From Antedon mediterranea (lineage: Eukaryota > Animalia > Echinodermata), in contig NC_092670.1 in the NCBI RefSeq assembly GCF_964355755.1, positions 13,502,795 through 13,566,794 of the forward strand: 64,000 nt of DNA, written 5' to 3'. Numbering within the stretch: the first letter of the stretch is position 1; each line of letters begins with the position of its first letter. Shown piece by piece: positions 1 through 64,000 of this stretch. A model generated the notes under the pieces. The model worked only from the letters and a program-made list of their open reading frames with translations. It did not search any database and was not told the DNA's origin. The position numbers were made by a program, and so were the translations under genes.

Positions 1-3000
1 TTGCCCATGGCCTACACGTTGTAGCTTAAATATGCCTTTTCTTACATTAGTTTATGAATTTCATTTCCTTTCCTCATTTTGTCATATCCCATTAGATACA
101 TTAAAACTAACATTACCACTTTGTCCTCGATCATAAATTCTCTCGATTTGACTAATTTCTTACAATTATATATGTTTTATACTTAGGAGCTGATCGGAAA
201 TTCTCGTAAAAAACGATTTTTTCAATCCAAGATATAGTTGGGATCAGCTCAAAAACTCTAGGTAATAATCGGTTTTGAAATGTGTATGATTAAGGTATAA
301 TATATTGTTTTTTTTAAACAAAAATATATAAATTGCACTATTATTAATGCTAACAATAAAACGATAAAATACGGTAGTACGTTACGATTCCCACCAACTT
401 TTGTAGCTTTAATAAAGGTATTCACTTTCTGCAAAAATAAATAATGTGAAAGCGTTTGTGTGTTACCTTGATTTACATCGGTATCGGAAAACTCTTTTCA
501 AGGCGTTATATACACCGCGACAAACAGCGTGTGAAAGTACCCCACAATAATAATGGATTGATTATTGAATCGATACATTCAATATGATATAACATAACTT
601 CAGCATATTTACAGCTTGGTCCACTTGGACGTGACGAGTAAAAACTTGAGTTGACCAATGACAAGCGATATAGTCCACTTGTGATTGGTTAAGTTACTTG
701 CGTTACGCTTTGTCTTTGTGTTCAACACAAACTGTTTTATTCTAGTTATTATTAGGTTACAGTTACAAACTACTTACTACCGTACCTTATAAAACTCGAC
801 GGAAGTTTAAATATTCTGCTTACAAATGACTAGCGTTTATCTCACAACTGACAAGGCCTGTAGAGAGTTTTTTTAATAAATACAAACAACCCACTTACCG
901 TTTAACGTCACATAATGCTCAAGCAACTTAACTAGCGTCCTTTACCAAAGCCTTCGTTGGTTTTCTGATTTTACCACCTGCGTTCACTCGAATATGAAAA
1001 TGAGATTAACACTTGTTGCCATACGTTCAATGATGCGTGGTTTTCTAAAAAAGAAATACAAAACTTGTTAAAACTACTGGTCAAACAATGCGAAAACGTA
1101 TCGACCCTCTCCGCCTGGGCTGACATAAGAAAACAAGAAACTTTTAAGATATGAAACAAAATATATAAGACTCACTAGGACAGCTCCACCATGATTGTGG
1201 CTGAGCTCGGAACATTTTGGAAAAATTGAGCCCCTTTCCGAGCCTTTGCCACTGTGTATAGCCTCGAGTGGATATTTAGGCCTAAAACTATATTGATATT
1301 TTTAAATAATTAAAATTACGATTGTGGGGTTTAATACGTTGCAGAAATGTATGTGATCAAAACAATTTTAAGACGCGCATATCATACAGTAATAATAACA
1401 TTTATAGGCCTAAATGCTATATAAAAACTATGAGAATGGAAAAGCCGCTCTAACCCGAAATAATTTCTACAGCCTGGCAATAAATTGAGAAATATGTGTA
1501 TCTATTATAAATATACATTTGGTTTCTTTCCGTTCACTGAGATGACAGAATATTCATATTCAGTTTATTGCTGTGATCGCAAGCTTTTAAATTCACTGAC
1601 CTATACTTTATAATGGATTTGACATTTTATTGAATGACAGTCTATCGTTGATGTTTAACGAATAATATATCATAACTTTAACATTAGACAATATCTTATT
1701 AAAGATCGTATACCATCTTATACGTTTTACCTAGCCGTCGTTAATAGTCACGTGATCGGATTTTGTTCAATGCAGACTCCATGTCTGCAAATTTGAAAAA
1801 TTAAAGATATATATTTATAGATTTGTAATTAAGGAAATGTTCCTTAGTTTATAGTTTATAATCTTTGTGAAAGCAGAAGGTTTGTAAGTCCCAACAAGTA
1901 CATCTTGAGATCGTTAATAACACTTTGAAGTCAAGTGTAAAATGCATGCAATGTATCGACAACAAGACGCTTCTTGATATCAATAATGTAATACTTTCGA
2001 TGTGTTCTTATTTTCTATTTGCGCTATAAACAAGAATATCTCTCTGCCGGACGAACAGGCCCCCACCAACCAACATAACCCGAATTTACAAAGCTTTATA
2101 TTATTCTAGTATAAATTATGTTTTGAATTAGGAGAACTACATTCTACGTTAAATGGTTCTCACACTATGACGTAACACAATGACGTAGGGTAAGCACACC
2201 CAAAAGTTCAGATAGTCTATTGCTTGTTATTTGATGGTAACAAATCCTAATGGGAACGTAGTTTAAATTGTTCACACTAATAAATATGTCGGAATATGTT
2301 GGGTTCATTAAACGACCGTTTTTATTAGAAAAAAAAACATAGAAAACAAAATCATTTGTGTCTCATTTTCGACGCTTATTGTGCAGAGATATACAAAACA
2401 AAAACATATTTTAGCGACCTAATTTTGCTCTTGGAAAATAAATACAAGTTTTATAGATTATCCAGTAGGCCTACATAATCCAATTTACAGCATATCAGTG
2501 CAAACACAAGGTTCGTCTGAATTAATGTTTCAGGCCTATTTTACACTAACGTGACATTTTTAACAATCTAGTTTTGGCAGTTTTGAAATAGGTCAGTAAT
2601 GCATTATTGAATAGACTATTGTATTAATACTATTTGAGTTGAATCGCCCAATCAACCATCAGCATGTCACAGTTTCTTAAGTATGTTAAATTTATCTCCT
2701 CCAACAGCACTCTGATTGTCATCATTATTTTGTCGTTTTTACCCTAAGATTTTAAATAAGTAATCCATCACTGTAGATTTTAATTAAATCACATTATCAC
2801 TTACATTTTTATTATATAAAAATATCACCAATTATAATTTAAATACATGCCTAATCAAATGTAACAACAATATGTACACGGTAAGTCATGTGTAATAACA
2901 CAGACGGTTATTGCTCTTAAAAACCAGGTACTTTGTCCTGCGATGTTTTTGCATATACATCGTCCAATGTTAACGTTATGCACTTTTGTAGCGTTTTTAT

Positions 3001-3505
3001 TACGTAAACCACCAATCTGTTTGAATGATGCATCGCGTATCGTGATTGGTCAAATTAGTTGCAGCGTGCTTACGTAGGCTACGTCCTTGCATTGCGCTTA
3101 AGCGGGAACCAATACTTCATATCTATAAATAAGTAACGCATTTTGGCGTTAATTTATGTCCACATACTGTAAACTTTAAACATTTTACCAGTGATTTATA
3201 TGTTTAATTTAGCAACCATTCAGTTTCCTGTCGGTGGTCAGTTATCTTGTTGTTGGATATAAACATAATATTATGTCGGAATTCGTATAAATCTTGCACT
3301 TTTGCAAGTATAAAATAATTATCACTAAAATACGATTACCATTATTAATTGCTCGAAGGAAGATATATACTGTACGTAATTTATACAATTTGAACCGTTC
3401 TAATCCATCACTCCCAAGATTTACTGTAGGCGGCTATTACGAATCTTATTATCAGCAGGTGATGGTTTTTGTACGGGGATGTAGGCATCTCGCTTGCGTC
3501 CTTAC

Positions 3506-3908
3506 TATTCATAAGTTTCCGCTTCCATTTCCACAATGCCAGCGCCGAACGTCTCCATGGTCGCATTGTTTTGTTCAGAATACATCGTTCATCCTATAGA
3601 AAGTCGAAACATTTAAATTATTATTATTATTTTATAATCAATCAAGTTTATCATTTCCAAGAAATCAATAACTATAAATAGATTTAATTTACCATGTTTT
3701 TTTTTTAAAGCAATACATATTGAATTCAAATGATTCCAATTTCAACTTTTTTTTATTAACACTTCGTGATATATCACTGTGCTGTTATTACCTTTGACCA
3801 TTGACGTTAGCTATGAAAGTCGACAAATAATACTTCACAAAAACAACCAACACAATGATTAATAAATCGAATGTACGTTCTAAGGGTTATTTACTAAGTG
3901 CATAATAT
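3506..3908 (+). repeat. ~400-bp direct duplication, copy 1
   Basis: Near-identical to 6893-7327 (TATTCATAAGT..CCGCTTCCATTTCCACAATGCC ... ACTAAGTGCATAATAT). Confidence 0.9.
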
Positions 3909-6892
3909 CTCAGAAAATAGGCTGCAATGAAGAAAACATAAAAGCAATAACTTAGTGAACTGTATTTTCCAAGCACGTAAAGGCAATGTTTTCCACAAAG
4001 AAGGACAAGTGCAAGCGTGCCGCAGAAGAAAATATAGAGTATATGCCTACCTAACGTGGTATATTAAATAATTCCAAGGCGCAATGGCTATGAGCGCTCA
4101 CTGGCTAAACCAACTTCCCCCAACGTGCATTATGAGTGCTAAACCAGGGGCCCTGTCCACTGTTTGACGCCACTGAATAAGTTGCCTGTTGGGTAGTTAA
4201 AACTGGCCAAATAGTTTAGCCCTATTTACTTGCAGTTTCGGTGCTGGTCTTTTTAGGAAAGTTGGTGGTTCGAATTGACCACCAGGCATCGGGCTGGTTT
4301 TCGTTTCAGCTCAATTCTATATACTTTCTAATTTTCTACGCGTTTAATTATTTGATTTGAAATTTATGCAGATTACTTCCTGATATATCTTATACTTAAA
4401 TTTATTATATTTCATTAGAATTAGAGTTAAGTATACTCTCATTATTTTCGGATATATTTCTGGTAAAATAATTAATTAATTTTATGATACAAATATTATG
4501 TATATAATAGTACTGTGAACTGCACAGATGTCACAGTTTCATATTCATTAGCTATTTTATAGGCCTACACTTTTGATTGGGACGCGACGTATGAACAATG
4601 ATGGTATAGCATGTTTCCTGCTGAATTACCTAAATGCAATCATGTTCAATCATGTTTCATTGAATTTTAATTAACAAGAATGGAAATTGGATCAATCTTT
4701 TGATTAATTATTAATTTTAAACATTATGCCACGCAAGTAATTTGACCAATCACGACTGAATAGACCATCCGAACTGTCGCTTGTGATTGTTCAATTCACA
4801 TACCTAGTTGCGTTGCGTTAGAGTCAATGTTGTTTTACACCCTATTGTGAACCAAGCAATACAGTGCACTTTGCTAATACAGGATAGATTTGGCTATTTC
4901 CGTCAAATCCTGTATTGACCCATGGAGAGATAAACTCCTCCAGGATTGTCCAGACTAACCATACTAATCCTACCTTTCCTTTTTAACAAGTAAAGGATTC
5001 CCTTGAATTAATTAATTATCTCCAATTCGAGAAAACTGGTTGTACAAAATATTTTCTTAATTGTGTTTGTTAATTTACCGCAAACAAATACAATTAAAAG
5101 AATTCATAAAATACACAATACAAGAAGATTTATTTAAATAAAGATAAAGGTTGGAGTGAAAATAAGAACATCATAATATTATTATTCATGAGTGTTTTTC
5201 CTGTCATCAGTAATACAAAATTTGTTCGGAAATTAAAAAAAAGAAAGTCAGCACCCCTATTTTTCAAATTGACTAGTCCCGTATTCGTTTTGCCTGGAAT
5301 TTTGTTAGAACACGTCAGTTGGGCTTAGATGGCAGTCCTAGATCATATGTGTGTATCTACACATTAGATATTAGTTATTCGATGAATATTACCTAGTGAC
5401 ATTGAGAAATATTAAAGACGAAACTGCAATTGAAAAAACATCTTCAGAGATTGCGATGTAATACGTTAATTGACATTTTGAATCTGTAAGTTATACCTTA
5501 ATATTATTTTTAAAATATAAGAATATATAATATAATTATTATTACACGCGTTTCCGATTAATTAAATATGAAACAACTTTTCCAAGTGTATACGTTAGTA
5601 GAATTGCCATCGTCAATCAACTATTTAATTACTTTCGCATTTCTTCCCCATTTCATTTTTCTTCCAAAGTTTACAAATGTGATGTATGTCTGGTCACTCC
5701 CAACAATTATTCGAGTTATCAATGCAATGTAAAGTAAGCGCTTTATTGGGTCCCAAATTTGTCCGCTTAAACAAAATTGAAAAGAAGAAGATTGTGATGG
5801 GATTCTGTGGAAGACATACTATTTATTTATATTTACCGTTATTTATTTATTTATTTGAGAACGCCTACTCGATTTCCAGTGCTGTATATCCGCATTGCCC
5901 ATTATCATATAGGACTATTCGGTAATACAGCATCCCATATTTATCACATACGGGTGCCTGTATAACGTAGGAGATACATGTACGACACATGTGACGTTGT
6001 ATTACCAAAGATTAATATGAAACTGGAGAAATCGAGATACATCACCGAGAATCGGGTGAGACGCCAGACACTCACAACAAATATACAACACAGACCAAAA
6101 AAAAACAAAATTCAATTCAATTGTGACCACTTTATCCCAATTCTCTCCTAGCATATCTATAGTAAGTATACACATGCCGTAATTTATGTAGTATCAAAGG
6201 CAAAATCATCAAATAAAAAGTACAAAATCACACGTGGAGAACAGATTATTATTATCTCCAAAGATACTCGAAATGCTATGTAAGGCACAAAATACTACAC
6301 TTTCATTCATTAAAATGTATTTTTCTTAATTTTAGTTTAATATTAATGTTATAAATTTGTAGGTATTTTTCAAAAAATGATTTAAATAAAATAAAATCCT
6401 ATCAAGTACCGTAAACTAACATACATTTCAGTAACAATAATTAATTGCGATATTATTAGATATCGTTGATTTTTAGGCATAAAAGCAGGCCTTTAATGCT
6501 AATGTAATGTTTACATAATGTTTATTAAATTAATTTTACAAAGGTTGATCCAATTTCTATTCAAATTAAAATTCATTGAAAAACATGATTGCATTTAGGT
6601 AATGACATTATTCTTATTATTCTGTATTATGAAATTACATTAGGACTTTTCTGGACGAATAATATTTACAACAATCAGTTTTTTTAAATTTTATAACGTT
6701 ATGTTCAATTTCATGTTTTTGTAATAATAACTCCTATACAGAACTAGAGTATAGTTACGTTCATTATAATATTTTATACTTTTTAACGTAAGCCTAATTA
6801 TCTGGCAAAAAATTAATGATGTTGAAGTGTAACTGAGTAACTGATTGTTATTGCCAACAAAACAACATAAACATATCATTGACAAAAGCTAA

Positions 6893-7327
6893 TATTCATA
6901 AGTGTCCGCTTCCATTTCCACAATGCCAGCGCCGAACATCTCCATGGTCGCATTGTTTTGTTCAGAATACATCGTTCATCATATTAGAAAGTCGAAACAT
7001 TTATTATTAAAATTATTATTATTATTTTATAATCAATCAAGTTTATCATTTCCAGAGAAGGAATCAATAACAACTATAAATAGGCCTACATTTAATTTAT
7101 TATGTTTTTTTTAAAAAGCAATACAATATTGAATTCAAATGATTCCAATTTCAACTTTTACAAAGTTTTTTTATTAACACTTAGTGATATATCACTGTGC
7201 TGTTATTACCTTTGACCATTGGCGTTAACTATGAAAGTCGACAAATAATACTTCACAAAAACAACCAACACAATGATTAATAAATCGAATGTACGTTCTA
7301 AGGGTTATTTACTAAGTGCATAATATT
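6893..7327 (+). repeat. ~430-bp direct duplication, copy 2
   Basis: Near-identical to 3506-3908, with small insertions. Confidence 0.9.
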
Positions 7328-7496
7328 TAGTTATAAGAAACTAATAAAAGCTTAACACCAACTTATAATAAACGCATAAGAAATAGTATAATTAAGAAAT
7401 ATGCTATGTTTTAAAATAACGTATTTTAAAGTGTAGGTAACTTAAGAACCCACTGATTGGTAAACAAACATGTAAATTTCTAATCCCAGACCACAC

Positions 7497-8340
7497 ATTC
7501 ATTTCATTTTATTTTTTCATTTCTTTATTCGACAACAAGCGGTCCAGGGATTGCGACAGCAACAGAGCGCCATAACACATTTGTGTCCGCAATCCCTGTA
7601 ACATACAACTTAATACAAGTTAAAAATGAATATAAAATATACAGAATATATAAAAAATTTAATTAATTTGTATTACTGTATTACACAATTTAAAATACAC
7701 CTATACAATTAAAATAAATCTAGCGTTGATCAAGCAGATATTTTTTCAATTTCGACAGGAAATTTTTCAAAGGAAGAGTAACTGCTTGATCTTTGATTAT
7801 GGAGGGTAGTGATGACCATATAACAGGAAAATTGTTGATAGACGAATATTTTAAAGTATCGGTACGTGCAAAAGGGTGGACAAATGTGAGTAATTCAGGA
7901 TGGCGTTGATTGATATGGATATTGTTATTTACAGTACTACAAAAAGTTACATTATAAAAACAACGAAATATAAAGAAAATTAAAATCATTAAACGTCTAT
8001 CACGTAAGGATAACCAACCCAAAGTTATTAAACGTTCGTCGTATGATATAGGTCCGCAGTGGGGTCCCAGAATACGTCTAGAGGCCCGTCGTTGAACCTG
8101 TTCGAGGCGTTTTATGTGTCCTCCATTTCTGGGGCCCCACGCCGGCAAACCATACTCTAGAATAGGTAGCACCAAAGTTTTGTACAGACACGAAATCGCG
8201 TCTGGAGAACAATTTCCAGCTACAGAAAAAATAAAGTCTAACATTCGATTAGCTTTAGATATTAGATTATCGATTTGAACATTCCAATTCAGTTTAGAAT
8301 CGATATGTACTCCTAAATGTTTATGGCTATCAACCATAAT
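7497..8340 (-). mobile_element. 3' fragment of a CR1/L2/Jockey-group LINE (RT C-terminal region, 3'UTR, tail)
   Basis: ORF 7720-8337 has HKHLGVHIDSKLNW, LYKTLVLPILEYG and LEQVQRRASR; AATAAA with a degenerate (TGAAA)n tail at ~7497-7530; 3'UTR inverted repeat 7545-7555/7588-7598. Confidence 0.9.
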
Positions 8341-8835
8341 TCATTATTTCAGGTGATATAAGAAAAATCAAACGTAAACAATCCGTAAAGTACCAATAGT
8401 TAAACGCGTCACTATCGAAATTTGCGTCGCATTGAGACCTTACAGATGCCGCCGTGGCATTATTTGATTTTGTTCTTCTACAAAGTTTAATGTTTCGACA
8501 CAGCATTTTTTCATCGTATCAGCGGTCATTCTAATTAGCGATCCATTACACGGTTGCTAATGGTTTTGTTTACAGGCTTTAGTACAGTAACTAAAGTCTC
8601 GCTAACGGTTTTATAATGTTTCTAATTGAATTCAAGTCAAAGGATCGCTGTGGTTGTTTAATGTCTTGTAAGCTTCTTGAAACCAATGTTAAAAACATCA
8701 CGAATATGAATTCAAAAGTAAACAAGACGAGAACAAACAAAAAACCCAATTCAAACATACTGTATTCTTTATTTTCTCAACTGCATTGCTTGTTTTTGCA
8801 AACGAGAGGGCAATCCACTAAATTTGGTTTCACAA

Positions 8836-8990
8836 AGCTTTGTTTTCACTACAACGCACAGTAAGGACGTCGTAGCAAAATTGAATTTACCAATCACAAG
8901 TGAGAGTTCAATTAATCTATCGCTTTTGATTGGTCAACTCGTTTGCGTGCGTACTTCCTTGCGTTGTGTCCTATTGGGAATCAAGCTTTA
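8836..8990. mobile_element. Short palindromic MITE family (AAGCTTGGTTCC...GACCAATCAC..GTGATTGGTC...GGAACCAAGCTT), representative copy
   Basis: Diverged copies at approx. 613-725, 3009-3113, 4729-4857, 8836-8990, 10815-10920, 12530-12640, 19130-19235, 21415-21552, 26607-26765 and 29913-30040. Confidence 0.75.
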
Positions 8991-10145
8991 ATCTTCAGAA
9001 CTGAATCCCATGTTTAATAATAATAGCATACAAAATTATAAATAAATAATGCGATAATGTGGTGAGTTATGCAACGTTGATTAATATGATAGTGAAGTCC
9101 AACTTGTACAAAACATATACAGTGAAAACTGTACATGCTAATCACGTCAACTTAAATCATTGTTTCCATGTGATGCAACAATCATCTTGAGAGACTTGTG
9201 TTTTAACGACTTTTTTAAAACTACATTAAAATTTTTTTTTAGTTCAGAAACAATAGACTTTAGACAGTTAGCTATACCTTTCCATATAGTCTCTATAGCC
9301 TATTAAGCATGTTTGTAACGTTTAACAGGCCTATCACACTTACATTATTGTGCAAGTGCGATTTGCGTAAGTTCATTTATTTACCCCATTTATTTATGTT
9401 TTTGTTTATTTGTATTCACTTATTATTTTAGGTCACCAACTTGATCGAATTCCGCTTGTTTGGTCTTTCATTCGTTAACTTTAACAGCAGCGCGAGGGCA
9501 GTGCAAAACTCCGAGACAAAAAGGAAGCACACAAATCTTAACTGGATGGACACCGGTGGGATGGAATATGTCATCATTGAATGACAGAAACGATTATGAA
9601 TATAAAAAAATTAGGCAGCAACATCATCATATTTACATAACAAATCAAGACACAGTATTTGTATTATAAGCTAAATTGGGCCGCCCAACAACATATAATT
9701 AGATAATCGTGTAATATAATAAAGATACCATACAGTTTGTTAATTCCACCCGGGGTACATAAATGTATATAAAATTACTGAAAATCACATCAAACTTAAA
9801 AGGTATAAACTTAATTAATAAGAAGGTAAATAAAAAGCACATTACAGATAAAGCTGAGGGCACACGCCAAAACCCCGACTGAAAGTAAGTGTTACCACCC
9901 AGATGCAATTTTTTTGTAGCAGTAAGGCGCCATGCTCAACATACAAAAAATCAGGACACACATTCGTATCACGGAGGAAGGAGCCATATGCTCGACATCC
10001 TGAAGAAAGTCAAAGCGTGAATGATTGAACCCGAATATAACTTTTGACTGCACAGATGTTTCATCCTGCCAATGAAAAATGTTGTTTTGTGTTCGATAAA
10101 TAAATGTGAATGAAATAATATACTTGTATGTTTTTGTATTATTAG

Positions 10146-10314
10146 GCCATAGAATTCACATCTGAGATGGTTGCGGTGACAGAGGAAACATTTTTTGTGA
10201 CTGTTGATACCATTGATACCAATGTAAGCTACAACAACAACAACGAACCGTTAGAAGCTATGAACTGGGATCGCTTTTTGTGTATTTTCAGTCATTTTAG
10301 CTTCAATGATACAG
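10146..10314 (+). CDS. GPCR exon: N-terminus and first extracellular-domain Cys
   Basis: ttattag|GCC...ACAG|gtaggt; [56 protein letters not shown]; phase 1 end matches next exon. Confidence 0.75.
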
Positions 10315-13300
10315 GTAGGTAGGTAAGCACAGTGACGTTTAAAAGGCCAATTATCATCAACACGTATGGGGTAAAACATGCTATCTTCCGACCAATGTGT
10401 TATTGGTAAACCACTACGCATTCGTTTTCCTCCCAATATGTTACGACACGTTGTCATACACCTTGTTGTAGCTATGTAGGCCTACATGCCTACGGCATAC
10501 AATTATGATTCTCATGTTCGTTACCGTGAATCTCGTTTTCCCGTTACTGAATAAGCTAGACCACTTCACAGGACAGAAAGACGGTACCGTGTACACGCAA
10601 CAATCCAGTATAGGTTCTAGACTGTGTTTCAACATACTAGTAAAAATATGACTATGGCACATATGGCGTTTCATAGTATAACTCTTGAGCACGCACAGTT
10701 GCCAGACAAAATCGAAACTGACTGAACGTGAACTAACATACGATATAGATATTAATGTACCATGAACCTAATTCATAGGTCCATCAATATCTAAAAAATG
10801 CATTAATTTAGCTTGACATCCAAATGATGGATTATACGAACTTTCGCTTGTCTTTGGTCATTTTACTTGCGTTGCGCGTTTGTCTTTGCCTTTCGTCATA
10901 ATAATTGTGAACCAAGCTTTATGATCCGCTGAATTGCAGAATACGGTTATTATTAATATATGTATCTCTTCGGAGATCCCGCTTCGTGAATAAAAATACT
11001 GAAAGATGAGGGCGTATCAATTTGATCTCTGTTGCGCGTGCGTACAACTGAGGACTAGTGCTGTTCCGCCGTACCACGCCGATAATTTTAAAGAGTTGCT
11101 ATCCAATCGAGTTTGAACAATACCATGAAAGCCCCAGTGGTCCAATGGTTATGGAAACTGCATATCAAGCAGACGGTCCGAGTTCGAGTCTCGGTTGGGG
11201 CGACTTTTTCTCATTCTCACAGATTTCCTCATCGTTCCAAATTAATTAATTAAATTTCAGTATATCACCGGGCGGTTTAGAATTAATGTTCGTTGCCTAC
11301 TGTGTTTATATTGTTATATAATCAACTGGATTATATAGTTTTTCTATTCCTCTTTCTATTAACCATGCATTTGGCAAGCCGATGCATTCATTCCTCACTT
11401 GATTTGACATAAATTAATGATTCGAAAAACAATGTATCGCTATAACGAGACAGCATGCTTAATGTGGAACAATATATTGTAAAGTAATATTGCATTAAAG
11501 ACAATCTTTTTGAAAAGTGATCTTAGATGAGGAATTAAAGTCCATGGTGTACAATTACAATCCTCCGACTTTCATATATTTGTGAACCATTCTTTCTGCG
11601 TTAAGTTAAAAAATATATAATCGAATAATTACAATACGGAGTTGTATCTAGATGACTGTCAATAGACGGTTAAGATATACCTAGAGACAGCCACAGAATC
11701 TGGTGGTGAATGATTTTTCTAAAACTGCAACAAGCATTCTTTGTTTGTTACTAACAGTTGGTAGACAGATTATCCGTTGTTGGAATCTTTTCTACATCGT
11801 ACCACAACGTGTAAGCCTAAAGTTTACTGACTATAACATTATAGGCAGAGGTTGTATCCTCCATGGGTTTGACGACACAGTAGGTACTGTTACGTACACT
11901 ATTTCTTGTCGAATGACTAAATCAATCGTGACTGATGAATGTGTGTGAATGTTATGCCTAATTTCAGTACAATCAAAATCAAAGTGTTTTTAAATTGTTC
12001 CGCGTTGTAATGTATATTTTGTATAGGGTATGCGTCAATTATTTTAAATGTCCTGAAAAAAGCTGTACCGTGTTTTTATACGTTTAAATTGAAAACTGAA
12101 CAATGTCCTCATTCGGAATCTAAGCACGTCGGCTTTGTGCCGACAACTGAATGAGTTACACGATTAAGTCCTAACTGTTTTATGTATAAAATGAATTTAC
12201 ACAGCACGCATTATATTAAAATCAAATCAGAAAACATAACCAGTATGCCCATAAATTATAATAATACTCTAAAATAAGCTCAGTTTAAAAGATAAAAACA
12301 GTTCACTTTCTAGATAAGCTGTATTTTAAGTCTGAATATTGACATTTTATTAGATCATCAGCAATAATTTCTAATACTATGCAATATTAAAAGGGGAAAA
12401 ATTTTTCATGAGTTTAAAAATGGACTGTTCTATTTAATAAGCAAAGGCGAGTTGGATGGGATAAAATAACGCGCGGCGGAGAACGCAAGAACTAACCGTC
12501 AACTTAAATGTGTTTACAGTAGGACAAAATCGCAAAGACGTATGTCAATGCAACTTTTGACCAATCACTAAACGAACTATGATAGTTGATACCTGCTCGT
12601 TGAAACGGATATCTTGGCGTTGCGTCCAAGCGGAAACTTCGCTTTACGTTTGTTGCACAGCCGATTCTCGGTACTGTATCTATTTCCGAAGTATCATAAT
12701 AAATATTTGGTATTACCAAGTATTTCTATGATACTTAAGACATAGTTAGTATGTCGAGATTCATCACTGGCAATCACTTATAGCAGCTAATTAATAAAAA
12801 ACTACACTTTAGAAGAAAAAAAAATTACCGTATTTATTTAAATAAACGAGGGTGGTGTTTATTCGGGGAAGGAGTTTACTTTATTTGGGTATACTAATTA
12901 TGGTAACATGTAGGCTATAATCAAATCATCATATGAAAAATACAACATAATTAATATCGTGAAATGATAAAATACAGTCAAAATTGTATCAAAATGCTTG
13001 GTAACACGTCAATCAATGAATTATACTACAAAAATGGTGTTATAAAATACGGTGTATATGCATGTGGCGGGACGTTTATTCGAGGAAATAAATAAAGACC
13101 CCGGGGCATTTATTCGAAGGGGTGGGGTTATTCAGAATGATGATATATGGGTGGAGGCATTTATTTGAGGAAGGCGTTAATTCAAAGCGGGGCCTTTATT
13201 CGAATACATGATGTATCTTTGTTTCTGTAGGACTAGATCTATATTGTGGAGCTGACTGGGATGACGTCAGGTGCTGGCCTCCAACAAAAGCTGGACATGT

Positions 13301-16300
13301 AGCTAATGAAAGTTGTCCTTTCTGGGAAAAGCACAATTCAACCGCTGGTAAGTACAACTGAAACACCCGACTCTGACTCTGTCTGCACTATCAGACTTTC
13401 TGACAAAATGTAATGTGATGTGCCCATGGACATGATGGAATCTACTTACATATATATTCAGTCTGTCTGTTAGATTAATAATACAAATCTATTTTTCATG
13501 TGTACAGTAATACCATAATATGAACAATATGTTTCCAATATGTGTACGCGTATGGCTAGCCGGCCGCGACGTCTCAGGCAGAAATCATGAATAATGCATG
13601 AGATGGATTGTTGTCTTATATTAAATACACAATAACAAACCATCCTGCCATAAACAGACAAACATGGAAACAAATTGTGGAAAGCGTAATGTCGGAAGTT
13701 GAAAACGTTAAGAAGAAGAAGAAGAAGAAGAAGAAGAGATTAAATATTTAAAAGTTCCAAGTACTCTGCAACAAAATGTGTACATTTTTCTAGAGGAATG
13801 AGCTATTTAAAGTTCGGGGTTTAGTTTCTATTTCATTTCAAAGTATAGCTCATTCAAATTTGTCCTTTATATTTTTTAAGCTCTGTCAAACTTCATGTGA
13901 CAACAAAATGTGATGTGCCCATATATTGACATGATGATGTCATATCACTACTATATTTAGGCATATTACCACCATATTTAGGCATAATACACTTTTTTTT
14001 GTCAAACTAGTTTTGACAAGTGTTTTAGACAGAGGTTTTAGGTTAACCGTTTCCTATTGTTGAACTATTTTCAATCCTGCTAATCATTTGCCTTATTTAC
14101 CTGTTAATCACGCATGTAAAAATGTCATTATCAACATTTTTACAACTCACGTATGAGTTGTGAAAATGTTGATAACAATACTTCATGAAAAACAGAGCAA
14201 TACATACATTGATTAATATATACACTGATAGGTAATGACAATCGTTATTTCTTATCACCCGCATTAACCCATAATTGCTCAATTATCTGTGCAAGTGTAC
14301 TGTATTTTATATGGTATACATTAAAGTCATAAACATCGAGTTATCGAATGATTATGCTAAGCGATCCATTTGCCTGTTTATCATAATAATATGTAAAATA
14401 GATTTTACATTTCAGAATATTTAAGTCTATCCTTGCTTCTTTACATATATTCTCATTCGAAAGACGAGAATCAGTAAACATATCGTATATAGATACAGTA
14501 TTTTAAGTTGCTGTCAGCGTTACATTCGTCACTTACGCGCAACTTGTAATTAACACACACCGGATAAGTTACACGCAGGTGTGTTTAAATAACTTTGCAA
14601 TTGCGTCAGCGTGTTCTTCTTTAGTTACTGTAAATGATAGTGTAGCCTAGTTGATTTCCATTTAAAAACTTCCCACGGGCAGTGGAAACGAACAATATTT
14701 CATCATACACTCATTAATAATTCATCAACGGTATTTTGCATATTTAGATATTGTACGTGCGTACCGGATATGTAAGGAAGATGGTATGTGGGAGAATTTT
14801 TCGGATTATAACCATTGTCTGAATTATTCGATAGCTGCGCCAACATTTCCAGTGGTAAGAAATATTGTTTATAAAGGCCATAATAAAATAATGTATTTAC
14901 AATATGAATTATTAATGCATTCTATTTTTCCGTTTGTGCAGTTTTCATTTATTTCTGTTTCATATTACGTAACATATTGTAACGAGTGATTGACACATCC
15001 TAATAGTATATTTGGCTACCACATCTCTTTGATGCGAACACACATAATATTTCATATAGTAATACGTTTATAAAATGACCTCCACAAACCGCTCGAGCGC
15101 GCTACCCGAACGAAGTCCTTCTAGAGTAATATTGTAAAACATTCTTATTTTTGCGCAATTATTGAACGAAATTTACTCTTAATTCTGAAAAACACTTAAT
15201 AATTTGTCCGTTTTGTCACGTTTAGAGTGTTTTATACGTGTAAAACTAATGTTCATCGGATCAATTTTTAATACGGTTAACATGTGTGTTGTGTTCTTTT
15301 TGTCACACTCAGACAATTTTAGACAGACATTTAAGAAACATTAGGCATAGAATACAGTATATGTTTTATCCACAAATAATGTTATGATAAATCAATTTTC
15401 GTCACATAAGTGTACAGATTGCTTCGGTATCGTACACAGTTTATATACATTCACAGTTTATATACATTCACGTGCATTTAAAACAAAAACAAATCAAATT
15501 ACTCTAGATTACGAATATGCAAATGTTTGCGCAAAGTATATGCCTAAACCGCGCCGCGTAATTGTAATTAGCGACACCTCATTTCCACGACACGTCTGTC
15601 GACTACGCAGCTGTCGAGTCGAAAGGTCTTTGTGCACATACACGGAAACCAATTATTATGCGCAGAATGACTGACGCATTTGCGTACGGTACCGTAGTAA
15701 ATGAAATATTACTATTTATAGGGTAAACATTTGTAACAGTAATGGTAAATCTGAAATTAGAACATCGTCCTTCAAATAAGACGTGGTGTTTACGCTGTAC
15801 ACCATCTTGAATCTTCTTACTCATCATTGGTCTACAGTATTATTATATTGAGTGGGAAAAATTATCTAAAATGATCTAACACTAGTGAATTCTGACGTTT
15901 TATTATCTGCTGTTAATCTTCCAAGTAGAATTGATATTTATTACGATGCCTTATAATGGATACAAAATACTTATTCAACGCCGGGGGATCTATAGCATTT
16001 ATTATCCATGTATATTTTTTAGGTATTATTCAGTTTTATTGTAAAACGACGTCAATTTATCATACATTTTATCACGTGATCCGTTTAGTATTCATCTTCG
16101 AGAAAAGAAACATTCTTTTTATATGTAAAACTATGACGTCATGTATTTTATACCGATGAACTACATGGCTTACTAGTATGACAATATAATATTGTTGTCT
16201 GAACTACGAGTAGTTTTTTTAACAATAAAGTAATCATCCACACTCTACAAGATAAACCGATTACATACGATGAATTATTACCATATATATCGGTATAAGT

Positions 16301-19300
16301 ATGCAGAGCTTAGTTAAAATAGAGAAACAATAAATAACGCCGAAATCGATATGATGAAGAAAAACAATGTGTGACGCGCGCGTGCAAATATCGATAAATC
16401 ATGTTATTTTTTTGTACGCGGGCGTAAATTCTCTGCGCGTTTTAGTGACGTCATTACAACCATGCTATTTTAAAATAAGAACATTTCCAGTTATCATAAA
16501 CAATAAAAAAATCTTTGAAAAAAAAATGCTTGTTTTTAAATGTCATATTATTTGTTTCGTTAAAATAACATGCTAGGTAACAACATCTGTCAGGTAAAAT
16601 GTCAAAAAGACAAAATGTAATTATTATTTTTCAGTCTTAATAGAAACATGTTTATCATACGTGCCACGCACGTCGCGGATTCTAAGCCGTTTAATGATGA
16701 TTTAGATTGCTGGTTAAACACATTATAAGGTGTTTTGTATGTTAGAGTATGTTTTACTGAGATGCGTTTTGGCTAACGTTTACCCTGAATAATGATGCAC
16801 GAATGTAATAAATATAGCATCTACAGTGGTACATTCGTTAGCCCCAGGTAATCGACTATTGATTATTCTGCACTTGAACTTTAATGCATGTCTAAACGTT
16901 GCTTTATACAGGCTAAAGTAGACCAATAATTTAGTTGAAAATAAAACGCTAAAGAAAATGAACCATAACCGTTTCTTTAATGAAGAAATTATTTAATTTA
17001 GATTTGACACATAATTAGTCAAAATGTTCAAGGGTTTATGTAGCAGTACGTACTGTACATAATGAGCTATCATCAACCAAATGGTGTGGCATTTTAAACA
17101 TTACAGTATAAGATAATTGCATTATATATCAGTCCTCGAAATTCATTCTAAACATATGTGACTTGATTATCCTGTTTGATAATCTTTTAAACAAAGCAGC
17201 ATACAGATATTCTGTACCGTTAAGGAACTGTTTGTCCAGTACCCATGTATATAGACACCCAACGTCACACCAACAATTTTTGTTTGGGGAAAACTACGGC
17301 GACACATTGTGATACTATTTCGCACTAAAGACGCCGGTAATGACTGGGTAAATCGCTATACCGGGAATCCGAATACCAATTTACTCCTGTTAAAATGCGT
17401 ATGCTATATTTCTAGAGATTGAAACCACTAGATACTGAACGTTTTTGAAACACGAACAAGCACGTTCGTTGTAATGCAACACAATATTCACTAATGCATT
17501 TTCTTATCGCAGAACACTTCTTTAACGATGCACTTATCTAACCATTTTAGCTATTTGATATTCATAAAATAATTCAAACACGAATCAAATAACCTTATTG
17601 CATTTACGTAATAATGGGTTACGACACGCTCTGTGGTACTTTACATAGTCATCACTCAGAGGTAACGTAGAAAAGCCTTGTGTGTTTCTATTGTTGGTTG
17701 TTACGCGTGTAAGTATAACCGAAATGTAAACCGACAAATTATCCGGTAAAATTCGAAATATGGAAACGGGGGTTTGATTCCGCTCGAGTTCGATATTGCT
17801 AAAATCAGATAAACTATATAATGTATGTGATAATTTGAACAGAAGGAAAAATTATGCTGCGTTGTGTAATTGAACACTTGGTGTTTTCCTCCATGGTGTT
17901 ACGGTAATGAATGATCATGCACCCTTGATTGAACACTGCACACCACCCTCAACATTCAGATCAATGCGTTTAAAAAGTATTTAATTGTTCGGTTTCTGTG
18001 TGCATGCGTTAACATTCCTTCGTAGCTGATACGGACGAATTACGACCGGTATTTCTCATCTAACGACGATTTCGAGAACAACAACTAAATGTATTTAGCT
18101 CTGTATCGTACACAGCATTTTGTAAATGGAACGGAACAATTGTTTTTCAACAATCATTAATTATTCAATAAGCAATCATAGCTTACAATGGCAATTGCGC
18201 ATGAAACAAACAGTATACATAAACTTAATTGTCAGAACTCCTACTGATATTACCATCATGATGGTTTATTTAGTTTCAGTCATACTTTTCATACACAAAA
18301 CTCGAAGCGCCAACCACATACATATTCATCTTTACAAAACTAGTTCTTTTAAACATAATATTCAGTCTTAATCAATTTAGTGTTCTGTTTTCAGATCTGT
18401 CCCTTTTTCTTAAACTAATGCATTTATCAAAGAAAACATTAACTATTACAATTCCTTTTTCATGCTTCAGAGTTACCAACCTGCTCGTATTCTGTCAATA
18501 ATATATATGTCGTTCTGCTGTATATCTCTGTTCCTGCTCCTCATTTCGCTTTTCATCTTTTACTATTTCAAGTAAGTATTTACGAATTTAACATAATTTA
18601 AAATATAAAAAAATGTGATTCGACAAAATCAGTTTTACGTAATAATAACACATTGAGTTATAACTATTTAAAAAAAAGCATTAATTTACATAAATTGCAA
18701 CATACGTAGACTAGACTTTCACTTTTCAACATGCTTCTTTCTTGAGAATTACGTCATTATCAGTGCAATCAACTCACTCCCATTTCCATGTGAATTAGCA
18801 CAATGGCGTAACCCCTTACTAGGCTTTTTAAAGTGCACAAAATCATTCTGTGTACAAGTGGTTTATAGTCTTAATCCGATACATTGTAGCTACCACTAGA
18901 ATCATAATTACTAAATTACTAATATTATTATGGTGATACGGTTCCACCGTTTTAAAACCGATTTTAACCGCTCGGCCACTCACTTAGTATTATGTTTTAA
19001 AGATTTTTCTCAGATACTGGATTGGATTCGGGGCTTGGTTTTAATCTAGCTTTAAACTGGAAGATTCATTTCAATCCGGCAGGAGATCGATTTCCATTAA
19101 TTGCCGTGACGCTGTAGATCATTCAATTTTCTATTTATAATTGGCGACGGATATTCGGAAATATCATTTTGATTGGTCAAATTACTTGCGTTGCGCGATA
19201 TTTCCGTTGCGTCATCGGGAGTGGAAACCAATCCTAAGATTCTGCATGTTAAATTTCAAACCAAATCCTTCTTGAGTTTATAAATAATTGTTTATTTTCT

Positions 19301-22300
19301 TTATCTTAATCATTATGATTGACGCTTCAGAACTTCATAGTACTATTGGGGCCAGCGATCGCTCGCTCGTACACACATTATGTCATTCCTAACTGCTGCA
19401 GTTCACACAGCCGACCTGGTTGTTTTTCGCAAAATCGGTGATGTCGACGAGTGCGATTACATTACATTTAAATATACAATAGTATACTGCTTTGTATCTG
19501 GCATAAATACAGTTAATGTAAACATTATATACTCTAAGGTTTAGTTTTACTTACTGTACCACAATCTCATCTCAGCCCCCGTTAACACGTCCATCAACGA
19601 AGACAAACTATCTGTTTAAAACATCTATATTCCGGAAATGTTGCGACCACACATGCCAACTACCATAACTAACAATACAGCCTACCCCATACACTTGCGC
19701 AAACTCATTTGAATAACAACACACGGCATACCAAACCGTGTCATACAACTACGATGACATATAAATTCTCTTCTAAACACGTAAAGAAGAGAATTATCAA
19801 TTCCTATTGGCATTTCGGTTTCATTGTAAATTGTAGATCTGCTGCACAGAATATTATTTCATGCAACAAAAATGCGTCAACCGTGAAAGTAATTTGCATA
19901 CAAGTGTACTATTTACAGCAAAACCAATAAATGACAATCACGATCTCACACTTGTTATGGTGTTGCTATCCTCCTCATAACATCAGTACCCTCATAACCA
20001 CGTAATACTACTAACGCTATCTATCACCTTCGTCATTCAAATTGTAGGCATTGTTTTTGTTTAATTTCTACATCTACCTCCAGAAAAAAGTATTAACCCG
20101 TCATTATCATACCTAGTTTTATAGAATAATTTTATCAAACAAAATTATCGACATCATTAGCATAATCCTCATTATCATGTCCATCTGTACTCGTTTATCA
20201 CACTCCTCACCATTATTAAAGCCAGTCACTATAATTTATCTTCATCATTTCGGTCAGTCTATGTGCAGAATCTCGTGGGATCAGACGAGCTTCTGTAAAG
20301 CCCCGATTTGATTATTTTTTTATTATCATTATGTAATAAAACAATCATAATGTATATACTCCTGAAACCATAAGCAATGCTTGATTTGTATAGTTTGAGT
20401 AGCAATCATTACACATAAGTAATCGGACATAATACAAATAAAGTCAATTACTAAGCAACATATATCCTTTATTCCAACGTAGACGATAACGATAATTACA
20501 CGATTAGAAGGAGACGGAGCTATTTTTACACAATATTCTTTGCAGATAGAACTTCCAATTTGTTTGAACCGATTTTAAGTCCTTAAATCACATTGCATCG
20601 TTTGCGATATAATAATTCCACTGTGGATATATAGATAATAATGAAAGATACATTTCTCATTTTTGTATTTTTCTATTACAAATATTTTATCATCTTAAGT
20701 ATTTGTGATATATTGTTGACTACATAATATACACACAGAGCATATACATTTCTCTTATGCTTGAGAAAAATTACTTTGAATATTGAAAGATGTTTCTTTT
20801 GTTCTTTCTATCTATAGACCGCTTAATTAAACAATGGATAATAACAATAAATACATAAGCTAGTATGCTATGATATTCTTTTGAAAATGTAATAATAATG
20901 CTATCAATACCTCGTACCCAGATGCTCGTTAATACCTAATATCATCTGATGGTATCGCATAACGGACTTTCTGCATTAATGCGTTATATAAAAAGTAATA
21001 ACCATATTCAGTTATAAAAAATGACATTATACTATGTGTCGTTAGTCGTCGGATGTACCTTAAACAAAAATGACAACGAATGAAAAAGCACAAACTATGA
21101 TTACAATAAATTAACATGAAGGTTCCTTATAATTATAGAGGCAAGTGAATTAGCCCACGGTACCAATTAAGTGCAAGAATCGAAGTTAAACGACAATCAG
21201 CAGTCCGGTCGAACTAGTCACTAGAAATATCATAAACAACAATCCCCGAACTAAAATTATCTAGGCTACTAGTCTTAAACCTGTAGTTGTTATCTGACAA
21301 ACCGAGTTACGGAAAAACACAATCTAACCGATCGATCGATAATATTGAGCTACCGCATCGGGACGGTAGATGTTGTTGCGATGCGAAGGAACCGAGCCTT
21401 TAATTACCGTTATGACGCAACTCTGACACGTAAACGCAAGTGTAAGAAATTCGACCAATCACAATGATCACAGAATTATCCGAACTGTCGCTTGCCATTG
21501 GTCAACTCGCTTGCGTTGTGCTTTCGTTGCGTCCACGTTGCAGTCAAGCTTTAAATATGCGTGCTATTAACTCCATAGGCGTGTGCATTTTTTATGTGAT
21601 TGTTTCTATTCGAGGATTTTTCTTCAGTACGATCAACAACGGCGTAACTCTAAGATAAATTTGATTGAATTTAAATATATTTTACAACTTCATTTAGAAA
21701 TATGAAATATATGTTTACGATATATGCAATTTCCTCACTGTTTTGATTCGTATAAGCTTGAAATATCACAACAATCAAGAAAAATCTCTAATGCTCATTA
21801 CTGTGTTCATCAGAGCACAACTTATTACAGCCGTAGGTGTAATTTATGTCCTGCTTGACGTGCATCTATTACTGAATAATCGCGTCGGACTGGGCAGCTA
21901 AAGTGTAAACATCTATACTAGGATTTTCTTGACGTGATTACAAAGATATTACGGTATTCATATATATAACAAAAAATTAAAACTTCACACTGTACCTTAC
22001 TATTGAATATAATTTATATGCAGTATATATGTATTGTATTTACTGAGAGAACAAAAATACATACTTGCCAAAAGCCTCTTTCGTACTGGACTTAATCTGG
22101 TAACTAACAGAGAGTCAAACGATTTGACCGGAAAAAATTCAAGTGCGAACCGCCCAGGAAGTCTCACTCCGTAAAACTTACCGTCTCGGTAAAAGTAAAT
22201 ACGCCCACAGGTATAATTGCGAACACATAACAGTGAATTTAAAGAAAAGGCTAATAAATATTTGTTTTTCCATTTTTTTCCAAAAATATAACAAAATCAA

Positions 22301-25300
22301 AGACAATTTAGATTGTAGACCTTTGTGGCGTCTTCTCGGAACAGATATATATATAATACATCTTTTATTAGCAAATAAGGCTGGACTTACAATGCAGTGT
22401 CATAATATGCATCGCATGACGACTGTATCATAGGATATAAGCCTAAACTCTTGATGATACATAACACAGTATATTAATACAAAGAAACAATAAAGTCAAG
22501 AAAACGCCTGAATGAATTGATACAAAAATGATGAAATATTTTGGATGCAGCACCGAAAATCTTTTAAATTGACACAGTTAATTTATTTAGCACAGAAGCG
22601 CGTAGATATTGAGTTAACATTAAATTGTGACTTTGTATCATGAAATGTGTTATAGTACTTGAAATTATAGAGCCGCCTCCCCCTTCCCCAACATTATTAG
22701 TTTCCAAATACTTTGGAAATACTTTCCATACCATTCGGCTATTGTTATGTTTTTTAGGTCTCTCCAGTGCACTCGCGTGGCAATCCATAAGAACTTGTTC
22801 GTCTCGTTTGCATTGAAGTACATCGTCTTTATTTTAGTAATTTATTCTACGGCAAATGATGACTACTTCGATTACACTGGAACACCACCATCTCCGTCAA
22901 TCCTTCAAACCGTAAGTATAACTTGAATTATTTGGCTCAAAAACTGATAGAGGGCGTGCTATTCGCTATTTTTGCCAATATTGAAGATACAGATAACTCG
23001 AGATTTTAATAATGCTTTTTTAACATATCCTGAAAATTAATTGACATTGTCGGTTAGTATACTGTTTCCTATCTTTTGTGGGTTCATTACTCAATTTAAT
23101 TAAATTTAGCTTACTTTTATTTGTATCTCCATTGGGTATCATGGACGTATCGTTAAACAAACTTAATGCCAAGTAAAATTTAGTACCATAACTACTTTGC
23201 AATCCTTTAAAATGTTTAGAAAGCATTTATTTTGCTAAGTTTCATTAGTAGTCAATCAAGTAGGCCTATCTTGTTTTTTTAGTCGCGTACAACGCAACTC
23301 TACAGCTCACTATGTCGGTCGGTCGGATGGTCGGTAGGTCGGTTTGAGCACGTGACTGCAGCCATGTATATGGCCTTGTTGTACATGGGATTGACGTTGA
23401 GCGATAGTTTCGTAGAATAGATATCCTGCGCGGCATGGAAATCACCATTAATATCAAATTGTTTGTCCATTTTGACGCTTGGAATTGTATTTTACGAGAT
23501 GACTTTAGTTCACTCTGTTGAAGCCTACATATATTCAAACAGTAGTTTATGTGACTTTAAAGTGATCACGTGATCAAGTCAATTAATACGAGTTAATGGA
23601 TGAATGTTTAAATGAGGAGGCTTTAGTGAAACATACCTAATATGGTAACGTTATATGACTTATCAACATAAAGCGATACAATAAATCATATTTACAGATA
23701 CTGAAATAACGAATAAACATTGTGCAGACGTGAATAATAGCGGTTAAATTATCATGGGTTTAAATTATGAGAAACGACGTCTGAATCTCTAAATGGTGCT
23801 ATTCCGTATATTGTATTTGTGTAGTTAAATTCGAGGGTTATAATTCTCAATCTTACTTCCTGATGTTTGAGAAAGTAATAGTTGGTCATTGCAAGTCTCA
23901 TGGATTATATTATATTATATAAACCCGGTTAAACACATTTATTTTCTAATGTAGTAGAATGTTTCACTTTATATAAGTTAATTTCGTATCATTTAAATAT
24001 AACGGCTTTCTTGTTGTAAAACATTGAAGCCTGTTTTCCTGTCGACGTTATTCGACGCTATCGTTAACAAAAATCGGCGATCTTCTACGTAAACATTAAC
24101 ATTTTAACGATTTACAGGAAAAGGTACTTTTTTAACTAACGACGACGATAAAAAATGTCGGCGATTTACAGGAAAAGGTGTAATAATCGACGGTAATCGA
24201 CGCTACAAGTCGCGATCGTTGACAATCGCAAGAGTTGAATCCAGTTCCACTCTAGAGATATCGCAACGCTAAAACGTAAGAACTGACCAATCATCATGGC
24301 GATACAACACATGACGTCACATAATTGATGGCAAATTCTGCTGACTACATTTATTTTTGTTGCATCGCGGCGCGGTCAAAGCTAGGCCTAGCCTTACCAA
24401 AGTGACTATAAAATGATGTTCCGGAAAGTAGGCGTGGGGATATTAGGTAGGTCTAAAGCCTGTTTTCCTGTCGACGTTAGTTGAAAAAGAAGACAGGAGT
24501 TTCAATTCTAACGTTCAACGCTAGAAATCAAATGTTCGCGCTATCGTTAACATTTCAAATTGAAAACGATCGTCGTTGAACTTTTAACGATTAACGATGA
24601 TAGCGTCGACTAACGTCGACAGGAAAACAGGCTTGAGAGTCTGTGTCACGGGATAGGCCGAGACAAATTATTGTTCTTCTCCGCCAACAAAAATTCATCA
24701 AGCGTCGTATTTTTTATTTCGCCAAGCATTTGCAATCTGATTTTAAATAGAAGCGACACATATTTTATGAACAGAAACCGCTTATTAATTTTGTTTAAAA
24801 AGTTCATTTTGGGAAAGTAGGCGAGTTATAACATTAACAGGAATGTTTTGAGAAATTGATTATTCCATTATTCGACATTCAACTTCATCTCCAATCCATT
24901 GAATGGAACTGGCAATTGCAATATTCTCCACTGCTGAATATAGAAATTTTTATAAAATTAAAAAAAATCACCCCTTTTTTAAAAGTAATTATCGTTAACG
25001 GTTTCATTAGAAAAAGATAATCTCTCTACCTAATCTATACATATAAATCAATTTATTTTCTCAGCCTGTGGTTTGTCGACTGACGTTGATTTTAGCTCAG
25101 TATTTTGGCATGGTCAATATATTCTGGATGTTGAATGAGGGCGTATTTCTAACAAGTCGAATCGCTATTGCAGTTTTCAGCACAAAGTCAAACTTAAAGT
25201 TGTACTTCATAGTAGGTTGGGGTAAGTCACACTTAAATTTGTCACACTTAAAGTTGTACTTCATAATAGGTTGGAGCAAGTCACATTTAAAGTTGCTCTT

Positions 25301-28300
25301 CGTAGTCACACTTAAAGTTTTACTTCATAGTAGGTTGGGGTAAGTCACATTTAAAGTTGCTCCTCGCAGTTAAACTTAAATTTGTACTAACTTCATAGTA
25401 GAATAGGGTAAGTCACATTAAAAGTTGCTCTTCGTAGTAACGCTTGAAGTTATACTTCATAGTACGTTGGGGTAAATCACATTTAAAGTTGCTCTTCGTA
25501 GTCACACTTGAAGTTATACTTCATAGTAGGTAGGGGTAAGTCACATTTAAAGTTGCTCTTCGTAGTCACACTTAAAGTTGTTCTTCATAGTAGAATAGTC
25601 ACACTTTGGTACTTCAGAGTTATGGGGTAACACTAAACGTTATACTTTAGGCATATTATAGTAGGAATGTGTAAGTCACAATTCAGTTTACAGTATTCTA
25701 GAAAGGGATAAATAAATATCGTAAATTATGATGAATTTTAATAACATACGATATCCGATGATACATCGTTTCACCGGAAAGCCTTGCCACACAAATACTT
25801 AGTTAGGGAAACAATAATATACTCGATTTACTTAAAATCGATGCATTTACCAAAATGTAACAAAAACAGTCATTTTGTATCAATAACTGTCAAGTGTACA
25901 GTTTAAGTAAGGTTGTTAAAAGGTCGTTAACTCATCGACCTCGTGTGCTTGGCACTTTCAATCCGATTAAAACCCCGAGGTTTGCCGATTATACCCCAAG
26001 GTTTGCCGAGAATAAAATCACCACACATTTTTAACAATTAAAAAAAAAGGTCTCTGCATACAGCCGAGAATAAATTCCATACAAAAGAAACGTATTGAAT
26101 GTTGACATAATAGATTGCACAGTTTTTAGTTGACAAACGTGAAGAGTTTTGTGACGTAATGCATCACAGGAACGTAAAGATTTTATTTTTTTAATGATCT
26201 TAATATCATTGGTAATAAAATTGTCTTCGCTTTGAATGAATATTTTTAGAAGAGGGTTTGAAATCGAATAAAGATTGTAAAAATAAAGAGTTTTACAACT
26301 ATCGAGTTTCTTTTTTAAACTTTATTGAACTTTACATTTATAACTTAACTATTTTATGATAATTTAAATTGACAAATTAAATCCAAGAGGATTGAATAAA
26401 ACAAAATAATATATTTTAAATAAACTTCCAGGAATTCCAAATACATATTTTTTTCACATCTCAAAATTAAAATAGTAGAACACCAGTGGGAACCCTTTGG
26501 GACCCAATACATTATTCAGCAAACAGGGACTGACTGTAACGTTCTTTTAATAGCAGTGTTCCTTGAGGAGTCTCCAAAAAGAAGGGTTCCAATGTATTTG
26601 ATCAACGCTTGGTTCCCACTAGTGTATAACGCAGCGGAAGTAAACTTACACGCGCGCAACTTAAGCAAATTACAAATGACGACAATTCGGATATGATTGA
26701 CGAAGACGACGATTTTCGCTTTTCATACGTACCTTTGTGTTATTACGTTGTACTGAGAACAAAACTTATTTTAAAGAAGTAATATTGATATAAACTAGTA
26801 TTTGTCCACACGACAACTTAATCGTAATACATTTACAACTTTTCTAAATGTCACTGATTCTGATTTGTACGCTTCAAGGTATGAATTTAATGATCCATTG
26901 CCAGTAGACGTGTTGGGGTAATCCGTCTAGTGCTTTCTAAACTCATGTCTAGTCAAATACATCCATAATAATACAAGCTCTTTATTTATTTTCACCAGCG
27001 CCTATAATAATACGCCTTGAGCATAACAGGATCAGCGATATCTATTATGTTGCCATATACTAGAACATTTATACGATAATATGTGTGATCTCATAGAGTA
27101 AAGAGACTATCTGATAATCTAACCCTTTACCATTATAAATATAAATGACTTAAGAAAAACATGATCAATATTAAATCGGTTACTTTGTGATAAGTTCCTG
27201 TTAACTTGTCGGGTTACGGGTTGAAATCAAAATAAATAAGGTGTATTTAGGCTTACCATTAAATAGAAACATAATATGTTAAATTGCATTATACTAAATT
27301 TGTCCTGTTTTATACAAATCGGAACGAAAATTACAATGGCTTGCTGAAGTTATTCAAACATGATTAAGGTAGTTATAGTGTTGGATACTTAAAAAAAAAA
27401 AACAATTAAAAATAATATATATTATTATATTACACGTTTTGGTGGAGCTTATTTTAAAATATCGGTGCTCACGTCATACTCGATTCGCGAGATTCTTTAT
27501 CTGTTATGATAGTTGGGCAAACGACAAAACGATGTAATCTACGCCTTCTGATTGATTACTATTTTGTTGTGGGCTCAACTATCCTGTAGATAAAAATCTG
27601 ATTTATAATTTTTAAGATTATGATTAGGATACGATTTTTATCTAAATGATATTTGTGCATATTACATGCGGTTCTAAGATACAAACAGAAAGAAAAATAA
27701 AATAGTCCCCAGCAGAAGCAGTGGCGGATCAAGGGCCTACAAACTCAATTGCACATAGCATTTTTTTGCATCTATTACACTGGTAAATCGCGTTGTATTA
27801 ATGTTGTGAAGACGTCAGTTTCACAGCCGACAAAGGCAAAACAAAATAAATTTATAAAATAAATAAAATGACGATATGAAAATAAGACAGTTGATGCAGC
27901 GGTAGTTTGCTTCGTGTGAAGACAGGTTGAAACAGTGAAGAAGAGACATTAACCTAGGTAGGATTATCACACGTGAAATTTCTATTTTATCTCTAGACAA
28001 GCGTAAATCTATTACACAACGACTTAGCAGAGATGACTCGAGTACATGAACCCAATGGTATGATCCGGACAATCATTATCTTAGAATCTCACCTGATGGA
28101 TTATGCTCATCAATTATTTATTTTACAGATTGATACAACACCTACACCTACATTTTTATTGTCGACATCACAATAAACCGACCGATGACAACAAAATAAT
28201 CGTGTTTTTAATTGTATGGGCGTCAATTGTTGTATGTCCGTTGTTTTACCGACATACGACTCGAACGTGTGTTTCGTTATTTTTTATTACGTTCAAAAAG

Positions 28301-31300
28301 TTTTTTTGTATACGGAAATATGGCATTACCAACACACTCTAGATACATTAATTGTCTTGTCAAAGTCAAGTAGAAATAATCAAACTCAAAGAATGCCAAC
28401 ATTATAACACTTTGATTTTAATGGAAACGTACATCGTTATATACATACATTTATTACGTATATCTTTGACATTATTTTAAAAAGATGTCACACTACTTCA
28501 GTATACTAACCAAAACAAACATTAAAAAAATGAAATAGGCCTAACCGTTAGCGTAAAATAATAGTATAATATCATATCCTATACAATATGATTCTGGAAT
28601 AAACTGACGTATTTATCGTTTATGGGATAACTAATAATAAAATGTATCGGCAAAACATGTGAAACAGACAAACTAACACGACAAGTAAAGGTGCGCTTAT
28701 GTCGACATGAAACTCAACTCAATTGTTTCGACATAAGCGATCCGAGCAACTGAACGCAACTAACCACCACAACTGGACAGGAAAATACACTTCCGGTAAT
28801 GGTGCGATATATACACTGTAGATACAGATATAACCATGGGAGTGATACCAACAAGATAGCCAGGGCTCGTGAATAAATATAATATTATTACAGTAATACC
28901 ATTATTTTTTATTAGGATATCCTATTGTGTTTGTGGTTATCTGGGCTGTATTGATGTCATTAAACTTCGACGGTTGCTGGAATAACTATGTTGATTCAAA
29001 CTTTCTACTCATTTTAAGTGTGCCGCAATTTGTAGCATTCTTAGTAAGTAATTTAATTAGACCTTTATCATTTTTGTTTTCTTAATTTATTTGTAAAAAA
29101 TAGAATAAAAAATAATATAAAAAATAAAATGCATTGCTATATTTAATTTCAGTTCGATCTGAACAGTTTTATTATGTTGATAAAATAATCTTTCAACAAG
29201 TATAAAACAACAATTAGCTAAATGTTTTCGTAAATCTGGCTTGGTAAAATAAAACGATGCACACCGGATTTGTACGTACTGGCAGTGAACGACTTGTTAC
29301 TATTGCCTTTCTATTAATGGCGCTTTGTGTATTACGTCATTCATTAATATAAATCACGCATAACGGATTTTAACTAGCGCCATCACATACACCAGCCTCT
29401 ACTTCAAGAAAAGCCTTCGGGATTCTTAGTGCTGTATTTCCATAACACTATTTTTGTCTAGTATCATAGCCAAATTCCGTTATTTAGCAACTCTTGTGTT
29501 TCACAAATGTCTGTACCGAATGATGAATGAGTGTTATCATGTCTTAACATCAACATCTTTAAGTATCGCTGTCTTTTGCAGCAATCTTCATCCCATATGA
29601 TACTGTGAGATTATTTTGAGGATTATTTTGTAATTTCAACGTAATGTCAAACTTGTTTTTCTATCTTTTTTAAAGCTTAATATGATCATTCTTATCAATA
29701 TTATAAGGATTTTGATTACCAAATTACGTGCAAGCCATGCCGTGGAAACCAATCAAGTCAGGTAACATTATAATGAATGATTCATTGATTAATTTAAAAA
29801 TTAATTTTGTATTTGTTTATTAAACAATTATTTGCTCTCGTTCCTGTTAGTATTCTATTGTTTCATATAGCAAGAGTTGCGTTGTTTGAAAGAGTTCGTA
29901 CAGACCTGTAGTCTGGTTTCCACTTGGAAAGAACGCAATTAGTGAACTTGCCAATCACAAGCGACAGTTCGGGTGATCCATCGTGTCGTGATTGGTCAAA
30001 TCACTTTCCTTCTGCTGCGTCCAAGTGGAAACCAATCTTTTAGCAACCTCCTGGTTAGAATACTGGTTTAGAATATTTGACTGACACAATGGTTTGGATT
30101 TGTTCTCGCATAGGTTAACTACTACAACCTAGTTAGGACTACACGCCTAGGGAACTTTAATACATGTTTGATTGACACTTGTTATTTTACTGATTTCACT
30201 ATTATTACAGGAAAGCTGTAAAGGCAACCGTTGTTCTTCTACCACTTCTCGGCGTGGCACTTATGTTGTCATTCTGGCAATATCCCGGTGACGAAAACCA
30301 CACCTACCATTTTGTATTCTCAGTTGTTATTTCGACTCAGGTACTAGGCCTATTGATTCTAGTGACGCAACGGCATGTGTCTACAAAATATTATGCCGTT
30401 AAATGATATCATAATGATGACAGCGATTTAACTTAATATACACTTTAATCAAAACAATGATGACCTGTAAGAAGTATATATAATATTATCCACCGGTACC
30501 GGTAATGGCAATTAGATACTGATTTTTAAACATATTTACAGTATACCAATGCATCACGTGATTAATTCTGTTATTTAAATCAGCACAACTAATGGTTGAA
30601 CTAGCGCCATCACATAATATTATTAGATAAAAAACGACAAAAATTAAATAACAGTGTATTTTTATTACTTACAGGGGATGTTTGTTGCTGTAATTTACTG
30701 TTTCTTAAATACAGAGGTAAGTATATGGACACCGAGAACATTTAGATTAGGCTATCTACGTACCCACGGCAGGCATTAGTGCTGTATGTTTACCCACCAA
30801 ATCAGCACACCGGGGTACGGCCCTCTACGGTTTTCGAATAGTGTACCGAGTTTTTTAACATGCACTGTATAGGCGTAACCAACGACTTTACGTTCCATCC
30901 AAAATACATGTCAAATAAACACAGTATACACCCGTTCTTCCCTTTATTTTATTTATTTTGACTTTCATATTGTGCTTATTAGAATAGTAAGACACACACT
31001 ATATACCATGAGGTAGACTAATGATGACCATATATTTTACTTATTTTAATTATTTAAACGTCAGTAATATGCAAAACAAACAGAAAGACTCTCTCTCATC
31101 TCTTAAAACGTTTTCCGTCATTCATTACTAGTTCTACGATTTCTTTCCATATTTTCTGTTTTTGGCAGGATGTTTTGTTATTGTGCTAAAATCTACATTT
31201 TTTCCTCAATTATTTTGTTTTAATTATTTCAAATGCAATTCTTCTAAAATAATTATTGATTTGTTGAAGGTTCAAATGACGATCAAAAGAAAATTAAAGA

Positions 31301-31548
31301 GAATAAATGTAATGAAAAAGACGAGAGGACCTGGACGTCGCATGCAAGCTAGCAGCCCTGCTTCATTCATGGTCGCCACAAGCTCTGAGGTAGTGCTTCC
31401 TATGTCTTATCGTAAGAAAACAGCGACCTCTATAGATAACCCATTCTGGCCCGAACATTCCGAGGCTTTGAAAGAACAAAGTGTACAATCAAACGAAAAA
31501 GAAGTCATTGATAATAACGAGAACAATAATATTTGTCCAAATGTATAA
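10146..31548 (+). CDS. Class B1 (secretin-family) neuropeptide GPCR, CRH/DH44/PDF/calcitonin-receptor-like; 11 coding exons, ~482 aa from ATG 10167
   Basis: Manual splicing: 10146-10314, 13231-13347, 14748-14854, 18471-18571, 22758-22911, 25065-25221, 28916-29043, 29676-29761, 30211-30340, 30675-30716, 31270-31548. All introns are GT-AG with matching phases (total 1470 nt). Six-Cys hormone-binding domain ([16 protein letters not shown]; [16 protein letters not shown]), plus [44 protein letters not shown] and [17 protein letters not shown]. Confidence 0.95.
11131..11202 (+). tRNA. tRNA-like cloverleaf (anticodon position ATC); probably a pseudo-tRNA or repeat-borne tRNA derivative
   Basis: Acceptor stem GCCCCAG/TTGGGGC, A-box TGGTCCAATGG, anticodon arm CTGC-ATATCAA-GCAG, T-arm CCGAG-TTCGAGT-CTCGG, TTTTT at 11205-11209. 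Confidence 0.6.
12826..13210. repeat. Degenerate non-autonomous DNA-transposon remnant with ~22-bp GGCGTTTATTCGAGG subrepeats
   Basis: Starts TACCGTATTTATTTAAATAAACG; motif (G)TTTATTCG recurs at 12857 and about six times between 13074 and 13203. Confidence 0.5.
13231..13347 (+). CDS. GPCR exon: hormone-receptor domain
   Basis: ctgtag|GA...GCTG|gtaagt; [39 protein letters not shown]. Confidence 0.95.
13709..13737 (+). repeat. (AAG)n microsatellite
   Basis: About nine perfect AAG units. Confidence 0.9.
13878..14038. mobile_element. Second short MITE family; related partial copy at ~13375-13480
   Basis: AAGCTCTGTC...GACAGAGGTT termini; core ACAAAATGT(AAT)GTGATGTGCCCAT..GACATGATG shared by both copies. 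Confidence 0.55.
14748..14854 (+). CDS. GPCR exon: hormone-receptor domain, C-terminal half
   Basis: atttag|AT...GTG|gtaaga; [36 protein letters not shown]. Confidence 0.93.
18471..18571 (+). CDS. GPCR exon: TM1
   Basis: cttcag|AGT...TTCAA|gtaagt; [34 protein letters not shown]. Confidence 0.92.
22758..22911 (+). CDS. GPCR exon: ICL1-TM2-ECL1
   Basis: ttttag|G...ACC|gtaagt; [51 protein letters not shown]. Confidence 0.95.
23279..23378 (+). mobile_element. Miniature (~100 bp) DINE-1/HINE-type element
   Basis: TT-AGTCGCGT hairpin head, (GTCG)n microsatellite, 3' subTIR ACGTGACT, hairpin GCCATGTATATGGC, CTTG end; inserted in a T-run. Confidence 0.65.
24028..24633. mobile_element. Non-autonomous TIR element (MITE), PIF/Harbinger-like
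   Basis: ~35-bp TIRs AGCCTGTTTTCCTGTCGACGTTA(T/G)TCGACGCTATC / GATAGCGTCGACTAACGTCGACAGGAAAACAGGCT, flanked on both sides by TGA (3-bp TSD). Confidence 0.85.
25065..25221 (+). CDS. GPCR exon: TM3-ICL2-start of TM4
   Basis: tctcag|CCT...TGGG|gtaagt; [52 protein letters not shown]. Confidence 0.95.
25190..25681 (+). repeat. ~64-bp minisatellite made from the 3' end of a GPCR exon and its splice donor
   Basis: TTCATA(G/A)TA recurs at 25206, 25260, 25324, 25392, 25456, 25520 and 25584; the unit includes GGTTGGG|GTAAGTCAC. Confidence 0.9.
28916..29043 (+). CDS. GPCR exon: TM4-ECL2-TM5
   Basis: tattag|GA...TTA|gtaagt; [43 protein letters not shown]. Confidence 0.94.
29676..29761 (+). CDS. GPCR exon: TM5-ICL3
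   Basis: ttaaag|CTT...GTCAG|gtaaca; [29 protein letters not shown]. Confidence 0.94.
29913..30040. mobile_element. Well-preserved copy of the short palindromic MITE family
   Basis: TGGTTTCCACTTGGA ... CCAATCACAAGCGACAGTTCGG ... GTGATTGGTCAA ... TCCAAGTGGAAACCA. Confidence 0.75.
30211..30340 (+). CDS. GPCR exon: TM6-ECL3-TM7
   Basis: ttacag|G...CAG|gtacta; [43 protein letters not shown]. Confidence 0.95.
30675..30716 (+). CDS. GPCR exon: the 42-nt TM7 exon typical of class B1 receptors
   Basis: ttacag|GGG...GAG|gtaagt; [14 protein letters not shown]. Confidence 0.95.
30770..30905 (-). mobile_element. Possible SINE fragment
   Basis: CTACGGTTTTCGAATAGTGTACCGAGTTTTTTAACATGCAC...TTTACGTTCCATCC resembles, from recall only, conserved central domains of invertebrate SINEs; no tRNA head seen. 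Confidence 0.35.
31270..31548 (+). CDS. GPCR last exon: helix 8 and C-terminal tail
   Basis: ttgaag|GTT CAA; [17 protein letters not shown]...NNICPNV*; 3' part of ORF 31162..31548. Confidence 0.9.
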   Translation, partial: VQMTIKRKLKRINVMKKTRGPGRRMQASSPASFMVATSSEVVLPMSYRKKTATSIDNPFWPEHSEALKEQSVQSNEKEVIDNNENNNICPNV

Positions 31549-34500
31549 ACTAGAAAACCTAATTGGTTGAAAAAGACATACAATTTGACGCATGCGTACA
31601 GAATGTGTGTATTACGACCGTTTAAGTTTGGTGGCGCTGTTCTTAAATACTTGTTTTATGAAATGAAGATGTAAATAATTGTAAACAACAATATTTCAAA
31701 AACAACATATATTAGCCTAAACACACAAACATACATTATATTTTTACCTATTACCAACATGTGCATGGTACTGCCACATTGTATAATATAATGATTACAA
31801 AAATGGTCTAAAGTCTCACCGCGGAGGAATATTTAGTTCATGTTCTAACTGTATATACTGTATATATTAAGTCACTTGGTTATTTGTTTATATATTTCAT
31901 ACACTATTCTTATCTCTAACTCGACTGTTAATAACAGTGTCTTGTGTTATGTACTTTTAGTGATTTTGTTGTTTTGCATTGTGTATATCATGTCCCGTCT
32001 CGTTCTCTTCATCATACTAACAGTTCAACAAGACTAATGTGAGTAGATATACCGTCTTGTTTTAAACCTGGTTGGTTTGAAAACATCAACAGAAAAATAA
32101 AAAATTTTTTTACTAGTGTTTTTATATAACAATTATGTTAGATTATTCGTTGGCCACTCTTCGAATTATAGACTATCAAAAGGAACTGAAATAGTAGGCT
32201 ATATTTGTTTTTAAATGAAGAACGACATTTTATTTTTATTTGCATATTGGCAAAAGCAATGCCCTTTGAAAACCTTAATTTATTTTACAATCAGTTAATG
32301 GCACCACGGTGATACATGCGCGTACATAATTTGCATATCATGATATTTTAACGATTTTGTACGCGCACGTCAATTTCGAACTTTAATAGTTAAGTTAATA
32401 CAACATTTAAAACGACCTTGTGTTAAAGAAAGTAAAGTAAGAATATTATAATAGTTACTGTACTCCTATCTAAATTGCATACTAACAAGATATAAAGAAA
32501 TCATTTGTGTATTTATTCATATTTTATACTAAATATTGACTAATAATCACATGTTCATCACATTTTATGTTTTATTGTACATACATATTATTCTACACAA
32601 TCTGAAATATTTGTATTTTTATAAACTTGTTCATGTGTTAACATTTCTTGTCTTGTTTAATCATCTATCAACAATTTATAAAAAATTTCATAACAGCCAA
32701 AGATACCGAAATAAACGTATTTCTATATTTCAGACTAAATCAACAACGTATGTTTAAAGAGGAAGATGGAAGTGGCATCTAAAAGTGGTAACATATTACG
32801 TTTTCTTTCAGACAATTTAAGTTTACATTAAGCGCACTATATGTATTGTACATTTCAACAGTGCATTACGTATAAATTGAAACCGACATGTATGTAATTA
32901 GGAATTTATAAAGGCTAATTTATTCACCCACCGACACAAAGAAACACAGCGTCAACGCGCGCGTACAAATGTCGTCATTATATAAACGCGGGTATAATTA
33001 TCGACGTAGTTACTCAGTTTTAATGTTGATTATGATTATTAACACACAATATATACAATTATTGTATTATTTAAAATGTTGTACATACGTGTATATAAAA
33101 TTTATGTACCAAATCAGTTGTATATTTGTGGTGCTAACTGTACATACTCTGGTGCTGTGTGACCGAAATATATGTTGCCAAATTATCGTTGTGCCAATTA
33201 TTAGTAGATTTTGTTGTAACTGAAATCGAGTGTTTTTGCTTTAGATGACACTTCACAGTTGGTAAAGTATATAAAGATAAACGAGTATTAGTCCAAGTCA
33301 GATACATTTATTAGAGCTTTATCAAAAACAGTTTTATCGTTTGGTGTACATTTTTTTAGAGGTTCAAATAACATAAAACAAGTTAAATAGTATAATGATC
33401 TTTCATACAATTAAATGCAGAACATATAAAATGATATATACTACTGACTGTGTAAATATTTTTTAGTAGATAATGTTTTAAAAAAACTATATCAGCAGTA
33501 CCACGTTATGAGAGCATGTATAAAGTAATATGGACCATTGACTATTAAGACTTTGCTTGTTCTAACTTTGGCACTAACTGTTAAATTTTAGAAATTCATT
33601 CCAACTTGTAATGTTTTATTCAAAGATTATTCAATATGTAAAGGGTATAAGTGTGTGTTCAGACGATATCTAAGGTTAAACAATTATCTTAAAGATGTGT
33701 TTGTTAAGAATGATAATAACATTGTTATCAAGTATCGACAGGTTAGAGACTTTACCAAGTTCATACATGATGACGTATAATAAATAGAGTTTGTAAATAA
33801 GAATGACGTATTTAATGTTTATAAAATTATTCAACGTTCACCGAAGTTAAAGAAAATACACAGAAAACTGTTATGGAAATAAATGTGGATAGTTTCTTAA
33901 ATTTGTATGGACATAAATAGTAATTATCACTTGTATTACTTTTTATTTTAAAACGAAAGATAATCTTTAAACATTCCTATGATATATAGTTTCTATTATA
34001 TGTATTACACACATGATACTACGATTTTAATGTCCTTAAGTAACTAACAATTTAACAGTAATACATTTTAATAATCTGTTATTTTAAATTTCTAGTTTTA
34101 CGATGGTGCTACAAAGGCTAGACTATAACCTTATGAATCTTTACTTTCGATACTTTAAAAATCATTCGATTTGGTAAACTTTTAATTTATTTATTATACA
34201 CGGTATTTTTTATATGTTATTATTCTCATTTTATGTGCAGTGAAGTGTGTAAACATGTACAGTATTTTAGTATCTATGTTGTGTGTGAAGTGCTAATTGT
34301 TCATTATTGTCCCTTTGTCCGGAGTCAATGGAAATAATGTCAAAGTTCAAAATAAATCGTAGAAAAAAAACACAGTATTGTTTTTTTTTAAATATATTTT
34401 GTTATTATGCAACGAAGAAAAATCACAACAATGTGTACGCTGATCATAGTAAATATTTATTTGACAGCTGAGTAACAAAACAGATTGAACCATACATGTT

Positions 34501-35378
34501 TCGGTAGAGCTTCTACCATTCTTCCGCCACCATCAAATATCAAATATGAGATACAGATCAAGAGTATATGAGTGAACATGAGAGAATGACTTGTAAATAA
34601 CTAACGTAATGCCTGAATAAACGAAAATAGAGTGAAAAGTTAAAAAGTACAAGTTATTCAATTGGCTAAAGTTATTAGTAAAAAACACGTAAAATAAGCC
34701 TACGTAAAACTAACAATCTCGTAAGAAATATTTGTACTGTTAAATTGTTCATAAAGGTGAATTGATATAAGGGTGGTTTTTAATATTCAAATTATTATTA
34801 CTACATTACAACAACAAACATCACTAAGTAAGTTGGCAGAAAAGACACGGGAACTGAATCTATCTCAGTAGCTGAGTACTTGCTAAGAAACTCAAATAAA
34901 ACAAATCATAACATGTCAATAATCTTATATTCATTCATCAGAACAATACAATTAACTATTTTGCATATTCAATAGGTATAGAATGCATGGGTTTTTTATG
35001 GTCTATTTAATTAACAGTTTAAATGTAGATGGTCTTCTTGAATAATGTTACTTATCTAATTGGATTGTAAATAGTTGTACGTTGAACATTAAATAACAAC
35101 TTTAAAGGTAACCATGGTTTAACAACGTAGAGATATATAATAACAATATATCAGAACAATTGCGAGATTGGCTGTGAATTCGTAAATGTATAATAACATC
35201 AGTTTTCACTGTTGTTAACATACAGGTGATAGGCATCCGTCATTTCAATTGCTTTTCGGGACTTGTCTATTTACCCGTTGAGTTTCTAACCTGGTTAATA
35301 GTTTCTTTTAATATCAAATAATGAGGTGCATTATATAGTTATAGTCGTGAAATAATATAAAGATTCAACGTAGTTTTC

Positions 35379-36615
35379 TTATCTACTTGGAATGTTAATG
35401 CTCCTCAACTTGTTGTCGTTACAGTAAGATTCATCACAGTAGTCAAAACACACAAACTGTTCGCCATGGCTTGGAGTTTGTACTGTTTGACATTTCTCAC
35501 CATTCGTGATGCAACTTCTGTATATTAGTTTCGTGCCATTAGACGTAGTTGCCTGACCCGTCTACAAAATGACATACATTACGTCATATCAGGTCATCAT
35601 GATAGTGCATACCATAATGTATAACATAGTTTACTTATTATAGCCTTTTAGAACTATTGCTTCTAAATGATGTTATTCAATTTCCAACTACAGAAAGGTA
35701 CAAAGATTTTGAAATTAATTAATATTAAATTAGTCACTTACTACGCATATTTTACTGTCTTCACACACGACCGTACCAACTGTATTACCCGAAACCCTAT
35801 CAATACAGTTTGAGTTTACTTCATCAAAAATACCGTCTACATTTGTGCATTCGTAACATGTCAAAGAGTTCACTGTATACAAACAAAGATAAAATATTAA
35901 AGATGGATTAACCCCTTGAAAAAATAATTTGTTGACCAAAAATTGGGCCGATATTTTTTTTAATTAGAAACAAACTGTAATTTAATGACAAAACAATAGA
36001 CAAATTGGCTCCCAGTTTTTGGTTGAATTTAACCGCTTCTTTTGTCATTTTATAACTGAAACATTATTTTTTTCGGGTTTTTTTTCTAAGGAAGTGATTA
36101 CCTTTGTTAAATCTACAAAATGGCTTATTCAAAGTCTGATTTTATTAATCTTCATTTATCATGTTTTTTTTTTTTGGGGGGGGGGGGGGGGACACAATAC
36201 ATCTTTAAACAAGGACATAAAGATAGCAATTTCACTAAAGATACTACAATTGGAAGAATGAACAACCCCTGCATAATTAAAAAAATAACGGTTTTCAATG
36301 TGGATGTACTTCGGGATATTATAGAAACAAACTATTTGCAAAACATACCATGCTGGAAACACATTGCTAATTCTTCAGAGCACCGTTTGTTTAAAATTAG
36401 AGATTTAATTTAGCATGGTGGTAAAGTTTTTGGGGTTTTTTCACAAGAAGACAACATTTAAGTTTTCTGTGTCTTTATACATCCGCTCTGACGAGGGCGG
36501 GTATCCGTATCCGTCCGTTCATCGAAATATTTGTGTGCTTAAGAATAACAGTTCCAGTAAAATTACCTTGGTAAGAAAAAAAAAAGCATAATGTAGAGAT
36601 GAATACCAACTTCAT
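35379..36615 (-). CDS. Secreted three-finger (Ly6/uPAR) protein, paralog A, ~120 aa, 10 Cys
   Basis: Exons 36615-36567 (signal peptide MKLVFISTLCFFFSYQ), 35872-35742 (VNSLTCYECTN...NCID...VCEDSKICV) and 35561-35379 (TGQATTSNGTKLIYRSCITNGEKCQ...VCFDYCDESYCNDNKLRSINIPSR*); GT-AG introns, phases 1 and 0. Confidence 0.88.
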
Positions 36616-37799
36616 TTTCATCAAATATGAAACAAATATTGGATGGAGAACTAAATATAAACAAAGTTAAAATAATAAAACAAAATGCAATAAATAATAT
36701 TTTAAAATTATTATTGGAAAACATAATTATGGCCTGTCCACATGCATTTAAAAAAATTCTCGGTGGAAACAACGGGAACTGTTTTCAAAGTGTCTTTTTT
36801 GCGAAGTTATCCTTATGTTTAATGGAAAAACACATAGTTGGATTGGAACCTTTATAACATAATGGTGCATTGATGATAGTGATATATGTATAACTTTTGA
36901 TTGGCCAATTTGCTTCGCATCATGGCGACATGAGGAAGCACAGACCATTTTAATCACTGGGTCCATGCATAAGACAGAATTGCTTTCATCACAATCAATT
37001 AAAAATGTACGTGGAATACAGATCAAATCGATTTTGCAACAGCAGTTATCCTAATTGTCAGAAATGGCGATATTATATTAATGCCTAATAGTTTACAATA
37101 ATCTATTAAATCTATTGGAACGCTTATTAGGTATAACATATTAAACTTAAAACTTACCAACAATCCTGATGTCTCTTCTTCCAAACTTAGTTTGGATTGA
37201 AGATTGGTAATGTTACGGTATTTATAATATATTCTTCAGTCACGCTTTAATGACAACTAAGATGTTTTCTTTTACTTTTGTAAATGCATATCCTTTTCGT
37301 ATTGTTTTGTTTGTAAATCGCTAATAATTCTAAGATTTAATGTAATACAAATAAATATTTTAAATATTAATAAACAAAATAAATGTATAATCCCATACGT
37401 ACTGCGTTGACCTCGTTTCGTTTTCGTTCAAACTGAAAAGTATTGTTGGCGAAAATGGATCCGTTAATTTTAAAAACGGATTTAATATTTAATTTATTTT
37501 ATTATATGTGTGAGTGGAATTTTACATTTTTTGTTAGATAGTCATATCCGCATGTGGTTTATTCTCCATAATAATTGAAAGCATTATATTTAGAATAATA
37601 CATTATTATGATGAAAAGGGCAATTATTTTCAAGACTCTTCGTTGAATAGAACGGTTAGGAAAAAGGCTATTGAACGAGTAGGCCTATAGCCGCGGCGAA
37701 GATTTTGTTGCCACGGCGTACAGGGCGTTTACCGGTACATGACGGCGCACACTACAGTTTTTGGTTTTCAACCGCTCATTGGCTATCGTGCAACTCTTA

Positions 37800-40700
37800 T
37801 CAATCAATCAATCAATCAAAGTAACATTTATTTCTCTTGTCTTTCATAGGAAATAAAAATTAACAGTAAAAATTATTAAAATAAGAGGGGCAACATTCCT
37901 AAAAAGCAAAGCTTGTATAAGGCAGCCCATAGAAAATGAAAAAAAAAAAAACAGGACAACACGGGAACCGGAAACAGGACAAAAACAGTAATGAAGACTT
38001 TTAGATTCAGGGTACCGAAAAGACTAAATATCAAAACTACAATGAGTGAAAGGATAATTAAACATAACTAGATAAGAGGTGCCGTTTCAATTTAAAAAAA
38101 AAACTCTTCTTAGACAAAGCACTTTTTATATTAACTGGTACGTTATCCCAAAGTTTAGGACCAGTGAACTTAATGCTATATGTTTAAAAGAAGTAGTTTT
38201 AAAAAAAGGAATACGTATTTGATTTGCGCTCCGAGTACTGTGGTTAGGAAAATTAAGATTGAAACTAAATAAATCATCAAAGTGTGATGGCAGGATCGAG
38301 TTTAGCCATGAATAGAGGAAAACACTTTGTTGAAGATGGTTAATATCCTGAATTTTAAGAAGACCAAATGAAGAAAATAAAGGATTGGAATGTGATAAAG
38401 GAGGAGCATTTGCTATGTATCTTACGGTTTTCTTTTGGATCAATAACAGTTTGTTTAAGTAGTACGGGTATGTATTACCCCAAATAATATTACAGTAAGT
38501 GAGGTAAGGGAGGATTAGTGAACAGTAAAGAATCCGGAGTATGTTTTGAGGGATGAAAGATGATAATCTATATATGATACCAGAACTTTTGGATATTTTG
38601 TTTTCGACTTGAGTAATCTGATGTTTCCAATTTAGCTTACAGTCCAGATAAACCCCAAGAAATTTAGTTTTCTCAACAATAGGTATTAATTGATCTTTAA
38701 TTTTTAGTTTAAAAGTACTAGTATTTAGTGGTATTTGTGAATTTTTGAACACCATACAACAGCACTTCTTTAGATTAACAGAAAGTTTGTTTGCAGAAAA
38801 GTCTGTTAAAATTTTGGGTAGATTTTCGGTTGATATTTTAAAAAGGGAATCTATATTTTTATCAGTGCAAATTAGGGTTGTGTCATCAGCATACAACAGA
38901 AAAGAAAACATATTTGAGGCATTATGGATATCATTTATGTATAATAAAAATAATAGAGGCCCAAGCAGGGAACCGTGAGGGACTCCACAAATAATAGGAA
39001 GAAAATCAGAAAGGGTGTGTTTAAATTTGTGTGCATTGCTTGCGGTTTGAAAGGTAGCTTTTGAATAAATTATATACAGGGCCACGGATTCCATAAGTAT
39101 GTAACTTATATAATAAAATATCGTGATCAATTGTATCAAAGGCCTTCGAGAGGTCAATGAAAAAACCAATGGCAAATTCACCCCTCTCGAAGGCCCCAAT
39201 AATTTCATTTGTTAATTGAAGAAGTGCGGTGGATGTATTATAGTTCTTACGAAAGCCAAATTGTTTATTGTAAAGATAAGATAATTGTATGTTCGATCAT
39301 AAATGAGGCGTTCAAGTATTTTGGAAAAGATCGGTAGCACTGATATAGGACGGTAATTACTGGAATCAGATTTGTCACCAGTTTTAAAAATAGGAGTTAC
39401 TTTAGCTAGTTTAAGGGTGTCAGGAAAGGTGCCATTTACAAAACAAAGATTGAAAATGTAGCAGAGGGGTTCGGAAATAAAAGGGATATGTTGTTTAATA
39501 ATAGACGGGTTAATATCATCAATGCCAGGTGCTTTACTATTTTTGAGGCGCATAACAATATCCATAATCTCAAAAGCAGTCACAGGATTGAGAAATAAAA
39601 AATTTATGGATGGCGGAGGGAGGTAATCCTTAAAATTTGCATTAGACGTGTCTATATTTTTGGTGAGGGTAGGTCCAATATTAACAAAAAAATTATTTAA
39701 ATGATTTGAAATTATGTTGGGATCATCCGTTAAGTTTCCTTAGCAATTTATAGTGGACTCTTCGAAATGCTTACTTTCATTCGTTTTTATGAGACTATTT
39801 ATAATTGTCCATGTTCCTTTGATATTATCCTTCTGCTGCTTAAACTTTTTTTCATAATAAATCGCGTTTTGTTAATTTTATTAAAGAGTTAAGGGAGTTA
39901 CGGAATTGCTTATATTCATTTATGTTTTTGTCATTCGGATAGCGGAGGGATTTGGAATACAGTTTTTGTTTATGCTTTATTGAATTTAAGAGTTCATCCG
40001 TCATCCAGGTCTTTATTTTTTTTTTCCTGCAGACTGCTCTTGAATTGGAAAATGTTTATCATACAGTCGTTTGAATTCAGTTTCAAATGAAAGTAAAGCA
40101 ATATTAGGATCATCCGTACCATAAACACCAGTCCAATTCATGTTAGACAAATCGTTGTTTATGTTTGAAATATTTGTTTCGTTAAATATTCTGGGTATGA
40201 TTAGGGCTTACATAGTTTTTGGGACGGTTTGGTATATTTGATAAGGGTGTAATGTTAATAATGGGCAAATGATCACTAATGTCACTATAGAAAAGTCCAG
40301 ATAGACTTGATGATTCAATTTGATTAGATAATATATTGTCAATTAATGTTGCTGACGTTCGGGTAATACGAGTTGGTCTATTGATTAAGGGTAAAAGGAA
40401 ATTACTAAAGACAGAGTTAGCAAAATTGTTGGATTGATTATCGGACTGATGTTTAAGTAGGTCAATGTTAAAATCACCTAATAAGTAAATTTTTTTTGTT
40501 GGTTTTTGCTAGATTATTTAACAGGAGATCAAAAGCGTCAATAAAATCATTCGTATCAAGAGATGGTGCCCTATAGATTACACCAACAATAATGTTTTGA
40601 TTGGATTCAAGTTCAAGTTCAATAAAAAGGGAGTCGCATAGGGAGGGGTTTAGGAAAAGATCAGTTCTCTCTTTGAACACATTGTTATTTCGAACATACA

Positions 40701-41680
40701 GTCGTACTACACCTCCACCAGCCCGCCCTAGTCTGTTTTTTGAAATAAAAGAATAACTGGAGATATTGGTTAATGGATTATCATCTTTCAACCAGGTTTC
40801 CGAGACTGCAATTATATCGAAATCATAATTTACATTGGTTAAAAATAATTTGAAAGAATCAATGTTATGAAGTAAACTTCTAGAATTAATATGCAAAGAA
40901 GAAAAGTGTTTCAAGTTACTGAGCTCTCCAATTAAGTTGGTTAGTTGGTCAGGTTGATAGTACTTATAATTGAGCTGGATAGAGGAAGAGAAGAAATTGG
41001 TATCAGGGTCAAAGTCATGAACATGTTTATCATAGTCTGCGTATGGGTTGAAAATTAAATTATTTAATCGATCTTGGTTAGGAAATGTTTCGGTACAGGG
41101 GTTCATTTGGGAAGAAAATGACATATAAACAAGTACAAATCCAACACAAAAACAAAACCAGATAAACTGGGGACAGGTTAATGAGAAAAATAAATGTACC
41201 AAGTGGAATACCAGAGATCAGTCTCCATTAGAGATAAAAGTGCCTACACATTTTTTTTTTCTTGAAAAAAAAAATTTAAAAAATGTCTTATTAATGTTGT
41301 AGAAATATAAACGAGAACAATTATTTCAATAATGAATTAGGAAATTCAGAAAAAGAAATTATGAATAAACAAGTTGAGGAAACACTTTATATGTAAGGTA
41401 AATAAATTAATAATAATTTCAAAAATTAAGAGTTTATGCAAACAAAATATGTTCTTGAAAAATCAAATGGATCTAAACAGTTCCATGTATGTGTAAGATA
41501 AGAGTTAAATGTTTTCAAGATCAGCAAAAGAACGAATTGGCTTCACAACATCACGGCCTTTAACTTGGATCAATGCAAACACTCTTCCATCTACCGACCA
41601 TGCTGACCATACCCTACTATGCTCACTTGTTTTGCGTAACAGATCGATGCGTTTACGGGTTAAGTCTTCCTGTATGGAAG
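37800..41680 (-). mobile_element. 5'-truncated, frameshifted non-LTR retrotransposon (CR1/L2/Crack-like): ORF1 C-terminus, APE endonuclease, reverse transcriptase, 3' tail
   Basis: ORF1 remnant ~41670-41505 (EDLTRKRIDLL...AWSVDGRVF...DLENI*); APE motifs IIAVSETWL and RAGGGV (ORF 40474-41202); RT motifs KAPGIDDI, NYRPISVLP, GVPHGSLLGPLLFLLYINDI and LYADDT split over frameshifted ORFs 39212-39583 and 38126-39208; AATAAA then (TTGA)n tail at 37800-37833. Confidence 0.93.
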
Positions 41681-42005
41681 CTTAGTATTATTTGTTTACA
41701 TGCTATTTCCTTTTTTTTAATTGTAATATATCCATTATCCATAATATGTACTTTTCAATGAGATATAAATAAATCAAATAAATGACTCAACTTAATTTAT
41801 TTTGATGTGCATTTATTCAAAATAATGGAGGTCACAATAAAGAACATTCGTTTTTATATAAAACAAAATACTAATATATTTGTTTTAACGCGTTATCAAT
41901 TGTTAATTTAATTAGGTTTGAAGGTGACCTAGGCCTAAATAGTCATTCGGATATTTAAATAATTAGGAGGTGCAATAGAAATGGTCCTGAATTCTAAAAT
42001 CCAGG

Positions 42006-42772
42006 TTATCCATTACAAAAAGATCCTTGACAAGCCGCAAAATAAAACCACTGTTTACCGATGTTCGTCGATACCAGCATTTTTTGATAAATCTTGATAT
42101 CCTTGCTCATACAATCCCTATATATTATTTCGAGGCCAGTAGATGTGATTGTATGACCCCACTGAAATAGAAATCATAAAAGTAAATCGTATGCAAATGA
42201 TTTGTCGAAACTGTTTGATAATAGTATACAAAAATACGGTAAAACTAATAGGGCAAATATAAAACATCCTTTTTTTGCGGTTAGTTATTAATGCTTTTGA
42301 AACCATTAATTCACTTACACCACATAATTTATCTTTTCCACATTCAACCTTAATACCATAGTCAAAACAATCTGGGATTACATATGTTGGGTCCAAAAAC
42401 TCTCCCACATTAGAGCACTTGTAACATTCGAGTGAGTTTACTAAAAAAACAAAATAAATTAAAAAAAGGTATTTTATTGATACACATTTTATTAAAAATG
42501 AATCGATTTTTCTTCTATTACTTGAGGACCTATTCACAAACTTTTTCTTCTAGTTCGAAACCGTGAGAAAATTCCCTACGGTTCTTTATTATACCCAGAT
42601 GACAATGAAATGGGAGTAAAGTATCTTGACTATGCTACAAGCAATATATATTTGACATACCGAAGCGATGCCTCTCACATGCTTGTTACAGAATGATTGA
42701 ATCACATAAATAAGTCCAATTACCTTGGTAAGTAAAAAGACTGCAAACTGCTACAAAGATGATCAACTTCAT
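42006..42772 (-). CDS. Secreted three-finger (Ly6/uPAR) protein, paralog B, ~108 aa, 8 Cys
   Basis: Exons 42772-42724 (MKLIIFVAVCSLFTYQ), 42440-42319 (VNSLECYKCSN...DCFD...ECGKDKLCG) and 42161-42006 (WGHTITSTGLEIIYRDCMSKDIKIYQ...WFYFAACQGSFCNG*); same exon structure and phases as paralog A. Confidence 0.88.
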
Positions 42773-44608
42773 TTTCAGCGATTATCAAATGAAAATTCAC
42801 TAGTATACAAATAAACAAAGGAAAGAGACCAAATACATCAACATCAATATTAAAGTACGAAATGTTTAGAAAAGTGGAAAGAATCTCAAATTGGAACTCT
42901 TCTGGAACGTTTTCTATGCTTACACTATAAGACTACTGTATGTTTCATTTTTCGCACCACATAGATTAACGCAATGTGATGGTAGCAGTATTAACAGCTC
43001 TTCTTGGTAAGTATGATCGCAAAGGTGTTTTAATTTATTATCCCATTTAAGAAGACTTATATATGTGAAATGTATCAATCAATATCAATTAAATATATTT
43101 ATTTTTTTACATATTCCCTACATTTACTCTACAATAAACACTTTAGGAATTTGAGCTCTTTTGTTTATGTTATGTATTTTCTGTATTGATGTCTGTGACA
43201 ACCTTTTGTATATTATACATTATTGTACTTTAATTAATGAAATAAACAGGATCATACAATTGGATGATAATAAAAGCGTAGCTGTTTAAAAAATAGAGGT
43301 ATTGTTATTTTAATTGTAATTTTTAATCACCCGCTTTGTTATTAATGATCATTACCATTCCCTAAACAATGATACATTTACCAATTGTTCGATTGATTAC
43401 AACGGCTTGAATCATTATTTTACCAATTAATTATACTTTTATATTTATTCAGTTTAATGGACACATCTTTGCCACTAATTAACATATTTAAGCTTATGGT
43501 AACTTTTACTACCTCTAAATGTGTTATTGCTCTCATAAAACAATCAGTACCAACAATTGGATGGTGGTATTATTCAACGTTTAAAACCATGTCTGGAAAA
43601 TTAGTTTAAATTATGTTCTTTTTACATTTTAAATTAAAATCTTTCAATCAATATTTATGTTATTTATTTATAATGACTGATTTGTATTGCATCACACATT
43701 ACAAATCAGCTTGCTGTTGCTTACAGCTGATGATTACTACTGTATCCTTACTGTGAATATGTTTCACTAATATATAGTTGCTTAAAGACGTGTATCTTCA
43801 TATATTTTTTAGCCCTCTCTTAGATTCAGGTATTTGCGTGTTCACCAAGAAGAATTCTATCTCAATGTGTTTATGCATATTAATTTGACGATATATGTTT
43901 TTTTTTAAAACTTTGTATAGACTAATACATTATATAGGCCTGTATGTGGTACATGCAAGCGAAATCAGACATAAGTCGCATGTGTAAATTTGTAGACAGT
44001 CAAAAATAATAAAAGGCTGAAAAATTACATTTTTTTTTAAATTTGTACAGAAACTGATTTATTTACATTACCTTGGTCTTTTTCTATTTTGCATAAATGT
44101 TTTGTGTGGTATGTTGGTTAAAAAATAGTGTAAATTATATATGATTTTCTAAAAAAAATGCTTTATGCTTAAATTGAAAGTATTCCAGTGGGTTGTTTTT
44201 AATTACAATTTTGAATAATAATAGAACAATAGTTATTTTAACAAAGGTGCGAAATTTCATTGAAATACAACAATTAGAAAACCATTTTCTTAAAGTGTAA
44301 ATTTAAACTTAAACAGTTTGTAAGTGTCATTTCATCTATATATAAATTTACGTAAGGGCAAAAATCGGTAAATCGCGCGTTATTTCTAGAATGTTTACTC
44401 GATGGTATGTAAAGTTGGTTTGTACTTTCGGTACTGATTTTAACCACCTGATGTAACCCTGTCTACTAATTAAATTGAGTTCGATAATTAGTTATTGACG
44501 ATTAAAACGAATTTAGGTTCAACGATTTGCCTCAAATAGGGGTGTTTTCCGATCGTGGAATACACTGTCTAATGGATGTCCATCTTGAAAAATACCCGCC
44601 AAAAAAAT

Positions 44609-45745
44609 GCGAGGAGGCTTCGCATTTTTCTATCTCCTCCTACGATAATTGTTTTTAATAGCTGAAAACCGGTTGAACAGCTAGAGTACACCATCATAAT
44701 GTTGAAGACAGGCCGATTTTCTTTAAAAAATACTATTTTGATAGATTTAATATACGATTATACAAATGTATTGATTTGCGATGAATGGAACATCCCAATC
44801 TCTCAGTCTGCCAGAGTTTGGTTTAACACAAGTACTGTAGGTAAATTTATGAGCCCTTGGTTTAACACATACGGTAGGTAAATATATGGGCCCTTTGAGA
44901 ATAAACTTGCAATACTTTGACAATACTGTAAATACCTATTAACTATTTTTCATTTGAATCGAACATTTCTTACTGTGAATGTTCGTACTGTTAGATGTAA
45001 TATAAAAATATATACAAATAAACTTTATTACTGAGACTGTGGATAGGCTCTACTGTTAGATATACAAATAAACTTTATACTGACATTTCCTTCTCAACGT
45101 TTGTATCAATTAATAATTACCAAAAATATAAACGTCGTAGTGGTGTATCGTGACATGTACTTTAATATTTCAATCGATTATGACAGTGACAGTTTTAACA
45201 AAGTATTAAATCGCAAATGTTTTAGGCCTACTGTATTTAGAGGTATATTATTTATAGGCCTATAAAACATGAACAAAATATTTCGTTACTCAGTGGATAA
45301 AGAATATATTTAAAAATTGTTCCTCTTTGTACCTATCCGCTTTCCCATCCCTCAACCCTAATGTTACATAGCGAGGAGGCTTCGCATTTTCCTATCTCCT
45401 CCTACGATAATTGTTTTTAATAGCTGAAAACCGGTTGAACAGCTAGAGTACACCATCATAATGTTGAAGACAGGCCGATTTTCTTTAAAAAATACTATTT
45501 TGATAGACTGCTAGAGTACACCATCATAATGTTGAAGACAGGCCGATTTTCTTTAAAAAAATACTATTTTGATAGATTTAATATACGATTATACAAATGT
45601 ATTGATTTGCGATGAATGGAACATCCCAATCTCTCAGTCTGCCAGAGTTTGGTTTAACACAAGTACTGTAGGTAAATTTATGAGCCCTTGGTTTAACACA
45701 TACGGTAGGTAAATATATGGGCCCTTTGAGAATAAACTTGCAATA
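44609..45745 (+). repeat. ~305-bp direct duplication (44609-44914 and 45371-45745); second copy has an extra internal ~68-bp tandem duplication
   Basis: GCGAGGAGGCTTCGCATT...GAGAATAAACTTGCAATA occurs twice; GCTAGAGTACACC...TTTTGATAGA repeated at 45442 and 45510. Confidence 0.9.
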
Positions 45746-46859
45746 GGTTCGGAAAATGTTAAAAACCAATTTCTATTATTTGAATCGGTAAACAGTTTCC
45801 ATTTATTATACATTGATAATGAAACATGAAATATTCCTATTTATGTCCCTCGAGGTTCATTACAATTTATATTTAGTAGTCCCACGGACTTCATCTTAGT
45901 CACTCCCCCGAGTGCTAAGGCCAAATTTATGATACCCTACTTTCTATGTAAGTTTAGTTACAGTTAGTTCTTGACGATAATACAACGAATTTAGGTTACA
46001 CCCTTCGGCCGCGAAAACGTTTCTGTACAAATATGATACCGATTGGCTTTATTTCATTCAACAGCGACCATAATCTCGCCAATTACAGGATAGATAAACT
46101 ATTTTATTATTGATGTGCTTATAAATTAAGACTCATGTAAACAGCTTGATTACATCATTTTACAGACAAACGAAACTTTTTTAAACCTACTGTTTCAATA
46201 ACTGAGTATAATACTGTATACGTTTTCATAAGTAAGTGCATATACATTTTCGTGTTTTCATTGACGAGATTGTAATAGTAACTTCAGTAACTATTACAGT
46301 ACTTATTTATTATACGACACAAGACAATTGTATCTGACAGGTACGTACATTATTCTAAAAAAATAAGTCTAGATAGATCCCTTAGGCGTCATAAATCACA
46401 GGCCAACAAATCAGTACTCATGACAGAAATTCGACCCAGTTTGGTTCACACAAATGTTTACAGGAAGTTTAACACCACAACCGATGATTTGCCCTAAATA
46501 TTTAGGTAGACTACAGTTTAATTTTTCACTGAATAGGAGCTTGAATTTCCGATTTCCATTTCGCAGAATGTCTAGGTCTATTTATTGGTTATCCGCAACG
46601 AAGTTGCAGGATAACCTCTTGTGATTGTACGAAATCATCATCATCATCATCATCTTTTTCTTAATTGGTTATCCGCAACGAAGTTGCAGGATAACCTCTT
46701 GTGATTGTACGAAATCATCATTGGTTATCCGCAACGAAGTTGCAGGATAACCTCTTGTGATTGTACGAAATCATCATCATCATCATCATTGGTTATCCGC
46801 AACGAAGTTGCAGGATAACCTCTTGTGATTGTACGAAATCATCATCATCATCATCTTTT

Positions 46860-48479
46860 TTGGTTATCCGCAACGAAGTTGCAGGATAACCTCTTGTAAT
46901 TGTACGAAATCATCATCATCATCATCATCATCATCAACTTTTTATTCTTCTTCTTTCTTTCTGTATGATTTTTGTGTAACGCTTTTCTCTAAAACTCGCA
47001 AACATAACATTTCGGTAACTATCTTAACATATTGACATTTACGTAACGTCGTCAAGCGAAGCTTTTCATGACGTTTACAATTGCGCAACGTGACTTACGC
47101 GCGATTTAACGATTTTGTCGTATTTAACATAGCTCGACAACCAAATAACATTTCAACTTGAAAATTTGCAAAAGTTTAATTTATATCATGCGCTAACTTT
47201 CTGTTGAAAAAAAATTGCGTGTTTTACACAAAGTTACGCGCGCACGCGCATTTAAAATTTCAAAATGCGCAAAATTAATTTATAATCAACTTTCTACGCG
47301 TTTCATGTCGTTTTAAGCATGTCAAAAATTCCCACACGTGCGCACATTTCTACGTGTGCGGTGCGCACGTAGCATTGAAAACGTATTTTTTTCGCGTGAT
47401 TTATGTTTTTCCAGCCTTTTCTAGTAATTTTACCAAATTTTAAACAATTTCGACTTAAAGATACGTCATACGAGCACGTCGAATTGGACAATTTGCGCGT
47501 GTTTTTTATGAAAAGGTTAAAAAATTCGTTTAAAATATGCCTTTTTTTAATCAGTCGTAATTTCTAAACTAGACGGTCAAATTTTTGTGGATGACATATT
47601 CTAGAAGTAGATGAGTTGTAGATATCGGATCAGGTATTAATATGGCTAACCGGACATTGTGACGTCATCGTATGGCCACGCGAATATAAAATTTAGGATT
47701 TTTGTATCTTTCGTCATAGCTCATCACATTGAATAGAGCGCATCTCCACTTATCCGTTTTCCATTTTCACCCCGATTTTGATATTGTCTAGGTCAATCAA
47801 CTATCTTTCGCATGAGTTAAAAATATTTTAATTTTTTTGACGTCATCATGCCTAAAAATTTAAATCACGTGTGGCATCAATTTCATCTTTACAGTAAATT
47901 TTAATCTGTTATAGCTCGTAAGAATAAAATGTGATAATCACGATTAAAACTTTTTCTGGAAGCTATTGGATTGTAGATATGAAATTATGTAAAAATGTTG
48001 CCAATCGGATGTTGTGACGTCATCATATGGCCAGTTAAATAAAAAAGGTCGTATTTTCATCTTTTGCGTCATAATTCATTACATTTAAAAGAGCGCGCAT
48101 CAATATTTCACGTATTCAAATTTCTTCTACACGCTAATACGTTGTTGCTGAGATAATTTCCTTTCGGAATTGCTAACTTAGCGTTTCATTTTAAAACCGT
48201 CAACATGTTAAAAATTGCAATAAATAGCGGGTCCCGTAATTTCACCTATTCTATGTATGTCACTGTATGTAATATGGATACAGATTATACTGTGTATATA
48301 CTATATATGAATTTAAATAATAAAATTCAGCAATAACAACATATCATATTCTTCAGTTCAGGTCATAATGCCAACGTGAACACTTCCTTTTGTCCTCAAC
48401 CTATCCCCTTATATGTTAATGTTGCACCACTTGCGCGGCGGATAACCAAACTCGTCAAAGTGACGAGTTACATGTCTAG
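46860..48479 (+). mobile_element. Representative uninterrupted element (1620 bp); other uninterrupted copies at 48554-50157, 53298-54889, 56540-58134 and 61199-62762
   Basis: Head, microsatellite, body, 3' subTIR, hairpin and CTAG are contiguous. Confidence 0.9.
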
Positions 48480-51400
48480 TTGGTTATCCGCAACGAAGTT
48501 GCAGGATAACCTCTTGTGATTGTACGAAATCATCATCAACATCTTTTTCTTAATTGGTTATCCGCAACGAAGTTGCAGGATAACCTCTTGTGATTGTACG
48601 AAATCATCATCATCATCATCATCAACTTTTTATTCTTCTTCTTTCTTTCTGTATGATTTTTGTGTAACGCTTTTCTCTAAAACTCGCAAACATAACATTT
48701 TGTTAACTATGTTAACATTTTGACATTTATGTAACGTCGTCAAGCGAAGCTTTTCATGATGTTTACAATTGCGCAACGTGACGTACGCGCGATTTAACGA
48801 TTTTATCGTATTTAACATATGTCGAAAACCAAATAACATTTTAAAGTGAAACTTTGCAAAAGTTTAATTTATATCATGCGCTAAATTTCTGTTGAAAAAA
48901 AATTGCGTGTTTTACACAAAGTTACGCGCGCACGCACATTTAAAATTTCAAAATGCGCAAAATTAATTTATAATCAACTTTCTACGCGTTTCATGTCGTT
49001 TTAAGCATGTCAAAAATTCCCACGCGTGCGCACATTTCTACGTGTGCGGTGCGCACGTAGCATTAAAAACGTATTTTTTTCGCGTGATTTATGTTTTTCC
49101 AGCCTTTTCTAGTAATTTTACCAAATTTTAAACAATTTCGACTTAAAGATACGTCATACGAGCACGTCGAATTGGACAATTTGCGCGCGTTTTTTATGAA
49201 AAGGTTAAAAAATTCGTTTAAAATATGTCTTTTTTTAAACACTCGTAATTTCTAAACTAGACGGTCAAATTTTTGTGGATGACATATTCTGGAAGTAGAT
49301 GAGTTGTAGATATCGGATCAGGTATTAATATGGCTTACCGGACATTGTGACGTCATCGTATGGCCACGCGAATATAAAATTTAGTATTTTTGTATCTTTC
49401 GTCATAGCTCATCACATTGAATAGAGCGCATCTCCACTTATCCGTTTTCCATTTTCACCCCGATTTTGATATTGTCTAGGTCAATCAACTATCTTTCGCA
49501 TGAGTTAAAAATATTTTAATTTTTTTGACGTCATCATGCCTAAAAATTTAAATCACGTGTGGCATCAATTTCATCTTTACAGTAAATTTTAATCTGTTAT
49601 AGCTCGTAAGAATAAAATGTGATAATCACGATTAAAACTTTTTCTGGAAGCTATTGGATTGTAGATATGAAATTATGTAAAAATGTTGCCAATCGGATGT
49701 TGTGACGTCATCATATGGCCAGTTAAATAAAAAAGGTCGTATTTTCATCTTTTTCGTCATAATTCATTACATTTAAAAGAGCGCACATCAATATTTAACG
49801 TATTCAAATTTCTTCTACACGCTAATACGTTGTTGCTGAGATAATTTGCTTTCGGAATTGCTAACTTCGCGTTTCATTTTAAAACCATCAACATGTTAAA
49901 AATTGCAATAAATAGCGGGTCCCGTAATTTCACCTATTCTACACTGTATGTGATATGGATACAGATTATACTGTGTATACTATATATGAATTTAAATAAT
50001 AAAATTCAGCAATAACAACAGATCATATTCTTCAGTTCAGGTCATAATGCCAACGTGAACACTTCCTTTTGTCCTCAACCTATCCCCTTAATGTTAATGT
50101 TGCACCACTTGCGCGGCGGATAACCAAACTCGTCAAAGTGACGAGTTACATGTCTAGTCTTCTTTCTTTCTGTATGATTTTTGTGTAACGCTTTTCTCTA
50201 AAACTTGCAAACATAACATTTTGTTAACTATGTTAACATTTTGACATTTATGTAACGTCGTCAAGCGAAGCTTTTCATGATGTTTACAATTGCGCAACGT
50301 GACGTACGCGCGATTTAACGATTTTCTCGTATTTAACATATGTCGAAAACCAAATAACATTTTAAAGTGAAACTTTGCAAAAGTTTAATTTATATCATGC
50401 GCTAACTTTCTGTTGAAAAAAAATTGCGTGTTTTACACAAAGTTACGCGCGCACGCGCATTTAAAATTTCAAAATGCGCAAAATTAATTTATAATCAACT
50501 TTCTACGCGTTTCATGTCGTTTTAAGCATGTCAAAAATTCCCACGCGTGCGCACATTTTTACGTGTGCGGTGCGCACGTAGCATTGAAAACGTATTTTTT
50601 TTGCGTGATTTATGTTTTTCCAGCATTTTCTAGTAATTTTACCAAATTTTAAACAATTTCGACTTAAAGATACGTCATACGAGCACGTCGAATTGGACAA
50701 TTTGCGCGCGTTTTTTATGAAAAGGTTAAAAAATTCGTTTAAAATATGCCTTTTTTTAAACAGTCGTAATTTCTAAACTAGACGGTCAACTTTTTGTGGA
50801 TGACATATTCTGGAAGTAGATGAGTTGTAGGTATCGGATCAGGTATTAATATGGTTAACCGGACATTGTGACGTCATCGTATGGCCACGCGAATACAAAA
50901 TTTAGGATTTTTGTATCTTTCGTCATAGCTCATCACATTGAATAGAGCGCATCTCCACTTATTCGTTTTCCATTTTCACCCCAATTTTGATATTGTCTAG
51001 GTCAATCAACTATCTTTCGCATGAGTTAAAAATATTTTAATTTTTTTGACGTCATCATGCCTAAAAATTTAAATCACGTGTGGCATCAATTTCATCTTTA
51101 CAGTAAATTTTAATCTGTTATAGCTCGTAAGAATAAAATGTGATAATCACGATTAAAACTTTTTCTGGAAGCTATTGGATTGTAGATACGAAATTATGTA
51201 AAAATGTTGCCCATCGGATGTTGTGACGTCATCATATGGCCAGTTAAATAAAAAAGGTCGTATTTTCATCTTTTGCGTCATAATTCATTACATTTAAAAG
51301 AGCGCGCATCAATATTTCACGTATTCAAATTTCTTCTACACGCTAATACGTTGTTGCTGAGATAATTTCCTTTCGGAATTGCTACCTTCGCGTTTCATTT

Positions 51401-54400
51401 TTAAACCGTCAACATGTTAAAAATTGCAATAAATAGCGGGTCCCGTAATTTCACCTATTCTACACTGTATGTCACTGTATGTGATATGGATACAGATTAT
51501 ACTGTGTATACTATATATGAATTTAAATAATAAAATTCAGCAATAACAACATATCATATTCTTCAGTTCAGGTCATAATGCCAACGTGAACACTTCCTTT
51601 TGTCCTCAACCTATCTCCTTAATGTTAATGTTGCACCACTTGCGCGGCGGATAACCAAACTCGTCAAAGTGACGAGTTACATGTCTAGTCTTAATCTTCT
51701 TTCTTTCTGTATGATTTTTGTGTAACGCTTTTCTCTAAAACTTGCAAACATAACATTTTGTTAACTATGTTAACATTTTGACATTTATGTAACGTCGTCA
51801 AGCGAAGCTTTTCATGATGTTTACAATCGCGCAATGTGACGTACGCGCGATTTAACGATTTTCTCGTATTTAACATATGTCGAAAACCAAATAACATTTA
51901 AAAGTGAAACTTTGCAAAAGTTTAATTTATATCATGCGCTAACCTTCTGTTGAAAAAAAATTGCGTGTTTTACACAAAGTTACGCGCGCACGCGCATTTA
52001 AAATTTCAAAATGCGCAAAATTAATTTCTAATCAACTTTCTACGCGTTTCATGTCGGTTTAAGCATGTCAAAAATTCCCACGCATGCGCACAATTTTACG
52101 TGTGCGGAGCGCACGTAGCATTGAAAACGTATTTTTTTCGCGTGATTTATGATTTTCCAGCCTTTTCTAGTAATTTTACCAAATTTTAAACAATTTTGAC
52201 TTAAAGATACGTCATACGAGCACGTCGAATTGGACAATTTGCGCGCGTTTTTTATGAAAACGTTAAAAAATTCGTTTAAAATATGCCTTTTTTAAAACAG
52301 TCGTAATTTCTAAACTAAACGGTCAACTTTTTGTGGATGTCATTTTCTGGAAGTAGATGAGTTGTAGATATTGGATCAGGTATTAATATGGCTAACCGGA
52401 CATTGTGATGTCATCGTATGGCCACGCAAATATAAAATTTAGGATTTTGTATCTTTCGTCATAGCTCATCACATTGAATAGAGCGCATCTCCACTTATCC
52501 GTTTTCCATTTTCACCCCGATTTTGATATTGTCTAGGTCAATCAACTATCTTTCGCATGAGTTAAAAATATTTTAATTTTTTTTACGTCATCGTGCTTAA
52601 AAATTTAAATCACGTGTGGCATTAATTTCATCTTTACAGTAAATTTTAATCTGTTATAGCTCGTAAGAATAAAATGTGATAATCACGATTAAAACTTTTT
52701 CTGGAAGCTATTGGACTGTAGATACGAAATTATGTAAAAATGTTGCCAATCGGATGTTGTGACGTAATCATATGGCCAGTTAAATAAAAAAGGTCGTATT
52801 TTCATCTTTTGCGTCATAATTCATTACATTTAAAAGAGCGCGCATCAATATTTCACGTATTCAAATTTCTTCTACACGCTAATACGTTGTTGCTGAGATA
52901 ATTTCCTTTCGGAATTGGTACCTTCGCGTTTCATTTTAAAACCGTCAACATGTTAAAAAATTGCAATAAATAGCGGGTCCCGTAATTTCACCTATTCTAC
53001 ACTGTATGTGATATGGATACAGATTATACTGTGTATACTATATATGAATTTAAATAATAAAATTCAGCAATAACAACATATCATATTCTTCAGTTCAGGT
53101 CATAATGCCAACGTGAACACTTCCTTTTGTCCTCAACCTATCCCCTTAATGTTAATGTTGCACCACTTGCGCGGCGGATAACCAAACTCGTCAAAGTGAC
53201 GAGTTACATGTCTAGTCAACTTTTTGGTTATCCGCAACGAAGTTGCAGGATAACCTCTTGTGATTGTACGAAATCATCAACATCAACTTTTTATTTTTTG
53301 GTTATCCGCAACGAAGTTGCAGGATAACCTCTTGTGATTGTACGAAATCATCATCATCTTTTTTGTCATCTTCTTTCTTTCTGTATGATTTTTGTGTAAC
53401 GCTTTTCTCTAAAACTTGCAAACATAACATTTTGTTAACTATGTTAACATTTTGACATTTATGTAACGTCGTCAAGCGAAGCTTTTCATGATGTTTACAA
53501 TTGCGCAACGCGACGTACGCGCGATTTAACGATTTACTCGTATTTAACATATGTCGAAAACCAAATAACATTTTAAAGTGAAACTTTGCAAAAGTTTAAT
53601 TTATATCATGCGCTAACTGTCTGTTGAAAAAAAATTGCGTGTTTTACACAAAGTGACGCGCGCACGCGCATTTAAAATTTCAAAATGCGCAAAATTAATT
53701 TATAATCAACTTTCTACGCGTTTCATGTCGTTTTAAGCATGTCAAAAATTCCCACGCGTGCGCACATTTTTACGTGTGCGGTGCGCACGTAGTATTGAAA
53801 ACGTACTTTTTTCGCGTGATTTATATTTTTCCAGCCTTTTCTAGTATTTTTACCAAATTTTAAACAATTTCGACTTAAAGATACGTCATACGAGCACGTC
53901 GAATTGGACAATTAGCGCGCGTTTTTTATGAAAAGGTTAAAAAATTCGTTTAAAATATGCCTTTTTTTAAACAGTCGTAATTTCTAAACTAGACGGTCAA
54001 CTTTTTGTGGATGGCATATTCTGGAAGTAGATGAGTTGTAGATATCGGATCAGGTATTAATATGGCTAACCGGACATTGTGACGTCATTGTATGGCCACG
54101 CGAATATAAAATTTAGGATTTTTGTATCTTTCGTCATAGCTCATCACATTGAATAGAGCGCATCTCCACTTATCCGTTTTCCATTTTCACCCCGATTTTG
54201 ATTTTGTCTAGGTCAATCAAGTATCTTTCGTATGAGTTAAAAATATTTTAATTTTTTTGACGTCATCATGCCTAAAAATTTAAATCACGTGTGGCATTAA
54301 TTTCATCTTTACAGTAAATTTTAATCTGTTATAGCTCGTAAGAATAAAATGTGATAATCAGGATTAAAATTTTTTCTGGAAGCTATTGGATTGTAGATAC

Positions 54401-57400
54401 GAAATTATGTAAAAATGTTGCCAATTGGATGTTATGACGTCATCATATGGCCAGTTAAATAAAAAAGGTCGTATTTTCATCTTTTGCGTCATAATTCATT
54501 ACATTTAAAAGAGCGCGCATCAATATTTCACGTATTAAAATTTCTTCTACACGCTAATACGTTGTTGCTGAGATAATTTCCTTTCGGAATTGCTACCTTC
54601 GCGTTTCATTTTAAAACCGTCAACATGTTAAAAATTGCAATAAATAGCGGGTCCCGTAATTTCACCTATTCTACACTGTATGTGATATGGATACAGATTA
54701 TACTGTGTATATACTATATGAATTTAAATAATAAAATTCAGCAATAACAACATATCATATTCTTCAGTTCAGGTCATAATGCCAACGTGAACACTTCCTT
54801 TTGTCCTCAACCTATCCCCTTAATGTTAATGTTGCACCACTTGCGCGGCGGATAACCAAACTCGTCAAAGTGACGAGTTACATGTCTAGTCTTCTTTCTT
54901 TCTGTATGATTTTTGTGTAACGCTTTTCTCTAAAACTTGCAAACATAACATTTTGTTACCTATGTTAACATTTTGACATTTATGTAACGTCGTCAAGCGA
55001 AGCTTTTCATGATGTTTACAATTGCGCAACGTGACGTACGCGCGATTTAACGATTTTCTCGTATTTAACATATGTCGAAAACCAAATAACATTTTAAAGT
55101 GAAACTTTGCAAAAGTTTAATTTATATCATGCGCTAACTTTCTGTTGAAAAAAAATTGCGTGTTTTACACAAAGTTACGCGCGCACGCGCATTTAAAATT
55201 TCAAAATGCGCAAAATTAATTTATAATCAACTTTCTACGCGTTTCATGTCGTTTAAAGCATGTCAAAAATTCCCACGCGTGCGCACATTTTTACGTGTGC
55301 GGTGCGCACGTAGCACGGAAAACGATTTTTTTTCGCGTGATTTATGTTTTTCCAGCTTTTTCTAGTAATTTTACCAAATTTTAAACAATTTCGACTTAAA
55401 GATACGTCATACGAGCACGTCGAATTGGACAATTTGCGCGCGTTTTTTATGAAAATGTTAAAAAATTCGTTTAAAATATGCCTTTTTTTAAACAGTCGTA
55501 ATTTCTAAACTAGAAGGTCAACTTTTTGTGGATGGGATATTCTGGAAGTAGATGAGTTGTAGATATCGTATCAGGTATTAATATGGCTAACCGGACATTT
55601 TGACGTCATCGTATGGCCACGCGAATATAAAATTTAGGATTTTTGTATCTTTCGTCATAGCTCATCACATTGAATAGAGCGCATCTCCACTTATACGTTT
55701 TCCATTTTTACCCCGATTTTGACATTGTCTAGGTCAATCAACTATCTTTCGCATGAGTTAAAAATATTTTAATTTTTTTGACGTCATCATGCCTAAAAAT
55801 TAAAATCACGTGTGGCAGTAATTTCATCTTTACAGTAAATTTTAATCTGTTATAGCTCGTAAGAATAAAATGTGATAATCACGATTAAAACTTTTTCTGG
55901 AAGCTATTGGATTGTAGATACGAAATTATGTAAAAATGTTGCCAATCGGATGTTGTGACGTCATCATATGGCCAGTTAAATAAAAAAGGTCGTATTTTCA
56001 TCTTTTGCGTCATAATTCATTACATTTAAAAGAGCGCGCATCAATATTTCACGTATTCAAATTTCTTCTACACGTTAATACGTTGTTGCTGAGATAATTT
56101 GCTTTCGGAATTACTACCTTCGCGTTTCATTTTAAAACCGTCAACATGTTAAAAATTGCAATAAATAGCGGGTCCCGTAATTTCACCTATTCTACACTGT
56201 ATGTGATATGGATACAGATTATACTGTGTATACTATATATGGATTTAAATAATAAAATTCAGCAATAACAACATATCATATTCTTCAGTTCAGGTCATAA
56301 TGCCAACGTGAACACTTCCTTTTGTCCTCAACCTATCCCCTTAATGTTAATGTTTCACCACTTGCGCGGCGGATAACCAAACTCGTCAAAGTGACGAGTT
56401 ACATGTCTAGTTATTAGTTATCCGCACTCAGCGGATAACTCCTTGTAACTGTCCTGTTTCATCATCTTTTTTTTTTTTCTGTATTATTGGTTATCCGCAA
56501 CGAAGTTGCAGGATAACCTCTTGTGATTGTACGAAATCATTGGTTATCCGCAACGAAGTTGCAGGATAACCTCTTGTGATTGTACGAAATCATCATCAAC
56601 ATCTTTTTCTTAATCTTCTTTCTTTCTGTATGATTTTTGTGTAACGCTTTTCTCTAAAACTTGCAAACATAACATTTTGTTAGCTATGTTAACATTTTGA
56701 CATTTATGTAACGTCGTCAAGCGAAGCTTTTCATGATGTTTACAATTGCGCAACGTGACGTACGCGCGATTTAACGATTTTCTCGTATTTAACATATGTC
56801 GAAAACCAAATAACATTTTAAAGTGAAACTTTGCAAAAGTTTAATTTATATCATGCGCTAACTTTCTGTTGAAAAAAAATTGCGTGTTTTACACAAAGTT
56901 ACGCGCGCACGCGCATTTAAAATTTCAAAATGCGCGAAATTAATTTATAATCAACTTTCTACGCGTTTCATGTCGTTTTAAGCATGTCAAAAATTCCCAC
57001 GCGTGCGCACATTTTTACGTGTGCGGTGCGCACGTAGCATTGAAAACGTATTTTTTTCGCGTGATTTATGTTTTTCCAGCCTTTTCTAGTAATTTTACCA
57101 AATTTTTAACAATTTCGACTTAAAGATACGTCATACGAGCACGTCGAATTGGACAATTTGCGCGCGTTTTTTATGAAAAGGTTAAAAAATTCGTTTAAAA
57201 TATGCCTTTTTTTAAACAGTCGTAATTTCTAAACTAGACGGTCAACTTTTTGTGGATGACATATTCTGGAAGTAGATGAGTTGTAGGTATCGGATCAGGT
57301 ATTAATATGGCTAACCGGACATTGTGACGTCATCGTATGGCCACGCGAATATAAAATTTAGGATTTTTGTATCTTTCGTCATAGCTCATCACATTGAATA

Positions 57401-59679
57401 GAGCGCATCTCCACTTATCCGTTTTCCATTTTCACCCCGATTTTGATATTGTCTAGGTCAATCAACTATCTTTCGCATGAGTTCAAAATATTTTAATTTC
57501 TTTGACGTCATCATGCCTAAAAATTTAAATCACGTGTGGCATCAATTTCATCTTTACAGTAAATTTTAATCTGTTATAGCTCGTAAGAATAAAATGTGAT
57601 AATCACGATTAAAACTTTTTCTGGAAGCTATTGGATTGTAGATACGAAATTATGTAAAAATGTTGCCAATCAAATGTTGTGACGTCATCATATGGCCAGT
57701 TAAATAAAAAAAGTCGTATTTTCATCTTTTGCGTCATAATTCATTACAGTTAAAAGAGCGCGCATCAATATTTCACGTATTCAAATTTCTTCTACACGCT
57801 AATACGTTGTTGCTGAGATAATTTCCTTTCGGAATTGCTACCTTTGCGTTTCATTTTAAAACCGTCAACATGTTAAAAATTGCAATAAATAACGGGTCCC
57901 GTAATTTCACCTATTCTACACTGTAAGTGATATGGATACAGATTATACTGTGTATACTATATATGAATTTAAATAATAAAATTCAGCAATAACAACATAT
58001 CATATTCTTCAGTTCAGGTCATAATGCCAACGTGAACACTTCCTTTTGTCCTCAACCTATCCCTTTAATGTTAATGTTGCACCACTTGCGCGGCGGATAA
58101 CCAAACTCGTCAAAGTGACGAGTTACATGTCTAGTCATCATCTTTTTCTTAATCTTCTTTCTTTCTGTATGATTTTTGTGTAACGCTTTTCTCTAAAACT
58201 TGCAAACATAACATTTTGTTAACTATGTTAACATTTAGACATTTATGTAACGTCGTCAAGCGAAGCTTTTCATGATGTTTACAATCGCGCAACGTGACGT
58301 ACGCGCGATTTAACGATTTTCTCGTATTTAACATATGTCGAAAACCAAATAACATTTTAAAGTGAAACTTTGCAAAAGTTTAATTTATATTATGCGCTAA
58401 CTTTCTGTTGAAAAAAAATTGCGTGTTTTACACAAAGTTACGCGCGCACGCGCATTTAAAATTTCAAAATGCGCAAAATTAATTTATAATCAACTTTCTA
58501 CGCGTTTCATGTCGTTTTAAGCATGTCAAAAATTCCCACACGTGCGCACATTTTTACGTGTGCGGTGCGCACGTAGCATTGAAAACGTATTTTTTTCGCG
58601 TGATTTATGTTTTTCCAGCCTTTTCTAGTAATTTTACCAAATTTTAAACAATTTCGACTTAAAGATACGTCATACGAGCACGTCGAATTGGACAATTTGC
58701 GCGCGTTTTTATGAAAAGGTTAAAAAATTCGTTTAAAAAATGCCTTTTTTTAAACAGTCGTAATTTCTAAACTAGACGGTCAACTTTTTGTGGATGGGAT
58801 ATTCTGGAAGTAGATGAGTTGTAGATATCGGATCAGGTATTAATATGGCTAACCGGACATTGTGACGTCATCGTATGGCCACGCGAATATAAAATTTAGG
58901 ATTTTTGTATCTTTTGTCATAGCTCATCACATTGAATAGAGCGCATATCCACTTATCCGTTTTCAATTTTCACCCCGATTTTGACATTGTCTAGGTCAAT
59001 CAACTATCTTTCGCATGAGTTAAAAATATTTTAATTTTTTTGACGTCATCATGCCTAAAAATTAAATTCACGTGTGGCAGTAATTTCATCTTTACAGTAA
59101 ATTTTAATCTGTTATAGCTCGTAAGAATAAAATGTGATAATCACGATTAAAACTTTTTCTGGAAGCTATTGGATTGTAGATACGAAATTATGTAAAAATG
59201 TTGCCAATTGGATGTTGTGACGTCATCATATGGCCAGTTAAATGAAAAAGGTCGTATTTTCATCTTTTGCGTCATAATTCATTACATTTAAAAGAGCGCG
59301 CATCAATATTTCACGTATTCAAATTTCTTCTACACGCTAATACGTTGTTGCTGAGATAATTTCCTTTCGGAATTGCTACCTTCGCGTTTCATTTTAAAAC
59401 CGTCAACATGTTAAAAATTGCAATAAATAGCGGGTCCCGTAATTTCACCTATTCTATGTATGTCACTGTATGTGATATGGATACAGATTATACTGTGTAT
59501 ACTATATATGAATATAAATAATAAAATTCAGCAATAACAACATATCATATTCTTCAGTTCAGGTCATAATGCCAACGTGAACACTTCCTTTTGTCTTCAA
59601 CCTATCCCCTTAATGTTAATGTTGCACAATTTGCGCGGCGGATAACCAAACTCGTCAAAGTGACGAGTTACATGTCTAG

Positions 59680-61198
59680 TTCTTTCTTTCTGTCATTTTT
59701 GTGCAGAGCATATCTCAAAAACGTGTAAAATTAACATTTCATAACTTTGTCAACATATGGGTATTCACCTGAAGTTGTGCTTTTCTATTTCTGAATGACG
59801 TCAGAATTGCACAACATGACTTACGCGCGTTTTAACGAATTTCGCGTATTTAACATACATCGAAAACCATATAACAATTTAAATTGAAACTTAACAAAAG
59901 TTTTAGTTATATCTTGCGCTAACTGACTTTGTAAAAAAAATGGCATGTTTTACACGAAGTTACGCGCGCACGCGCGTTTAAAATTTCCAAACGCGAAAAA
60001 TCAATTTCTAATCCACTTTCTACGCGTTTCATGTCATTTTGAGCAGGTAAAAAATTCCCACGCGTGCGCATTTTTTTACGCGCGCCGTGCGCACGTAGCG
60101 TTGAAAACAATTTTTTTCACGTGATTTATGTTTTTCCAGCCTTTTTTAGTAATTTTACCAACTTTTAAACGATTTAGACTTAAAATTACGTCATACGGGC
60201 ACGTCGAATTGGATAATTTACGTGGGTTTTTGATGAAAAAGGTAAAAAATTCGTTAAAATTTGTCAAAATTATGCCTTTTTTTAAACAGTCGTAATTTCT
60301 AAACTGGACGGTCAACTTTTTGTGGATGACATATTCTATAAGTTGATGAGGTGTAGATATCGGATCATGTAATAATATGGCTAACCGGACATTGTGACGT
60401 CATCGTATGGCCACGCGAATATAAAATATAGGATTTTTGTATCTTTCATCATAGCGCATGACATTTAATAGAGCGCATCTCCAATTATCTGTTTTCCATT
60501 TTTACCCCGATTTTTATATTATCTAGGTCAATCAACTATCTTTCGTATGAGTTAAAAATATTTTAATTTTTATGACGTCATCATGTCTAAAAATGTAAAT
60601 AACGTGGGTCACTTATTTTCGTCTTTACAGTAAATTTCAATCTGTTATAGCTCGTCAGAATAAAACGTGATAATCATGATTAAAACGTTTTCTGGAAGCT
60701 ATTGGATTGTAGATACGAATTTATGTAAACATTTTGCCAATCGGATGTTGTGACGTCATCATATGACCAGTTAAATAAAAAAAGTCGTATTTTCATCTTT
60801 TGCGTCATAATTCATCACATTTAAAAGAGCGCGCATCAATATTTTACGTATTTAAATTTCTTCTACACATTAATATGTTGTTGCCGAGATAATTTCCTTC
60901 CGAAATTGCTATCTTAGTATTTCATTTTGATACCGTCGCTATGTTAAAAATTGGAATAAATGGCGGGTCCAGTCATTTCACCTATTCTACACAGTATGTA
61001 ATATGTATACAGATTATATTGTATATATAATATGACACAAAATAACAGAATTCAGCAATAACAACATATCATATTATTCTTCAGTTCAGGTCATATTGCC
61101 ACAATCTTTTTCTGTGTGCAATATTCTAACGTATGACGTCTACGTGGCCTTTGTCGTGCGGATAACTAACTCGTCAAAGTGACGAGTTACATGTCTAG
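59680..61198 (+). mobile_element. Body of a divergent subfamily-B element whose head lies at 56414-56486
   Basis: Clearly diverged from the other bodies; its 3' subTIR TGCGGATAACTAA is the exact reverse complement of the variant head TTAGTTATCCGCA at 56414. Confidence 0.85.
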
Positions 61199-64000
61199 TT
61201 GGTTATCCGCAACGAAGTTGCAGGATAACCTCTTGTGATTGTACGAAATCAACCTGTATGATTTTTGTGTAACGCTTTTCTCTAAAACTCGCAAACATAA
61301 CATTTCGGTAACTATCTTAACATATTGACATTTACGTAACGTCGTCAAGCGAAGCTTTTCATGACGTTTACAATTGCGCAACGTGACTTACGCGCGATTT
61401 AACGATTTTGTCGTATTTAACATAGCTCGACAACCAAATAACATTTCAACTTGAAACTTTGCAAAAGTTTAATTTATATCATGCGCTAACTTTCTGTTGA
61501 AAAAAAATTGCGTGTTTTACACAAAGTTACGCGCGCACGCGCATTTAAAATTTCAAAATGCGCAAAATTAATTTATAATCAACTTTCTACGCGTTTCATG
61601 TCGTTTTAAGCATGTCAAAAATTCCCACGCGTGCGCACATTTTTACGTGTGCGGTGCGCACGTAGTATTGAAAACGTACTTTTTTCACGTGATTTATATT
61701 TTTCCAGCCTTTTCTAGTAATTTTACCAAATTTTAAACAATTTAGACTTAAAGATACGTCATACGAGCACGTCGAATTGGACAATTTGCGCGCGTTTTTT
61801 ATGAAAAGGTTAAAAAATTCGTTTAAAATATGCCTTTTTTAAAACAGTCGTAATTTCTAAACTAGACGGTCAACTTTTTGTGGATGGCATATTCTGGAAG
61901 TAGATGAGTTGTAGATATCGGATCAGGTATTAATATGGCTAACCGGACATTGTGACGTCATCGTATGGCCACGCGAATATAAAATTTAGGATTTTTGTAT
62001 CTTTCGTCATAGCTCATCACATTGAATAGAGCGCATCTCCACTTATCCGTTTTCCATTTTCACCCCGATTTTGATTTTGTCTAGGTCAATCAAGTATCTT
62101 TCGCATGAGTTAAAAATATTTTAATTTTTTTGACGTCATCATGCCTAAAAATTTTAATCACGTGTGGCATCAATTTCATCTTTACAGTAAATTTTAATCT
62201 GTTATAGCTCGTAAGAATAAAACTTGATAATCACGATTAAAACTTTTTCTGGAAGCTATTGGATTGTAGATACGAAATTATGTAAAAATGTTGCCAATCG
62301 GATGTTGTGACGTCATCATATGGCCAGTTAAATAAAAAAGGTCGTATTTTCATCTTTTGCGTCATAATTCATTACATTTAAAAGAGCGCGCATCAATATT
62401 TCACGTATTCAAATTTCTTCTACACGCTAATACGTTGTTGCTGAGATAATTTCCTTTCGGAATTGCTAACTTCGCGTTTCATTTTAAAACCGTCAACATG
62501 TTAAAAATTGTAATAAATAGCGGGTCCCGTAATTTCACCTATTCTACACTGTATGTGATATGGATACAGATTATACTGTGTATACTATATATGAATTTAA
62601 ATAATAAAATTCAGCAATAACAACAGATCATATTCTTCAGTTCAGTTCATAATGCCAACGTGAACACTTCCTTTTGTCCTCAACCTATCCCCTTAATGTT
62701 AATGTTGCACCACTTGCGCGGCGGATAACCAAACTCGTCAAAGTGACGAGTTACATGTCTAGTTCTTCTTCTTTCTTTCTGTATGATTTTTGTGTAACGC
62801 TTTTCTCTAAAACTCGCAAACATAACATTTCGGTAACTATGTTAACATTTTGACATTTATGTAACGTCGTCAAGCGAAGCTTTTCATGATGTTTACAATT
62901 GCGCAACGTGACGTACGCGCGATTTAACGATTTTCTCGTATCTAACATATGTCGAAAACCAAATAACATTTTAAAGTGAAACTTTGCAAAAGTTTAATTT
63001 ATATCATGCGCTAACTTTCTGTTGAAAAAAAATTGCGTGTTTTACACAAAGTTACGCGCGCACGCGTATTTAAAATTTCAAAATGCGCAAAATTAATTTA
63101 TAATCAACTTTCTACGCGTTTTATGTCGTTTTAAGCATGTCAAAAATTCCCACGCGTGCGCACATTTTTACGTGTGCGGTGCGCACGTAGCATTGAAAAC
63201 GTATTTTTTTCGCGTGATTTATGTTTTTCCAGCCTTTTCTAGCAATTTTACCAAATTTTAAACAATTTCGACTTAAAGATACGTCATACGAGCACGTCGA
63301 ATTGGACAATTTGCGCGCGTTTTTTATGAAAAGGTTAAAAAATTCGTTTAAAATATGCCTTTTTTTAAACAGTCGTAATTTCTAAACTAGACGGTCAACT
63401 TTTTGTGGATGACATATTCTGGAAGTAGATGAGTTGTAGATATCGGATCAGGTATTAATATGGCTAACCGGACATTGTGACGTCATCGTATGGCCACGCG
63501 AATATAAAATTTAGGATTTTTGTATCTTTCGTCATAACTCATCACATTGAATAGAGCGCATCTCCACCTATTCGTTTTCCATTTTCACCCTGATTTTGAT
63601 ATTGTCTAGGTCAATCAACTATCTTTCGCATGAGGTAAAAATATTTTAATTTTTTTGACGTCATCATGCCTAAAAATTTAAATCACGTGTGGCATCAATT
63701 TCATCTTTACAGTAAATTTTAATCTGTTATAGCTCGTAAGAATAAAATGTGATAATCACGATTAAAACTTTTTCTGGAAGCTATTGGATTGTAGATACGA
63801 AATTATGTAAAAATGTTGCCAATCGGATGTTGTGACGTCATCATATGGCCAGTTAAATGAAAAAGGTCGTATTTTCATCTTTTGCGTCATAATTCATTAC
63901 ATTTAAAAGAGCGCGCATCAATATTTCACGTATTCAAATTTCTTCTACACGCTAATACGTTGTTGCTGAGATAATTTCCTTTCGGAATTGCTACCTTCGC

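Follow-up and report, generated by a model that had tools for sequence, protein, structure and literature searches.

What does the apparent 17-kb tandem repeat in Antedon mediterranea represent: an array of copies laid head to tail, or copies inserted one inside another? Analysis of the window (the whole 64,000-nt stretch of DNA studied here) confirmed the second structure, copies of a 1.6-kb non-coding element nested like Russian dolls, their ends being of Helitron2/HINE type. Scanning the window recovered 13 heads, every one on the + strand and exactly where a first-pass annotation had placed it. The 11 bodies counted by that annotation comprise 10 with complete tails and one cut off by the window end. 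In a stack parse, 10 elements (1,564-1,620 bp) close and the depth reaches 6, while heads 46585, 46665 and 46721 stay open. Each nested copy adjoins the front end (5' head) of its host, on the downstream side. The copies are as follows.

46585..46664, + strand: outermost head and tract, open at the window end, its body not in the window; an orphan head is possible.
46665..46720, + strand: second head, at offset 80 of 46585, assigned by parse and rejoining; its body not in the window.
46721..64000, + strand: copy in four pieces (46721-46788, 53216-53223, 56411-56413 and 62763-64000+), hosting four inserted blocks and rejoining to a type-A tract with 0 differences.
46789..53215, + strand: split copy (46789-46859 and 51689-53215) hosting 46860 and 48480 at one site, by parse and rejoining.
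46860..48479, + strand: intact copy of 1,620 bp, with a 12-bp 5' asymmetric TIR (ATIR) in a hairpin, a CAT/T-rich tract, the body, a 3' ATIR (48438-48449), a 9-bp stem-loop and a CTAG end.
48480..51688, + strand: split copy (48480-48553 and 50158-51688), tail-to-head with 46860, by parse and rejoining.
48554..50157, + strand: intact copy, innermost, by parse.
53224..56410, + strand: split copy (53224-53297 and 54890-56410), rejoining with one difference.
53298..54889, + strand: intact copy, by parse.
56414..61198, + strand: variant-subfamily copy (56414-56486 and 59680-61198) with a co-varying 14-bp ATIR pair and a body ~15% diverged; an internal control of nesting.
56487..59679, + strand: split copy (56487-56539 and 58135-59679), by parse and rejoining.
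56540..58134, + strand: intact copy, innermost, by parse.
61199..62762, + strand: intact tract-less copy, 1,564 bp long, directly abutting the variant tail; its subfamily is present in 4 of 4 public runs in one comparison.

The junctions support the nesting. In-silico excision restores intact tracts, with edit distances of 0, 0, 0, 1 and 0 and thus one mismatch in total; all five rejoinings named in the first-pass annotation hold, including the single difference between 53224 and 54890. The bracket-like pairing of heads and bodies proposed there is that of the parse and also the best of 120 head-body permutations, scored after collapsing the number of CAT units and the optional AAC module, the variant pair being left out. 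The next best permutation scores 7, and the single tie with the best is a swap of two bodies with identical starts. The variant pair supplies an internal control that the annotation lacked: the sole variant head closes on the sole variant tail (1 of the 10 closed pairs), with compensating changes in their ATIRs. The annotated depth of up to 6 is verified to 4, along 46721>46789>48480>48554 and 46721>56414>56487>56540. Depth 6 hangs on heads 46585 and 46665, whose bodies lie outside the window and which may therefore be orphan heads. Bases 1-46584 contain no other copy or old relic (best blastn E value 0.018; no nhmmer match); a stretch of this left flank that resembles the element body by eye found no support and was rejected.

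A mis-assembly could in principle affect a repeat of such high copy number, and no public contig or long read spans the locus. However, a mis-join would not yield base-exact nested rejoinings, and each body carries its own substitutions (5-23 private changes per 1,245 columns) with at most one indel column, the window-cut copy excepted. Three of the window's junction types also recur in public contigs, and an assembly artefact is scarcely credible.

Judged by its termini, the element matches Helitron2/HINE, with asymmetric TIRs and two hairpins, rather than the canonical Helitron1 type with hairpin and CTRR on which the first-pass annotation had drawn. The ATIRs of the main subfamily measure 12 bp and lie 0 and 30 bp from the ends; those of the variant measure 14 bp and lie at 0 and 29 bp. 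The 5' hairpin contains the ATIR (z -5.8 and -6.1; 0 of 200 shuffles equally stable), and downstream of the 3' ATIR lies a 3' hairpin whose stem measures 9-10 bp (hairpin z -2.9 and -3.4). Behind the 5' subTIR/IR sits the CAT/T-rich tract, corresponding to the microsatellite of HINE/DINE-1. Unlike Helitron1, defined by a 5' TC end and no TIRs, the element begins with TT(G/A) and carries ATIRs. All 10 tails are followed by T and then T/C. As first annotated, the rejoined hosts show no target-site duplication; insertion falls at T|T or T|C, the element's own T being ambiguous. The longest stop-to-stop frame within 56540-61198 is 107 aa, a frame length by which the element is judged non-coding, and Rfam returned no match for it. 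The CTAG end and the many sites readable as A|T recall Helitron1. The autonomous Rep/helicase partner with the same termini that the annotation had envisaged did not emerge from 3'-hairpin pattern scans of metagenomes, viral contigs and prokaryote genomes, which gave no true match; one metagenome match (L001) proved to be a chance hairpin between bacterial genes and was rejected.

The bodies themselves bear on how the copies arrived. Ten of the 11 belong to one subfamily and are 1.5-3.5% apart, with no pair closer than 1.5%; the range extends to 15% when the variant is included. Because they differ to this extent and are mosaic, the bodies come from different donors. The alternative is a rolling-circle concatemer or an unequal-crossover tandem array with separately amplified heads. 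The consulted portion of a review describes Helitron concatemers as well as arrays carrying many 5' ends, mosaic bodies would suit such an origin, and run X2 contains a closed contig of 1,594 nt (1,564 plus a 30-nt overlap) with tail joined to head, as expected for a circle or a tandem. A concatemer, however, consists of near-identical head-to-tail copies, whereas the array has only 2 direct tail-head joints and even its closest bodies remain 1.5% apart. One of these joints, at 61198/61199, links the variant tail to the tract-less copy and thus connects two subfamilies. Crossover or head amplification would moreover break the bracket order of the tract haplotypes and of the variant pair. This origin is largely refuted at the locus and can be considered very unlikely. 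The annotated reading of nested self-insertion, as opposed to a concatemer or simple tandem duplication, is thus upheld by the parse, the divergence, the permutation test and the variant pair. Its corollary, that the array records insertion order, survives in part: topology gives the order, but the number of private substitutions does not fall towards the inner copies, which in several pairs exceed their own host.

The insertion sites are narrowly confined. All 12 internal insertions fall at host offsets 53-80. Both flanks are visible for 8 of them and only the left one for 2, while the remaining 2 are doubled at a used site. On both strands of one intact copy, 14 of 424 matching dinucleotide-type sites lie within the tract; when only the most pyrimidine-rich sites are counted (15 or more of 20), 10 of the 30 are in the tract, for which the 8 events yield p=1.5e-4, and only 4e-3 at the strictest cut (17 of 20 pyrimidines). 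The tract is the element's most pyrimidine-rich part and carries a third to half of its richest sites. It could therefore be merely the best target available to a general T/C-rich preference acting at a permissive hot locus, with no self-recognition involved. A T-rich preference of HINEs is reported in the consulted portions of PMC4067079 and PMC7492417, and loose 5' flanks in run X10 are likewise T-rich. Against this stand several observations. Two of the 8 fully seen sites lie in CAT repeats where the pyrimidine count is only 12 and 14 of 20. Comparable sites number ~20 per kb in the flanking host DNA, yet no copy lies in bases 1-46584. Direct tail-to-head joints are common in public contigs (22,848x depth for the variant head). 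Finally, 10 of the 11 bodies are of one subfamily despite variant-type letters at ~45-75% of depth at seven positions, letters found in 0 of the 10 main bodies. Insertion without self-recognition is considered unlikely here. Genome-wide, the tail-to-tract share among the matches listed is ~0.6-3% by contig depth, vs 0.03-0.5% expected from pyrimidine sites alone; because this share is rough, contig depth not being copy number, targeting beyond T-richness is not established at that scale.

Self-insertion junctions also recur at other loci and in other samples, in a comparison covering 6 of 13 public runs (X4, X6-X9, X12 and X13 left out). Of 11 junction strings collected from public contigs, 8 do not occur in the window, so other insertion events exist. 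Tail-to-tract contigs are present in runs X1 and X3, and X1 has a head-tract-to-head contig as well. X10 and X11 are one sample, possibly the source of the assembly, and therefore lend the locus no independent support. Some junction types in X10 reach 2,292x and 5,857x, vs ~300x single-copy depth, in favour of composite transposition. Pre-nested doublets or triplets, or multi-headed chimeras, formed elsewhere or on circles may have moved in as blocks, requiring fewer events here and perhaps leaving the two open heads as orphans. Multi-headed FoHeli copies do transpose as units according to the accessible part of PMC5148889, and rough arithmetic indicates that uniform self-targeting is insufficient for a 13-stack. 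However, site and content vary among the four blocks within 46721, and each closed head is matched by a body of its own, unlike head-only chimeras. Such composite transposition is somewhat unlikely and, because blocks need self-insertion to form, would alter the place and number of events, not their kind.

The preferred reading, to which we assign a probability of roughly 0.75, is that different copies of the family inserted repeatedly into the pyrimidine-rich tract that lies 53-80 bases past the 5' hairpin of resident copies. The Rep/helicase transposase of an autonomous partner would mobilise copies through a circle, inserting them on the pyrimidine-rich strand at A/T-then-T-pyrimidine sites. 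The transposase is probably tethered to resident heads, since it must bind heads as donor ends, and the tract beside the head would thereby be targeted far more than T-rich sites elsewhere in the element. Every new copy would supply a new head and tract. Since uniform self-targeting is insufficient, a local or subfamily-specific feedback is likely needed to reach 13 copies: a hot locus, a tendency of subfamilies to insert like into like, or blocks that arrive already nested. More tentatively, and at somewhat less than even odds, Helitron2/HINE transposases may generally home on resident heads belonging to their own subfamily, integrating within a narrow adjacent zone with local positive feedback. 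This would be a conserved route, from fungi to animals, to multi-kilobase pseudo-satellite stacks misread as tandem arrays, from whose interruption tract-less subfamilies would escape.

The first-pass proposal of growth by repeated insertion into a self-carried landing pad thus stands as to self-insertion, through the parse, the rejoinings and the variant pair. That each insertion was independent and took place on site is less certain, since blocks nested beforehand may have travelled together. The suggestion that the mode might be unreported does not stand, as self-nesting is already in print for fungi (PMC5148889, PMC13342296) and maize (PMC3288121), in the portions consulted. Comparable depth and regularity were not found in the accessible portions of the Helitron2, HINE and nested-Helitron literature; balanced nests may be displayed in Table S6 and Figure S11 of PMC5148889 and in Supplementary Fig. 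5 of PMC13342296. The Antedon stack, a clean balanced record, shows directly the nested parent structure postulated for multi-headed Helitrons. It offers a testable handle on the poorly understood target choice of Helitron2 (head tethering versus T-richness) and a caution that what has been counted as a rolling-circle concatemer or a satellite may in some cases be a stack of insertions.

Set against known systems, each as described in the portions consulted, the element most closely recalls Helitron2 (Bao & Jurka 2013, PMC3627910) and HLE2 (PMC11417382). These have 8-15 bp asymmetric TIRs, a 5' T and compensatory changes between subfamilies, with the 5' ATIR at the very end (0-2 bp away) within a hairpin and the 3' ATIR ~20-30 bp from the end, upstream of a hairpin; the target is T|(T/C), as summarised in PMC13085455. 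Non-autonomous members are defined as sharing their ends with an autonomous RepHel element of the HLE2 clade. The Antedon element shares the ATIR layout, 5' T, hairpins, target and compensatory changes. Those accounts include two left ends in direct repeat in Xenopus HelenXT233 (PMC11417382) but describe no counterpart of the deep balanced stack, and the Antedon element has no known RepHel partner. The non-autonomous Helentrons HINE/DINE-1 (PMC4067079; oyster Cg_HINE, PMC7492417) consist of a 5' subTIR and IR, a microsatellite, a non-coding body, a 3' subTIR and a stem-loop, with no TSD, T-rich targets and high copy number; by definition their partner is a Helentron that encodes an endonuclease. 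The Antedon element agrees in layout, absence of TSD, T-rich target and high copy number; unlike them it has no central tandem repeat, and their microsatellite is not described there as a self-insertion site.

In FoHeli1, a Fusarium oxysporum Helitron2, 5' termini of 31, 65, 73 and 85 nt are repeated, which is attributed to self-insertion near the 5' end, and circles were detected (Chellapan 2016, PMC5148889); FoHeli copies bear up to five heads (PMC13342296). The repeated first 31-85 nt span the same range as the Antedon offsets. There, however, a single tail serves many heads, and the nested parent, with one example on record, is for the most part hypothetical, whereas in Antedon 10 closed copies keep both head and tail and the parent is visible. 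Maize has nested Helitrons with multiple termini and preferred insertion near or inside other Helitrons (PMC3288121); unlike the Helitron2-type Antedon element, these are Helitron1, and a narrow intra-element site is not described in the part consulted. McGurk & Barbash 2018 (PMC5932611) attribute tandem TEs to a preference for insertion sites instead of rolling-circle replication, double insertion being a substrate for satellite DNA. In that system a TSD-preserved target gives side-by-side dimers, whereas the Antedon element carries the target itself and nests.

The stack at 46585..64000 (+) is a real, well-supported and clear example of self-nesting by a non-autonomous Helitron2/HINE (non-autonomous Helentron) near its own 5' end. 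A pattern search of the window recovers 10 tails (3' ends) ending in CTAG, 10 inverted copies of the head 12-mer close to tails, and 13 heads (5' ends), all on the + strand and exactly where the first-pass annotation had placed them. Parsed as brackets, heads and tails close into 10 elements of 1,564-1,620 bp, with depth reaching 6. Copies are named by start coordinate:

46585, 46665 and 46721 (+): heads that stay open
62763 to beyond the window end (+): body (internal non-coding part) of open head 46721
56414-56486 (+): variant head, with an altered asymmetric terminal inverted repeat (ATIR) and a different hairpin
59680-61198 (+): variant body, 14-16% from all other bodies
61158-61198 (+): variant tail, the sole tail bearing the compensating change, paired with head 56414 by the parse
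61199-62762 (+): copy of the form without the tract, the CAT/T-rich stretch behind the 5' hairpin

From the 13 copies and 11 bodies first claimed, ten closed elements and the body running off the window stand, whereas three heads lack closure. The pairing was scored over all 120 assignments of the five split heads of the common (main) subfamily to the five split bodies, as edit distance to the closest intact tract, with CAT number and the optional AAC module collapsed first and the variant pair excluded. The stack assignment totals 1 and the next best 7, its sole tie being an exchange of two bodies with identical starts. The proposed balanced brackets thus hold, and excision in silico rejoins split heads and bodies into intact tracts. 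The pairing of head 56414 with its tail, which the first-pass annotation had not drawn on, is the strongest check of nesting. Of the claimed six layers, depth 4 is shown twice, but layers 5 and 6 hinge on sequence beyond the window end.

The surrounding window has a GC content of 33% and lacks long genes. Its other features are:

38126-41217 (-) and 7720-8340 (-): broken LINE-type retrotransposon remnants
38129-39211: LINE-type reverse transcriptase remains (Pfam RVT_1), the sole match among six frames scanned; the remaining LINE-region frames look endonuclease/RT-like by eye, without a Pfam match
42118-42549 (-): frame with a cysteine pattern like a small secreted-protein exon, without a Pfam match
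25187-25598: minisatellite of 5.5 copies of a ~64-bp unit composed of smaller subunits
44818-44895 and 45649-45726: 37-bp two-copy repeat, present twice at ~830 bp spacing
45442-45576: 68-bp doublet adjoining that repeat

The last two suggest local duplication immediately left of the stack.

The element runs from a 5' hairpin containing a 12-bp ATIR (z -5.8) through the tract and body to a 3' ATIR, 30 bp from the element end, and a 9-bp stem-loop. These ATIR/hairpin ends match Helitron2 features in the consulted parts of PMC3627910, and the layout is that of HINEs as described in PMC4067079 and PMC7492417. After each of the 10 tails comes a T and then a T or C, in agreement with the Helitron2 target as summarised in PMC13085455, and rejoined hosts carry no target duplication. 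Scans of metagenome, viral contigs and prokaryote genomes with the 3'-hairpin pattern found no autonomous partner, so we infer a rolling-circle mechanism from structure. One supporting sign comes from run X2, where a 1,594-nt contig closes on itself (1,564 + 30 overlap), tail joined directly to head with the tract absent. It agrees with copy 61199 at 23/27 and copy 46860 at 24/27 listed letters, and possibly represents a circle or else a homogeneous tandem whose flanks went unassembled; contigs fit both equally. Because the tract-less joint occurs in 4/4 runs compared (21,115x in X10), the tract-less form is a subfamily.

A rolling-circle concatemer is the usual alternative for such an array. 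Main bodies are 1.5-3.5% apart and are recombinant mosaics: among informative site pairs <100 bp apart, 5% are incompatible versus 35% in permutations (0/500 as low). Given this divergence and mosaicism, the stack bodies are different family members and not a fresh concatemer, which bears out the insertion reading. Bodies 46860 and 61199 have their first ~220 bases in common (1 difference), and in the following segment 61199 is nearest to 53298.

All 12 internal insertions share one orientation and fall at host offsets (distances from the host copy's start) of 53-80; two come right after the tail of another copy, where the site had already been used, and one of these links two subfamilies. The tract holds 14/424 candidate sites of an intact copy. 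Its enrichment over eight events (p = 1e-12 with the loosest null) shrinks to 1.5e-4 at >=15/20 pyrimidines and 4e-3 at >=17/20, because the tract is also the element's most pyrimidine-rich part; these values are not unbiased, since the locus was chosen for its appearance. Two of the eight real sites, however, hold only 12 and 14 pyrimidines of 20. An element-borne landing pad is the likely reading at this locus. Topology gives an insertion order, but private substitutions do not decrease with depth, leaving that order without support from divergence.

Public contigs came from 6 of 13 runs listed. In X10, 20,893 contigs matched one copy, and depth ratios suggest roughly a thousand copies, depth not being copy number. 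Among the joints listed, a minimum with at least 58 more beyond them, 3/11 junction strings occur in the window and 8/11 are absent from it. The latter include a tail joined to a head through a short tract piece; a new head-into-head joint; heads of variant type within main tracts; and a tail joined straight to a variant head (22,848x versus ~300x for low-copy contigs). Also among the joints listed, samples X1 and X3 each have at least one tail-to-tract contig and X1 a head-tract-to-head contig; X5, which carries a different organism label, has a contig running from tail to head. Where variant heads have loose 5' flanks, these are T-rich (21 and 9 contigs). In X10, a head of a third type, its hairpin loop different again, lies within a main tract (joint 56613 to 56431, 645x), at the tract position that was hit in 46585 and 48480.

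The visible tail-to-tract share is ~0.6-3% of tail depth, against 0.03-0.5% predicted from pyrimidine-rich sites alone, assuming a 280-800 Mb genome and 500-3,000 copies; the excess is suggestive, short of proof, of genome-wide self-targeting. A simple growth model yields at most ~1e-15 stacks of 13 among 3,000 founders at visible rates and 3e-4 at 30% self-insertion. Since it cannot produce such a stack at these rates, self-insertions must, under the model, be concentrated, whether at a hot locus, through the arrival of pre-nested blocks or by subfamily-specific homing. Composition hints at the homing: the variant letter takes ~45-75% of depth in both runs at seven of 15 positions checked, is found there in 0/10 main bodies, and variant-type bodies number 1/11 (p 0.014 to 5e-5 under independence, where depth may be biased and a single-subfamily burst would look alike). 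The worthwhile question on this element is what concentrates its insertions, with tethering to heads, recognition of the subfamily and local feedback as candidates.

The literature searched (main texts, with subscription papers thinly covered) yielded no description of a stack both deep and balanced within a HINE microsatellite. The mode itself is nevertheless already reported. In the sections consulted, Chellapan 2016 (PMC5148889) describes copies of FoHeli1, a Fusarium oxysporum Helitron2, that repeat the first 31, 65, 73 or 85 nt, for which it puts forward self-insertion; PMC3288121 traces maize Helitrons with multiple termini back to nests, citing a preference for insertion near or inside other Helitrons. 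Excerpts of other works report up to five 5' termini plus circles (PMC13342296), a frog HLE2 with two heads (PMC11417382), insertion preference as an origin of tandem TEs and satellites (PMC5932611), and, in review, nested Helentron loci and rolling-circle arrays (PMC12628747). Self-nesting near the 5' end is thus already known as a kind, and the Antedon stack is a variant of it.
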